From Piromyces finnis finn (lineage: Eukaryota > Fungi > Neocallimastigomycota): a stretch of 64,000 nt of DNA. A model generated the notes under the pieces. It ran no database searches. It was not told the DNA's origin and was given only the letters and a program-made list of their open reading frames with translations. How positions within the stretch are numbered: position 1 is the stretch's first letter; each line of letters begins with the position of its first letter. This document shows positions 1-64,000 of the stretch, piece after piece. Location of the stretch: contig MCFH01000082.1 in assembly GCA_002104945.1 (NCBI GenBank), positions 120,886 to 184,885 on the forward strand. The letters are read 5' to 3'. The position numbers were made by a program, and so were the translations under genes.

Positions 1-111
1 GTTCAATACCTAATTAAATGGAAAGGATATCCGATATCTGAAGCATCTTGGGAGCCAGAAAATAATTTGAATTGTCCAGAGCTACTTAAGGAATTCAACG
101 AAAAGAAATGA
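1..111 (+). CDS. C-terminal chromodomain of a chromovirus (Ty3/Gypsy) integrase, partial (element F)
   Basis: Frame 1 reads [36 protein letters not shown], a canonical chromodomain (YLIKWKGY...SWEPENNL); followed by a PPT and LTR. Confidence 0.9.
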
Positions 112-378
112 TTTCAACGGAAACTTTATTTTAATTTATCTTAATTTTATTTTTAATTTTATTCTTAAAAAAAAAAAAAAATTTTATTTTCTTAAATTTT
201 AAATTTACTTTAAGCATGTATTTAATATCAAATGTATAATATAAAAAAAATTATTTTTATTGTAATTCAATTAGTATAGTTTAAGTATATAGTAGTTATA
301 TAGCCTAAAAAATTAATTTAATAAAACATAAAATGAACCCAAAGATTCGTCTGGTATCCGAATCCTGGAGGAGGACCA

Positions 379-898
379 TGTAACGAATCTATTAGAAAAT
401 TAATATTGTCTTAATGGTTAGTATTTAAGACATTAATCTGGATCACTCGGGTTCGACTCACACCTTGATCCAAAATTTATTTTAAATTATTTATTTAACA
501 ATTTAATTTATGACTCATAGAAACTTATAGAACTTATTCGAAAAAGAATAAGTTCGAATATTCGAAAAACTAAATATTTTATGTATTTTTATCACGAGAT
601 TCATTTTATGTAATTTTTAATTAATTTAAAGAATAATTTAGAAAGAAAATTTAATTTTTAATTTAGCCACATCAGATTTAGAAAAAGTATAAATAGAAGT
701 GATGTGAATCAAAAATTAAATAGTTGTGTTTTTATTAACTTTTAAATTTAAATCTTTATTTTTAAAAAATTTAATAATAATAAAAAATTATTTTAAATAA
801 ATAAATTTATTGACTTATAGGGAATACAAAATTTATTTTTCTATATAAATATTATTAATTCCTACATTAATAAATTCTTTATATAGAATCGCGTTACA
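379..898 (+). mobile_element. 3' LTR of chromovirus F (520 bp), inserted into the RNase H of element A
   Basis: PPT GGAGGAGGACCA at 367-378; termini TGTAACG (379) and CGTTACA (898); at 899 the sequence resumes in frame as RNase H motif TDHKPL. Confidence 0.85.
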
Positions 899-3034
899 AC
901 TGACCATAAACCTTTAGTTGGCTTATTTAATAATAAAGAACCAAATAATGCTCGTCAAACACGCTGGGTTACTACACTTAGTATGCTCAAGGTAAAAGTC
1001 AAATATGAACAAGGAAAGAAAAATGTAGTCGCTGATGCATTATCTAGACTAATACCAGACAATAAAAATGATATAAAAATTTCACTAGCTACCTTTAATA
1101 ATAATGATGGTGAAACTACTAAAAATAATATTTTAAATTCAAATAAAGATTTTTACTCTAAAAATAATGAAAATATAGTTTATTCTTGTAATTTTAATAA
1201 TTCATGTATTAATGATAATGAAATAAATAAAAATAACAATATTAATCCTTATATTGATAAAAATATTGACTTAAATAAAAATTCTTGTGTTAATGAAAGT
1301 GTAAATTCAATTAAATATTCTAAACTTAATAATGTTGATTTAAATAATTATATCTCTACTAATAATAATTCACATGGAAGTAAAAATATAAATATAAATT
1401 TTAAAAATGATATTGATAAAAGCAAGAATAATAATTATTTTAAAAATAATGAAATAAATGAATTATCTGAATATGATAATGATATTGTTTATAATGAAGT
1501 AATGAATAGTGATATCAATGTCTTAAATGATACTCGCAACTTAAATAATAAAATAGATATAAATAAAAATGATTTTCCTAAATTAAATGAAAATATTACA
1601 ACTAGTTATAATAATTCTAACATCCATAATAATCATAATAATATTCATTCATATGATCCATCTAATATTTTTAATATTGATAAAAATAATTATTTTAATA
1701 TAGAAAATAAAATAAAAACATCCTCAGTCCCATCTGAAAATGGAAAAGAAGAATTATTAGATAATGATACTGACTCAGAAGCGGTTCTTGTAACTGACAC
1801 ATCTATTGATACTAGTGAAAATAATTCAAATGAATATCCAGGAAGTAATAAAATTAAAGAATTTCTTAAAAAGAAAATTATCTTAATAAATGGAATAAAA
1901 TATTATAAAGATGGAGACAATATCAGAAAAGTTGTTGAAGATAAAGAAGAGAAAATAGAATTACTATTAGCTGCGCATTCAATAGGTCATGAAGGATTTT
2001 ATAAAACTTATAATAGACTGAAGAAAAGTTATTATTGGAAAAATATGGCTAAAGATGTAGAACTACTTGTAAAAACTTGTCATGATTGTCAATTAAAGAG
2101 ACCTCAACCTATTAATAGTGGTACTGAATCATTTGCTACAAAGCCAGGTCTACCATTCACTAGAGTTGGTTTAGATATTATTGGACCACTACCAATAACT
2201 AAAAATAATAATAAATATATAATAGTACTTGTAGACTATTTTACCAAATGGGTTGAAGCTGAACCTCTAAAATCAATTGAATCTACGGATGTTATAAAAT
2301 TTCTTACAAATGTATTTTCTAGACATGGTACTCCAGAAATATTAATTACTGATAATGGTTCACAATTTACTTCTGATGCTACTAAAGGCTTTCTTGATTT
2401 ATATGGTATATATGTTCAATATTCTAGCACTTATCATCCAGAAACAAATGGACAAGTAGAAAATCGTAACAGAGAAATTGTTAAAAATATTCGACTATTA
2501 GGAGACTCAAATAAAGAATGGGACGAAGTTCTTCCATCGGCTTTATGGGCTCTACGTACTTGTAAAAATGAAGTAACAAAATTTTCTAGCTTTGAATTAT
2601 TATATGGTCGTACTGACCTTCAACCATTTGAACTTATGATAGAATATAATAATAAAAATGAATATGAAACTCCAGAAGAATATTTAATAAATAAATTTAC
2701 TACACATTGGGAATGGATTATTGAAGTTACCAAAAATATTCAGAATGCTAATAAATTATGGGAAAATAGAAGAAAACAAAAAGCTTCAATGAATACTGCA
2801 TTTTCAGCCGGTGATTTAGTACTTGTTAGAAATTTTTCAAGAAGAAAGTTAGATCCATTTTTCATGGGACCTTTCCGTATTATTAAAATGGAATTTAATA
2901 CTGCTACATTATGTGACCCTATTAGTGGTGCAATAGCTGAAAGAAATGTTCATCAAAAGAATTTAGTTCATTATCATACTTGGCACAATGAGACTTCCAG
3001 GGACGAAGTCCAAACTCAAGTGGGGGGATCTTGA
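899..3034 (+). CDS. Ty3/Gypsy pol, 3' part: RNase H end, long Asn-rich spacer, integrase without chromodomain (element A)
   Basis: TDHKPL...ARQTRW...GKKNVVADALSR; HHCC zinc finger (AAHSIGH...CHDC); DDE core (GLDIIGP, VDYFTKW, TDNGSQF, NGQVE); GPF motif; PPT GGGGGGA just before the stop. Confidence 0.95.
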   Translation, partial: TDHKPLVGLFNNKEPNNARQTRWVTTLSMLKVKVKYEQGKKNVVADALSRLIPDNKNDIKISLATFNNNDGETTKNNILNSNKDFYSKNNENIVYSCNFNNSCINDNEINKNNNINPYIDKNIDLNKNSCVNESVNSIKYSKLNNVDLNNYISTNNNSHGSKNININFKNDIDKSKNNNYFKNNEINELSEYDNDIVYNEVMNSDINVLNDTRNLNNKIDINKNDFPKLNENITTSYNNSNIHNNHNNIHSYDPSNIFNIDKNNYFNIENKIKTSSVPSENGKEELLDNDTDSEAVLVTDTSIDTSENNSNEYPGSNKIKEFLKKKIILINGIKYYKDGDNIRKVVEDKEEKIELLLAAHSIGHEGFYKTYNRLKKSYYWKNMAKDVELLVKTCHDCQLKRPQPINSGTESFATKPGLPFTRVGLDIIGPLPITKNNNKYIIVLVDYFTKWVEAEPLKSIESTDVIKFLTNVFSRHGTPEILITDNGSQFTSDATKGFLDLYGIYVQYSSTYHPETNGQVENRNREIVKNIRLLGDSNKEWDEVLPSALWALRTCKNEVTKFSSFELLYGRTDLQPFELMIEYNNKNEYETPEEYLINKFTTHWEWIIEVTKNIQNANKLWENRRKQKASMNTAFSAGDLVLVRNFSRRKLDPFFMGPFRIIKMEFNTATLCDPISGAIAERNVHQKNLVHYHTWHNETSRDEVQTQVGGS

Positions 3035-4149
3035 TACGCTACTCACATAAAAACATGATAAAAACTAGCTGAATAAACACGACTTAACCCATAGTAACTT
3101 ATAATAAAAATAAACAATAATAACCCTTAAAGATGAATGAATAATAATTTTATGAAAATATAACCCTTTCTTTAAATAAATAATATTATCTTTATTATAT
3201 AATAAATTCTGAGTAAAAACGACCTAATAGTGATAATAATAAAATAAATTATTAAATAAAATAAATTATTAAATAAAATAAATTATTAAATAAAATAAAT
3301 TATTAAATAAAATAAAACGACTTAATCCAATAATGTACTAAAATAATAAAATAATAATAAATAAATAAAAATGAATAAATAAACTAAAAATAAAATGATA
3401 TACATCAAATTATTAATTCTAGTGTTTATCCAAGTGTTCTTTAGAAATACTCTTAAACTTATAAATTAAAAAAATAACTAATTGAGTAATTATTACTAAA
3501 ATGATAAACTTAAAACCTGGAAATAGAACAATAATAACAATTCCAAAGATAAAATACAGAACTCTTTTATGTTTCTGTATAAAATGAGTGTTTATAATAA
3601 TTGATACTTTTAATATTTTAATTTTGTTAAATTTTTATTTTAATTTTATTTTAATTTTATTTTAATATTATTTTAATTTTAAATTTTAATTATTTTATTC
3701 AAGGTATTATACATTTAATGATAGTCAATGATAATTTATAATAATTTTTCTAAATTTAAACATTTTGAAGTAATAAGAAAATCAAATAAGTAATATTCTA
3801 TAATATTTTATAATACTAAGACATAATTTTAATTTATTCTTTTAATTTTAATAAATAATAACAATAATAATAATAATATTTAATAGTTAAAAATAATAAT
3901 GCATGTAATAAATGAAAAGGTATAAAAAGAAGATAAAATTCTTCTTCATAAAAATCGGACAATAAATAGAGAATAAAAATAAAGAGATATAATAAAGCAT
4001 AATTAAAGAGTTTATTTTAAGTTTTAAAGAGATTTATTTGTTAATTATAAAAAGTATTTTATTTTAAATTTATGGCTTCATCTAAATCTTAGAATTTATT
4101 ATTTATTAAAAATATTATATTATTCAAAAACATATCGGCTAACGCATCA
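3032..4149 (+). mobile_element. 3' LTR of element A (1118 bp)
   Basis: Starts TGATACGC after the PPT and ends ACGCATCA; an inverted homolog lies at 40276-41418. Confidence 0.85.
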
Positions 4150-4155
4150 TGAAAA

Positions 4156-4810
4156 TGTAAGAAATAATACTTATTCTTAATTGAATAATTACTATTTCAT
4201 AGTATTTAATAAAAATTTATTTAGAATATTAATTTTATATACACTAATATAAAATATAAATTTTATGTATTTATTATATTTTTATACATTTAATTAATAT
4301 CATAAATTTATTTAATCATTAGTCTTTATGTACATTTAATTAATACGAATTATTTATTTACATATTATTATTTTATGCATTTAATTATTATAATTAATAT
4401 TCTTTATATCTATCCTTTTAAAGGATTAATAATTATGTATTAATTGTATTTTAATTATTGTATTATGGATAAAATAGGAATTAGTATTTTAAGATTTTTT
4501 CCGATTGCGTTTTAATTTACAAGATGATCAATATGATTAGAATATTGAAACAAAAAGATATTCTAATCAACAATAATTAATAATTAATAATAATTAATAA
4601 TCTCAAACTCTGGTTAATTCTTGGTTGTTTATTATAAATCTTTATAATAAACTCAATAAGTCTTTGTAAATTTTTATTTTTTTATTCTAATTCGTTATTA
4701 AATTATTATAATTTATTATTATTATATTACTACAATATTGATAAGTAATATTATATTATATTGTAGTTAGTAGTTTTTTTTAATTATTATAAGATATTAC
4801 TACAGAAAAT
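4156..4810 (+). mobile_element. Remnant of a family-G-like LTR adjacent to LTR A
   Basis: Start TGTAAGAAATAATA and internal blocks (~4477-4550, ~4625-4660) match the reverse complement of 43239-44903; right boundary approximate. Confidence 0.55.
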
Positions 4811-4911
4811 TTTACATACTATTTTTTATTTAAACGACTGGTAGAGTATGATGTTTTTTTTTTATTAAAATGAAAAAGTACGCTTTAAAGGTAAAAAAAA
4901 ATATGTATTTT

Positions 4912-5280
4912 TCAAATGAATTTTTCAAATTTCAAAATATAGAGTAAACCATTTTCATTATTACGTTGACTGAAAAAATTTAGTAGCTGGACTATGGAAT
5001 CATAATGTTTAATACGGATATCTCTAAATGTTGGACAATCTAATAACCAATGTTTAATACGGATATCTCTAAATGTTGGACAATCTAATAACCAATGTTT
5101 AATACTTTGAACACCACACTTGCAACATGGACAATAGTTAGGACAAACTGAATCAACAAATTTAGCAGCTTTGGCAACTCTAGCATCCAACTTGTATCCG
5201 CTTCTTGCTTTCAATAGCCAGTAGAAGCCATAGGCAAACTCTGAGTATTCATAACATAATTTGATAAAATCAACTTAATA
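4912..5280 (-). pseudogene. LINE C-terminal domain with CCHC zinc-finger motif and a 45-bp tandem duplication
   Basis: Frame reads DFIKLCYEYSEFAYGFYWLLKARSG...CPCCKCGVQSIKHWLLDCP; 45-bp unit duplicated at 5004-5048 and 5049-5093. Confidence 0.75.
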
Positions 5281-7706
5281 CCATTATTGATAAGTGATAT
5301 ACCTCGATAGTTATCACAATCTGTCAAATCACCCTTCTTAGGAATAGAAACAATACTGGATTCATTCCAAGAGCTGGGGAAATCTCCATCCCAAATACGG
5401 TTGAATAATTTAAGAATAAAATTTAAACCATAAGCATCATTATCTGAAGTGGTATTACCGGAAGAATTATTATCTGTAGCATTATTAGAATCATTACTCG
5501 ATGGAATTAATGCTTTGTAAAATTCAATTGGAATACCATCCGGACCTGATGCTTTATAATTTGGAGTGGAGAGGATAGCTGACTTGACTTCATCAATACT
5601 AATATCTTGGTTGATATCCCATTCATCAAGCATAGGAAGTGAAAAACGTTTATTCGTTGGTTCTTCATACCAATGCTCCAAATCAAGACTTACACCACTT
5701 GGATCTGATGCAAGCTTTTCGAAATGATCATGCCACACTTCTAGTTGTTCTTCCGTAGCAACAACTAATTCTCCATTTTTATTTTTAATTGGTTGAGCAA
5801 TAAAGAAAGAATCTTTTCCAATTTTTGCAGTTTTCTTGATCCATTTCCAGGCCTTCTTAGGATTATGACTCTTCATATACTCACATCCTGTTTTAATCCA
5901 ATGAAGATATTCTTGTTTCCTAAATTCATTACATCTTTTGTGGATGTAATCAATGAGCTTACGGTAGATTTTAATTCGTTTAATAAATTCATCTATATCA
6001 TAAATTCTTTCTTTTTTAAATCTCTTATACAACTTCATTTTGATTTTTTGAAGATTAAAAATTTGTTGTGAAATATGAAATGAAGACTTTATAACATTAT
6101 TAGCTGAGGTAATACTGAGCTCGTCTGCAATTGAAAAAGCAGTTGAAGTAAACTCTTTGGAAAGTTCATCTGTAGAAACATTAGGATCGTTGAATTTTGC
6201 TGAAAGAATTTGGAATTTATTATGACTAAGAATAGATTCCTTTTCCTCAACACATTTTAATCTATTCCATTTCAGAATTTTCTTAGGAACATTAAAGTCA
6301 TTAGAAAAATCTTCCATAGGAATAATTTTACCATTAATAAGAAGTGGCTTATGGTCTGATACAGGATAAAAATTATTTATAAATGATCCTGAGTAAATAA
6401 GATCTTTCATCTTCGAATTGATAAGAGCATGGTCAATGTCGGAAGATTGTTCACCTCGAGTCCAAGAGATAGTAGACCCTCTAAGCGGAAGAATTTCCCA
6501 ATCTCCTAATCCATTAGTTGATAACCAGTTGGATAATTTTACTTTAGACATATTAAAATCACCAACAAGAATCGATGGATGGGATGAATGAGTTTGTAAC
6601 CACAAGCGAACTTCTAACTTTGCATGATCAACATAGATGTTGTGATGACTATGAGGCATATAAACATTTCCAATCGAGCATTTGAATCTATTCCAGAGAC
6701 TAAAAGTATAAATAGAAATAATATACTTTCCAGAAAAGTTTTCAAGTGAGGCTTGACACGAATTGTGAAAACCTAAATATAAACCTCTCATTCCAGGAAC
6801 TGATTCGTCAGCTTTCTTGAAAAAGTGTCTATAGTTTCGCAAAGTAACACGACAAGGATAATCTGTATTCGATCCAGAACCATTACCAGTTTCTTGGAAA
6901 CATAAAAATAATGGTTTGAAAATAGCTGTGAAATAGCTAATACTATCTCTCTTTTCGTGATTCCACCCATTGGTGTTCCAACTAAGACAAAAAGAAAAGT
7001 TATCAGGCTTGTTGGATGAGGAAGAATCGTTGCTATTATTATTATTATCAAGGTCATCATTATTAATGGATGATGCATCAGAGGAATAAGTAGAACTATT
7101 ACTAGATGGCTGTGAAACTGAAGAACTATCAACTATTGAACTGTTATCAGAGTTGATAGAGCTATTAGAATTAATTGTTGAATGTTGAGATTGAAATTGT
7201 GTTTGCTGTAGATCTGGAATATTTTCATGATTGGAAACTTGTTGAAGATCTTGTTGAAGATCTAGTTGAAGATCGGATTGTTGATGAGATTGTTGAACTG
7301 ATTGTTGAAATGATTGTTGAATAGAATGTTGATGTTTATTAGAAACTAAAATTTTACGTTTGAGAGTGGAAAAAGTGTATTTGTGATTCCTTCTACTACG
7401 AGCTGAAAAGGAAATTGAGGTAACTGAAAGTTTCTTCTTTAACATGTGTAAGATTTTAATACAATCTTTCGATGAACCATGAACCTTGACTAAGAAAAAG
7501 TGATCATTGAAAGTCTGAAAATATTTAACACTAATAACTGAATTAAATTTATCTTCTAGAATAACCTCGAGTTTTTCCCATAGCATATTTACTGACCATG
7601 ATCGAATACCACGGATAAAGAAGGAGCGAATATCATCTAAGGGGATACCATAAGACCGGGTACCACGTCTGATATAATTCTTGTCTTTAATATAAAGGAC
7701 TGACAT
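5211..7706 (-). CDS. LINE ORF: low-complexity N-terminus, AP endonuclease, truncated reverse transcriptase
   Basis: APE motifs SWNTNG, CFQET, GNVYMP, ILVGDFN, IDHAL, SDHKPL; RT start KASGPDGIP and IPKKGD...NYRGISL; the RT core (YADD) is absent. Confidence 0.9.
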   Translation of the reverse strand: MSVLYIKDKNYIRRGTRSYGIPLDDIRSFFIRGIRSWSVNMLWEKLEVILEDKFNSVISVKYFQTFNDHFFLVKVHGSSKDCIKILHMLKKKLSVTSISFSARSRRNHKYTFSTLKRKILVSNKHQHSIQQSFQQSVQQSHQQSDLQLDLQQDLQQVSNHENIPDLQQTQFQSQHSTINSNSSINSDNSSIVDSSSVSQPSSNSSTYSSDASSINNDDLDNNNNSNDSSSSNKPDNFSFCLSWNTNGWNHEKRDSISYFTAIFKPLFLCFQETGNGSGSNTDYPCRVTLRNYRHFFKKADESVPGMRGLYLGFHNSCQASLENFSGKYIISIYTFSLWNRFKCSIGNVYMPHSHHNIYVDHAKLEVRLWLQTHSSHPSILVGDFNMSKVKLSNWLSTNGLGDWEILPLRGSTISWTRGEQSSDIDHALINSKMKDLIYSGSFINNFYPVSDHKPLLINGKIIPMEDFSNDFNVPKKILKWNRLKCVEEKESILSHNKFQILSAKFNDPNVSTDELSKEFTSTAFSIADELSITSANNVIKSSFHISQQIFNLQKIKMKLYKRFKKERIYDIDEFIKRIKIYRKLIDYIHKRCNEFRKQEYLHWIKTGCEYMKSHNPKKAWKWIKKTAKIGKDSFFIAQPIKNKNGELVVATEEQLEVWHDHFEKLASDPSGVSLDLEHWYEEPTNKRFSLPMLDEWDINQDISIDEVKSAILSTPNYKASGPDGIPIEFYKALIPSSNDSNNATDNNSSGNTTSDNDAYGLNFILKLFNRIWDGDFPSSWNESSIVSIPKKGDLTDCDNYRGISLINNGIKLILSNYVMNTQSLPMASTGY

Positions 7707-8302
7707 GATAATAAATTCTAATTAAAAATATTGAATATAAAATAAATACTAATAAAAATTATAAATATAACGTATATGGAAAAAAAATCTGTCTCTCTCT
7801 CTCTTCTTAAAAGTACTGGATAGTACAAAAATTGTTACGATGCTTTGTTTAAAGTTTCTTTTTTTGAATTCTAGTTGTAAATTTTCTTTAAAAATTCTAG
7901 TTTTGGTTTGTTGTTAGTAAATTCGAATCGCTTTTTGACACTAAACTTGTTTGACTTTACTTTTCATTAAATATTTAAATTGGTAAAAAATTTGAATCAA
8001 GAATGTCGACACCAGAAAGCTTGTGAATAGTATTTTTACATGATGTAGAGTGAATCAGTCTCTTACAAGAAACAATACAACAATAGCTACATGAATATAA
8101 AAATACAATGCAAATGCTAAAGTTGACTACATTGGATTCTTACAAGAGAAGAGTAGTACTACATGAATACATGAATAAAAGAAAAAATACAGCAACAAAA
8201 TGTATTACTCTTCTAATTAAATACTATACAAACTTACCTGAATATCAAACATTCAACTTATTCATCAAATACTTAATTCGATGAATAAAATGTTTTTTAA
8301 TC

Positions 8303-8690
8303 GCTCAGTACCATGAGCTTAATCCTAATAATTTTCCCTTAAAGACTAACCAAGCATCCATTGCGCAATGCTTGGATTTAATTCTTTCTACTCTCTCAGT
8401 ACCATGAGCATGAGTAGACCCCCTTGATAAATTCCATTATTAAATAAATGAAGGCACGTTCCTAAGAGGGCACCAAGCATCCATTGCGCAATACTTGGAT
8501 TTAATTCTTTCTACTCTCTCAGTACCATGAGCATGAGTAGACCCCCTTGAGAAACTACATTTATTAAATAAATGAAGGCACGTTCCCAAGAGGGAGCATG
8601 AGTAGACCCCCTTGAGAAACTACATTTATTAAATAAATGAAGGCACGTTCCCAAGAGGGAGCCCCTTGAGAAACTACATTTATTAAATAT
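8303..8690 (-). repeat. GC-enriched, hairpin-rich tandem repeat cassette upstream of the LINE ORF
   Basis: Two ~122-bp units (8350-8472, 8473-8594), a 65-bp sub-unit (8595-8659) and a partial unit; hairpins CCAAGCAT/ATGCTTGG, TCTACTC/GAGTAGA, GCTCA/TGAGC. Confidence 0.8.
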
Positions 8691-9167
8691 CTTCTATATT
8701 ACAAAAAAATAAAAATAATAATAATAAAAGAAACCTTTATTTTTTTTTAATTCGTTTGTTTTTTTTTTCTTTATTGCTTTATATTCCCTTTTAAACATTT
8801 TTTTTTTCTTTCTTAAATAAAAATTTTTTAAACAAAGCTATTATCATTTCATTTGTTTTTTTTTTGGTAATTGTTCTTTTTTTTTTTTTTTTAAATATTA
8901 CTATTTTATTAATTTTTTTTATTTTTTTATTTTTTTTGCTTTAAACTAATTCAATCTTTTTACTTATTATTAGACAAATGTTATATTTAGTACATTATTA
9001 AATATTTATTAATAATATATAATTTTTATTACAAATAATTTTTTATTTAAACAAATATTTTTTTTTTAAATGGTTAAAAGCTTCATACAATATTTATTTT
9101 TTAAACTTTACACCATATTTTCAACATGATTTTTAATTATTTTACGTCCATACTGGATTTAAATTAT

Positions 9168-10391
9168 TTACCAAGCCTTCTTTTGTTGAGCATCATCGTT
9201 TGGAGTACAACCAGTAATAGCAGTAAGTTCTGGTGGACATTGGACACGTTCGAAGACGACTGATGGGTTATCGGCGTTCATGAACCATTCGAATCTCCAC
9301 TTACAACCACTTTGTAAAGCAGCTGGAAGGTTGTTACAGTCAGAAATAGACTTGATACCACCGTAACGTTCACCCCATCCGCTAGTGTTACCCCATTGTG
9401 GAGTACAACCATCGAAAATACCGAAACCACCACCTGGCATTTGAATATCGAAGTGGTTTTGAGAAAGATCACCACCAGTGTTAGTAGTTTGAACAACCAT
9501 TTGCTTACCGGCAACTGGACCAGAAGTGAACTTAATCTTTTGACAAGTACAGCAAGCTTCATGGGAAGCGACGAAACCGTAAGAAACCTTGTCATTAATA
9601 GCCCATGGTTGTTGATCGTTACACATAGCAACACTACCACCATCACAGTTACTCTTAATCTTCCAGAGGTTAGAAAGATCAGTGAATTGGGTTATACCAT
9701 CCATCTTACAAGATCTAACTGGACCCTTGGCATTCTTGGTGTTTTCTTGCCATGAGCAAGAAGCAAGACAACAATCCCAGTAACGAGTAGTCTTACCAGT
9801 TTGACCAGAGAAATCTGGTGGGTTAGCTGGAACACCACTAGCACCAACAGAGCTAGTTGGTTGAGATTGTTGAGTAGTAGTTCTTTGAGTGGTTCTTTGA
9901 GTGGTTTGTTGTTGACTGTTGCAGGAGTTCTTAATACCACACCAGTTACCGTTTTCGAAACCCCACTTACCATCACTGTCAGTGTAAGTAACACTGCAAG
10001 TGTTACAACATGGGTAACTACCATTACCAGTACATTGAGAGTTGTTTTGTTGTTGACTGTTGCAGGAGTTCTTAATACCACACCAGTTACCGTTTTCGAA
10101 ACCCCACTTACCATCACTGTCAGTGTAAGTAACACTGCAAGTGTTACAACATGGGTAACTACCATTACCAGTACATTGTTGAGTAGCTTGGTTACCGTTG
10201 TTGTAACTGTAATCAATACCACACCAGTTACCGTTTTCAATACCCCAGTTACCACTGGCGTCAGTGAATTCGACCTTGGTGCTACCTGGGTTGCTACAGC
10301 AACTGTAACCTTGACTTTGAGCCCAGCAAGAAGCGCTAACCTTGGCAACAGCAGCAGCTAAAGCAATGCAAGAAGTAAAAGCTAATTTCAT
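9168..10391 (-). CDS. cel45A: Cellulosomal GH45 endoglucanase: signal peptide, 3 fungal dockerins (CBM10-like), Q/T linker, GH45 domain
   Basis: Signal MKLAFTSCIALAAAVA; three C..GY.CC...GIENGNWCG-type dockerins; GH45 motifs TTRYWDCC and GGDLSQNHFDIQMPGGG; intronless, biased codon usage. Symbol assigned by architecture similarity to Piromyces Cel45A. Confidence 0.93.
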   Translation of the reverse strand: MKLAFTSCIALAAAVAKVSASCWAQSQGYSCCSNPGSTKVEFTDASGNWGIENGNWCGIDYSYNNGNQATQQCTGNGSYPCCNTCSVTYTDSDGKWGFENGNWCGIKNSCNSQQQNNSQCTGNGSYPCCNTCSVTYTDSDGKWGFENGNWCGIKNSCNSQQQTTQRTTQRTTTQQSQPTSSVGASGVPANPPDFSGQTGKTTRYWDCCLASCSWQENTKNAKGPVRSCKMDGITQFTDLSNLWKIKSNCDGGSVAMCNDQQPWAINDKVSYGFVASHEACCTCQKIKFTSGPVAGKQMVVQTTNTGGDLSQNHFDIQMPGGGFGIFDGCTPQWGNTSGWGERYGGIKSISDCNNLPAALQSGCKWRFEWFMNADNPSVVFERVQCPPELTAITGCTPNDDAQQKKAW

Positions 10392-13300
10392 TTTGTTTTA
10401 AACTATTTAAATAATAAATCAATTATTATATAAATTATATTTTTGTTTTGGTTTGTTTTTATTGTTGTAGTTGTTTAACACTATTTTTTAAATATAAATT
10501 TATATAATTTTTATAGATTTAAAATATAATAATTAATAATCATTTTTCACAATAATTTTCATTTTTCTATTTTAATTTTTATATATTATTTTATTATGAT
10601 TCCATTAATTATTTCCCTTATATACACAAACTATAACATTTTTTTATATTATATTTTTTATTATTAATCTTCATCTTTCCTATCTATTATTTACTTTGAT
10701 ATCAATCTATTTAATTATATATTTTATTCAATTTAATCTATTTTACTTTATATTATTTACAAATTTAATAATATTCAACAATATTAACTATTAAAATCTT
10801 TTTTCTCTTTTATTATTAAATTAATACTAATTTTTCAATATATACCTTTTTTAAAATTGATAACCAGTATCAACGTATAATAACAATAAAATTTTTAAAA
10901 ATATAAAAATTTCCTTTTAAAATGAAGCGAAATTTGTAATTTATATAGTTTTTTTTATTCTTATATTTACCTATAAACAATACTTGCAATAAGTTACTTT
11001 AAGCCACAAATCTATAAAAATTTAAAATTCAAACACCTTAATTTAAAAAGAATAATAAATAAACTTTTTATGTATAAATAACCTTAAATATTATTATTTT
11101 GCTTTTTTTTTTTAAATTTTAATTAAAAAAAGTAAATAATAATAAATTTGAAACTTTATTTCTCTTTTAATACTTTATTTTAATTCATTATAGATTAAAT
11201 ATTAATTAAATCTTAGATTAAATATTAATTAAAGTTTTAATTCTAAAATTAATTTAATGAATAAAATAAATAAATTGCTAAAAATTCCTATTAAAAATTA
11301 AAAATGTAAGTAAATAAAATTAAAAATTAAATAAATAATTTTAATTGATTGACATGAAAAAAAAAAGATATTGATGAGCAATAACATACATTACCTTATC
11401 AAGACACAGGAATGAAGACGGCATCAAGATTAGGAACATTATTCTTTTATCCTAAAATACACATTGATAAAACAATCAAAAAAATGTTCCATTTTATTAT
11501 TATCTGGTTAATTAAATCAATAAATGATTCCAAATGGTTTCTTTTTAATGTATAATAAAAATGAATCATTCTATTACATAATATTAACCTATTTTTTAAT
11601 TTTTGGTTTACAAGGTTTTCTATTATTAGATCAAAATCCATACAAAATTAATCATATATTATCATTATGAATAATATATTAATATTAATATAGTTCATAT
11701 ATAATAATAATAAAGTATATTAGCTATATTATATATAACATTCATTTCTCATTTATTTAGGAATATTATTTTCTTTATAAATAATATTAAAACTTTATTT
11801 ATTATTAAATTTCGTGATCCATTTTAAATTAAAAATAATTAATTTTTTTTTTATTTTTGGGTTTGGGTGATGATATAAAAATAAAAATAGTGAAAAAGAA
11901 GAAAAAAATAAAAATTAACTATTATAAAAATTGTTAAGAAAAAGGAATTAACAATAGAATAATTTAAGAATATTTTTTATTAAATTTTTACTTTTTTTTT
12001 TTACCAAAAAAACTGTCTTTAAAAAAAAGAGTCTTTTTTCAATTTCTTATTCATGTGCTAAAATAAAAATAAAAAATGGTTTGTTCATTTAGAAATCAAC
12101 GGATGAACCGTAAAAGGAAAGTATCACAAGGCTTCATTCCAAACATTCGTATTTTTATTAAAAATATATTACAGTATATATAAAATGAATTGGTTGATGT
12201 ATTAAACTCAATTTATATTGGTTTTTAAATTTTGAATGTTCCTTTAATTCATTGGTTAAAGGGAAATAAAAAATTGAATGGTCCCATAAAATAAATAGAT
12301 AAATTATTAATAGAAACCAATACATTTTAATATATTAATATAATATATTTAGATAGAATAATTTTATTACTTTTTTTGATATTAAATTTTATGACTTTTT
12401 TATTACTATTATAGAAATTAAAATTTTTAAAAATTTTATTATTTAAATAAAATTAAATAAATAATATAATGGAATATATTATAATATATAATAAAATATA
12501 TTCTTAAATAGTTAGAAAGATCTTTTTAAAAAAAAATGTATACCTTTCTCTGATGAAAAAAGAAGAGGAAGAAAGGATCTGTCTTCTATTATAAAGAAAG
12601 AGTGAAAAGGCAACTTTTTTATTATTATTTGCTATTACTTGCTATTCATTACATTGTTTATTAAAAGATTAAGCATTTTTAAATTTATAAACTTTTATCA
12701 TTTCTTTAAAGTATAATTTAAATTTTTTTTATTATTAAATTTTATTATTAATGAATTATTATTAATCCCAACTATTCTTTATCTATTTTATTACCCACTT
12801 GTGTTGGCTCTTTTACCTAATATTGTCCTTATTTCTTTTACCACTATTCTTTTTTTTTGAGCATTTTACCTTTTGTTTTTAGGGTAGGAGGGCACATTCA
12901 TTTTCTTTAAAATATGATAAAAGGATCACATGATATATTTCTTAAATTTAAGTATAAATTGTGGCTTATTAAATAATTTTACTAACTTAAATTATTAATT
13001 CCTTAATTTATTTCTTCATTCATTTATTTATTCATTTTATATTAGTTATTTATTTAGTTAAATAGGTATTCATACATTTATTTCTTATTTCTGTATAATT
13101 TAATAAAAAATGACTTGGCAACAAAAAAAATAAAAAGAACATTTTTCATGATAAAAAGATAATTTTAAATTATTTATCAATAGGAATAAGAAAAAATATT
13201 ATTGATGTATGTATATGTTGTTGTTGATATTGTTGGTAGTTGTAATGATAGTAGTGTTGCTTTAAATTTGAAATATTTCATTTAAACAACTATTTTTTTT

Positions 13301-13420
13301 ATGAATAACAATAGGTAAAATGATTATTTTTGATTGTTGTTGTTGTTGTTGTTGTTACTGCTATTGTTATTGTTTTTTAATGGAATATACTTTTGGTTAA
13401 AAAAAAAAAAAAAAGGTTAA

Positions 13421-13536
13421 AATAAACTTTAAATCATCAAGAAGTAAACACTCAAATATTGAAATCATTATTATAATTTTATTTTTATTATTAGGATTCC
13501 AATATTTGAGTGTTTACTTCTAGATGATTTAAAGTT

Positions 13537-13540
<4 letters not shown>
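13421..13540. repeat. Inverted repeat, 46-bp arms with 28-nt spacer
   Basis: 13421-13466 is the reverse complement of 13495-13540 with 2 mismatches. Confidence 0.9.
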
Positions 13541-13879
<339 letters not shown>

Positions 13880-14614
13880 ATGGCACCTATTGAATAGGAC
13901 TCTTTATAATCTTTACATGTTATATTAAAATAAACCAGAAAAAAACATAAATAGTAAAAGTATTTTTAAGGATAATATTTATATAATAATATAAAAGAAT
14001 GACTTTTAATTTTTTTACAAAAAAAAAAGGTATTGCTTTTTATTTGTTTTATTTTATTTAAAACAATTATAATGAAAAAGAAAAAAAGAGAAAGGAATGA
14101 GATTCATATTATACGAGAATATAAAAAAAAAATACTAAAGAATTCACGTAAAGTGAAGTAATAGTTTGTTGTAATTCGTTTGAGTTATTAATAGAATTGA
14201 TAAAAAGATGCCTTATTTAATATAATTATTATAAAATGATTATTATTATTCATTCTTATTCATTCTTACCCACAACTGGACAGTAAAAAAATAATTTCAT
14301 ATAATACGAATTTATTTTTTGAGAAAAAAAAGTTTTACCATAAAATAAATAATAAATGATATTAAAAAAAAAAAAAAAAAAACTCTACATTTTTAATATT
14401 TTTAAATAATAATTTTTAATTAGCAAAAAAAACACTAAATAAATAAAATCGAAATATCCATATCTATATATTTATATATTATTATATTGTTTATTTTATC
14501 TTATATTTTGTAATTAAAATTTATAATAATGCATATATAATATCAATTTTTTTTTTAGAGGTTTCTTTTCCATAGATAAAAATTTTTATATATAAATTTA
14601 TTTTTAGATTAAAT

Positions 14615-15562
14615 TTACTTTTTGTCCTTAGAGTGACGTTCCCCAATTTGGAAATCTTTGGAATTAGCAAACATAAAACTTACTGAGATTTGGTCATCAC
14701 CTGTTAACTTTTTAAAGTCATCTGTAAATACAGAAAACTTTTCTAAACGAAGTGCTTTACCAAAGGAAACCATACCATCACTACAGAATGGAGCTTCACT
14801 ACCATCTTGGAATTTACCATTGGTAGTTCTTGGAATACCCATAGAATCAAATATTTTGTAATTCTCTTCATCTGATACTTCATGATAAGTAACATTATTT
14901 CCGGTTTCTTTATTTCCAATTTGAATAAATTCAGAGATGGTAAGAAGTTCCTTACCATTAATATTAAGAATGGCATGATCATAGTCCTTTGATTTATGAA
15001 GAGCATAGGCTAAAGCTTTTGCACAATCCTTTCTTGAAATAAAAGCCATATGACCATTACCCATATTGTTAGATAATGGTACCTTTAAATTAACAAAGGT
15101 GATATAATTGGATATCATGGCTTCAGCATATTGAGAATTACGTAAAAAGATGTAATCAAGACCAACACTCTTAATATAATTTTCGGTATAAATATGATCA
15201 AATCTTTCTATAGATGGATTTGATTCATCATCCGCATTGGCTAAGGAGGTATAAACAATTTTTTTTACTCCAACTTTTTTAGCAGCATCAACTACATTTT
15301 TATGAGCGGCTTGTCTTTTTTCACCAACAAATGGCATTGAAATAAGCGATATAATTTCCGCATTTTCAAAAGCTTTTTCTAAACCATCATAATAATTAAA
15401 ATCAATAATATGAGTTTCTATTCCCATATCAGCATATGGTTTTAAAGTGGCTTCATTTGTACAACAGAAAATTAAATTACTTTTATCTTCTAAAGTAAGA
15501 AGAACTTTAGCAGCTTCACTTCCAAGATTTCCACCAACACCAGCTAATAAAATTTTTCCCAT
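14615..15562 (-). CDS. NmrA-like / atypical SDR NAD(P)H-binding oxidoreductase (315 aa)
   Basis: ATG at 15562 gives MGKILLAGVGGNLGSEA (GxxGxxG Rossmann motif); KKIVYTSL, H...E.YIKSVGLDYIFLRNSQY and FISRKDCAKA are typical of the NmrA/QOR2-like family; intronless. Confidence 0.85.
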   Translation of the reverse strand: MGKILLAGVGGNLGSEAAKVLLTLEDKSNLIFCCTNEATLKPYADMGIETHIIDFNYYDGLEKAFENAEIISLISMPFVGEKRQAAHKNVVDAAKKVGVKKIVYTSLANADDESNPSIERFDHIYTENYIKSVGLDYIFLRNSQYAEAMISNYITFVNLKVPLSNNMGNGHMAFISRKDCAKALAYALHKSKDYDHAILNINGKELLTISEFIQIGNKETGNNVTYHEVSDEENYKIFDSMGIPRTTNGKFQDGSEAPFCSDGMVSFGKALRLEKFSVFTDDFKKLTGDDQISVSFMFANSKDFQIGERHSKDKK

Positions 15563-16821
15563 ATTGATATAAAAAAAATAATAATTTAAAATAAAAAAAA
15601 AAATAGTCAAAAAGCTAATTTAAGATTTTATAATGTTTTATTTTTACAAAATATCTTTTTTATTTTTATTTAATTTTATGTATGTGTTAGAATATGTGAA
15701 ACGTTATGTCACATGTATTCAAATGTATTGAAATGTATTAAAACGTATTTGTATATATTGTATTTGATTATATGTTTAAGCCACAATGTAAATGTATAAA
15801 TACATGTAGTTTGAGAAGAATGTAACGCAAGTAGTTCTTTATCATAAAATATATTAATAAAGTTGACATAATTATAAACCTAAATTAAACAACTCTTAAT
15901 AGATTAAGAGTCTCAAGACTCTCAAGAGAGAATCTCATTAATTCTCAAATGATTTTCTGAAAGATGAATCAAACCGCCGGATATGACATTTTGTCATAGG
16001 AGAAAACTGTAGGAAATTCTAACTATCAGAACTAAATTATTTAATCTGAAATTTTCTATGTTTGATAAAATTATCTTGAGATCTAAAATTTGAGATTTCA
16101 AAATTTTAAGATTGAAATATTATTTTCGCCATAAATAAAAGATTCGAAGTAACTTAATATAGAAAATAAGGAAATAATCAATCTGATAAATAAAACATAG
16201 AAAGTAGTATATTTTCTAATATGATATAAGTTAATCTACAATGATAGAATTCAAACATTAAATTTCCGAAAAACTAGTAAATTATTAAAATTTAAATTAT
16301 TTTGAATTCAATAAACTCAGAAAATATACAAATCAAATTAAATATAAATAAATAGCTTAAACCCCCAAGGAACAATACCTATATCACTATATTGATTTGA
16401 TAACTTTGTAGCTTAAAACAAATCGTCAATAGTAAACTACAAAAAGCTTTCAGTAAATTTAATATTCCTTGAATATAGACATAATATCAATAGTAACAAA
16501 ACTTCTATTCTCAAGAAGATATGATATAGTAGTATTAATATTAAGAATATAATATGTGAAATTTGAATAAATAAGTTCCTTAAGCTTAGATTATTTATCA
16601 GGATAATTTTAAAATTTATGTAACAAAAAGAATATTTCCTAGCATTCCATATTAATTCTATAATAAAGCAAAATTTTATAAAGATCTCTACATCCATTAT
16701 CTAAAGAAAGGATATGAGAACACAATTATGAAAATTAGTATTTATCAATTATGATATATATTGAAAATTGTAATATGTAATATCTCCGATAAGGATCTTA
16801 ACACTGATGAAATTAGAAATC

Positions 16822-17588
16822 CTATATGGTTTATATTTCCTTAAGAAGCGTGATTACAGAAAGATTTTAATTCCACTCCTTATGAAGAGTGATGTTATGA
16901 CCAAGACAGCTCAATTATCTGATATTGATGAAGAATTATACATGGTTTCTAAAGTTAATGATGATCCAGAACCAAAATGTTAGTGAACAACCAATGAGTA
17001 CTTTCTATAGAGGTGAATGGTTCAGTGAACCAGAAAAGTAATTATTAGCCAGAGATGCTAGTTATTCAATTTGTTTCAAAAAGAAAGCTGGTGCTCACTG
17101 CAAAAAATACTTAGGGTCTTTTCCAGCATTAACTAATTCGAAAAGATTGAGCAATCCATTTTTGTCAATCAGAAAAGAGCTGGGAAGAATTAGAACAATT
17201 AATTAGTACTACTGAAGATTTCTACCAATCTCTTAAACTTCCATATCACGTTATTGCCATTGTTTCTGATGTCATAAACAATGCTGCTACTAAGAAACAC
17301 GATCTTTAAGCTTATTTTCCATTCCAACCTGAATACAAGGAATTAGATAGTTGTCGTAACTATACTGATTACCAATCTAGAAACTTAGGTAACATGTTTG
17401 GTGTTAAGAAGATGAACTCCCATGTTAAGAACTACGTTCACTTATTAAACGGTACTCTTTGTGCTAACGGACGTACTTTTTGCTGTACTCTCGAAAACTA
17501 TCAAACCGAAAATGTTTTAATTGTTCCAGAACTATTAAGACCATATATAGATGTTGTTAAATTTATTTGTCAAAGAACTCACTTCTGA
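16822..17588 (+). pseudogene. SES1: Intronless, decayed cytosolic seryl-tRNA synthetase catalytic-core fragment inside the LTR element
   Basis: Translations KTAQLSDIDEELY, SEQPMS...GEWF, FEKIEQ, EDFYQSLKLPY, NNAATKKHDL, YKELDSCRNYTDYQSRNL, YVHLLNGTLCA, LENYQTE match class II SerRS motifs; contains stops and frameshifts. Confidence 0.9.
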
Positions 17589-19551
17589 CAAGAAAATAGT
17601 TAAAATATAATTTAGGAAAATATAAAGTTTATTATATAGCATGAAGATTATTCAACTTGATATTGATCTACTCATTATGTCAATTTGCATACAATAACAT
17701 TAAATATCCATATATCCAGTTATTAAAATATCCATTCACAAATATTCATGAACACATAATTACATATATTTACCAATATTTCATCTTATTTTCAAAAGAA
17801 CTAGTTTTATTAACATTCATAAAATAGCATTAGTGTTATTGAAAGCATAGCATACATATTTATTTCAAGTAAATAAATTGTTTGTGAAATATTCAAATAC
17901 TTTAACTACTACTATTTTAATGAGAAAATATTCTTTCCGCCATAGAGGAAAGATAGAACATAAAGAAAATACATAAAATTTATACAATTAGAAACATGAA
18001 TTAGAATAATTAAACATTATTTGATAAGTTTGTATAAAATATCCTATTGTAATGAAATTATGCAATGAACATTGAAACTATCCTTGTGAAAATGTCAATC
18101 AATTTCTTTATGATAATTTCACTCAAATCAGTATTATATAATTTAATCCAGTATACTACTCTTTGAATTAAATCATTATAACAATACTTTAAGATAATAT
18201 TTAGCCTCAAAAGCATTATTTAAATTATTGCTACCTATAAAGCAAATATATTACTGGTCAAATGCTCATCCCGTAGGCTGTTATTGCTAATATACATAGC
18301 AAATATTTCAAATGAGGTAATTTATTAAAGTTAGAAATGCTTAGCGTGAAATGAGCATATTCTACATATATATATACTTTGAATAACCTAGCGTGAAATG
18401 GGTATATTCAATAATATTTTAACAACTTATCATGATTTAGCTTAGCGTGAAATGAGTTATATTCATAGATAATTATTAATGATGGTTTTAGACCTATATA
18501 TATTTAATTTGGTCCCATCAATAACAATGTAGCACCTTCATAGTAAGGGCTCCTTAGATTTAGATGACATTGATTCATCATATTTATTTATTACCAACAT
18601 TCAAGAATGTTGTGACGCCGTTTTAAAATATAATTTACGGTGATTTAGTAACCTCATATATAAATCGCCACTTTCAACGTAGTGAGTGATCGCCGACCAA
18701 TTAGCTGACATTCTAATTAACCGAGCCGACTTCGATATAATTTAGAAGAACTTTATTCTCTTCAATAATCGATATTTTAAATGTCATTATCTTACAATAT
18801 TAACTTGTTATAATTTTACTGGTATATCTACTTATTTTAATTTGAAGTAAAGAAATACATAATTGAGGAATATTTTATTCATTAGTTTGATATTCTATGA
18901 TTATCACTACATTAAAATATATTATCATGAAAATATTATTTCACTATATTTTAAAGGATAAGCAATTGAGAAAAATGAATGAAAACATTAGAATATGTTA
19001 TTTATTATTTATATAGGTATTAATACTTATCGTATATGTTATGGAAAATTATTCATTATTATGAAAATTTGATGCAAAATGAATGAAATTTTATGAAATT
19101 TAAATTTCTTTTTTTCAAATCTAAGTATTTATTACTAAACATCTAGATTTGAGGGGGAAGTAGTGAATATACGAAATTTAAAATTCAAGATAATAATTTT
19201 TGTTTCTAGTTAAACATTGGAAATAACTAAAACATTGCATAGAAACTAAGGCTTAATAAATAGAATGAATTGAAATTCAAATTGTAAAAATTTATAAGAT
19301 TCAATATGTAAAAATGAAAAGAACAAAATTTCAAATACAAAGTAAAATATTCTTAAATATTATAAGAATAATTAATCAATACAAAAGGCATAAAAGGAAG
19401 GAAAAACACCTAAAAGAAAATATTAAAATTCAATATACATAAACTAAATAACTATTAAGAATTTAATTAAAATTTTACCATTATTAATTAGTATTTACAA
19501 ATAGATTGAAATACAATTATGCTAATATTCTAAAGAAAATTGTAATTATAA

Positions 19552-19855
19552 GGACATAAAACCAGAGAGTTATCCATAGGTTGTCCGAAGAACGTAAAAC
19601 CAAGAAGATTAACCATAGGTTGTTAAGAGAACGTAAAACCAAAAAGAGTTATCCATATGTGTTGTCATAAGGACGTAAAATCAAAGGTTAACCATGAGTT
19701 GTTAAGAAAACGTAAAACCAAAGAGGTAAACCATGCGTTGTCATAAGGACGTAAAATCAAAGAGATAAACCATGTGTTGTCTATAATTCTGTGTAAATCT
19801 CAGAGAGATTACCAATATAGTTTATAGGATAATGTAAAACCGGAAGGGTTTTCAA
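19552..19855 (+). repeat. Degenerate ~39-bp minisatellite (about 7-8 units) in the 3' internal region of the LTR element
   Basis: Recurring ACGTAAAA(C/T)CAAA..G.TAACCAT..GTTGT units, contiguous with no unique spacers. Confidence 0.75.
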
Positions 19856-21613
19856 TCCTTAATGGATGGTATAACAATTTATGAATATCCAATCCAAATT
19901 TTAAACTTTAATACTACCCAATTATACAAAGGTTTTCAGTTTATCCATAAAAACGAAGTTATAGGGTAATATTTAAATTCTTTAAAGCAATTAGTGAATA
20001 ATATATGTGAAATATTTTAAATTCCAATTAATGAAATATAAAAATTTTAAACATTAGATTTAGTTTATAGTTAATAGTTTAGAAATAATAAAATGCACAT
20101 ATTCACCAGCAAACCAAATTTTGCTTAGTAGAAAATTAGGTTTGAGGGGGAATGTTAGAATATGTGAAACGTTATGTCACATGTATTCAAATGTATTGAA
20201 ATGTATTAAAACGTATTTGTATATATTGTATTTGATTATATGTTTAAGCCACAATGTAAATGTATAAATACATGTAGTTTGAGAAGAATGTAACACAAGT
20301 AGTTCTTTATCATAAAATATATTAATAAAGTTGACATAATTATAAACCTAAATTAAACAACTCTTAATAGTATGAAAAATATTTTAAATTTATTTTTTAA
20401 AAAAAATAAGTTTAGATAAATTAAGGTTTATTCATCATCTCATTTTCCTTATTTTTTTTTTATACTTTAAATAATTGATAATTAAAAAAAATAATCTCCA
20501 AATTAATTCTATATAATTATGAAATGAAATATGAAATACTTTTCTTTTTATATTCTAAATGTGTTTATATTTTATTTTATTTTATTTTCACTTTTAAAAA
20601 TTACAATAAAATAAAACAATAATTTAATAAATAATGACAATTAATAAAATAGATATATATAAAAAAACATAGGTTAAATATCAATACTATATAAGGAGTT
20701 AAACAATTAAGAAAGGATTATAAAGAATTGATTTTCATATTATTGAATTGCTTAATTATACCATTTAAGAATTTAAATTATAATTATTTATATAATTGTG
20801 GAGAAAAAAAAATTTAAAAAATTTAAAGACTATCTTTTATATATTTTTAGATTTTTAAATATATTACTTTTTTTTTTTTTTCTTGTACTAGAGTTTGGTT
20901 GACTTTTATATTATGTTCTCGTATTTAGTATTAATAAATTTATATATATCAATATATTTTTAATGCTTTTAATATTTTTATATGAAAAATATATTATTTA
21001 AAGTGAAAAGAAAAAAAACTTTATTTCAAAACAAAGATAAAAAGGAAAGTTCTTTATATCCCCCTTATTAATATTCTTAAAGTTGAATAAAAAAAATTTT
21101 TTTTCCTTCTTTTATATAATAAAAATTTATTAATAGATTACTCTTTAAATATATATATATACTATAATACTACTATTTAAATTTATAAATATTACAGATA
21201 TGATATAGTTATATATATATATATTTAATAGCCATATCTGTAATATTCTTAATTTTTATAAGATATTGTAATTTTTTATTTTTTCAAACTTTTATATCTA
21301 TTAAATACTCTTTCCATAATTTACTCTTTTTCTACAATAAAAAATTATACAGATTGAATGAATTTTAAAAAAAAAAGTTTACAAATAGAAAAATTATTTT
21401 TCTTTTACATGTTTATAATAAATATATATACATATATATAATCCTTATTTTTATTTGTATATTTAAAACTTGTGTCTTTAATATATATTTTTTTCAAATA
21501 AATGAATAGTTTCTTTTCTTTAGTCTATCCTTTTATAGTGAAAGGTGAAAAGTAAAAGTCATTTCTTTATCAAATCTATTGTTAATTATAAAGATCAGAA
21601 AACTTAATTAGCC

Positions 21614-21782
<169 letters not shown>

Positions 21783-21869
21783 TATATAATTTTTTTTTAT
21801 TTTAATACTTTTTATTGTTAAAAAATATAAATAACGAAAATTATACTAATAATAACAATAAATAATATT

Positions 21870-23267
21870 AACAAGCCTAATGTAATGGTGTTAATCCATA
21901 ATTATTTATAATATCAATTTCCATTCCTTCATTTTCAATCAAGTATTTAGCAATACTAATATTATCATTTTTAGCTTTGCACGCATAATATAATGATAAT
22001 TTTATAGTTATATCTGCTCCTTTTTCAATTAAAAATCTTGCTATCTTTTCATTCCCTTGTTACAAGCAAAATGTAACATTGTACATCCTATTATTAACAT
22101 ATAATTTTATTTTTCCAATTATATTTTTGAAAAAAGCATTAATTTCTGCTTGAAACTGATTTGAAAAAGGAAAATCTATTTCTTCATTATACCCTTTAAT
22201 ATTTATTTTTTGTAAATTGCTTCATTAAATGCTAAATGACAGTATATCCTGCCCATCCTTATTTTGAATATTAAATTTTAAATTCGTTTCTCCAAGTAAA
22301 TATGTAACAATATTGACATTTTCTTTTTGTGCTTGCTATGCAATATATAATGGTGTCTTACTATCATTACTTTTTAGTTTCATATTTATTCCTTTTGTAA
22401 TTAAATACTTTACTACATTTTCATTTCCTTTGTTACATTCATAATGTAATAATGACCGTCCTTCGTTATTTTGTATATTTATATTCATATTATCTTTTTC
22501 AATAATGTTATATTGTTCTTTTTTATTTTTCAATGAATGAATCGTTGATATTACTTCAGAGAGATCGATATTATCTTTTACTTACATATCTTTATTATTA
22601 ATATTTGCATCATTATCAATTAAATAATTTGTAGTATTTTCATTATTTTTTCGACCTGTAATGGTGTATCACCATTATTATTGTTTATCTTTATATAGAC
22701 ATCATTGCTAATTAGGTATTTTACTATATTTATATTTTCAATTGTATATGCAATATGTAATAGTGAATTATCATCATCATTGTTTCTATTTATGTAGGCA
22801 CCATTATCAATTAAATACTTTACAATATTTTCATATCCTTTTTAATAAGCATAATGTAATGGAGTCCATTTATTATCATCTTGATAATTGACATCTATAT
22901 ATCTCTTTCTATTATCAATTAAATATTTAACTATATTTACATTTTTTTTCTGCCTGGCATGTAAAATATCAGGGTGTACATTCGTCCTTATTTTGAATAT
23001 TAACATCAGCACCTTTATCAATTAAATATCTCACAATATTTTCACTTCCTCTTTTACATTCATAATGTAAAAGAGTATAGCTATTGTTATCTTTCCCATT
23101 TATATCTTTTTTTAATTCTTCAATATTGTGTTTAATCGGTAATATATCATCATCATCATCGAAAGAAAATCTATCAGAAAAAAGAATATTATTATTTATT
23201 GATTCATTAGTAGCATTAAAATAAATGGTATTTAATTATCTATGCCATCTGAATCATTAACACTCAT
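21870..23267 (-). pseudogene. Ankyrin-repeat pseudogene
   Basis: Fragments DINGKDNNSYTLLHYECKRGSENIVRYLIDKGADVNIQNKDECTP*, GRSLLHYECNKGNENVVKYLI and GNEKIARFLIEKGADI, interrupted by stops and frameshifts. Confidence 0.8.
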
Positions 23268-24029
23268 ATCTAAATAACGGCTTTAAAAAAAAATAAACGA
23301 ATTAATTATTAAAATATATAAATTAAGAATAATTAATAATAATTCATATATAATTAAATAAAACTTTTGTATGTTTGTTTAGATTTATATTAACTACACA
23401 CTTTTATAATATTATAATTTCAAAGGATTAATTATAAATTTAATTGTACATTACAATATAAAAAAATAAAAATAAAAATAAAAAATAATAAAATATTTTA
23501 TTTAATGTTATTATTATTTTTTTTTTAATCAAAACTTATTCATAAACATTATATAAAATTATATAATTTTTTATTTCTACTATACCTATTCATTGTATAT
23601 TTTATAAAACTATTTATTATTTTTTTTTTTTTTATTTTTCTTTTTTTTGTTTATTAGTTTTAAATTCATATTATTTTTTGAAATTGTAAAATGTATAAAA
23701 ACATAATATTTATAGCAAAAAAAAAAAATAAAAATAAAAATAAAAATAAAAATAAAATAAAATAATAATAGTTAAAAGTTTATTTAAATAGCTATGAAAC
23801 AACACTATCACCACTATTATTGTTGTTGCTGCTGTTGCAATTAGATTAAAAATAAAATTTTTAAAAAAATATTTATTTATTTATATTCATCTATATATAA
23901 TTTTATATAATATAATTTTATTATTTACATTTATTGTTGTAATATAAATATTTCTCGTTTTTTGTTTTTTGTTTTTTTATAGTAATGATGTTGTTGATTG
24001 TCATTTAAATAACATTTTTCTTTTCCTCT

Positions 24030-29242
<5,213 letters not shown>

Positions 29243-29424
29243 TATTTTTTAGAAAAAAAAATAATATAAAAAGTTTAATATGAATAAAACAATTTATAAT
29301 TTTATGATTATTGAATAATTTTTATTTTAATATTACTATTACTACAAATTTATATTACTCAATTTTCAATTAATGTAAATATATTTATATTACATATAAA
29401 TATTATAGATATTATAGATATATA

Positions 29425-29457
<33 letters not shown>

Positions 29458-30340
29458 TTATTTATTTTTCTTTTATCTTCGAAATTTTAAAGTAGCCAAA
29501 TTCACTTTTTTTCTCTCTTTATTTCTTCTCTTTCTTTATTAAATCTTTATTCAATTCTAATAAAAAAAAATATTTTTATTTATTTATTTAATTTCACCTA
29601 AAAAAAAAAAAAGAAAAAAAGTATAGGCAGAGGTTTTCTTTTTAATTTTAAATTATAAAAAATTTTATTAATTTGGGGTACATTTTGAAATAAAAAAAAA
29701 TTCATTAAAAGCATTTTCTTTCTTTTTATAAAAAAAAAAAAAAAAAAAAAAAAAGAATTAACATTATAATTAAATATCTTTTATATATAAAAGGATACAA
29801 AATATAATAGAAATAACAACTCTATTTCTAAAAAATACTTTAAAAAGTATTTATTTTTTATTTTTATTTAAATAATATGAAAAAAAAAAAAAGAATTATT
29901 TTTTTTTAGACTTTATAAGTTTATATCATATAGTACCTATTGATACTGAAAATATTAATAGAATAAATAATATATATATATATAACACAAGAATATAACT
30001 ATAAGATAAAATATAAAAATTATGTCAAGTTACCCTCTAATAATTTGAATTTTGCTATTTGTATTGTGGATGGAATTAGTTCCCTTTCTAATAAATTAAA
30101 TGAAATAAAACAGAAAAGTAATATCAGGTAGAATAATGTGGTGTTCGTTAAAAATTCTATCATATGTGTCATACTGGTATAACATCGAAACTTATCAAAA
30201 AGTAGGTTCATAGAATAGGGATTTGCTTTTTTAGTAAGGAAAGTTGTAAGATCCTTTTATCCAAAGAACATAAGACTCCAACTCCAATGAACTGTAAATT
30301 TGTTCATTCTAATATTTTTTGTTCCGTCATATTGATTTGC

Positions 30341-30383
<43 letters not shown>

Positions 30384-32352
30384 ATAGTAGTAGTTTTCGA
30401 ACCTGTATCCGAATTTCTTCTTTATCTTATCCTTTCGATATCGACGCTAGCAATGGTTAGAGCAATGCTGTACTTATACAAATCAATCCTTGTATTTAAA
30501 GTCGCAAACAAATCACAATTAACATTATATTAGTAAGGAATTCTTCAAACTCCATAACATTAGGATATAAGAAAGAAGATTTTCGAAAAGGAAATTGAAA
30601 AATAATAATTAATCATTTTTTTTCCTCTTAACTAAATGTTTAATATAGTATTTCTGCCCGAGAAGAAAGTTAAGATTGTCTTCAAAAACAATTTTTAGAA
30701 TCATCCGAAATATTCAACAATTTTTCGTGAGCAATCAATGAAATAATTAATGAAAGTTAATCATCTACAAAATGAATGAACTAGTTTCTGAATTCATCAA
30801 ATTTTGAATAGGACAATATTCTATAAATAAAACTAGGAACATTATTAATAATATCATAACAAGAATAAACGTTGGTATGGGATGTCTGACACAAGGTTTC
30901 TTTTTAATAAAACTCTTCACATTCAAAAAACTTCAAGTGTAATATGTGTGAATTGAATTTATATATGAATTTTTTTTTTTTTAAATCCGTATTTATATTT
31001 ATTGTATCTTTTAGATTTATGGTCACTCATTAATTTGAAAAAGTCATTTTTCCCATTAGAATTTACTGATTTACTTTATATGTTTACTTTTATTAATCAT
31101 TTCTGGTGGTTCATGTATCATTGTCAGAATATTATTATTAACTAAATGGGCAATAATAAAAGAGGATTTTTTTTTTTTTTTTATTAGTTGAAACAATAAT
31201 TCTAAGCATTACTTAAAAAAAAAAATTAAAAAAGAATAAATTAACCACAAAATTAATTTTTAACTATTCATTTTCAAAATGAATGATTTCAATTTAAAAA
31301 ATTCATTAAATAACATTCCAAGATAGGTATATAGGAAAAAAAAAAAAAAAAAAAAAAAAAAAAGAATGGAGACACCATTATAACATTTGTTTTTATAGCA
31401 CAATAAAGAGAATAAAGAGTCGAAACATATTTCTTTTTTATATTTTTTTATTTACTTTTTAAAAAAATTACATAAAAATAATAATGGTTATATTCTTTAA
31501 AAAAAAAAAAAAAGTTTTTAAGATAAAATGAGTAAAAATAATAAAATATAAAATATAAAAAAAATACTTATTCTTCCTGTGTGCTAATACTTTGAATATT
31601 TTTCTCTACATAATTAAAAAAAAAAAATACTAATTATAAATATAAAACTTTGTTTTCTAATGTTTCCTTTTATCTTTTACAAAAAAAAAAAAAATAAAAA
31701 TAAATTATAATTAGTTTAATTGTTTTTTTTTTTTTTTTTTTTTTTTTTATCTTGTTTTTTATTTTATTTGTAAATATTTTTTTTTATTATTTTAACTTTT
31801 TTGTCCTTCATTTTGAGATAAATTTTAGAAACATTAAAAAATATTAACATTTAAAACAAAAAAAAAGAAAGAAGTAAAATTGCATTTAATAGTTTTTCTT
31901 TTCTTTAATATATTTTATATATATAACTTTCTATCAAATGCTTCTTTTTTATATATAAAAAAATCTTTCTTTTTAACTTTACCTCAAAAAATATGTACAT
32001 ATTTATTTATTTATTGGTAATAATAATAAAATATTAAAATATCCAAACGATTTCTTATATTGAAACTATTATTCCAAAATACATATATATATATACATTG
32101 TCAATTTCCTTTTTTTTTTTTTTTTTTAACTTTAAATGATTTTTCTTCTATAGATTTTTTAATTATTTTTATAAAATATAAATGAGTTATAGGAATAGTT
32201 AAAAATAAATATAGATTAATTTGATTTTGATTAGTTTATGCTTTTATTTATATTGATAAAAATAATTTGTAATAATAATTCACTATATAATATATGATAT
32301 AAAAAGTTAAAAAGTTATGATTTGATAATAATATTTAATAATTTTTATATAT

Positions 32353-35300
32353 TTAAACTTGTTGATATTTAACATCAACGTTTTTGTTATTTTTAATTTG
32401 TTTTTTGATTTGACGGTAGTATTTATAGGCGAAGCATCCAAGAACTAAAGCAAGTAAACCGGATTTACCATATACATACATATTAGTCTTCAAATCATTT
32501 AATTCACCAATTGTTTCAACAGCGTTTGGTAATGCGTTTGTGATTATTGCGTCATTAATTGAATCCCTCTTAGTAAGAATTTGTCCATCAATTTCTTCAA
32601 GTTCTTTTTCACCCATAGCTCTGAGTTTATTAACAACAAAGGATGGAGCACCAGCGGCTTCAGCTAAATCAGCAGCTCCTGCTAAAGTATAATCTCTACC
32701 TTGAGCTTCAGCTCTAGCTTGTGATTCTCTAGCCTTTTCAACTGCGAAATCTGGAGCTCCAAAAGCCTTAGCAATCTTACCAATATCAAAACCACTAAGA
32801 TCTCTCTTCTTAAGACCCTTTTGTCTGTTAATTTCTTCAAGTTCCTTTTCACCCATAGCTCTAAGTTTTTCAACAACAAAAGATGGAGCACCAGCAGCTT
32901 CAGCTAAATCAGCAGCACCAGCAATAGTAAGAGTTCTACCTTGAGCTTCGGCTCTAGCTTGTGATTCTCTAGCTTTTTCAATAGCAAATTCTGGAGCACC
33001 TAAGGATTCAGCAATCTTACCAATGTCATAACCTTGATAATCTCTCTTAGTAAGAATTTGTCCATCAATTTCTTCAAGTTCCTTTTCGCCCATAGCTCTA
33101 AGTTTTTCAACAACAAAAGATGGAGCACCAGCAGCTTCAGCTAAATCAGCAGCTCCTGCTAAAGTATAATCTCTACCTTGAGCTTCAGCTCTAGCTTGTG
33201 ATTCTCTAGCCTTTTCAACTGCGAAATCTGGAGCTCCAAAAGCCTTAGCAATCTTACCAATATCAAAACCACTAAGATCTCTCTTCTTAAGACCCTTTTG
33301 TCTGTTAATTTCTTCAAGTTCCTTTTCACCCATAGCTCTAAGTTTTTCAACAACAAAAGATGGAGCACCAGCAGCTTCAGCTAAATCAGCAGCACCAGCA
33401 ATAGTAAGAGTTCTACCTTGAGCTTCGGCTCTAGCTTGTGATTCTCTAGCTTTTTCAATAGCAAATTCTGGAGCACCTAAGGATTCAGCAATCTTACCAA
33501 TGTCATAACCTTGATAATCTCTCTTAGTAAGAATTTGTCCATCAATTTCTTCAAGTTCCTTTTCGCCCATAGCTCTAAGTTTTTCAACAACAAAAGATGG
33601 AGCACCAGCAGCTTCAGCTAAATCAGCAGCTCCTGCTAAAGTATAATCTCTACCTTGAGCTTCGGCTCTAGCTTGTGATTCTCTAGCCTTTTCAACTGCG
33701 AAATCTGGAGCTCCAAAAGCCTTAGCAACCTTACCAATATCAAAACCACTAAGATCTCTCTTCTTAAGACCCTTTTGTCTGTTAATTTCTTCAAGTTCCT
33801 TTTCGCCCATAGCTCTAAGTTTTTCAACAACAAAAGATGGAGCACCAGCAGCTTCAGCTAAATCAGCAGCACCAGCAATAGTAAGAGTTCTACCTTGAGC
33901 TTCGGCTCTAGCTTGTGATTCTCTAGCTTTTTCAATAGCAAATTCTGGAGCACCTAAGGATTCAGCAATCTTACCAATGTCATAACCTTGATAATCTCTC
34001 TTAGTAAGAATTTGTCCATCAATTTCTTCAAGTTCCTTTTCGCCCATAGCTCTAAGTTTTTCAACAACAAAAGATGGAGCACCAGCAGCTTCAGCTAAAT
34101 CAGCAGCTCCTGCTAAAGTATAATCTCTACCTTGAGCTTCGGCTCTAGCTTGTGATTCTCTAGCCTTTTCAACTGCGAAATCTGGAGCTCCAAAAGCCTT
34201 AGCAACCTTACCAATATCAAAACCACTAAGATCTCTCTTCTTAAGACCCTTTTGTCTGTTAATTTCTTCAAGTTCCTTTTCACCCATAGCTCTAAGTTTT
34301 TCAACAACAAAAGATGGAGCACCAGCAGCTTCAGCTAAATCAGCAGCACCAGCAATAGTAAGAGTTCTACCTTGAGCTTCGGCTCTAGCTTGTGATTCTC
34401 TAGCTTTTTCAATAGCAAATTCTGGAGCACCTAAGGATTCAGCAATCTTACCAATGTCATAACCTTGATAATCTCTCTTAGTAAGAATTTGTCCATCAAT
34501 TTCTTCAAGTTCCTTTTCGCCCATAGCTCTAAGTTTTTCAACAACAAAAGATGGAGCACCAGCAGCTTCAGCTAAATCAGCAGCTCCTGCTAAAGTATAA
34601 TCTCTACCTTGAGCTTCGGCTCTAGCTTGTGATTCTCTAGCCTTTTCAACTGCGAAATCTGGAGCTCCAAAAGCCTTAGCAACCTTACCAATATCAAAAC
34701 CACTAAGATCTCTCTTCTTAAGACCCTTTTGTCTGTTAATTTCTTCAAGTTCCTTTTCACCCATAGCTCTAAGTTTTTCAACAACAAAAGATGGAGCACC
34801 AGCAGCTTCAGCTAAATCAGCAGCACCAGCAATAGTAAGAGTTCTACCTTGAGCTTCGGCTCTAGCTTGTGATTCTCTAGCTTTTTCAATAGCAAATTCT
34901 GGAGCACCTAAGGATTCAGCAATCTTACCAATGTCATAACCTTGATAATCTCTCTTAGTAAGAATTTGTCCATCAATTTCTTCAAGTTCCTTTTCGCCCA
35001 TAGCTCTAAGTTTTTCAACAACAAAAGATGGAGCACCAGCAGCTTCAGCTAAATCAGCAGCTCCTGCTAAAGTATAATCTCTACCTTGAGCTTCAGCTCT
35101 AGCTTGTGATTCTCTAGCCTTTTCAACTGCGAAATCTGGAGCTCCAAAAGCCTTAGCAACCTTACCAATATCAAAACCACTAAGATCTCTCTTCTTAAGA
35201 CCCTTTTGTCTGTTAATTTCTTCAAGTTCCTTTTCGCCCATAGCTCTAAGTTTTTCAACAACAAAAGATGGAGCACCAGCAGCTTCAGCTAAATCAGCGG

Positions 35301-35766
35301 CACCAGCAATAGTAAGAGTTCTACCTTGAGCTTCGGCTCTAGCTTGTGATTCTCTAGCCTTTTCAATAGCAAATTCTGGAGCACCTAAGGATTCAGCAAT
35401 CTTACCAATGTCATAACCTTGGTAATCTCTCTTTTCATGTTTAATGAAATCATTATTGGTTATTTTACTCATTATTGTGTAGTTAATAGCATTAGTCATA
35501 AAATTGAAGAAATTGAAAATGACATCTGAGAACATAACTATGCAATATTGACCAATAGACTTAATATCCTTCTTACTAGTACCATAAAGGAAAAGAATTG
35601 AAGAAGTAGTAAGAATAATGTTTTCAATTAAATTAGAAGTGAAAAATTGATTAAATGAAATTCTTAATAAATTGTATACACAGAAAAGAATAGATGATAT
35701 TTGAAGACCCTTTTCTAATGGGGTTTTATACTGTTTTTGATTTTCTGTAATGTTTGTCTTTTCCAT
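32353..35766 (-). CDS. Putative 4-TM membrane protein with 12 KR-delimited tandem repeats (Kex2-processed repeat protein-like)
   Basis: 113-aa hydrophobic N-terminus ending in KR; 6 x (80 aa + 79 aa) units, each ending in KR (477-bp period); 70-aa tail with a TM segment and terminal YQQV. Confidence 0.9.
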   Translation of the reverse strand: MEKTNITENQKQYKTPLEKGLQISSILFCVYNLLRISFNQFFTSNLIENIILTTSSILFLYGTSKKDIKSIGQYCIVMFSDVIFNFFNFMTNAINYTIMSKITNNDFIKHEKRDYQGYDIGKIAESLGAPEFAIEKARESQARAEAQGRTLTIAGAADLAEAAGAPSFVVEKLRAMGEKELEEINRQKGLKKRDLSGFDIGKVAKAFGAPDFAVEKARESQARAEAQGRDYTLAGAADLAEAAGAPSFVVEKLRAMGEKELEEIDGQILTKRDYQGYDIGKIAESLGAPEFAIEKARESQARAEAQGRTLTIAGAADLAEAAGAPSFVVEKLRAMGEKELEEINRQKGLKKRDLSGFDIGKVAKAFGAPDFAVEKARESQARAEAQGRDYTLAGAADLAEAAGAPSFVVEKLRAMGEKELEEIDGQILTKRDYQGYDIGKIAESLGAPEFAIEKARESQARAEAQGRTLTIAGAADLAEAAGAPSFVVEKLRAMGEKELEEINRQKGLKKRDLSGFDIGKVAKAFGAPDFAVEKARESQARAEAQGRDYTLAGAADLAEAAGAPSFVVEKLRAMGEKELEEIDGQILTKRDYQGYDIGKIAESLGAPEFAIEKARESQARAEAQGRTLTIAGAADLAEAAGAPSFVVEKLRAMGEKELEEINRQKGLKKRDLSGFDIGKVAKAFGAPDFAVEKARESQARAEAQGRDYTLAGAADLAEAAGAPSFVVEKLRAMGEKELEEIDGQILTKRDYQGYDIGKIAESLGAPEFAIEKARESQARAEAQGRTLTIAGAADLAEAAGAPSFVVEKLRAMGEKELEEINRQKGLKKRDLSGFDIGKIAKAFGAPDFAVEKARESQARAEAQGRDYTLAGAADLAEAAGAPSFVVEKLRAMGEKELEEIDGQILTKRDYQGYDIGKIAESLGAPEFAIEKARESQARAEAQGRTLTIAGAADLAEAAGAPSFVVEKLRAMGEKELEEINRQKGLKKRDLSGFDIGKIAKAFGAPDFAVEKARESQARAEAQGRDYTLAGAADLAEAAGAPSFVVNKLRAMGEKELEEIDGQILTKRDSINDAIITNALPNAVETIGELNDLKTNMYVYGKSGLLALVLGCFAYKYYRQIKKQIKNNKNVDVKYQQV

Positions 35767-38700
35767 GTCTGGATTTTATTGATTTAATTTATATATTAAT
35801 GTGATATAGGTAATCATTTAATTGAAATTTTAACAATTTTACAAAGAATTATTATTTTTATATTTTCAAGTTTATATATTATTATTATATTTTATAATAT
35901 AGAAAATAAAAAAATTCATTATAAATAATTAATATATAATTAAAAAAATATTTTATTTTTTTAGTTTTTATTATTCAATTCTACTCTATTTAAAGTAATT
36001 CTACTTTACCTAAGAATGATTATTAATGTATATTAATTGTAATACTTTTCAAAAAAAATATTGGATAATAATGATAAATTAATTGTTTTTTTTTTTAAAA
36101 AGTAAATAAAATAATCTTTATTTACTTTTTTATTTAGAAATTTATTAAATTTATAATATGTTTTGATTAACTATTTAAAATATTATAGGATATTTAAAAA
36201 AAAAAAAAAAAAAAAATTAGTTTATTGCTTTTTCTTTTGTTTTCTGCTTATATTTATTTTATTGATTTTTACTCTATTTAAAAAAAGATTGTTTTCTATT
36301 TTCTTTTTTAATCTAATTTGATTAATTTACTTTTGTTTTTTTTTTTTTTTGTTTGTTTGTTTTTTTGTTTTTTTTTTTATTGTCATTATTATTATTTTAT
36401 TTACTTTGATTTTTAAATTTGTGATTTATTATCAAATCATTAAAAAAATCAGATGGAGCATCAATAAAAAAAAAAACAATTGATTATATAAAGATTACTC
36501 TCTTCTAATTAAGACAAAAAAAAAAAAAGTTGGACAAAAAAGTATAATTTAGAGAATTATTTCCCATAAAACACCATAAAATTGGTTTAAAAAGTGGTGT
36601 ACAATTTAATTAATTAAATAATAAAAAAAACTTTATATATAAATGACTAATTTTTTTATTTATATTAATAATTTTAAGTGGTTTTATCTAAAAACCTTAT
36701 TTAATATAATTATTAAATATTCTTTTTTTAAAATTAAGTTGTTACCAAACTTTATTTCATAATTATTTATAAACTGAATAAGAAAAAAGGATCTAATCAA
36801 TAATAAATATGCTATGGCTTTTTTTAATTTTTAATCATATGTTTTTCATGTTATCACACTAAATTTATGAAATAAAAACATATATTTCCCAATAAAAAGT
36901 CTGTAAAGTTTCCAATTTGTTTAATTTTTATTCACCAAAAAAAAATGTAACCAAATTTAGTATATTTAATAATTAATTTAAAACTTTATTTATTATAAAA
37001 TTTAGTTATGAATTTTTAAAAAACTTTAATTATAATAAATTAAATGAAAAAGATTTTTATACATAAAACCTCCAACAAAAATAATTCATTCTTAATACTT
37101 TCTTCTTTCCTTATAAAAAATAATGATAGATAGCAATTATTAAATTTATATTAACCGTAATGAATGTATTAGTATATTAAAGTATATTTGATGATCTATC
37201 ACTTATTAAGCATTATTTATTTTTATGTATCTTATATTTTAAAATAATATTCATATCATATCATTAATTATGTAAATGTATACATATATAAAATATAAAT
37301 TATGAACTGTGTGACAATACTTTAAAATCAAGCCACATAAAGAAATTTTCCACAACATTTCTATTTGGTTTACATAAAATATTAAAATGGCATTTATTAT
37401 ATAATCTAATTAATATAATTGAAGTTAATATTAATTAATATATTATTTATTAAAATATATAATATCTAATTATATATTTTAATATTTTGGTAACAAATCC
37501 ACTTGAAAAATAATTTATTAAATAAAGTTACAATAAAAAGTAATTTATATTAATATATGTTATAATATATATATAGTACAATAAAGAAATATATAAAATA
37601 TATTAAATTTTTCAAATTTCTTAAGAATGTTCATATAAAGATTATTGATAAGCAGTATTAAAAAGTTTTACAATTTTAATTCTATTTCCTATTTAAATTG
37701 AATTTATATATTACATTCTAATATATATTAAAATTTTCTTTTATGAATTGTTTTTCATAAAAAATTGTAACATCCTAAATGATCCAATAAATAAATAAAT
37801 GTTGTGTAACATTAAATAAAATAAATTTACTATTAATTAATTAGTTTCATATTTTTTAGTGAAATATCTTAATTTGAAATATATGATGTTGTAGGTTAAG
37901 TTATTAAAAGAAATAGCCAGAAAGATTAGGACATTCTAATATAAAAAAATTAAAATTAATAATTAATGAATAAGCATTTAATAAGAAACTATTAGGAAAA
38001 AATTTATTTTTTCAAGCTTCCCTTTCTTGTTTTTTTTTATTATTCTTTGTTTCAAATTATTTCACCTAAAAAATCTTTTCATAAAAAGGTAAAAATATAA
38101 AACATAAATATATTAAATCCTAATCTTTTATATAAATCGATTTTCTTTAATTCATTAATATGAAACATTTTTATTAAAATAATTAATAAATTAACTTTTA
38201 TTTTATTGTACTACATTTATAAAATTCATTACATTTATTGTAAGTTGTTACTACATTTTATATTGTAATGTATTTGATTAATGTAAAATAAAATTACACT
38301 AGAATTTTTTATTTAACTATTATTATATTTATTCATTTACTTTAAAATTATAATATTATAAGATTAGATTATACAATTAAGCAAAAAATTAAAGATTCAA
38401 AAAAAAAAAAGAAATATAAGTAAGGAAAAAATGAAAATAACTTAATGAATGATATAGTATTATTCTTAATAAATACTTTATTGATTAAAAATGAAATAAG
38501 TTTACCAATATTAAAGTAAAAAAAAAATAACTATACCATAATGATATATATAAAAAATATTAGGTTATATTCAAATTTAGATTTTATTGAAATTTTTTCT
38601 TTTTTTTAAATTCAAATTTCTTTTTATATTCATATCAGTAGGTATTTGTGGGAAAATAGTTTAAAAATTAATTAAGTAGTATACTTTATTCATAACTATA

Positions 38701-39238
38701 TAATTATTATATACATACATTTATTATTTAGTAGGCATCATTTATTTTCATTTACAATAATGGTAAAAATTATGTTACTTCTTGGCTAATGTATATAAAA
38801 AATAATAATATTTTAATGATAAACTTTTGAAAAAAAAAAAAAAAAAAAAAAAAAAAGATAAAAATATTAACTATACAAACATATAGTATTATCAGTATTG
38901 GATTGATTTTATTAAATTCATTGACAGATTTTTAATAAATAATTAAAAGAAATATATCTAATAAATAAATAAAAAAATAATACCATACAATAATAATGTT
39001 GTTAGTTATAACAAAGACATAAAAACTATTAAAAAGTACTGAAAAATGTATATTAAATAATACTTTATATATGAAGTGTTATGAGTTTAAAAGTGGGAAA
39101 TAGTAATAGTAATAGCAATCGGTAAAAGTATAAAAGATCGTTTTTAATATTTCAATTAAAAGAAATTGTTTTTTTTACAAACTTTCCAAAAAAAAAAAAA
39201 AAAAAAGAAAATTTTATTAATTTTTATTATTAAAAAAA

Positions 39239-40221
39239 TGTAAAAGTTTAAGGATAACTAGGTTAGAAAAAAATAATATTTTATTAAAATAATCTTAATT
39301 TGTTTAAAGCGAATAATTGAATGTTTTAGTTATTAAAGTTATTTCTTTGTTAAATAATGTATTAATAAATTTATAAAATAAGATTATTTATTCATAAAAT
39401 TTTTTTAAATATTATTTATTAATAATATTTAATAATAATTGTTAAGTATTATTTATTATTAGTATTAATATTAATAATAATCTTTAGAATTAAACTCATA
39501 AAATATTCTAATCTATTTATACTACTTGTAAATTTATATTTAATAATACTAAAACTTAAACTTAAGCCTTATTCATAATTATTAAATTAAGTATTGTTTA
39601 TAATATTAATAATATTAATTACTATTTAATTATAATATAATTCATTGAATATAATTATAATAGTTATAATCTTTGAATTCAAAGATAATGAAATATCTTA
39701 TTGAAATAATTGTTATAAAATAAAAATAATTAGTTCCGGATAATATTTTTAATTTAATTAAAACATTAATTTTTATCGTTGGGTAAATGATTTATGTTTG
39801 ATACATCAGGATTGATTACTAAATAAACAATTAATCATCAATAACAAAATATCTTTAAATTGGAATATATCGTGAACCAGAAGAGATATCAACCTAATTT
39901 AAGATATATTATTGATATTTTGAGAGTGGCTTTCTAATGAACCCATTTTTATCCAACTCACTCTTATCCAAAAATCGCTATTCGTTGTAGAGTTATAATT
40001 GTTTTTTGTTATTAAATTATGACCTTCAGGGTTAAAGTTATTTATTATAAAGATTCCTATGGGTTAAGGTCATGTTACTTGAATTTTTAATTTTTTTTAT
40101 ATCCTTCAATATTGTTTTATATTTTTTAAAATTTGATAATAATTAATTTTTTTTTATTTTAAAAGGAATTTCAAAATTTCAAGTGATCTTGAGATTGCAG
40201 ATTCCACTATTATCCGTGACA
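39239..40221 (-). mobile_element. Solo LTR, family D (983 bp), TSD AAAAA
   Basis: Termini TGTAAAAG and CCGTGACA; reverse-complement homolog of 55429-56558; AAAAA at 39234-39238 and 40222-40226. Confidence 0.8.
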
Positions 40222-40275
40222 AAAAAACATCATGCATTACGGTCGTTAAAATAAAAATAGTACGTAAAAATTTTA

Positions 40276-41418
40276 TGATGCGTTGACCGATATATTTGTG
40301 AATAATATAATGTTTTTAATAAATAATAAATTCTATATTATAATGATGAAACAATAAATTTAAAATAAAATAAAATATGTTTTATAATTAACAAATAAAT
40401 CACTCAAAACTCGAAAATAAACTCTTATTATGTTTTAAATTAAATCTTTATTATATTTTATAATTTATTTATTATCTGTTTATGGTCTTTTTATTCTCTA
40501 TTTATTGTCCCCCCTTTATAAAGAAGAATTTTATCTTCCTTTTATACATTTTCATTTATTACATGTATTATTATTTTTAACTATTAAATGTTATTATTAC
40601 TATTGTTATTATTTATTAAAATTAAAAGAATAAATTAAAATTATGTCTTAGTATTATAAAATATTATAGAATATTACTTATTTGATTTTCTTATTACTTC
40701 AAAATGTTTAAATTTAGAAAAATTATTATAAATTATCATTGACTATCATTAAATGTATAATACCTTGAATAAAATAATTAAAATTTAAAATTAAAATAAT
40801 ATTAAAATAAAATTAAAATAAAATTAAAATAAAAATTTAACAAAATTAAAATATTAAAAGTATCAATTATTATAAACACTCATTTTATACAGAAACATAA
40901 AAGAGTTCTGTATTTTATCTTTGGAATTGTTATTATTGTTCTATTTCCAGGTTTTAAGTTTATCATTTTAGTAATAATTACTCAATTAGTTATTTTTTTA
41001 ATTTATAAGTTTAAGAGTATTTCTAAAGAACACTTGGATAAACACTAGAATTAATAATTTGATGTATATCATTTTATTTTTAGTTTATTTATTCATTTTT
41101 ATTTATTTATTATTATTTTATTATTTTAGTACATTATTGGATTAAGTCGTTTTATTTTATTTAATAATTTATTTTATTTAATAATTTATTTTATTTAATA
41201 ATTTATTTTATTATTATCACTATTAGGTCGTTTTTACTCAGAATTTATTATATAATAAAGATAATATTATTTATTTAAAGAAAGGGTTATATTTTCATAA
41301 AATTATTATTCATTCATCTTTAAGGGTTATTATTGTTTATTTTTATTATAAGTTACTATGGGTTAAGTCGTGTTTATTCAGCTAGTTTTTATCATGTTTT
41401 TATGTGAGTAGCGTATCA
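40276..41418 (-). mobile_element. Solo LTR, family A, TSD TTTA
   Basis: Reverse complement of 3032-4149 (near-identical over ~850 bp, more diverged at the U5 end); TTTA at 40272-40275 and 41419-41422. Confidence 0.9.
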
Positions 41419-41569
41419 TTTATGATAAATAATAATTATAAATATATTATACATTTGATATTAGTAGAAAATTTTATTATAAAATAATTATTAAATAATT
41501 TTATATAGTTTATTATAAAAATATAATTTACATAAAATCAAATATTTTATAAATTTATATATTTGATTG

Positions 41570-41573
<4 letters not shown>

Positions 41574-41621
<48 letters not shown>

Positions 41622-41755
41622 TTCCGAGTGCATTTCTCCCATCGATCAGAGTTAGCTCCAATGGTGGTTCTTAGAGAAACGTTGGCTCATTCCTATTGCT
41701 AGGTGGTTGTGACCCTCCTGGTCTGTCATACTGTTTCTTCAGCTTCGACGCTCAC
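41574..41755 (-). mobile_element. Short poly(A)-tailed retroposed insert (137-nt body plus ~45-nt poly(A)) with a 13-bp TSD
   Basis: ATTTGATTGGGTT at 41561-41573 and 41756-41768; the uninterrupted LTR B copies have this site once. Confidence 0.88.
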
Positions 41756-42185
41756 ATTTGATTGGGTTAAATTATAAAAATAATTTTTAATATAATAATA
41801 TTTTTTAGTAGAAAATGAGAAGACTTAGATTATTAATAATAAGTTAAATTTTAATAATAGTTAATATAATTAATTAGTGAATACATAATAATATTTAAAA
41901 GACAAAAATAAGTTTTTATATAATAAAAATTATTGTTAAAAAGAGCGTAAGAACAATAAATAAAAGAAAATATAAAAACGAAATTAAACTTGTCTAATTT
42001 GTAATTATTGTGTTAATAATAAATAATATTTTATAGAATAAATCTGGTGTTATTATTCTATATAAATATTATTAAAATAATAAAACTATTAAAATTATAA
42101 AACAAATTAAATATATTAAATAAAACTAGTAGATATTGTTAAAGCTCGTACAATAGCTGTCGAGATAAAACAATATAAGATAACA

Positions 42186-43183
42186 TGTTAAGTTTTTGGA
42201 TTTGGTTATGCGGCCAGGTCAGAATGTTATCAATTATATAGTAAATATGTTTTTTAAGAAATTAAATTTAAATATAAAATAACCCTTTAAACTTCCAAAT
42301 GAGAAATTAATATTTATTCTTTAGAATAACTTTTTTTATAAAATTTTATTTATTTATTAATAATAATATAAATGATAATATATTTAATAACTATATAATT
42401 AAGATTATAACTATAATCTTTACAAAGAATTAAAATCGAATTCAATTCATTCTATTTTATATTCTTTGTTCAGATTATTAAATTGATAAAAATAAAGTAT
42501 TACATGTAATATGTTAATAATATAATAAGATTGTTTGTTTGTTTGTTTGTTTGTTTTGTCATGACATAAAATAAAATAAACATATGATTAATCATTTAAA
42601 CACTTGATCCATTAACCTATTTTATAATAATTAAAATTATTTAATTTATAAATGTTAACCGTTACACCTAAATGGTTTAGTTCTATTTTTAGTAACAGTC
42701 ACTATCATTAATTAAATTAATATAATTAGAATTTCTATTGATATCTTTTTAATTTTCGTCAAGTCATAAGAAATGTCTATGATCCATACTTGATATCATA
42801 TTAATTTTAATTTACTTATTAAAATCTTCGAATGATCATATCTTCCTTAAATGACCTGTTAGAAGGACCGCGATTGTACCAAAATGTAGCTTTTTCCTTA
42901 AGCTTTCTAATAAACCTGGTTTCATAGCCGTATCACTTACAGCCGTAGCGATCGTTTTTGGCGAGTTACACCTTGTTTCGTGTTTGTTTATTTTTGGTTA
43001 AGGGTTATAGTGTATTGATATTAAATTTTTTGAAATCATAACCCTTTCACTGAACCAAAATTTAAAAGGTGACTTTTAAAGGTGTTTTAAAATAATTATT
43101 GGGATTATTTAATTCTAATTATTATGTTTAATTAATTATAGATATTATCTGAATTTGTTTTAAATCCAGTTAATATCTTCACA
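42186..43183 (-). mobile_element. Solo LTR, family E (E0, 998 bp), TSD TAACA
   Basis: Near-identical reverse complement of 56566-57561; TAACA at 42181-42185 and 43184-43188. Confidence 0.93.
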
Positions 43184-43238
43184 TAACAGAAGAAGTAGTT
43201 AAAAAGTTGTAATATAACTACCAATCCGTTATCATTTA

Positions 43239-44903
43239 TGATATAATTTGATAATAATCTTAATTTTGAATTTTACTTCAAAAAGTGATTATTATATTAT
43301 ATCTTTTGTTATAACTATATAAGTTATATTGATTAAGATTTAAAATCGTTTTTATAAAAATTAATAAAATTGTTTTGTTAAAACACTAAATTGTTTTATT
43401 AGAAACACTTGTTTTTCTAATATTTAAATATTTAAAATTTTATTTATTTAAGTATAAAAGTGATTATTAAAATTATAAAATATTAATCTAACTATATAAT
43501 ATTTCTTTATTATTAATAATAATAATGATTAAAATAAGAATATTTACATGTATTTATATTTTCTTTTGAATTTAAACTATTTACATTAAAACAATAAAAT
43601 TAATAACTATTTACAATAAAAGTAATTAGAAATAACAATAAAAGAAATAATTAAAAGTTAAAGAATATAAAAAGTTGTTTATTTTACAATTAATTAAAGT
43701 AATAATAACATGAATTATTATATTTGTTTACTTTTAAAGTGTAATTTACTAACGAAGTTATTAAACATTTAATTTAACAATTAATTTAACAAGAGTTATA
43801 TATTTTGATCTCGATTAATTAAAGTTTATTATTTTTTTTCAATAATCAAAATATATGCAGTGTTTAGGATTAATTTTATTTAAGAATTTTGGTAAAGTAC
43901 TTAATTAAACTATAACTTGTTTTAAGTTACTTTTAGGGTTAACTTAAAAATCAGGTATAATAATAATTTTATATTTATTAATTTCATTATTTATCATTTT
44001 GTAGTAATTATATTGTAATGTATATAATAAATAGTACAATATAATTACTTATTGATAACTCAATATTAAAATTTAATATTAAATTATATGTATATAGAAA
44101 GAAAAAAATAATAAAAAAAATTAAATATAGAATTAAGATTAGAACTTAGCGAGTTTATTATAAGGATTTATAATAAACAACAAAAACACAAATGGGAAGG
44201 AGGATAAGAGTGAGATGTATTAAAATTATGTTTTAATAATATGTTTTTTATTAAAATAGAATTATTTGTTATTTATTATAATTAATTTTTCTTATAATAA
44301 TAACTCTTGAATTTCTAAAGAATTTCAAGAGTGTCTTATTTATATTTTTATTAGAAATTAAGGTTAAATAAATGGGTTCTAATCTTAACAAATTAAATGT
44401 TTAGGAAAAGACTAGAAGAAAAACCTAAACAAGTTTTCGACCAATATTCTAATCATATTAGTCATCGTGTAAATTTTAAGTAAAACCAATTATAATAATC
44501 GGGAAAACCTTAAAATACCGATTTCCTAAAGTAAATCCGTGTTTAGATATAATATGTAAATTAATTAGTAATACACAATTAAATTACAGGATTCTTATAT
44601 ATAAATATTATTTAAAAATCAAATGTATAAAATATTATTTAACTAAATAAATTAAATAAATAAATTAAGTGCATAAAATATTATTTAACTAAATAAATTA
44701 AATAAGTAAATTAAGTGCATAAAATATTATTTAACTAAATAAATTAAATAAATAAATTAAGTGCATAAAATATTATTTAACTAAATAAATTAAATAAATA
44801 AATTAAGTGTATAAAATATTATGTAACTAAATAAATAAATAAATTATTAAACTAATAAGAAATATTAATTATTTAGATTGAAATAATTATTATTTCTTAC
44901 ACA
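43239..44903. mobile_element. Putative solo LTR, family G (1665 bp), TSD TTTA, with an internal 46-bp tandem repeat
   Basis: TG...CA termini flanked by TTTA on both sides; homology to 4156-4810; 46-bp units start at 44627, 44673, 44719, 44765 and 44811. Confidence 0.7.
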
Positions 44904-45868
44904 TTTATGATAACGGATTGGTAGTTATATTACAACTTTTTAACTACTTCTTCTGTTATCTTATATTGTTTTATCTCGACAGCTATTGTACGAGCTTTAA
45001 CAATATCTACTAGTTTTATTAATTTATTTTAAGTTATTTTATAATTTTAATAGTTTTATTATTTTAATAATATTTATATAGAATAATAACACCAGATTTA
45101 TTCTATAAAATATTATTTATTATTAACACAATAATTACAAATTAGACAAGTTTAATTTCGTTTTTATATTTTCTTTTATTTATTGTTCTTACGCTCTTTT
45201 TAACAATAATTTTTATTATATAAAAACTTATTTTTTGTCTTTTAAATATTATTATGTATTCACTAATTAATTATATTAACTATTATTAAAATTTAACTTA
45301 TTATTAATAATCTAAGTCTTCTTATTTTCTACTAAAAAATATTATTATTCTTTATATTAAAAATTATTTTTATAATTTAACCCAATCAAATATATAAATT
45401 TATAAAATATTTGATTTTATGTAAATTATATTTTTATAATAAACTATATAAAATTATTTAATAATTATTTTATAATAAAATTTTCTACTAATATCAAATT
45501 TATAATATATTTATAATTATTATTTATCAAGATTTCCTCCCCTAAGATACGACTTAGTGGTAGCTGATAAAAATATTCATAAATAATAATAAATATATAA
45601 GTTTTTGATATTTTTATACTAAATATTTAAAAATTTAAATTTTTTTTTCTATATATATATATATATGATAAAAATAATATAAAATAAGGTTTATAAAAAA
45701 AATGATGAAAAATTTGAAAATTTTTATTAATAAAATTTTTTTTTCAAAGAGAAATAAAAAAAATGAAGTGAAATTTTGTTAAATGTCGTAGTGTAAATAT
45801 TTTTGTGTTTTTATATATTTTTGTAATGTAATTGTCGTATTATTTGTATATAAATGTTTAATGTGGTT

Positions 45869-47860
45869 TTATCTTTCTTTAAACTTTGAAAATAGATGAA
45901 ATTTTGATTTTAATATGTCGAAATAATGTCGTTTTAAAATTGAAGTTACTGATTTGATATAATCTTTTAGATTGAAAATAATTGAATTTGAAATACTTTC
46001 TTTTACACTTTTTATTATACTGAAATATATATTCTTAAACGAATTATTTGATGAATTTTTGATTATATCATTTTGTTTATTTCGCTTTTTTCTTGATTTT
46101 AATTTCCTGTTAATATTAATATTCAAATGATTATATTTTAGAATTTTACTTTTATTTTTATATATCTTGATTTTGTGGCATTTTTCGTGAATAATTGGCG
46201 TTTTTTCTGCTTCATCACGGCCGACAAGATTTGACTTATTAATTGAAAATTTAATAAGTGAATCGTTTTTAATTCTTTTTGGAAATTTGCTGAAATTTGA
46301 ATGAAAAATGTGATATTTTGGATAAAAATATTTATTTTTAAATTTGAATAAATGTCGAAATTTAATTGAATAAAAAAGTTTGTTTTTATTGTTAAAAGTC
46401 GAATTAAAATTTTGAATTTTGATATTATTATTAAATGAATTAAATTGAGATTCATTAATATTTGATGGATTGAAACAATGAATCATTGAAATATTTGAAA
46501 GATTATTTTTATTTTGTTTAAAATTTGAGGGACGAGCAACCATAATAGGAGATGAATTAGTTTTCATGTAGAGAGAGTCATCATCAGGATCAATGTATAA
46601 TCGGTGATTCTTTTGAGATTGACGACCTAATATAATATCATAACATGAATCTTCATCTTCTAGAATCCAGAATAATGCATAGATTTTTAAATCACCAAAT
46701 TTAAGAGTTAAATTAACAGCTTGATTTGTTGAAATAACTTGTTTGCTAGCTAATTTAAAGAAAGTTCTCTTAAAATGTGTAATATTATGATTTGCTGATA
46801 TTAAATTAAAGAAGGATTTAGTAATAACATTAACATCAGAACCAGTATCTACTAAAACTCGGACAATGTTATTATCAATTGAGCCAATGACAGAAGCAAT
46901 GTTGATTTTATTAATGACATTAATTTCGTTATCTGCTATATTGATAATATCATCATCATTGTCATTATCAGCATCATCATTGTTTTCATTATTTTTATTA
47001 TTATAATTTTCATTAATGATATTAATAAATGAATTAATATCATCATCATTAAGATCCATATTTTGAATGGCGTTTATTTTCCGAACATCATTTGGATCAA
47101 GCTTTAAACCTTTGGCACAAAGTCTTCTGATGATAGGACTGACTGCAAGCAATTGTGCAAAAGAGATACCAGCATTTGTATTATTAAGGGCATCAAAAAT
47201 ATTATATTCTTTATTTTTGCCCAACATGACAATAGAACGTAGGAAGTCATAATAGTTGCTTTTGGGAGACTTTTTGCTATCTATAACTTCTTCTAATTCG
47301 TCCTGTTTACTTGGTATATCTGGACCAATTCTTCTTTTATTTCTGGTTTCTTTATTTTTCATCTTAGCAGAGGAAATATTCTTGCCTGCAATTACCGAGG
47401 GGTCTAAGATGTCTAGGCGGGAAGTAGTGGTATGAAAATTTGAATTTTTCTCATTACGAATTTCTTGCTGTTCTTTCATCTGAGTGGCCTTTGTATGTAT
47501 TGGTAATGGATTTTCTCGAAGTTTCTTTTTCTTCGACTGAGTCACGTGATCCTCATCATCACTTTCATCACTTTCTTCAGAACTTTTTCTCTTGAATGCA
47601 TAAATAAGGTTTTCGATGTCCTTATCATCGACTGTATTTGTCACGTGATCACGTGTAACGTAATCCTTATCATCTTCATTGATTGGATCATCCACCAAAG
47701 GGTTAGAGAATTTTTCTTTAGAATTTGGAAATTTTTTTGTTTTATGGAAATCACGTGTATCATCAACATAGATTTGCTCATTAATGTTGTTGATGTTGTG
47801 GGTTTGGTTATTATCAATTTTGGAGTTAGAAGGGGAAGATTGAGAACTTCCCCCATTTAA
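45869..47860 (-). CDS. Aspartic protease ORF of element B, reached by -1 frameshift
   Basis: Frame is open from the slippery site at ~47860; VLVDTGSDVNVI and YDIILGR retropepsin motifs; basic low-complexity tail with no RT motifs. Confidence 0.8.
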   Translation of the reverse strand, partial: LNGGSSQSSPSNSKIDNNQTHNINNINEQIYVDDTRDFHKTKKFPNSKEKFSNPLVDDPINEDDKDYVTRDHVTNTVDDKDIENLIYAFKRKSSEESDESDDEDHVTQSKKKKLRENPLPIHTKATQMKEQQEIRNEKNSNFHTTTSRLDILDPSVIAGKNISSAKMKNKETRNKRRIGPDIPSKQDELEEVIDSKKSPKSNYYDFLRSIVMLGKNKEYNIFDALNNTNAGISFAQLLAVSPIIRRLCAKGLKLDPNDVRKINAIQNMDLNDDDINSFINIINENYNNKNNENNDDADNDNDDDIINIADNEINVINKINIASVIGSIDNNIVRVLVDTGSDVNVITKSFFNLISANHNITHFKRTFFKLASKQVISTNQAVNLTLKFGDLKIYALFWILEDEDSCYDIILGRQSQKNHRLYIDPDDDSLYMKTNSSPIMVARPSNFKQNKNNLSNISMIHCFNPSNINESQFNSFNNNIKIQNFNSTFNNKNKLFYSIKFRHLFKFKNKYFYPKYHIFHSNFSKFPKRIKNDSLIKFSINKSNLVGRDEAEKTPIIHEKCHKIKIYKNKSKILKYNHLNININRKLKSRKKRNKQNDIIKNSSNNSFKNIYFSIIKSVKESISNSIIFNLKDYIKSVTSILKRHYFDILKSKFHLFSKFKER

Positions 47861-47866
47861 TTTAAA
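47832..47866 (-). promoter_or_regulatory. -1 programmed ribosomal frameshift signal
   Basis: Heptamer U UUA AAU in the gag frame (47866-47860) directly before the gag stop; hairpin GGGGAAG/CTTCCCC (47853-47832) starts 6 nt downstream; protease ORF is in the -1 frame. Confidence 0.75.
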
Positions 47867-48706
47867 TGGTTTTGGGTTTTGAGGAGGGTAGCTATGATTT
47901 TGTTCACATCGGTCATTTCGTTTGGGCAGAAGCGGGCATCATGTCCTTTCTGGTTACAACGGTGGCAGATATGAATTTTCATCTGGGCAAAGCTTTTGGT
48001 CAAAGCATCCAGATCTGATTCTTTAGCTTCTTCTTTAGTAGTCTTTTCATTATCAGTACTACTATTATTTTCGTTATTATTATAAGAGGTTTTATCTTCA
48101 ACTTCTGTTTTTCTCTTATAATAATTATTTTTGTTTTGAGTTCTTTTATTGGGTACATATTCATCATCACTTTCATAAGCAGATAGAAGCTCATCTGCTT
48201 TAATAGCAATGACCATAGCATCCTTTAAAGTTTTTGGTTGTTTGTTAATAAGAGAATTTAATATAGAAGTTCTCCTATTAAAAGCTTTTGTATAAAGAAA
48301 AATAAGTCTTTCTTCAGAAGGCTTGTCCCTTTCTTTAATTTCTTTCAAAAGGTCGTTAAAAGAACGGTTAAATTCTCTAACAGAGCTTTTGTTTACTTTT
48401 ATTTTTTCTAACTTATTTAGGTTTCTATTAGAGGTTTTATCATCCTCAAATAAGTTAGATATTTTATTGATAAATTCATTATAAGATAGGGATCTATCTT
48501 CATAATAAATATCAAAGATCCTTTGAGTTACCGGTAGTAGCAAGCAAAGCAATTCTCTTCTTTTCTTTTTCAGAAAGAGCTAAGTCTTCTAAGATATCTT
48601 CAAGTTCCATTTTCCATCTGAAGAACTTAGTATCTTTCTTGCCAAGAGGGCTTATTTCTTTAGCCATACTAGCGGCTCTTTCAAAATTGTTTTTATTTTC
48701 AGTCAT
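47857..48706 (-). CDS. Gag of element B with CCHC zinc knuckle; split by one frameshift near 48530
   Basis: ORFs 48706-48512 and 48552-47857; CHRCNQKGHDARFC knuckle. Confidence 0.8.
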
Positions 48707-49442
48707 ATTTAGTAAATAAATAAGATAATTATACTAAATATACTAATTAATAGGAATTATTTAAATTTTCGGCTTTCCCACGGGACGACTGAGGTTCTCC
48801 ACCACTTGATAACGGATTGGTAGTTATATTACAACTTTTTAACTACTTCTTCTGTTATCTTATATTGTTTTATCTCGACAGCTATTGTACGAGCTTTAAC
48901 AATATCTACTAGTTTTATTAATTTATTTTAAGTTATTTTATAATTTTAATAGTTTTATTATTTTAATAATATTTATATAGAATAATAACACCAGATTTAT
49001 TCTATAAAATATTATTTATTATTAACACAATAATTACAAATTAGACAAGTTTAATTTCGTTTTTATATTTTCTTTTATTTATTGTTCTTACGCTCTTTTT
49101 AACAATAATTTTTATTATATAAAAACTTATTTTTTGTCTTTTAAATATTATTATGTATTCACTAATTAATTATATTAACTATTATTAAAATTTAACTTAT
49201 TATTAGTAATCTAAGTCTTCTTATTTTCTACTAAAAAATATTATTATTCTTTATATTAAAAATTATTTTTATAATTTAACCCAATCAAATATATAAATTT
49301 ATAAAATATTTGATTTTATGTAAATTATATTTTTATAATAAACTATATAAAATTATTTAATAATTATTTTATAATAAAATTTTCTACTAATATCAAATTT
49401 ATAATATATTTATAATTATTATTTATCATTTAGATCAGTGAA

Positions 49443-49514
49443 GGAGGGTTGGCGCAACGGTAGCGCGTCCGCCTCCAGAGCGGAAGGTTGGGTGTTCGAA
49501 TCACTCACTCTCCA
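49443..49514 (+). tRNA. trnW-CCA: tRNA-Trp (CCA), intronless, copy 1
   Basis: Full cloverleaf: acceptor GGAGGGT/ACTCTCC, D stem GCGC/GCGC, anticodon stem TCCGC/GCGGA with loop CT-CCA-GA, T arm GGGTG-TTCGAAT-CACTC; followed by TTTTT. Confidence 0.96.
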
Positions 49515-50042
49515 TTTTTATATTTTTCATTAGATGATAAAATTATTCTTTAATACCTATTATTATTATTATACTAGTTTAATTAAATATTAATAAAAAA
49601 TACATTTTATTTCCGTTATCTTTTAACAAGTATTATTAATTAGAGTTAACATAGTTCATAATTAAATCCTAGAGTTAACTCTTATACTCAAATAATTATA
49701 ACAAAAGAAAAGTTCACTTTTTAATATTTTCATTTAAAAAAAAAAGAAAGTTCTATTAATTTTTATTATTAAAAAAGGATTGGTTCTAAGAAATTTAATT
49801 TTTTTGAAATTTTATATAAAAAAAAAGAAAAAAGACTTTTTTTTGGTGAAATGAAAACTTTTTTAAATTTCGAAATAAATAAAGAAAAGCAAAAAAAAAA
49901 AAAAAAACGAAAATAAACATTTTATATTTTATTAACTGAAAGCTACTAAACATTAAAGGATAGTGTGATAAATAAAAAAAAAATATTATAAATTTCAATT
50001 TTAATTTCAATATTTGTTATATATAATTTTTTATAAAGTATA

Positions 50043-50807
50043 ATGAAAAAGAAGATTATTTTGATACTATCAACCTATTTATATTTTATGGTATTTTGTC
50101 AATATGGATATACTCGTACAATTAGTGTTGAATCTGATGATATTCCAGCTGAACTTATTTATCGTGGTGAAGCATTTAGTCGCACCATAATTAAAGATTT
50201 TGATTTTAATAATTATAACTCACCTGATGATGATGATGAATATACTTATGTATGTAAAGATGATGATTGCATTTATATACAGCCGAATAGTAGCAAACCT
50301 TTTATTGAAATTGAAGATAAAAATGGTTATCTTCATAGATATATATTTACTTCCTATATAGATGATTATGAAGTAACTATAGCTAATTATATCGAGTCTA
50401 ATATAAATAAAACTATTCATGTTTCTACTGATTGTAAAACAGATAGTCAATGTTTTTCAAATAAATGTATAAACAATAGATGTATAAAGAATTTAGAAGT
50501 TAATATTGAACATTGTGTTTCTTTATATATAAGACCTAGTGCTTTCTATTCATCGTATATAGGATATACTAAATGTGGTCGGATGCCTGGTGAGCCTTGT
50601 ATAAAAAATTCAGATTGCTCTTCCAACAAATGTTACAGAGGAACATGCATAACTAATAACTATACACCTTCTGATAGTGATGGGATAGGTGAGGCATTTT
50701 CAAAACTAGGGTTTATAGCAGCATTAATAAGTATTTTAGTAATTGATTGTTGTTATTGTTGTTACGTAAAACATAATGAAAGATATTATATTAAAGCTAA
50801 TAAATAA
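50043..50807 (+). CDS. Cys-rich single-pass membrane or secreted protein (Dickkopf-N/EB-like Cys modules)
   Basis: Hydrophobic N-terminus; CKTDSQCFSNKCINNRC and GEPCIKNSDCSSNKCYRGTC; C-terminal TM GFIAALISILVI followed by DCCYCCY. Confidence 0.75.
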   Translation: MKKKIILILSTYLYFMVFCQYGYTRTISVESDDIPAELIYRGEAFSRTIIKDFDFNNYNSPDDDDEYTYVCKDDDCIYIQPNSSKPFIEIEDKNGYLHRYIFTSYIDDYEVTIANYIESNINKTIHVSTDCKTDSQCFSNKCINNRCIKNLEVNIEHCVSLYIRPSAFYSSYIGYTKCGRMPGEPCIKNSDCSSNKCYRGTCITNNYTPSDSDGIGEAFSKLGFIAALISILVIDCCYCCYVKHNERYYIKANK

Positions 50808-51230
50808 ATAAAATTTTTACATTTTTTATACTATAATTATTAGTATAATAAAATTCATTTAAAAATATATAAAAATAAGATACTATTAAAGTTTATAAAA
50901 CACTGTATTTTTTAATTGTCAAAAAAAATAGTAAACAAAAAATATTGGTATTTTATAAAAGTTATAATATAAAAGTTTAATATAGCTATATATATTTACT
51001 ATATAAAGTTAATTTTTAATGAGAACTTATTATTACTTTTTTTAAAATAGCAACTATTTTTAAAACCATGTAAAAAAAAAATTAAAAAATTGAAAAGAAG
51101 TAAAAATAGAAATAAAATAAAAATAAAAATTAAAGGATAATGAATAAAAATGTTAGTTTATTATTATTGTTAGTTAAATATTTTTGAATATATTAATTAT
51201 TAATAAATAACATTTATTTAAACTAAATTA

Positions 51231-51270
<40 letters not shown>

Positions 51271-52295
51271 TGTATTATATATATTTCTTAAAATATTTTT
51301 TTAATTATTTATTAAAAATGAAATTGACTATTTATTAACATTTTACTTTAATTTGTTGAGAAGATATTTTGAATTAAATAATATGTTCCCAAAAAGATCT
51401 ATGTATTTAATGACGATTATTAAAAAAAAAAAAAAAAAAAAAAAACATGTACAAGAGTAATTTAAAAGTTTACTATTCAAATGAAAAGTTTGTTATAATT
51501 TCCAATATCTACAGGGAAAATGAGGATTGCTGAATAGTATGTAGTCCGGTTCCCATAAAGGAATTGTTAAAAACATATTCTTAGGTTATTGAAAACGCTA
51601 GCACTGTTACAGGCATGATATAAAAATAATAGGTGACCTAAATCTATTATATTTGTAAATATTAAATGTATATAGTTTTTTATTAAATAGTAATTCCTTA
51701 AATGTAAAATAATGAAATATAAAAGAATAAGGAAGATATATAATCCATATAATTCCAGCCTTATAATTGTACAATTAATCATTATGTAAGCCCTGATAGT
51801 ATAAATAGACTAGAAATAAATATTATAAAAAGGGCTTCTTGTTTTTTGTTAATTTTTAATAAAATAGTTATAAATGACTGGATTATCGTTTTAGCATATA
51901 AACGGAATAATATATTAAAGCGTGATTAATAAAATTATGAACAAAATATATATTATTTAAAGATTCTTTCTACATAAAAATAACTCTTATCATGTCCATT
52001 ATCATATTGATTGAAACACATAACAAAATACTACAATTATATGAAAATAATTGTACATTTATGTATTTATAAATACAAATTAATAATAAAATATAATAAT
52101 AATATATATAAAAAAAAATAATATTATAGATTAATAATAATAATACTAATACTAATACTAATACTAATACTAATAATATAAAATACATTATATACAATAT
52201 TATTACTGTAAAATAAATTTAATTAATAAATAATTTTATTAATAAGGTTAACAAAGAGAAAAAGTTACATTGTAAATTACAGTTATATAATGAGA

Positions 52296-52794
52296 TGTAA
52301 GGTTATGTGATCATAAAAATAAAATAAAAATCTCTATAACACGTAGACATTACGTTTACAACACTTTTAATACATGTTTATGTTTTCATAAGTTAGTCAC
52401 GTAATTAAGACTAAGCCTTAAGTTTAACTTTAGTATTATAAAATATATTATGAATATAATCATGTATTAATAGTTATTTTATTATTAAATGTAAAATTAC
52501 AAATAGTATAAATAATTTAGAATAGTTTTATGAAATTAAATCTTTGTAAAGATTATTATCTTATTAATACTTAATAAGTATTGCTATTAAATAATCTTAT
52601 TATTATATTCTTTAATAATATATTATTTAAATAAAATAAAAGAAATTATTTTAACCATAATACATAATTTAATTATTCATTTATAAAACAATTAAGATTA
52701 TTTTAATAAAACATTTTTTCTAACCTAGTTATCTTTAATCTTTTATTTAATTTAATATTTTAATATTAAATTAAAGTTTAGTAAAACTTTTACA
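52296..52794 (+). mobile_element. Probable D-related solo LTR (499 bp)
   Basis: 3' half matches 56080-56558, including TCTTTGTAAAGATTAT and the end AAAACTTTTACA; candidate TSD TGAGA/TGATA has 1 mismatch, so the left end is uncertain. Confidence 0.5.
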
Positions 52795-53218
52795 TGATAA
52801 TATTTGTATCTAAAAAAATAAGAAAATAAAATAAATGATTTTTATACTTGTTCATTTGCAAGTATTAGTTAATTTTTAAAAATATAAAGTTTATTATATT
52901 TAATTATAAAATTATAATATTATTTAATAACTCTCGTATTATTAAATAATTAAGAATTAATACATATTGTATGCATCATAGAAGTTATATAAAAAAAATA
53001 TTGTTTTATTAAAATAATAACAATTATTAATTAATTATTAAATAATTTAAAGATATATTTTATATCTTTACATCTATTTAGAAATAATAGCTTATTAAAA
53101 TTTAATAAATATTAAAGATATTATAAGTATATATATATAAAAAAATATATATACACCAAACAAAAAAAATATTTATAAATATAAAACTTTATAAATTAAA
53201 ATACTTGTAAAAATATAC

Positions 53219-53600
53219 TAGGTGCGTATAGAGCTCATATACAGCTTCAATGTATAATTAACTAGTTTCAGTTGGTTAGAAACTATAGTTATTAATCACT
53301 GAAGTATTTGTAAAAGTAGGACGAATGTGAATAGCACGCTTACTTGGGGGAAGGGATTGTTAGTGTGATAAAAAGCACGTAATACAGGACTCTCAAGCTG
53401 AATACTTTAACAAACTCTGGCAAATAAGGAACTTTAGTCACCGAAGGCTAAAGGTTTGTTGTGAAGGTAAATCTACATAAAAATATATAGTTTAAATATA
53501 TTTTGAGGTCTAGTATATCACCTCTAGTTAGTAGCTTTTGTCGGCTATTTAAATTGTTGTAAGGCATTAAAAAGCGAAAAATAAATCCTGTAAATAAAGT
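53219..53600. other. Unassigned GC-enriched, hairpin-rich island (possible ncRNA)
   Basis: Several stems (TAACTA-GTTTC/GAAAC-TATAGTTA, CTTTAGTC/GGCTAAAG, GAGGT/ACCTC, TAGC/GCTA) in very AT-rich flanks; no ORF in the track. Confidence 0.35.
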
Positions 53601-54142
53601 TTTATATTTAATTATTTTTTTTAAAGAAAAAGAAATACATATATTATAAAATAATAATTATAATATATAATAAAATTATTTAATTAATATTGTAAATATA
53701 ATCATCGGTCAAATAATAATAAAAATCAAAAGTATTGTTATAAATTTTAAATAATAAAAAGCAATAATATTAAGTTGTCTTTTTTTAGTTAGTTTTTAAC
53801 GAAAAATAACTTTTGTTTATCTTTTCGATTAATTAATTATTAAGATAATTAACCGAAAAGCAAAAAAGAAAAAAGACTTTTTTTTGCTTTTCTTTATTTA
53901 TTTCGAAATTTAAAAAAGTTTTCATTTCACCAAAAAAGTCTTTTTTCTTTTTTTTTTTTTTTAAATGAAAATATTAAAAAGTGAACTTTTCTTTTGTTAT
54001 AATTATTTGAGTATAAGAGTTAACTCTAGGATTTAATTATGAACTATGTTAACTCTAATTAATAATATTTATTAAAAGATAACGGAAATAAAATGTATTT
54101 TTTATTAATATTTAATTAAACTAGTATAATAGGTATTAAAAA

Positions 54143-54214
54143 TGGAGAGTGAGTGATTCGAACACCCAACCTTCCGCTCTGGAGGCGGACGCGCTACCGT
54201 TGCGCCAACCCTCC
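54143..54214 (-). tRNA. trnW-CCA: tRNA-Trp (CCA), copy 2, identical to copy 1
   Basis: Exact reverse complement of 49443-49514; followed by a T-run terminator. Confidence 0.96.
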
Positions 54215-54229
54215 TTTACTGATTTAATT

Positions 54230-54279
54230 TGATACGAAGAAAAATATTAGCTTAATTCTATAAATGAATATAGAAAGTG
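54230..54279 (+). mobile_element. Probable LTR terminus (element H) 16 bp upstream of tRNA-Trp copy 2
   Basis: Begins TGATACG like LTR A; interrupted after 50 bp by the E1/D/E2 stack; the other end is not in the window. Confidence 0.5.
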
Positions 54280-55423
54280 TGTGAAGATATTAACTGGATT
54301 TAAAACAAATTCAGATAATATCTATAATTAATTAAACATAATAATTATAATTAAATAATTTCAATAATTATTTTAAAACACTTTTAAAAGTCACCTTTTA
54401 AATTTTGATTCAGTGAAAGGGTTATGATTTCAAAAATTTAATATCAATACACTATAACCCTTAACCAAAAATAAGCAAGTACGAAATAAGGTGTAACTCG
54501 CCAAAAACGATCGCTACGGCTGTAAGTGCTACGGTGATGAAACTAGGTTTATTGGAAAGCTTAGGAAGAAAGCTACAATTTGGTACAATCGCGGTCCTTC
54601 TAACTGATCATTTAAGGAAGATATGATCATTTAAAGATTTTATTAGGTAAATTAAAATCAATATGATATCAAGTATGGATCATAAATATTTCTTATGACT
54701 TGATGAAATTAAAAATATATCAATAGGAATTTTAGTTATATTAATTTAATTAATGATAACGATTGTTACTAAAAATAGAACTAGACCCATTTAGGTGTAA
54801 CAGTTAACACCTATAAATTAAATAATCTTAATTATTATAAAATAGGTTAACGGCAAGTTTTATTAGAAATAATTTTGAAAATAATAATTATTTAATTATA
54901 ACAAATATGTTATGGTAATATCAATTAATAATGATGAATTATTAATTGAATAGTTTTTATAATTACTAATTAGGATCAACTGTTTAAATGATTAATCATA
55001 TGTTTATTTTATTTTATGTCATGACAAACAAACAAACAAACAAACAAACAAACAAACAATCTTATTACTTATTTAATTATATTACTAATATATTACATGT
55101 AATACTTTATTCTTATTAATATCAATTTAATAATCTGAACAAAGAATATAAAAGAGAATGAATTGAATTCGATTTTAATTCTTTGTAAAGATTATAGTTA
55201 TAATCTTAATTATATAGTTACTTATAATATCATTTATATTATTATTATTAAATAAATAAAAAATTTATAAAAAGTTATTTTAAAGTAAATATAAACTTTT
55301 CAATTTTCATTTGGGAGTTTAAGGTGTTATTTTATAATTAAATTTAATTTCTTAAAAAACATTTTTACTATATAATTAATAACATTCTGACCTGGCCGCA
55401 TAACCAAACCCAAAAACTTAACA
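54280..55423 (+). mobile_element. Solo LTR, family E (E1, 1144 bp), TSD AAGTG
   Basis: TGTGAAG...CTTAACA termini; homologous to E2 and E0; AAGTG at 54275-54279 and 55424-55428. Confidence 0.9.
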
Positions 55424-55428
55424 AAGTG

Positions 55429-56558
55429 TGTCACGAATACTAGTGAAAATACAATTTCAAGATCACTTGGAATTGTGAAATCACTTATGAAAATTCAAAA
55501 TCAACAAATATTTTATTTTCAAATAAATTATAAAATTTTATTAAGAAATATTTAAAAATTTAGAAAAGGTTAAAATATGACCTTAACCCTTAATAATTTT
55601 TATAATAAATAACTTTAACCCTTATCGTTAAAATGGAATAAGGAAAAACACGCGTATCTCCTCAACGAATGACGATTTTTGAATAAAAATGTTTTGGTTA
55701 TAATTACGTTCGTTAGAAAGCCACGCTCGAGACAAACAACATATCTTAAAATCAGGTCAATATCTCTGCTGGTTCACGAGATATTCCAATTTAAAGATAT
55801 TTTGTTAGCAATGATTAATTGTTTATTCAGAGAATGATCACCCCTGATATATCAAACATAAATCATTCACTCAAAGTATAAAAATTATTGTTTAATTAAA
55901 TTAAAATTATTTTCCGGAACTAATTAACTTTATTTTATAATAATTATTTCAATAACATAATTTATAATCTTTGAACTAGAGGATTATAATTATTAATATT
56001 ATATTCAATGAATTATATTATAATTAAGAAATAATTAATATTATGAATATTATAAACAATAGTTATTTTTTAATAATTAGGAATAAGTCTTAAGTTTAGT
56101 TTAAGTATTATAAAATATATTATGAATATAATCATGTATTGAAAAGTTATTTTATTATTAAATGTAAAATTACAAATAGTATAAATAGTTTAGAATAGTT
56201 TATGAAATTAAAATCTTTGTAAAGATTATTAACCAAAAATTATTAACCATAAATTATTAAATTATTAACTATAAATTATTAACTAAAGATTATTAACTAT
56301 AAATTATTAACTATTAATAATAATTAATACTTAATGAGTATTACTACTAAATAATCTTATTATTATATATTTTAGCAATATATCATTAAATAAAATAAAA
56401 GAAATTATTTTAACCATAATATATAATTTAATTATTCATTTATAAATCAATTAAGATTATTTTAATAAAACATTTTTTTTTCTAACCTAGTTATCTTTTA
56501 ACCTTTTATTTAATTTAATATTTTAATATTAAATTATAAGTTTAGTAAAACTTTTACA
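55429..56558 (+). mobile_element. Solo LTR, family D (1130 bp), TSD AAGTG
   Basis: TGTCACG...TTTTACA termini; AAGTG at 55424-55428 and 56559-56563. Confidence 0.88.
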
Positions 56559-57561
56559 AAGTGATTGTGAAGATATTAACTGGATTTAAAACAAATTCAG
56601 ATAATATCTATAATTAATTAAACATAATAATTAGAATTAAATAATCCCAATAATTATTTTAAAACACCTTTAAAAGTCACCTTTTAAATTTTGGTTCAGT
56701 GAAAGGGTTATGATTTCAAAAAATTTAATATCAATACACTATAACCCTTAACCAAAAATAAACAAACACGAAACAAGGTGTAACTCGCCAAAAACGATCG
56801 CTACGGCTGTAAGTGCTACGGTTGTGAAACCAGGTTTATTAGAAAGCTTAAGGGAAAAGCTATATTTTGGTATAATCGCGGTCCTTCTAACTGGTCATTT
56901 AAGGAAGATATGATCATTTGAAGATTTTAATAAGTAAATTAAAATTAATATGATATCAAGTATGGATCATAGACATTTCTTATGACTTGACGAAAATTAA
57001 AAAGATATCAATAGAAATTCTAATTATATTAATTTAATTAATGATAGTGACTGTTACTAAAAATAGAACTAAACCATTTAGGTGTAACGGTTAACATTTA
57101 TAAATTAAATAATTTTAATTATTATAAAATAGGTTAATGGATCAAGTGTTTAAATGATTAATCATATGTTTATTTTATTTTATGTCATGACAAAACAAAC
57201 AAACAAACAAACAAACAATCTTATTATATTATTAACATATTACATGTAATACTTTATTTTTATCAATTTAATAATCTGAACAAAGAATATAAAATAGAAT
57301 GAATTGAATTCGATTTTAATTCTTTGTAAAGATTATAGTTATAATCTTAATTATATAGTTATTAAATATATTATCATTTATATTATTATTAATAAATAAA
57401 TAAAATTTTATAAAAAAGTTATTCTAAAGAATAAATATTAATTTCTCATTTGGAAGTTTAAAGGGTTATTTTATATTTAAATTTAATTTCTTAAAAACAT
57501 ATTTACTATATAATTGATAACATTCTGACCTGGCCGCATAACCAAATCCAAAAACTTAACA

Positions 57562-57572
57562 ATAATCTTTAC
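57562..57572 (+). promoter_or_regulatory. Self-priming primer binding site (11 nt)
   Basis: ATAATCTTTAC directly after the LTR is the exact reverse complement of GTAAAGATTAT at 57326-57336, which lies ~35 nt downstream of a TATAAAA. Confidence 0.8.
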
Positions 57573-58712
57573 CCGCTGTTTAGTGGCTACTTTAGAATGT
57601 TCACTCCAGTTCCTAACTTCCCAGACGAGGTAAACCAACTTAGAGAGGATGCTACTCAGACTGCCAAAGATATCATTGAGGGTATCAATGAAAATTTGGT
57701 TTTCCGTGAAGATTTTCAAAATTTTTCCAATGATGTGAACAATCGTTTAAATGAAATCATGGGAGTATTAACCAGTATGAATAATAGTCAAGTTACTCAG
57801 AATGAAGATGAACATCCATTGTTACATACCAACTATGATAGGATAGCTACTCCAAGACCTACTGCCTTTAGAGATGATGAATCTACTTCAACAAGATTTG
57901 ACTTAGATCATGATGTTATCATGAGAGGTCGTTTTGCTACTCCAATTACTCAAGTCCCAGATCCAGGTATGTTTTCCGGTAAGACTAGTGAGACCGATCT
58001 ATTTGCCAATTATGTGAAGATACTTTTAAAACTCTACCAAATCGATCTTTACCAGAAGAAACAAAAATTAATTTTGTACAATCCCGTCTTCGTGATGCTG
58101 CTAGAAATTGGTATCTTGCCAAGTACAAGGATAATATTTATCCAGCTACCATGCAAGAATTATTGGATGGATTAAGAATTGCTTTCTCCAATGTTGCTAG
58201 TTACAAGATAGCTAAAATCAAAATAATGCGTTTAAAACAACAATATGGTAAAATAAATGATTATATCGAAGAATTCCGCTCTCTTTCACAACAATTTAAA
58301 TGGAATGAAGAAGCATTATCTTTAATCTTTTACAATGGGTTACATCCAAAATATCAGGAAGAAATTGAAAAGATGGAGGTATTTCCAACCACTATGGAGT
58401 CCATTATAACTAGATGTATTTTGATTGAAAGTTCTCTTTCTACAAAGAATAAGATTACCCAGTCTTCCAGTTCCAAATCTAACAAGAAAAGAAATTCACA
58501 TTTCAACCACCACAGACCATACAACAACAATAACAATAACAATAACAATAACAATAGCAATAACTTCCAAAAACATAATAATAATTACTATAACAACAAT
58601 TATAAGGCTCAAAAAATTAGTTCAAAAAACTAAATAAAGGACTTCCATTGAAGTCCCATCACCACTCGAATATAAAAATATTAAACTACACTTTTCCCAC
58701 TATCAATAAAGA

Positions 58713-59331
58713 TGTAAAGATATCAAACGCCACAGATTGATATCTTTAATGTAACTTAAGCCATAAATATCATTGTTTAAGTTACACGAATTATATTACA
58801 GAAAAAGAAAATGGGACATAATTTATTTATTAATAATTAAAGTTTAAAACAAAATAAATTATTAGTTTATTCTTAATGTTTAACAAATAAATTAAAATTC
58901 TCAATTCAAACCCCTAGTTTTAGTATTGTTTTGTAATAGAAATAGACATCTAGTATATAATTATTAAATGTTTAATATATCAATAATACATGGGCACATA
59001 TTCAAATTGAATAGTACTTAATTTGAATTGCCAATTGTATTTTACTAAAAATAGTTATAGTTTGAATATTTGAATATTTATTAATAATTAAGATTTTAGT
59101 GTAGATTTTAAATAATAATATATAAGAAATAAATAGTTATAATATAATATAAATGTATTTAGGAAAAATATAAATAGAAGATATTTTTCATCATTTTATC
59201 GATGTAATTGTTATTAATATAATTTCTATTATAATAAAAGATATTTTTTTAACAAAACAATTTTATATAAATCTTTAGTGTTATTGTAATAGAATAGATA
59301 TCCTAATCTATTCTTTTGTGTCGACTTTACA
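58713..59331. mobile_element. Solo LTR (619 bp) nested between gag and protease, TSD AAAGA
   Basis: TGTAAAG...CTTTACA termini; AAAGA at 58708-58712 and 59332-59336. Confidence 0.8.
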
Positions 59332-61799
59332 AAAGATAATACGTTACCTTCAACATTCTTTACTTTTAATACATATATATTATCCAATAATGGAGGTACA
59401 AATAAAATACATAATAAAACTATATGTACATCACTATTAGATAGTGGATCTTATTGTAATTTTATGTCGTACAAACTATTACGTACATTGCAATTACATT
59501 CTCACAAAAATGAATAATGTTATCACTGTACAAGGTATCAGTGGTACTTCAATTGAACTTGATGAATATATCAACCTAAACTTCCAGTTAAAACTATTTA
59601 TCAACAATAAATTTCATTTCATCAATTTCAAAGAAAAATTTTTACTTGCGGATTATATTCCGACAGATTTATTATTTGGAAATATATTCATGTCCAAATA
59701 TGAAATTCATTATAATTATAATAAAAAATATTTATATTCAAATTTAAAATATGATTTTAACAAAAAGAAATTCAATATGAAGCATGCTACTAAGTTTTTA
59801 AATTTAGAAAAATTCATTTCTTATAATAGAAATGATAAGAATACTACACCTACCACTTCTACAGGTGCAAATAATGATAAAAAATATTCCGCTACTTTTT
59901 ATAATTTAAAAAATAAAATTCATAATTTTTATTTCAGATCCAAAACCTTTAAGAAGAAGAAAAATGGTCGATTCCACAAATTCAAATCTAAACGTTCCAA
60001 ATTTTCTAAAAAAAGTTATATTAAATAAAAATAATTATGATGGATATAATTATAATTATTTAATTCATACTTTTTTGTCCGAAAAACCAGAAGAAGTAAG
60101 CAATTTAGAAGAACATACTATTGAGGATATTCCAGAACCCTATCGAGATTTGGCAAAAGTTTTCAGCAAACAAGAAGCTGATAAACTACCGCCACATAGA
60201 ATTACAGATTGCAAAATAGTACTAGAAAAAGATGCTACTCTTCATTATGGTCCCATCTATCCTTTATCAGAAGAAGAATCAAAAGTTTTAGAAGAGTATA
60301 TCAAGGAAAATTTAGAAAAAGGCTTTATTAGACCATCCGAATCACCCGCAGGATATCCAGTGGTGTTCCAGAAAAAGAAAGATGGTACTCTTAGAGTTTG
60401 TATTGATTATAAAAAAACTCAATTCTGTAACGATACGTAATTCCTACCCAATACCGCTTATTACCGACATTATAGAACGTGTCAAAGGTGCAAATTATTT
60501 CACCAAGCTCGACTTACGCTCTGCTTATAATTTAGTTAGAATAAGAAATGGTGACGAATATAAAACTGCTTTTCGCACAAAATTTGGTCACTATGAATAT
60601 TTAGTGATACCATTTGGTTTACGTAATGCTCCTGCTACTTTCCAGGCATTTATAAATTCTGTTCTCAGACCTTTCTTAGAAAAATCTGTTATTCTCTATT
60701 TGGATGATATTCTTATATTTTCAAAAACCTTAGAAGAACACCACCAACATGTACGTGAAGTTCTTTCAAAACTATTAGAAAATAATCTATACGCTAAGCT
60801 TCCTAAATGTGGATTCGACAAACCACAAGTTGAATTCTTAGGGTATGTTATTTCAGGTTCAGGAATTGCTACCGACCCAAAAAAGATAGAATCAATCAAA
60901 AATTGGCCTACTCCTACCACAGTTAAGGATGTACAAAGATTTTTAGGTCTTTGTAACTATTATAGACGCTTTGTAATGAATTTTGCAGACTTGGGCTAAA
61001 CCCCTCCACAATGCAAAGTTCAAGTGGTCTACAGAATGTGAATCCTCATTTAACATTTTAAAAACTCGTTTAACTTCCGCACCTATTTTATCACATCCTG
61101 ATCCTCAAAAACAATATATTTTAGAATGTGATGCAAGTAATGTTGCTATTGGTTCTATACTATCTCAATATGATTCAGAAAATCGTTTACATCCTGTTGC
61201 TTACTATTCCAGAAGTCTCAGTAGTTCTGAAGTTAACTATTCTATAACAGATAAAGAATTATTAGCCATTAAGGATTCTTTCTCTACTTGGAGGCACCTT
61301 CTTCTTGGTGCTAAGTACAAAATAAAAGTTTACACTGATCATAGAAACTTACTTTATACTCTTGGAGGAAAGGTAGGTAATCAAAGACAACATCGCTGGC
61401 ACCTTTTCTTTCAAGAATACGATTTTGAACTTATATACAGACAAGGTCGTAAGAATGGTAAACCTGATAGTCTATCTCGCAGACCTGATTACATGGATAA
61501 GACTTATGAAGTAAAGCCAGAATTTATTTTAGACTCAAAAAATGTAAAACTCATACCAAGCTTCATAGGTATTATGAGTAACTTCTTGGAACAAGTTATT
61601 CAATACTTAAAGGATGATGAAACCGCTAAGGATATTATGTTATATTTCAGCCCATATAATGACCAAAAAGCTTATAAACCATTTAGGAAAATGAACAAGT
61701 TTGAATTAAAAAATAATCTTATTCTATATAACAACTTAGTTTATATTCCTGAAAAACTACGTTTAGATGTTCTTATGAAATATCATGAACAACCCTCTG

Positions 61800-62525
61800 T
61801 GTAAAGATATAATATATATCTTTAAATTATTTAATAATTAATTAATAATTATTAAATATAATTTTGATATTTTAATGAAAAATTATTTATAAAATTTATT
61901 ATATAAATTTAAGGAATAATTAAATAAATATTAATTTTAAAATATCAAAATTGGAAATGAAATTTGGATAAATATTTAAATTAATGGATAATTAAATTTA
62001 AAATATTTTAAATATTCAAATTAAATCTTAAAAAGTTCTTATTTAATTTAAAAATAGTTTAATAACTTTAGCGTAGTTTTAAATTAGTATTTTTAATAGT
62101 AAATATATTATAATAGTATTATTAATATTTAATTAATATATAGGTAATACATGGACTGTATTCAATTTGTAGTTTATCAAATTGAATCAAAAAGTGTATT
62201 TAATTAGTTTTAGTTTAGTTTTATTATTTTATTATTTAATTAAATTAGTATTAAATTAGTTTTGTTTATTTTATATTGAATATATGTATAATTAAATAGA
62301 ATAGTATATTAAAATATAATTTGTAAAAAATATAAATACATGTAAAATTTCATAGTTAAACGATGTAATTGTTATTAACTATAGTTTAGTTAATAACTAA
62401 ATAAGAATAAATAAAAGAGGATATAAATAAATTTTGTTTTGTTTTTAATTTTTTATTTTAATTTAGTGTTTTTGTTTTTTTGTAAAAAATTTTTATAATC
62501 TGTTTTAAATTTTAAAATTTTTACA
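61800..62525. mobile_element. Solo LTR (726 bp) nested in the integrase zinc finger, TSD CTCTG
   Basis: TGTAAAG...TTTTACA termini; CTCTG at 61795-61799 and 62526-62530; removal restores HEQPSAGHLGIKRT. Confidence 0.88.
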
Positions 62526-64000
62526 CTCTGCTGGACATCTTGGTATAAAAAGAACTTTAGAATTGATAACTCGAAATTTTTGGTGGCCTAAAATTAAAGA
62601 TGATGTCACTAAATTTGTTAATTCTTGTGAAACATGCGCAAGAAATAAAGTAACTAGACATCGTAAGTATGGAAAATTGCAACCCTTAGATACTCCAGAA
62701 CGCCCATGGAAATCTATAGAAATTGACTTTCTTTGTGGCCTTCCTGAGTCTAAAGGATACACCGTTATTATGGTAGTGGTTGACCGCTTTTCCAAAATGA
62801 TTCACCTAGTTCCGTTTAAAACAAGTTCCAAATGCAGCACAAAACTGCTAAAGCCTTTTTAAACAATGTATATCGTCTACATGGTTTCCCTTATGACCTA
62901 TATACTGATAGAGGCTCACAATTCACAAGTTGATGTTTGGCTCGAATTTTTGGATTTATTATATATTCATCCAAGAATAGCTACTACTGACCATCATGAA
63001 ACTGTTGGACAGGTCGAGAGGTCAAATTCTTTTATTGAAACAGTATCTTAGATGTTATTCCAAGTCTTTTTATCATGACGATTGGGTTGACTGGCTTCCA
63101 CTTGCAGAATTCGCTTATAACAATGCTGTTAATGAATCAACCAAAGAAACACCATTCTTCATTTAATTATGGTTTTCATCCTCCGATGGATGAAATGACC
63201 CTATTACCCACAATGTAATATTAATCATAAACTAGTTCAAAACGTTAATGATGCATTCAACCACATAAAAGAAGTGTTTACTACGCTCCAAAGAATTGTA
63301 TAAAAGAAAGAGTGGATAAAAGTCGTTTAGAAGCTCCCAAATTTTAAAATTGATGATCTAGTTTGGATTCAAGCCCCACCTTCTTTAAATATTGAAAATA
63401 GTTCCAAATAGCTCCTTGCAAATATGGTCCATATAAAATAACACAAGTTTTAAGAAATAACAATTATGAAATTGATATCAAAAAATCACCCTTCCCCAAA
63501 CACTATCCAATATTTCATGTATCTGAGTTAGAACCTTATAAACCAACTCCAAAAGAATTTTTAAATAGAACTGCGGATCCAGAATCAATAAAAGATATAG
63601 TGGAAATATCTGGATTCCGTACCAATTTAAACAACAACGATATGAATATAAAATTCGATATAAATACCGCCCTACTTACAATTGGGTACCAGCAAGTGAA
63701 GTAGAAGACAATCCACTGCAACCAATTCATTTATCAAAAATATTTAAAAAGTGGACGCATTATGCTTCTATAGCATATAATTAATTATTATTATATATAA
63801 GTCAATAATTCTCTAAAAATAACTTTTACAACATTACAAAAAATTTTTATAACAACTAAATTTCGAAATTTAACTCATCACAAAATTTTGAAATTTCAAC
63901 ATTTCAAAATTTTTACTTTAATATTTTTCAATTATTTATTAAAACTTAATTTTTTTTATTTCTATTATCATTTTTAAATCTTACTTTATCAATTTTATTA

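Follow-up and report, generated by a model that had tools for sequence, protein, structure and literature searches.

A candidate membrane-anchored, kexin-processed precursor of twelve helical modules in the anaerobic gut fungus Piromyces finnis

Anaerobic gut fungi matter for herbivore fibre digestion and for biotechnology, and their surface biology is almost unknown. Within a 64,000-nt stretch of Piromyces finnis DNA (the window), an intronless ORF on the minus strand encodes a 1137-aa protein in which twelve tandem modules, separated by KR dipeptides, lie between hydrophobic segments, which raises the question of whether it is a precursor that is cut into free modules or a surface protein that stays whole. 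Splitting the protein after each KR yields an N-terminal part of 113 aa, twelve modules in which 80-aa (A) and 79-aa (B) copies alternate, and a C-terminal part of 70 aa (Table 1). This agrees with an earlier note on the locus, which had described three plus one hydrophobic segments, six A/B pairs, 13 KR sites and a YQQV end; the internal two-fold structure that it had also seen is confirmed by alignment of the half-modules, which share an invariant A..G-A-P. TRF analysis gave a period of 477 nt (6.0 copies, 99% matches) with a sub-period of 240 nt at 84%, and the differences between units are almost all synonymous, thus indicating that the array is genuinely coding rather than a product of chance. 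No [KR]R dipeptide other than the 13 KR is present in the whole protein. The modules are acidic, have a mass of ~8 kDa and contain neither Cys nor N-glycosylation sequons, and the linkers between them are 7-8 residues long, are predicted by modelling to be flexible, and end in L-x-K-R followed by Asp.

Table 1. Positions of the ORF and its features in the window.
Feature	Position	Strand	Remark
Whole intronless ORF, 1137 aa + stop	32353..35766	-	P. finnis BCR36DRAFT_587896
N-terminal anchor domain, aa 1-113	35428..35766	-	ends HEKR
First KR site, aa 112-113, anchor / module 1 junction	35428..35433	-	conserved in Piromyces E2 and P0003
12-module array, aa 114-1067	32566..35427	-	six 477-nt A+B units; modules end L-x-K-R, then D
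Module A, copy 1, 80 aa	35188..35427	-	predicted helices 7-13, 18-33, 40-50, 54-78
Module B, copy 1, 79 aa	34951..35187	-	77% identity to module A
Sequence removed as 'intron' by public model ORX41619.1, 1668 nt	32923..34590	-	cut site could be as much as 93 nt further on
Conserved juxtamembrane stalk, aa 1068-1095, after last KR	32482..32565	-	
Predicted fourth membrane helix, aa ~1096-1114	32425..32481	-	small-residue-rich, conserved across genera
Basic, predicted cytoplasmic tail, aa 1115-1137, net +6	32356..32424	-	
YQQV, extreme C-terminus	32356..32367	-	YxxPhi-type pattern

Exhaustive searching revealed a small family only, every member of which comes from anaerobic gut fungi. Orthologues were found in Piromyces sp. 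E2 (887 aa) and as the metagenome protein P0003 (439 aa). Identity in the N-terminal domain is 68-72% for these two and 39-42% in Anaeromyces, the C-terminal part is 77% identical to that of E2, and the modules of the two orthologues are 42-59% identical. Elsewhere, the ~70-aa four-helix module follows a signal peptide and is flanked by mucin-like linkers rich in Thr/Ser. The tethered paralogue has the accession ORX40363.1. The P. finnis paralogue P0005 has a signal-peptide-like N-terminus (Kyte-Doolittle 2.1-2.5), Thr/His mucin-like linkers (53% Thr) and a C-terminal helix, and a 989-aa Anaeromyces ORF features the same 3+1-helix anchor with long Thr/Ser/Lys linkers; in the Anaeromyces relatives, linkers are long and KR is scarce or absent. 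The module therefore occurs in a predicted cleavable array, in mucin-stalk display and as a single copy, three settings that form a natural experiment for comparing how the domain functions when tethered and when released. By sequence comparison, it defines a new domain family, presumably extracellular, that is confined to anaerobic gut fungi. A word search returned nothing with one module and only the E2 orthologue with the whole protein, the P0003 query added no new member, and unit-alignment scans of bacterial and archaeal genomes and JGI metagenomes provided no confirmed relative. P0008 and P0010-P0012, which were also returned by the exhaustive search, were rejected as unrelated repeat proteins.

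In the loops of the three Piromyces-clade orthologues, all 22 dibasic sites fall at module or unit boundaries, 19 of them just ahead of where a module starts and three before the C-terminal stalk, and none fall inside a module. The sites read L-x-K-R followed by D, E or Q, with an aliphatic P4 residue in most cases, and are present at both anchor junctions. KR is retained at 11 of the 12 junction classes and is missing from the A/B junction of E2, even though the linkers of the three proteins are unalike except for a G-Q-x-L-x-K-R type ending. This retention at boundaries and at both anchor junctions, against a background of divergent linkers, supports selection on the KR sites. In other lineages, KR also directly precedes a module start (IEKR then A in P0005, LEKR then G in P0014, NIEKR then G in the Anaeromyces ORF), and P0014 has a further NEKR, followed by E, ~16 residues before another module. 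Fungal kexins usually cut exposed KR in flexible lumenal linkers. Given dibasic sites at boundaries only, including both anchor junctions, and linkers that are predicted to be flexible, it is likely that a kexin cuts the array into free modules.

Alternatively, the protein could be an uncleaved surface protein, with its twelve modules tethered between the anchors as a repetitive coat or adhesin and KR incidental in short basic linkers. We consider this possible but doubtful. In P0005, P0009/P0019, P0006 and the Anaeromyces ORF, the module sits permanently on mucin-like stalks where KR sites are few or absent, which indicates that release is no inherent property of the domain, and the E2 array does without KR at its A/B junctions. 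Because the units evolve in concert, the 12 internal KR also count as no more than two or three independent sites. Retention of KR at nearly all junction classes despite linker divergence is difficult to reconcile with incidental sites, however, as are the P4 and P1' preferences, the lack of dibasic sites within modules and the usual fate of exposed lumenal KR.

A mechanism is proposed in which a 954-residue loop is kept in the ER/Golgi lumen between three helices on its N-terminal side and one on its C-terminal side, and in which a late-Golgi kexin of the Kex2 type most likely cleaves behind every KR. Some 12 soluble, acidic ~8-kDa domains would thereby be freed for secretion or cell-surface deposition, leaving two stubs, an N-terminal one with three helices and a C-terminal one with a single helix, and the YQQV tail, which is conserved only in the three Piromyces-clade orthologues, could route the latter to the endosome or vacuole. 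What we infer are the cleavage itself, what becomes of the stubs, and a ligand for the free domain. As a whole, a polytopic secretory precursor with a lumenal twelve-module loop and kexin-mediated release has, in our judgement, a little better than an even chance of being correct. Cleavage would extend Kex2-processed precursors from soluble, signal-peptide-led proteins to a multi-pass membrane protein, and Kex2 products from short peptides to folded domains.

The nearest fungal counterparts are Kex2-processed repeat proteins (KEPs) such as alpha-factor, Ustilago Rep1, Candida Ece1 and the ustiloxin-type precursors, which are soluble, are defined and mined by an N-terminal ER signal peptide, and are composed mostly of short peptide units (PMC7329392, PMC6339444). 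The predicted lumenal P. finnis protein resembles them in its tandem, near-identical units that each end in KR, so that one precursor could yield many products, and its 12 modules are separated by KR exclusively at boundaries. In contrast to KEPs, the array lies between a three-helix anchor and a fourth helix, the units are folded domains of ~80 aa, and no N-terminal cleavable ER signal peptide is apparent: by hydropathy and conservation, the N-terminus differs from a signal peptide, as its polar 20-aa head leads into three hydrophobic helices that are conserved and contain buried charges. Secretome predictions that require a signal peptide, as well as KEP surveys, would miss such a protein. 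The closest analogy for how it may work is provided by nematode polyprotein allergens and antigens such as Ascaris ABA-1, which are made as soluble secretory precursors of ~15-kDa lipid-binding units (PMC3079579). Both are large tandem polyproteins of many small, helix-rich, internally duplicated units with dibasic sites, which are cut in the nematode proteins and predicted to be cut here. The resemblance concerns the mode of production and not sequence or fold, and PDB profile and fold searches with the module returned no ABA-1-type chain.

More tentatively, the 3+1 anchor might be a dedicated, signal-peptide-free carrier that takes cleavable, multi-copy cargo along the secretory pathway and whose stubs, still paired after kexin cutting, would be retrieved or degraded via YQQV, while the freed 8-kDa domain, with a fold family private to gut fungi, would be abundant outside the cell and act on the fungal surface, plant fibre or neighbouring microbes. 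We would not expect this fuller scheme to hold in its entirety; if it did, it would represent a new fungal way of making secreted proteins that is invisible to signal-peptide-based secretome and KEP surveys. Our best guess for the role of the domain is extracellular binding or coat formation, as relatives appear to display it on mucin-like surface stalks. Antimicrobial-peptide-like cargo, as proposed in the earlier note, is unlikely because the modules are acidic, folded domains of ~8 kDa.

AlphaFold models of the modules are all-helical, with four helices per module and moderate confidence (pLDDT 63-72) that is lowest in the KR linkers. Searches with both module models (Foldseek against the PDB, twice; VIA-align wide; Atlas) revealed nothing above small-helical-protein noise, with best values of Z 6.3, TM <=0.61 and Foldseek E >0.5. 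As modelled, the module matches no known fold. A PDB sequence search with one A+B unit returned nothing, and an ESM Atlas feature search provided no usable unit match, with scores for the N-terminal domain all <0.9. Whole-protein Pfam/NCBIfam scores for DNA_pol3_delta_C, Myco_19_kDa and Sigma70_r4 were discarded as sums over 12 repeats, single modules being below every cut-off. The nearest Pfam family, matched only partially, is DUF2795 (PF11387), a bacterial family of unknown function; the helix-G-A-P-helix hairpin of the half-module aligns with its profile positions 19-49 of 54. DUF2795 was the most recurrent match (14 of 29 modules), and only one module exceeded the gathering score (26.9 vs 25 bits). 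A half-module profile also matched residues 135-163 in the helical insertion of the actinobacterial DsbA-like protein MdbA (PDB 5c00, E 7e-4), although the module has no thioredoxin fold and no Cys. Neither the Foldseek match to 5c00 (TM 0.56 over 63 columns, E 2.5) nor an Atlas match to a DsbA family protein (TM 0.51) reaches significance, and the resemblance probably reflects a common two-helix hairpin.

The modules could instead be degenerate LysM-type domains that bind chitin or peptidoglycan, a proposal on function that fits either cleavage state and that we regard as improbable. P0005 carries the UniRef name 'LysM domain-containing protein', P0003 has one weak LysM1_NFP_LYK match (E 0.0017), and the first half-module fits the LysM core register by eye. 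When 29 modules were compared with Pfam at E up to 10, PF01476 was nonetheless absent from the listed top 25 families by number of modules shared. E. coli MltD and NlpD, as positive controls, scored 47-111 bits against LysM. No LysM chain appeared in PDB profile searches or among the fold matches, and the all-helical models do not show a beta-alpha-alpha-beta fold; neither these listed matches nor the models support membership of PF01476.

The anchor domain consists of a polar 20-aa head and hydrophobic helices at ~aa 21-39, 44-62 and 73-99, with conserved buried charges at R/K35, E48 and D81. The hydrophobic segments of the P. finnis protein are weak, with Kyte-Doolittle 19-residue maxima of 1.25-1.37, below the classical threshold of 1.6, and their Wimley-White octanol sums are negative. 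Nowhere does the repeat region approach these values, and homologous segments in an Anaeromyces relative reach Kyte-Doolittle values of 1.77-2.19. Homology and charge bias support a loop that faces the lumen or outside, since the module is also found in signal-peptide and mucin-linker proteins and in Anaeromyces proteins with the same anchor, and the tail after helix 4 has a net charge of +2 to +6 in all members. The lumenal loop proposed in the earlier note is thus consistent with the signal-peptide paralogue P0005, the Thr/Ser/Lys-linker Anaeromyces ORF and the basic tails. A cytosolic or nucleoplasmic array, with HTH-like modules that bind nucleic acid or cytosolic partners from an ER or nuclear-membrane anchor, would account for the lack of Cys and sequons and for weak Pfam echoes of the HTH families Sigma70_r4, HTH_3, HTH_26 and Rho_N. 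These matches are all below threshold and cover a two-helix hairpin only, and a signal peptide in a paralogue, mucin-like Thr/Ser linkers in relatives, one with the same anchor, and the strongly basic tail make such a topology very improbable.

Neither of the four-pass families compared with the anchor finds support. Tetraspanin/LAPTM-type proteins with YxxPhi tails resemble it in the number of helices, in the large loop that separates helices 3 and 4, and in a C-terminal tail that is short, basic and Tyr-based at its end, whereas the P. finnis protein lacks a CCG motif and loop Cys and has only a few residues between helices 1 and 2. The earlier 'LAPTM/DUF4728-like' description was not upheld by Pfam, as the four-helix core was matched by neither the LAPTM/Mtp (PF03821) nor the DUF4728 profile; when five N-terminal domains were run through hmmscan at E up to 10, the only families listed were Reticulon, p53-inducible11 and CKI, all below threshold and each seen in a single member. 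Tetraspanin (PF00335) was likewise rejected, with no Pfam match and with Cys only at aa 29, 75 and 1111.

The public model of this gene, ORX41619.1, is only 581 aa long and is wrong, the correct length being 1137 aa. The 1668-nt 'intron' that it removes is an artefact, because all 94 equivalent cut positions lack both GT-AG and GC-AG ends. The two ORF pieces were joined locally only for comparison with the public model, and the joined sequence was used in no search. The window DNA is identical to GenBank MCFH01000082.1, which indicates that the array is not an artefact of the window. It is scarcely credible that the length of the array arose in assembly and that the 581-aa model is the true gene: the public model has only 5 modules and repeats are collapsed in short-read contigs, but this model covers the same 3414-nt genomic interval and needs an in-frame 'intron' of coding repeats with no usable ends, and the units carry distinct synonymous differences. 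GC3 of the ORF is 14%, which is host-like. The repeats are also present in contigs from four public runs in three studies, where the run type (RNA or DNA) is a guess; none of these contigs covers the upstream DNA, and one spans the anchor and module 1.

The polyprotein is encoded on the minus strand by a single ORF whose sequence is identical, base for base, to the interval of gene BCR36DRAFT_587896 on GenBank contig MCFH01000082.1. The public protein for this 3414-nt interval, ORX41619.1 (P0002), has 581 aa and only five modules, and therefore requires a 1668-nt in-frame "intron" made up of repeats. GT-AG or GC-AG ends are absent at all 94 cut positions that reproduce ORX41619.1, and the GenBank entry is thus probably short by 556 aa. 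The "intron" most likely arose as an artefact of a collapsed short-read transcript, and the uninterrupted ORF is the better gene model; the Piromyces sp. E2 orthologue and an Anaeromyces robustus relative are likewise single-exon genes, and the GC3 of the ORF (14%) is similar to that of the surrounding genome. Long T-rich tracts lie on both sides of the gene, and the repeat array (40% GC) is conspicuous against intergenic DNA of 15–20% GC. The next gene downstream, on the same strand, encodes an ankyrin-repeat protein, with nothing to link it to the polyprotein.

The sequence is present in four public runs from three studies, whose type can be given as RNA only by guess. When the run contigs were compared over 1151 bases, short repeat contigs had very high word depth, one 336-nt contig (run X4) ran from module 1 into the N-terminal domain, as far as 40 nt short of the ATG, and the 630 nt upstream of the ATG had almost no contig cover. 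This pattern is compatible with a well-expressed transcript starting near the ATG.

Splitting the polyprotein after each KR gives a 113-aa N-terminal part ending in HEKR, twelve modules that alternate between 80 aa (A) and 79 aa (B), and a 70-aa C-terminal part. All 13 dipeptides of the form [KR]R are KR sites at these splits, and Asp follows in every case. Tandem Repeats Finder returned a 477-nt unit in 6.0 copies with 99% matches, and a sub-period of 240 nt with 84%; about 14 nucleotide positions vary among the six units, all but three of them synonymous; the three affect two codons, V90I and E138N. Every module contains an internal duplication, and 16 half-modules from two species align with an invariant Ala and Gly-Ala-Pro. 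Every countable claim of the earlier note on the KR sites, the A/B modules and the two-fold pattern was correct, with the minus strand needing to be added; its interpretation stood in part, as set out below.

A single orthologue, PIROE2DRAFT_8090 of Piromyces sp. E2, came from a word search, and an exhaustive phmmer search of 1.84 billion representatives returned 13 proteins, eight of which are true relatives. Five of these have a named source, in each case an anaerobic gut fungus, and the remaining three come from metagenome assemblies. Scans of bacterial and archaeal genomes and of JGI metagenome contigs yielded no confirmed relatives, and a word search with the metagenome orthologue P0003 added none; the module seems to represent a domain family that is new and confined to anaerobic gut fungi. 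In every member a core of ~70 aa was delimited with a module HMM made for this analysis, which yielded an alignment of 29 modules. The relatives divide into a "3+1" anchor type, with three N-terminal membrane helices and one C-terminal helix flanking the module loop, and a type I form with long linkers between modules, a strongly hydrophobic C-terminal helix (KD 3.2–3.8) and a very short tail. Among Piromyces orthologues the N-terminal domain is 68–72% identical, versus 42–59% for the modules. The 989-aa A. robustus ORF has an N-terminal domain, fourth helix and tail as in the 3+1 type, and its modules number seven by eye and six by the module HMM; its full-length protein was not returned by the searches. 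Its N-terminal domain is distinct from the one in the partial model ORX84312.1, which brings the tandem or nearby paralogues in A. robustus to three or more.

Locations of the polyprotein gene, its surroundings and related sequences
Feature	Location	Strand	Description
Polyprotein ORF	window 32353-35766	minus	1137 aa
"Intron" of ORX41619.1	window 32923-34590, cut possibly up to 93 nt further along	minus	1668 nt, in-frame, 3.5 repeat units
T-rich tract	window 31715-31793
T-rich tract	window 36331-36383
Ankyrin-repeat gene	window 26513-29242	minus	909 aa; Ank_2, E 6.5e-94
A. robustus ORF	L009:8498-11467 (MCFG01000054.1)		989 aa; 3+1 anchor type; adjoins P0006
Piromyces E2 orthologue			3+1 anchor type; 8 modules
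P0003			3+1 anchor type; four metagenome assemblies; 3 modules
A. robustus P0006 (ORX84313.1)			3+1 anchor type; 1 module
A. robustus P0004 (ORX84312.1)			3+1 anchor type; partial
P0007/P0014			3+1 anchor type; N-terminus missing
P. finnis paralogue P0005 (ORX40363.1)			type I form; signal-peptide-like start, KD 2.1–2.5
P0009, P0017-P0019			type I form; metagenome proteins
P0013, first locus	L010:3631-5448		605 aa
P0013, second locus	L011:2757-4574		605 aa

The relatives also bear on the side of the membrane on which the modules lie. In the type I paralogue P0005 they follow a signal-peptide-like segment and are joined by linkers of 53% Thr and 20% His, and the linkers of P0009 are rich in Asn, Ser and Thr. 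Mucin-like stalks of this kind are typical of extracellular regions. The 989-aa A. robustus ORF, with its 3+1 anchor, has mucin-like Thr/Ser/Lys linkers of 57–74 aa with 40–53% Ser+Thr, thus indicating an extracellular-type loop in the anchored form itself. Across six anchored members, net charge is +2 to +6 in the tail past helix 4 and -2 to +2 in the 15 residues before it; the values are 0 to +2 for the N-terminal head and +1 to +2 for the helix 2–3 loop. By the positive-inside rule, such charges agree with a four-pass protein that has both termini inside (N-in, C-in). The four-pass topology with a lumenal or outside loop, as proposed in the earlier note, is supported indirectly, at the level of sequence, by the relatives' signal peptide, the Thr/Ser linkers and the tail charge, and we regard the membrane and extracellular-domain parts of the scheme below as very probable. 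The membrane helices of P. finnis are weakly hydrophobic (KD 1.25–1.37; 1.77–2.19 for the homologous A. robustus segments), and the repeat region is far from membrane character, with a minimum Wimley-White sum of +8. The N-terminal helices contain a conserved R/K35, a conserved E48 (Ala in one member) and an invariant D81, and Gly, Ser and Ala are abundant in helix 4; these charged and small residues suggest a packed bundle, not a simple anchor.

A scheme is proposed in which the protein would be inserted co-translationally with four passes and the array in the lumen, a late-Golgi kexin would cut the 13 KR sites, twelve acidic helical domains of ~8 kDa would be freed, and two membrane stubs would be left, the C-terminal one ending in a LAMP/CD63-like Tyr-x-x-Val. 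Taken as a whole, this chain from insertion to stubs is somewhat favoured. What becomes of the stubs and what YQQV does we only infer, since conservation of this motif stops at the Piromyces clade and does not extend to Anaeromyces.

KR sites within the array are copies of one another, so the independent evidence is the comparison across species. All dibasic loop sites in P. finnis (13), E2 (5) and P0003 (4) fall at boundaries: 12, 4 and 3, respectively, lie just upstream of a module start, a class that covers only 15–18% of loop positions, and the remaining one in each protein directly precedes the C-terminal stalk. In the same order, the anchor–module 1 junctions read HEKR, LKKR and HEKR, the last junctions LTKR, LVKR and FSKR, and the unit ends LTKR, LSKR and FSKR; the linkers around KR are otherwise dissimilar in sequence and length, module cores being ~5 to 22 aa apart. 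At the A-to-B junction, P. finnis and P0003 carry KR, and E2, where cutting would yield units of ~176 aa, has none. Most sites have an aliphatic P4, and Asp, Glu or Gln occupies P1', in keeping with Kex2 preferences. KR also abuts the module start in distant members (IEKR-A in P0005, LEKR-G in P0014, NIEKR-G twice in the A. robustus ORF), and P0014 has NEKR-E ~16 residues ahead of another module. In the AlphaFold model of one A+B unit the two KR linkers have the lowest confidence. On these patterns and this model, kexin cutting at the KR sites is expected with modest confidence. The main alternative, a surface array that stays uncleaved, is possible but distinctly less probable. Against cutting, the module in relatives sits tethered on long stalks that have few KR sites or none, and release would therefore be an option of particular lineages and not inherent in the domain.

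AlphaFold with the 29-module alignment predicted four helices (7–13, 18–33, 40–50 and 54–78; mean pLDDT 71.8), and a two-module model was weaker (62.8). The fold check suggested earlier gave nothing above chance for small helical proteins: Foldseek against the PDB found no significant match (E ≥0.56 for the unit, ≥1.2 for the module), the best VIA-align Z against 48,161 chains was 6.3, at chance level for such proteins, and ESM Atlas matches were heterogeneous (TM 0.41–0.61). One weak signal recurred, to the helical insert of the DsbA-like MdbA of Corynebacterium (5c00; half-module profile E 7e-4; Foldseek TM 0.56, E 2.5; an Atlas "DsbA family" match, TM 0.51; Pfam DSBA, E 0.014), and a two-helix hairpin was also matched in NAD synthetases. 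We read the MdbA likeness as a common two-helix hairpin of the h-A-x-x-L-G-x-P-x-x-V-x-K type. Single modules scored below every Pfam cut-off, whole-protein scores being sums across repeats. The nearest family, DUF2795, whose Pfam description gives no function, was matched by 14 of the 29 modules, one of them above the gathering score (26.9 versus 25 bits), with profile positions 19–49 of 54 covered. The modules have no Cys or N-glycosylation sequon and are slightly acidic (net -1 and -4 before trimming), so the antimicrobial cargo of the earlier note, read as a cationic peptide, is unlikely. A LysM-like glycan binder, which concerns function only, has in its favour the UniRef name of P0005, "LysM domain-containing protein"; it is nevertheless improbable, as PF01476 is missing from the 25 families listed as most widely shared among the 29 modules (E up to 10), the positive controls MltD and NlpD of E. 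coli reach 111 and 47 bits, and no LysM chain occurs among the PDB profile or fold search matches. Still less credible are a cytosolic HTH-like array, which would place the loop on the opposite side of the membrane, and, least of all, an assembly artefact.

We know of no description of a fungal precursor whose folded domains, arrayed and delimited by KR, lie between two membrane anchors, and literature searches returned none. The polyprotein would work like fungal Kex2-processed repeat proteins, but lacks the signal peptide that is their first defining feature; published surveys screen only proteins predicted to have one (PMC7329392) and would therefore miss it. The closest analogue in mode of production is the nematode polyprotein allergen ABA-1, in which a small unit, rich in helix and duplicated internally, is present in many copies (PMC3079579), although no homology to ABA-1 was detected. 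The polyprotein appears to be a variant of the Kex2-type repeat precursor that carries an apparently new domain family; its architecture is unusual, and the family forms a natural series of tethered versus cleavable members.

P0013, which has a signal-peptide-like start, is encoded in a metagenome assembly, in a row of closely packed genes of prokaryote-like appearance; apart from one TPR protein, its neighbours have no Pfam match. Two stretches of 30–40 aa are 42–46% identical to the second half-module (G-A-A-N-x-A-x-x-x-G-A-P...L-x-G-M), which may reflect convergence, a shared ancestral hairpin or transfer. In the Anaeromyces-like P0014, a short Cys-containing piece lies between two dibasic sites (KKR-x-C-x-V...EKR) ahead of each of two modules, at residues ~70–100 and 225–245, and from its sequence looks like a small excisable propeptide.

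What the first reader, a model, noticed from the sequence alone, without database searches (positions are those of the whole stretch)
39234..56565. Second targeting window: chromovirus-type LTRs at -60..-67 of tRNA genes, sequence-independent and in one orientation
Seen, after removing later insertions: solo D TSD AAAAA at -64..-60 of tRNA1 (native flank); solo E0 TSD TAACA at -65..-61 (inside LTR B when B abutted the tRNA); E1 and D TSD AAGTG at -61..-65 of tRNA2 (inside H); E2 left flank GTGAT at -63..-67. These are three unrelated target sequences at the same distance. All five have their 5' end (oriented by the shared GTAAAGATTAT motif and gag position) facing the tRNA. Known: Dictyostelium TRE5-A inserts orientation-specifically ~50 bp upstream of tRNA genes, and yeast Ty1 targets nucleosomes further upstream. 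Inference: a ruler-like tethering mechanism, separate from the -11..-15 class, used by self-priming chromoviruses whose relative Tf1 targets Pol II promoters.
Basis: partly seen in the sequence, partly recalled or inferred. Interest (0 to 1): 0.88.

Follow-up and report, generated by a model that had tools for sequence, protein, structure and literature searches.

The report
Retrotransposons landing 60 bases before tRNAs
In what is likely a gut fungus, two related jumping-gene families sit about 60-67 bases in front of transfer-RNA genes, always facing the same way and on unrelated target sequences, likely because they dock on the host's tRNA-transcription machinery; a similar landing distance is already known from amoebae, so this is a new combination of known habits.

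Summary
The coordinates hold. Five of six D/E LTRs in the window have target duplications whose tRNA-proximal edges lie at -60, -61, -61, -61 and -63 from two tRNA-Trp genes, 5' ends facing the tRNA; E1 needs no reconstruction. Public contigs add one D junction 1 bp further out in an H copy and four head-to-tail LTR junctions with 5-letter spacers. E belongs to a gut-fungal clade with covarying self-priming signals and a diverged C-terminal domain predicted to fold as a chromodomain; a separate tRNA-primed, 4-bp-duplication class stacks at -14..-11. Best reading: the integration complex is tethered to the Pol III initiation complex and cuts between TFIIIB and the first nucleosome (inferred). 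Novelty is lower than claimed: D. lacteum DGLT-A LTR elements lie at -63/-64, Tj1 is a self-priming chromovirus that targets tRNA genes in one orientation, and Ty3's chromodomain is a published ruler. No genome was held, so the genome-wide peak is untested. New variant of a known kind; interest 0.5.

The parts
39239..40221 (-). D1, solo LTR of family D; 5-bp duplication AAAAA at 39234-39238 and 40222-40226 (-64..-60 of tRNA1 in the native flank)
   Evidence: 83.5% to D2 over aligned columns
40222..40275 (.). native upstream flank of tRNA1, displaced by later inserts; ends in TTTA (-14..-11)
40276..41418 (-). C, solo LTR of the proximal class (4-bp TTTA duplication); a relative is the 3' LTR at 3032-4149 of an element whose integrase ends without a chromodomain
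41423..43234 (+). solo LTR B (proximal class), interrupted by a poly(A)-tailed retrocopy (about 41574-41756) and by E0; opposite in orientation to the B element at 44908
42186..43183 (-). E0, solo LTR of family E; duplication TAACA at 42181-42185 and 43184-43188 (-65..-61 when B abutted tRNA1)
   Evidence: 99.2% to the E2 LTR
43239..44903 (.). G, TG...CA LTR of the proximal class between TTTA copies
44908..49428 (-). B element with two LTRs differing at 1 of 622 sites, gag and protease; TGG-type (tRNA) primer-binding site; youngest proximal insert
49443..49514 (+). tRNA-Trp(CCA) gene 1
52296..52794 (+). D3, D-type LTR 3' half (match from 52402; left end uncertain, candidate TGAGA/TGATA duplication with one mismatch); no Pol III gene at its 5' side: the exception
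54143..54214 (-). tRNA-Trp(CCA) gene 2
54230..54279 (.). H, start of a repeat beginning TGATACG at -16 of tRNA2, read as a proximal-class LTR; its remainder is outside the window
   Evidence: contig depth far above that of the tRNA bins
54280..55423 (+). E1, solo LTR of family E; duplication AAGTG at 54275-54279 (-61..-65, measured directly) and 55424-55428
55429..56558 (+). D2, solo LTR of family D at the same AAGTG site (third copy 56559-56563)
56566..57561 (+). 5' LTR of element E2; left flank GTGAT (-63..-67); self-primer at 57326-57336
57562..57572 (+). primer-binding site, exact reverse complement of 57326-57336, flanked by a covarying U5 duplex
57598..63781 (+). E2 gag and pol (protease, RT, RNase H, integrase, SH3-like domain, diverged chromodomain at about 63620-63781), broken by frameshifts and by two LTRs of another family (58713-59331, 61801-62523)

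Best explanation
D and E are LTR retrotransposons of one gut-fungal chromovirus clade that insert in a narrow window 60-67 bp upstream of tRNA genes with their 5' end toward the tRNA, likely because their integration complex is tethered to the Pol III initiation complex, probably the upstream face of TFIIIB, with the diverged chromodomain as the predicted spacer. Shown: distances, duplications, orientation, reuse of one site, self-priming signals, clade. Predicted: chromodomain fold. [quoted passage not shown]
For: Proximal edges -60, -61, -61, -61, -63 on four different 5-mers, in three unrelated host sequences (native flank, LTR B, repeat H) at two genes. E1 is at -61..-65 with nothing removed. 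Three AAGTG copies show two families using one site. Run X1 shows another H copy with D starting 1 bp further out in the same orientation (1 of 10 joints listed) and D-end/D-start or E-end/E-start junctions with spacers TTTTA, ATAAT, AATAA, TAACC. Uniform null 2 of 2,000,000. Divergences fit the order needed for E0: solo B vs B 6 of 612 sites, E0 vs E2 8 of 996, B LTR pair 1 of 622. The clade's tail is predicted as three strands plus helices (pLDDT 82.6), and the nine best structural matches are chromo or chromoshadow domains (Z 7.0-7.7); it aligns with the sister clade's canonical chromodomain with the first and third cage aromatics changed. Precedents: Ty3 chromodomain as ruler on Brf1; TRE5-A head-to-head at about -47, tandem-forming, binds TBP in vitro; yeast TFIIIB near -30 and nucleosome edge at -70 from the start site.
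Against: No binding was tested and no host TFIIIB sequence was in hand. One of six D/E LTRs (D3) does not fit. A joint places an E start 65-66 nt inside another E 5' end, which a single ruler does not explain. Five of the 42 rows of the clade end before the chromodomain, and D. lacteum DGLT-A reaches -63/-64 while classed as lacking one, so the domain may not be the spacer. Structural scores are under the tool's Z 8 caution and Foldseek gave no E <= 0.001. The two tRNA genes are copies of one duplicated segment, so only one isotype was sampled. Pairwise divergence between separate copies is not an insertion date, and G could not be dated.
Confidence: 0.6

Rival explanations
1. Chromatin gap rather than a rigid tether: the elements are drawn loosely to Pol III genes (as Ty1 is) and cut at the edge of the positioned -1 nucleosome or in the short naked linker beside it; the distance comes from host chromatin geometry.
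For: In yeast the upstream nucleosome edge is at -70 from the start site (PMC3698015) and Ty1 uses nucleosomal sites about 70-80 bp apart (PMC3545840). The E-in-E joint 65-66 nt further out could be a second periodic site near -130. Unrelated elements converge on -47 to -65.
Against: Spread of about 1 bp (SD 1.1 for four first hits) and one orientation in 5 of 5 window cases; Ty1 spreads over about 1 kb in both orientations. No D/E LTR was found deeper inside C, B or G.
Confidence: 0.25
2. Self-stacking: D/E insert beside the 5' end of an existing D/E LTR or at a set offset from any LTR end, and the tRNA is a bystander.
For: Explains E1 and D2 and the four head-to-tail junctions in X1. Offsets from the ends of B and H are alike: 47-51, 46-50, 48-52 nt.
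Against: D1 lies in native flank, on the outer side of C, and E0 has no D/E neighbour. B and H share no sequence at the site, and their ends are themselves fixed by the tRNA.
Confidence: 0.08
3. Chance in a transposon-rich patch, helped by a free choice of insertion order, or an assembly artefact.
For: Only three independent first hits in the window; the order is reconstructed; D3 is off pattern; E2's second duplication is unseen.
Against: Null of 2-12 in 2,000,000 that already allows any order and any band; exact duplications at four of five LTRs; E1 is measured directly; related junctions stand in short-read contigs.
Confidence: 0.04

Closest known systems
DGLT-A.1 and DGLT-A.2 of Dictyostelium lacteum (Spaller et al. 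2016, PMC5006619 Table 1)
   Same: Ty3/gypsy LTR elements 63-64 bp (4 copies) and 55-65 bp (2 copies) upstream of tRNA genes.
   Different: Classed as lacking a chromodomain; amoebozoan host; orientation is not given in the sections read and the distance is not discussed there. D/E are self-priming, carry a diverged chromodomain and share their tRNA genes with a -14..-11 class.
Tj1 of Schizosaccharomyces japonicus (Guo et al. 2015, PMC4600332)
   Same: Self-priming Tf1/sushi chromovirus with a stop codon after gag that targets tRNA genes in one orientation.
   Different: Tj1 lands at -5..-11 and in the same sense as the tRNA; D/E land at -60..-67 and point away from it.
Ty3 of Saccharomyces cerevisiae
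   Same: Best PDB sequence match of a clade member (7q5b, E 3.7e-139); a non-canonical integrase chromodomain touches Brf1 and acts as a ruler. The window's B/C/G/H class resembles it in position.
   Different: Inserts at the start site, downstream of TFIIIB, in both orientations; tRNA-primed (recalled).
TRE5-A of D. discoideum and NLTR-B of P. pallidum
   Same: Upstream window (about -47; -39..-64); for TRE5-A, 5' end always facing the tRNA, tandem stacking, ORF1 binds TBP in vitro.
   Different: Non-LTR elements using target-primed reverse transcription; wider spread.
Skipper-2 of dictyostelids
   Same: Chromovirus whose chromodomain lost the first and third cage aromatics and that moved to tRNA genes.
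   Different: Inserts downstream of tRNA genes; no self-primer complement was found in its LTR by those authors.

Membership tests
Ty3/gypsy (Metaviridae) LTR retrotransposon | TG...CA LTRs with a short target duplication | tested here: met
   D1, E0, E1, D2 on both sides; E2 left side only
Ty3/gypsy (Metaviridae) LTR retrotransposon | gag, then PR-RT-RNase H-integrase order with GPY/F motif | tested here: met
   E2; for D no internal region beyond the primer-binding site was seen
Chromovirus | chromodomain at the integrase C-terminus | tested here: met
   No Pfam PF00385 hit in 44 of 44 closest relatives or in the window tail, but the tail aligns weakly with the sister clade's canonical domain (hhalign probability 33, E 5e-4) and is predicted to fold as one: met as a diverged domain
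Group I (canonical, methyl-lysine-reading) chromodomain | three aromatic cage residues | tested here: not met
   first and third positions are non-aromatic in the profile alignment; same pattern as described for group II and Skipper-2
Tf1/sushi group | [quoted passage not shown] | tested here: met
   exact 10-11-nt complement inside the LTR in 9 of 13 sequences examined, with a compensatory change in L012 and a matched extra base in the window; the RNA start itself was not mapped
Tf1/sushi group | duplexes flanking the primer-binding site (pretzel structure) | tested here: met
   U5/leader duplex: 11 of 15 predicted pairs show a change on both sides in 10 sequences; 7 of 10 beat all but 3 or fewer of 300 shuffles, L007 fails; the second flanking duplex was not tested
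Tf1/sushi group | RT-IN phylogeny grouping with Tf1, sushi, Tj1 | not tested
   no named Tf1/sushi sequence came from any call; the tree holds unnamed relatives only
Pol III-targeted retrotransposons (Ty3, Tj1, DGLT-A, TRE5) | several copies at a similar distance from tRNA genes | tested here: met
   5 of 6 window copies plus one contig junction; two tRNA genes of one isotype only
Pol III-targeted retrotransposons (Ty3, Tj1, DGLT-A, TRE5) | genome-wide enrichment at Pol III genes | tested here: inconclusive
   no genome held; contig layings list only a few junctions; related loci are collapsed and lack 5' flanks
Pol III-targeted retrotransposons (Ty3, Tj1, DGLT-A, TRE5) | dependence on A/B boxes and contact with TFIIIB, TFIIIC or Pol III | not testable with these tools
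   needs a transposition assay or binding data

The most novel reading that the evidence does not exclude
The two classes cut at mirror positions about 25 bp on either side of the TBP site (centres near -13 and -63.5, midpoint -38 from the mature tRNA, about -28 from the inferred start site): a fungal chromovirus clade has turned its chromodomain into a ruler for the upstream face of TFIIIB, the mirror image of Ty3, giving orientation-fixed integration to within about 1 bp across a whole clade of gut-fungal elements.
Probability: 0.3. Interest if true: 0.75.

Novelty: new variant of a known kind. Interest (0 to 1): 0.5.

Why it matters
It would add an independent origin of tRNA-gene targeting in an early-diverging fungal lineage and show two retrotransposon lineages dividing one promoter between them, one on each side of TFIIIB. 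With close relatives that differ in the chromodomain (canonical, diverged, absent), the open question of whether diverged retrotransposon chromodomains redirect integration becomes testable by comparison. A precise safe-harbour integrase would also be useful for anaerobic gut fungi, whose LTR elements a 2026 review calls largely uncharacterised (PMC13728883).

Tried and rejected
No whole genome was held. Exact search for the E LTR start found 0 stretches in viral contigs and 0 in metagenome contigs; the Pol alignment found no relative in viral contigs. The 12 E-clade loci (L001-L012) are collapsed assemblies with no tRNA gene and no 5' flank. Four MAGs that hold stray fungal contigs gave only short AT-rich matches and one sister-clade element. 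In one search none of the 10 listed joints linked tRNA-Trp directly to a D or E start; the tool filters records, so this says nothing either way. Contig depth was not used as copy number. The spacer ATAAT equals the first five bases of the primer-binding site and may not be a target duplication. No degenerate Pol III gene was found left of D3 or in 1-9200. LTRs with A/B-box-like motifs (window 379-897; L022, L031, L033, L035) showed no D/E insert at -65. The two LTRs nested in E2 are another family, not counter-examples. The careful tree did not finish; the quick tree used 110 of 121 rows, those covering more than 220 aa of the query, and has no named reference. Plain MFE folding cannot show the primer duplex, which would be a pseudoknot. 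No complex was predicted, as no host TFIIIB subunit was in hand.
Full report
Host and layout. The window is 22% G+C and encodes a GH45 enzyme with three CBM10 modules; the named relatives of the E polyprotein carry gut-fungal source labels. I infer an anaerobic gut fungus. No genome was held. There are two identical tRNA-Trp genes, 49443-49514 (+) and 54143-54214 (-), inside a duplicated segment.

Observation. Upstream of tRNA1 four inserts (C, solo B, G, B element) are separated by five TTTA copies, the last at -14..-11. Removing them puts D1's AAAAA duplication at -64..-60. E0 lies 47-51 nt inside the 3' end of solo B, with TAACA on both sides, which is -65..-61 if B abutted the tRNA. Upstream of tRNA2 a repeat H starts at -16; E1 and D2 follow, bounded by three AAGTG copies, the first at -61..-65 with nothing removed; E2 starts two bases further (left flank GTGAT, -63..-67). 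E2's 3' LTR was not found before 64000, so its duplication is unverified. E2's genes run on +, so its 5' end faces the tRNA; E0 and E1 match it. D's orientation is confirmed apart from the shared motif: a contig continues from the D end into the same primer-binding site as E. The two B inserts lie in opposite orientations, so the proximal class is not orientation-fixed here. A sixth D-type LTR, D3, is downstream of both tRNAs and has no Pol III gene at its 5' side; the count is 5 of 6. No further D/E copy was found in the first 39 kb.

Chance. I simulated uniform insertion over the tRNA-flanking arrays, counting any earlier stage at which a segment could have abutted the tRNA and letting the 4-nt band fall anywhere: 2 of 2,000,000 draws for three of three, 12 for three of four, 0 for five of six. 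This tests only a uniform null. The order needed for E0 fits the divergences (solo B 6 of 612, E0/E2 8 of 996, B LTR pair 1 of 622), which are not true insertion dates.

Other loci. Six runs hold the stretch or part of it; the best may be the window's own sample, so it gives other loci, not another organism. Contigs of X1 show D-end/D-start junctions with spacers TTTTA, ATAAT and AATAA and an E-end/E-start junction with TAACC, as expected if one site is used again in one orientation; ATAAT is doubtful. Of 10 joints listed, one is an H copy with D starting one base further out (-62..-66 if that H has the same spacing), and one places an E start 65-66 nt inside another E 5' end, which I cannot explain. 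A genome-wide distribution could not be obtained.

What the elements are. E2 has gag, protease, RT, RNase H, integrase and an SH3-like domain and is broken by frameshifts and two nested LTRs of another family. It falls in a clade of 42 rows with SH-aLRT 99 in a quick tree of 110 rows: 31 with a conserved diverged tail, 5 ending before it, 6 truncated. None of the 44 closest proteins has a Pfam Chromo hit, but the tail aligns with the canonical chromodomain of a sister clade with the first and third cage aromatics changed (weak scores), and a model from 13 aligned tails (pLDDT 82.6) matches chromo and chromoshadow domains in the nine best rows (Z 7.0-7.7; Foldseek top rows likewise, none at E <= 0.001). 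The bases after the 5' LTR are the exact reverse complement of 10-11 bases inside the LTR in 9 of 13 sequences, with a compensatory change in L012. U5 pairs with the leader after this site, 11 of 15 pairs changing on both sides in the 10 sequences that had the site and enough upstream sequence; own pairs average -17.4 against -10.5 kcal/mol for 90 cross pairs, and L007 fails. These are the marks of Tf1-type self-priming; kinship with Tf1 by tree was not tested. The B element has a TGG-type site, and the C relative's integrase ends without a chromodomain, so the two windows are used by different lineages, with 4-bp and 5-bp duplications.

Mechanism. Shown: position, orientation, site reuse, lack of a target consensus. 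Inferred: if the proximal class marks the start site as Ty3 does (1-4 bp upstream of it), the start is near -10 and D/E cut 50-55 bp upstream of it. In yeast TFIIIB binds near -30 and the first nucleosome ends at -70 from the start; in the Ty3 structure TFIIIB binds -15 to -32. The D/E site thus lies between the two, and the two windows are 50.5 bp apart with their midpoint near the TBP position. A spread of about 1 bp and a fixed orientation favour a protein tether (0.6) over a chromatin gap (0.25), self-stacking (0.08) or chance (0.04). The chromodomain is the natural candidate spacer because Ty3's plays that role, but this step is the weakest.

Comparison with what is known. Tj1 already joins self-priming, a chromodomain, tRNA targeting and one orientation, at -5..-11 and in the tRNA's sense (PMC4600332; parts 1-2 of 4 read). 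D. lacteum DGLT-A.1 and A.2 are LTR elements at 63-64 and 55-65 bp (PMC5006619; passages, section 6 part 1 with Table 1, section 11 and a term search of one supplement whose figures are pictures). TRE5-A is head-to-head at about -47 and stacks in tandem (PMC5391098, passages). Skipper-2 has the same cage loss but lands downstream. Also seen as passages only: PMC5911963, PMC6101501, PMC3698015, the preprints 10.1101/2021.07.27.453949 and 10.1101/2022.12.06.519325, PMC13728883, PMC12786077; PMC3545840 part 1 of 2. Ten library searches listed no paper on tRNA targeting in anaerobic gut fungi, nor on a self-priming chromovirus at this distance; most subscription papers are not searched, preprint supplements are closed, and Navaratna et al. 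2024 on gut-fungal LTR elements is not held and may bear on this.

Earlier notes of this scan. One unreviewed note on another gut-fungal genome gives 22-23 and 73 bases from the A box, which equals about -15 and -65; two notes describe LINEs 55-75 bases upstream of tRNA genes in a smut fungus. They are leads, not support.

Verdict. A real and unusually precise second window, used by a self-priming clade with a diverged chromodomain, beside a Ty3-like window at the same genes. Each trait has a precedent; the combination and the host appear new within the searches named. New variant of a known kind, interest 0.5.

Noticed in passing
window 379-897; L022:6040-6111, L031:640-900, L033:5287-5380, L035:3387-3480: LTRs next to or belonging to canonical-chromodomain elements carry an A-box-like motif and a B box near their 5' end (window 412 and 450). 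In L022 another LTR ends 18 nt before the A-box-like motif.
   Followed up: partly
window 53210-53590 and L033:322-700: A non-coding, G+C-richer stretch between D3 and tRNA2 is 80% identical over 382 bp to a locus from another sample; it holds a short hairpin; no Rfam match. Could be a non-autonomous element or a structured RNA.
   Followed up: no
window 41574-41756: A poly(A)-tailed retrocopy of about 180 bp with a 13-14-bp duplication inside solo LTR B; no Rfam match.
   Followed up: partly
window 54344/54280 and 56630/56566 (joint in run X1): An E start 65-66 nt inside another E 5' end: a possible second site near -130, or a local duplication.
   Followed up: no
window 3032-4760: A C-family 3' LTR is followed directly by a G-like LTR, like the stacks at tRNA1, but no tRNA lies nearby; a LINE-like endonuclease frame follows at 5211-7721.
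   Followed up: partly
window 58713-59331 and 61801-62523: Two solo LTRs of one further family, with duplications AAAGA and CTCTG, nested inside E2.
   Followed up: partly
L080-L083, L085: Bacterial and archaeal MAGs from gut samples contain AT-rich retrotransposon contigs of this kind, likely mis-binned fungal repeats.
   Followed up: partly
window 32353-35775: A 1140-aa frame made of near-identical 159-aa tandem units (477-bp period), with no clear Pfam family.
   Followed up: no
window 15685-20370: Another LTR element with 218-bp LTRs 99.5% identical, not near a tRNA gene.
   Followed up: no

Follow-up and report, generated by a model that had tools for sequence, protein, structure and literature searches.

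Integration at the start sites of the genes that RNA polymerase III (Pol III) transcribes is a textbook example of a mobile element choosing a harmless address, and both ascomycete yeasts and Dictyostelium have Ty3/gypsy elements known to behave in this way. Ty3 inserts no more than a few bp from the Pol III start, some 15 bp ahead of the mature tRNA 5' end (PMC5006619; PMC5911963), in either orientation, and leaves solo LTRs (sigma) at that position (PMC5006619; PMC5911963; PMC8632968). Its integrase contacts Brf1 via a vestigial chromodomain that follows the C-terminal domain (PMC8632968). Other ascomycete elements, namely Tj1, the Yarrowia elements Tyl3, Ylt1 and Tyl6, and beta/Tca8 of Candida, are found a few bp upstream of tRNA starts (PMC4600332; PMC5911963). 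Tj1 of Schizosaccharomyces japonicus inserts 5-11 bp from the mature end with a 5-bp duplication and in a fixed orientation, co-directional with the tRNA (PMC4600332). DGLT-A of Dictyostelium discoideum occurs in both orientations upstream of tRNA genes, at distances of 13-33 bp (mean 15), and its integrase has no chromodomain (PMC5006619). Ty3-like targeting of tRNA genes does not seem to have been described in the fungal phylum examined here, the Neocallimastigomycota.

Four LTR elements share one target beside a tRNA-Trp gene

The window, which is the whole stretch of 64,000 nucleotides that was analysed, lies at the end of Piromyces finnis contig MCFH01000082.1. It contains two tRNA-Trp(CCA) genes, found with both ARAGORN and Rfam: gene 1 at 49443-49514 on the plus strand (65.3 bits in Rfam, with a T-run after it) and gene 2 at 54143-54214 on the minus strand. 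Reading of the sequence upstream of gene 1 gave the following order, from the outside inwards: the outermost copy of TTTA (40272-40275), a solo LTR of family A (40276-41418), TTTA, a solo LTR of family B (41423-43234), TTTA, the LTR-like element G (43239-44903), TTTA, a B element with two LTRs (44908-49428), the tRNA-proximal TTTA (49429-49432), GATCAGTGAA and the tRNA. Four elements are thus bracketed by five TTTA copies, the last of which occupies -14 to -11 of the gene. This bears out the preliminary description of the locus, in which a stack of four elements from three LTR families (A, B and G) had been proposed to share one 4-bp duplication next to the tRNA. TTTA is found at 2.4% of window positions, and the probability of meeting it by chance at four further junctions is about 3e-7. 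The probability that a random site falls 10-20 nt upstream of either tRNA in the window is about 3e-4. The stack has pushed the ancestral upstream flank of gene 1 (39228-40271) 9.2 kb away from it; this flank is about 74% identical, in inverted orientation, to 55419-56510 upstream of gene 2.

The elements of the stack

The solo A LTR is on the minus strand, with its U3 start towards the tRNA, and its sense strand runs from TGATACGC to GCATCA. It shares 99.4% identity with an A LTR in a further locus, L030, described below, and 92% with the 3' LTR (3032-4149, plus strand) of a full-length A element at the start of the window. This second copy, which starts directly after the polypurine tract GGGGGGATCT, fixes the boundaries of the solo LTR independently. 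The 3' part of the full-length element spans positions 1-4149 on the plus strand, with its 5' end beyond the window, and includes an integrase ORF (983-3034, plus strand) with Integrase_H2C2 and rve domains; the A primer-binding site was found in L030. A diverged G-family LTR (4156 to about 4800, plus strand) adjoins the 3' LTR with a spacer of 4-6 bp. From the sequence, this junction could possibly be a second stack; there was no tRNA-like match in 4100-5300.

Element G is flanked by TTTA on either side and holds a 46-bp tandem array at 44552-44892. The LTR termini had been described as TGAT...ATCA, but G runs from TGAT to CACA. Partial homologues of G were detected in L002 and L004.

What had been called solo B is indeed a solo LTR between TTTA copies, but it lies on the plus strand, inverted relative to the two-LTR B, and two later insertions interrupt it. 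Without them the LTR measures 622 nt, and 607 of 613 aligned bases (99.0%) match the LTR of the two-LTR element; inverted-repeat pairs I1-I8 are further evidence for the assignment. One of the insertions is a poly(A)-tailed retro-insert on the minus strand (41574-41755; about 136 nt plus a T-run), which has a 13-bp duplication, ATTTGATTGGGTT, at 41561-41573 and 41756-41768 and no match in Rfam. The second, at 42186-43183 on the minus strand, is a solo LTR from an unrelated family, N, and has the 5-bp duplication TAACA; it shares 99% identity with 56566-57561 and 85-92% with 54280-55423.

The two-LTR B element is on the minus strand and is non-autonomous, with gag and protease only. Its 3' LTR (44908-45529) and 5' LTR (48807-49428) agree at 621 of 622 positions, as expected from the near-identity reported earlier for the element adjoining the tRNA, and the U3 start of the 5' LTR adjoins the tRNA-proximal TTTA. 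The element's boundaries are fixed by this LTR pair (622 nt, 1 mismatch) together with the primer-binding site (48786-48804; TGGTGGAGAACCTCAGTCG, 2 nt after the 5' LTR) and the polypurine tract (45530-45545; TTAGGGGAGGAAATCT on the minus strand). L016-L025 have this primer-binding site too, and the polypurine-tract layout recurs in the autonomous relative L019/L021/L023. An ORF at 45869-47698 encodes a DTG aspartic protease; the aspartyl protease families of Pfam match it with scores under their curated thresholds (E 2.4e-4). The autonomous B relative L016, in which gag and pol are separate, has a pol of 1352 aa, and the ORF is 51% identical to its residues 41-464; beyond that, RT and RNase H are deleted and only a faint remnant of the decayed integrase follows. 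The gag (47857-48706) is in two frames (48512-48706 and 47857-48552), carries a CCHC knuckle, matches Ty3_capsid (PF19259, E 2e-10) and is 53% identical to gag P0121. An element of this kind would presumably depend on an autonomous B-type element for mobilisation in trans.

An empty paralogue and a second occupied one

Gene 2 is identical in sequence to gene 1, and its -14 to -11 positions read ATTA. When 40276-49432 is removed, the gene 1 locus aligns colinearly with the gene 2 locus through the insertion point. The DNA upstream of gene 2 is therefore ancestral, and gene 2 represents a paralogous empty site, from which G is also missing. The LTR terminus (TGATACG) that the preliminary description had placed at -16 of gene 2 was ruled out, since this sequence is homologous to the ancestral flank of gene 1; the site at -15 is unoccupied. 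A solo LTR of family N (54280-55423, plus strand; duplication AAGTG) lies 61-65 bp upstream of gene 2, off the -15 site, and none of the LTR elements with 5-bp duplications in this DNA (N, n = 3; M, n = 1) is at -15.

A third tRNA-Trp paralogue, L030, lies about 30 kb beyond the window on this contig and has a stack of its own. Its layout is an A LTR (299-1440 of L030), ATTT, element C (1445-9347), ATTT, AATCAGTAAA and tRNA-Trp (9362-9433). The duplication is ATTT and not TTTA, again at -14 to -11, and there is no G element. The two 710-bp LTRs of element C show no difference. Uninterrupted ORFs encode a CCHC gag (6221-7162) and a 1328-aa RT/RNase H/integrase pol (2178-6164), in different frames, and Pfam reported no protease family in C. 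Judging by its sequence, C is apparently intact and may still be active. The A copies at gene 1 and L030 are 99.4% identical compared to 89% for the paralogous flanks, and their duplications differ; thus, the A insertions post-date the duplication of the locus. The two-LTR B, C, the solo A and the A element of L030 are divergent from the tRNA, and the solo B has the other orientation, so that both orientations are present in the stack at gene 1.

Repeated integration at one coordinate

Taken together, six insertions from four families (A, B, C and G) have their duplication, one of two 4-mers, at -14 to -11. Six independent insertions at one coordinate with two different 4-mers make position-specific, nucleotide-precise and repeated integration that builds arrays well supported. 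The earlier proposal of such a system is strengthened by the replicate stack in L030 and by the empty paralogue. Among P. finnis copies, six of eight are at -15, and the flank of the remaining two is out of view. The integrases of A, B and C are mutually related (52-57% identity). The innermost elements look youngest (B, 621/622; C, no difference), and the second element out at gene 1, the solo B, bears nested insertions.

We consider it probable that 40272-49432 is a chronological pile-up of Ty3/gypsy-type insertions at one 4-bp target, with the integrase placed by the Pol III complex. Each integration duplicated the 4-bp target, so one copy always stays at a fixed distance from the tRNA and older elements end up further out. 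One A and one B element recombined to solo LTRs, the solo B later received its two unrelated nested insertions, and the process was repeated independently at L030; another paralogue is empty. By analogy with yeast Ty3, the integrase may be positioned on the tRNA gene by the Pol III initiation complex (TFIIIB/TFIIIC), and we infer a tether to Pol III or TFIIIB. Strand transfer would then take place near the Pol III start site, irrespective of which 4-mer is found there.

Comparison with the known systems

Direct LTRs bounded by TG...CA, a primer-binding site beginning with TGG and a polypurine tract were found in B and C; for A, the polypurine tract was found in the window and the primer-binding site in L030. 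Pfam matches in C, in L016, in the integrase of A and in the gag and protease of B gave the order protease-RT-RNase H-integrase and a Ty3-type capsid gag with CCHC. The Ty3_capsid and Ty3 peptidase matches, and Ty3 Gag-Pol (7q5b) as the best PDB match of pol, agree with the Ty3-like element type suggested previously. Every junction has a 4-bp duplication, which is TTTA in five cases and ATTT in two. No chromo domain was found in the Pfam search; in A, B' and C only 8-41 residues of integrase follow the SH3-like C-terminal domain, and the alignment to 7q5b stops at Ty3 residue 1419 of 1547.

The elements resemble Ty3 in type, in the distance of about 15 bp, in the use of both orientations and in the solo LTRs left at the target. 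They differ in that Ty3 duplicates 5 bp and has the vestigial chromodomain that binds Brf1, which these integrases (A, B' and C) lack, and the A integrase scores lower against the Ty3 integrase than against a foamy-virus integrase. The primer-binding site is also different, and here several related families use one target and form multi-element stacks. DGLT-A is likewise a Ty3/gypsy element about 15 bp upstream of tRNA genes with no integrase chromodomain. However, its host is an amoebozoan, it has a single gag-pol ORF where gag and pol are in different frames here, and in every case seen here a single nucleotide position is used. The Tj1, Yarrowia and Candida elements are fungal Ty3/gypsy elements near tRNA starts as well, but all are from Ascomycota. 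Compared to Tj1, the elements here are mostly divergent from the tRNA, with one opposite, and duplicate 4 bp.

Alternative explanations

The six events all took place at copies of a single tRNA-Trp locus, and the tRNA and the preceding 10 bp are common to them. Since the sites share these sequences, the DNA of the locus could be recognised instead of Pol III factors. Carried further, an integrase or cofactor might read the 5' part of tRNA-Trp plus ATCAGTRAA just upstream and cut at a fixed offset with no Pol III protein involved. The two occupied sites are indeed paralogous, with identical tRNAs and nearly identical -10 to -1 positions, no tRNA species other than tRNA-Trp was seen occupied, the genes covered being three tRNA-Trp paralogues, and relatives elsewhere (in about 122 kb of metagenome contigs) show no tRNA association. 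This explanation is unlikely in our view, as the position coincides with the window used by Ty3, Tj1 and DGLT-A at Pol III starts (PMC5911963). We also know of no LTR-retrotransposon integrase that reads a specific sequence of such length. Gene 2 is empty although it carries this recognition sequence as well, an observation that favours neither model.

Another explanation is that A- and B-type elements prefer the outer edge of existing LTRs, especially G-type ends, and that the tRNA is incidental. All four non-coding G-type termini (44903, 4156, L016 433 and L002 5400) are 4-6 bp from a TGAT-type LTR terminus, and there is no tRNA in the L002 and L016 contigs. Yet a shared tRNA target also predicts end-to-end junctions, there is no G element at the third paralogue, and a first insertion at -15 would have to occur by chance twice (about 3e-4 each), which makes this account improbable. 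Least credible of all is random integration followed by selection for a harmless spot upstream of a tRNA, or an artefact of assembly or duplication. The region is repeat-rich, and a second contig, MCFH01000095.1, whose overlap with the window begins at 49710, ends about 200 bp past gene 1. Six-fold reuse of the same 4 bp is beyond the reach of selection, though, and every junction has a proper duplication. The elements are also mutually different, with their own nested insertions and duplications, and the second stack has a different 4-mer.

Relatives and implications

The relatives in metagenome contigs have integrases 55-75% identical to A, and one A-like relative is nested inside the LTR of another element. 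No Rfam Pol III gene was found in the roughly 122 kb of these contigs, most of which break at LTRs, and the autonomous B relative had no tRNA in any of three different 5' flanks. These findings count against the Pol III reading, as do the missing chromodomain and the full-length A at the window start, which adjoins a G-like LTR and no visible tRNA.

If Pol III-guided integration is correct, the known range of start-site integration would be widened to an early-diverging fungal phylum, providing a new case for the question of convergence versus ancient inheritance. The features observed are a 4-bp duplication, no chromodomain, several related families at one nucleotide and stacks whose order preserves the history of insertion. 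Such targeting would also account for multi-kb AT-rich repeat arrays beside tRNA genes in anaerobic-fungus assemblies. Element C is apparently intact and would land at a predictable site, so it could be developed into a vector for anaerobic fungi, which are hard to manipulate genetically. More tentatively, and with some doubt, the elements may form a chromodomain-less Ty3/gypsy clade in Neocallimastigomycota that targets Pol III start sites to the single nucleotide through a contact other than that between chromodomain and Brf1; if so, it would be a natural safe-harbour integration system for fungi without genetic tools. In a still odder version of this idea, tRNA-Trp genes would be the only targets. 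The tRNA-Trp 3' end (TCTCCA plus CCA) is also complementary to the 9-nt primer-binding core TGGTGGAGA common to A, B, B' and C.

Stacked insertions at a tRNA-Trp gene

The A+T content of the window is about 78%. A GH45 cellulase carrying CBM10 dockerins is encoded in it and identifies the DNA as that of an anaerobic gut fungus. The window contains two identical tRNA-Trp(CCA) genes, tRNA1 at 49443-49514 (+) and tRNA2 at 54143-54214 (-), which had been recognized from sequence and were called by ARAGORN and Rfam. Reading the sequence of 40200-49600 bore out the order of elements at tRNA1 given in the preliminary description: TTTA; a solo LTR of family A (40276-41418); TTTA; family B (41423-43234); TTTA; element G (43239-44903); TTTA; a two-LTR B element (44908-49428); TTTA; GATCAGTGAA; and the tRNA. 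The boundaries have support beyond the TTTAs, since there is a second copy of A, and B has an LTR pair, a primer-binding site and a polypurine tract. The second A copy (3032-4149) is 92% identical to solo A, starts immediately behind a polypurine tract and has exactly the same end point as solo A. The limits of two-LTR B are set by a pair of 622-nt LTRs with one mismatch, with the primer-binding site 2 nt from the 5' LTR and the polypurine tract adjoining the 3' LTR. TTTA occurs at 2.4% of window positions and, therefore, the chance that four further junctions are all TTTA is about 3e-7. For a site placed at random, the chance of lying 10-20 nt upstream of one or the other tRNA is about 3e-4.

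Two-LTR B is a minus-strand element whose 5' LTR is the one next to the tRNA. It codes only for gag (Ty3_capsid, CCHC) and a DTG protease. When it was compared with the 1352-aa pol of an autonomous relative on a metagenome contig (L016), residues 41-464 were matched; reverse transcriptase (RT) and RNase H are missing, and only a faint integrase remnant is present. Because the LTRs are almost free of differences but the interior has decayed, the element was probably mobilized in trans.

The other B copy is indeed an LTR between TTTAs, as had been described, but it is inverted relative to two-LTR B and interrupted. It is a single 622-nt LTR, identical to the LTR of two-LTR B at 607 of 613 aligned bases, and was later split twice, by a poly(A)-tailed retro-insert (13-bp duplication) and by a 998-bp solo LTR of an unrelated family, N (5-bp duplication). 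The retro-insert (41574-41755) consists of about 136 nt and a long T-run, was the only copy in the DNA compared and had no match in an Rfam E-value scan. It resembles a SINE or a retro-copy made by a LINE.

G is AT-rich and contains a 46-bp tandem array. Its terminus is CACA rather than the ATCA first reported, and its left and right ends are not inverted images of each other. A diverged copy runs from 4156 to about 4800 and partial homologues were found in other contigs; G is a repeat family. Division of G into two elements was rejected, as there is no CA-TTTA-TG junction inside it.

tRNA2 as an empty site

An LTR end had been proposed at the TGATACG at -16 of tRNA2. This sequence is instead ancestral flank homologous to 39228-40271, and the candidate LTR 'H' starting with TGATACG was dropped. 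Over the 1 kb left of the stack (39228-40221), the sequence matches, inverted and at about 74% identity, the DNA found upstream of tRNA2 on the far side of the N solo LTR there. The two loci were aligned after in silico removal of 40276-49432 from the tRNA1 locus and of the N LTR from the tRNA2 locus. The alignment was continuous across the insertion point and included the last 25 nt before the tRNA. Judging from this continuity, the two genes are an old inverted duplication, and tRNA2 is a natural empty site relative to which the whole stack is one insertion block.

The end of contig MCFH01000095.1 overlaps the window (49710-60819) over at least 11 kb at 99.8% identity and breaks off some 200 bp 3' of tRNA1. 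It represents either a haplotig or an assembly end left open beside the stack. Since the overlap ends short of the stack, it was accepted neither as an empty allele nor as confirmation of the stack.

A third locus on the same contig

Just downstream of tRNA1 lies a gene for a 254-aa protein; a paralogue 68% identical to it sits elsewhere on the contig, in a locus (L030; contig 70,553-91,272) that carries a third identical tRNA-Trp, tRNA3. Upstream of tRNA3, in locus coordinates, are an A-family LTR (299-1440); ATTT; element C (1445-9347); ATTT; AATCAGTAAA; and the tRNA. No difference was found between the 710-bp LTRs of element C, which also has a primer-binding site and a polypurine tract. 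Its gag is 313 aa long with a CCHC motif, and its pol, 1328 aa without interruption, carries domains for RT, RNase H and integrase; as read from its sequence, element C is apparently intact. The ATTT duplication lies at -14..-11, the same coordinate as at tRNA1 with a different sequence. The A LTRs of the two loci are 99.4% identical compared to 89% for the paralogous flanks, so the A insertions are later than the locus duplication. In the orthologues of the 254-aa gene in another species (L031-L035), no tRNA was found upstream.

As a unit, the tRNA-Trp gene and its downstream DNA occur three times on the contig (49430-49749 versus 54227-53949; L030 9348-10902), and a 228-254-aa gene of unknown function is part of it at tRNA1 and L030. 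Near-identical blocks are shared by the downstream flanks of tRNA1 and tRNA2, compared to about 74% identity upstream, which suggests gene conversion or unequal ages.

Insertion at the tRNA genes and its probable mechanism

Six independent events from four families occurred at one coordinate (A, B, G and B at tRNA1; A and C at tRNA3). The proposal of nucleotide-precise, repeated insertion that builds arrays was thus upheld at two tRNA-Trp loci, demonstrating repeated integration at a fixed position that restores its own target each time. The youngest-looking elements are the innermost: the LTRs of two-LTR B match at 621 of 622 positions, in agreement with the near-identity first noted, and those of C show no difference. 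Solo B, the second element out at tRNA1, has nested insertions. Among the LTR elements of this DNA, those with 5-bp duplications (three N copies and element M) were never at the -15 coordinate.

The insertion distance, about 15 bp from the mature 5' end, is that of Ty3 and DGLT-A and places the insertions at the Pol III start site (PMC5006619, PMC5911963, PMC8632968). In Ty3, the intasome is positioned at this site by TFIIIB (PMC5006619, PMC5911963, PMC8632968). By analogy, the elements here would reach the start site via a tether, as the Ty3 intasome does via TFIIIB, and the shared distance makes such a tether likely. Since all the sites are paralogues of one locus, insertion could also be directed by recognition of the locus DNA itself, a reading that we consider unlikely. 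If there is a tether, its contact with a Pol III factor must differ from that of Ty3, as for DGLT-A, because the Ty3 chromodomain that binds Brf1 has no counterpart in these integrases. They end 8-41 residues past the SH3-like C-terminal domain. Integrase identity to A is 57% for C and 52% for the autonomous B relative.

All four G-type termini outside coding sequence lie 4-6 bp from a TGAT-type LTR end, one of them adjoining a full-length A element at the window start. This pattern fits shared targeting with stacking, under which a tRNA is expected just beyond the left edge of the window. End-to-end homing could also place all four termini within 4-6 bp of such ends. An Rfam E-value scan of 4100-5300 gave no match. 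An 831-aa ORF with an endonuclease/exonuclease/phosphatase domain (5211-7706, -), for which the assembly has no called gene, may be a non-LTR retrotransposon truncating the G-like LTR, with its poly(A) end perhaps represented by a T-run near 4850. On metagenome contig L002, a 550-bp unit (4847-5396) with 34-bp terminal inverted repeats beginning TGAT sits end-to-end between two other LTR-like ends; its 4-bp spacers, TCAA and ATAA, do not match.

Among fungi, Saccharomyces, Yarrowia, Candida and Schizosaccharomyces japonicus are known to have Ty3/gypsy elements directed to tRNA start sites, and Dictyostelium likewise has elements with this target (PMC5911963, PMC4600332). No earlier account for Neocallimastigomycota, early-diverging fungi or P. 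finnis came up in full-text literature searches. What is notable here is the 4-bp duplication, the lack of a chromodomain, the use of one nucleotide by several families, the order within the stacks and an element that is apparently intact.

Relatives in metagenome and viral contigs

Relatives of the A integrase and B gag were used to collect 25 gut-metagenome loci. None contained a tRNA, no Pol III gene was found in the approximately 122 kb of contigs carrying relatives, and the autonomous B relative had no tRNA in any of three different 5' flanks. One A-like element was nested inside another LTR. These relatives thus lend no support to the proposed targeting, but the negative evidence is weak, since the contigs, nearly all of which break at LTRs, come from other species. 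An exact tRNA-Trp scan of the metagenome contigs found two contigs, both uninformative as they end 23 nt upstream of the gene. In viral contigs, the A integrase gave one distant match and an 11-sequence alignment gave none.

Primer-binding sites and other elements

The primer-binding sites (window 48786-48804; L030 about 270-290 and 8610-8630; L016 1086; metagenome contig L005 about 375) are common to A, B, the autonomous B relative and C over the first 9 nt only (TGGTGGAGA) and diverge afterwards. They lie 7-8 nt from the LTR in A and C and 2 nt in B. The 3' end of the adjacent tRNA-Trp with CCA added (TCTCCACCA) is the complement of the 9-nt core TGGTGGAGA. tRNA-Trp may thus be the primer, though other tRNAs having the same end could also serve.

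The three N LTR copies (42186-43183, 54280-55423 and 56566-57561), with 5-bp duplications, all lie at most a few kb upstream of a tRNA-Trp gene and none is at -15; the distance to tRNA2 is 61-65 bp for one of them, and another lies within the stack. This clustering may reflect a looser regional preference or chance. A degenerate N-family gypsy element extends from 56566 to about 62000, with a 5' LTR, gag (57597-58633) and frameshifted RT and RNase H ORFs (60382-61804). It has no TGG-type primer-binding site after the LTR and no integrase ORF up to the window end. M (15685-20369; 4.7 kb) is a non-autonomous LTR element distant from any tRNA, with 99.5%-identical 217-bp LTRs, a 5-bp duplication (GTATG) and a polypurine tract; none of its ORFs reaches 150 aa. 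At 32353-35766 (-), a 1137-aa ORF is made of 477-bp tandem repeats with units 97-99% identical, and it gave many spurious low-complexity Pfam matches.
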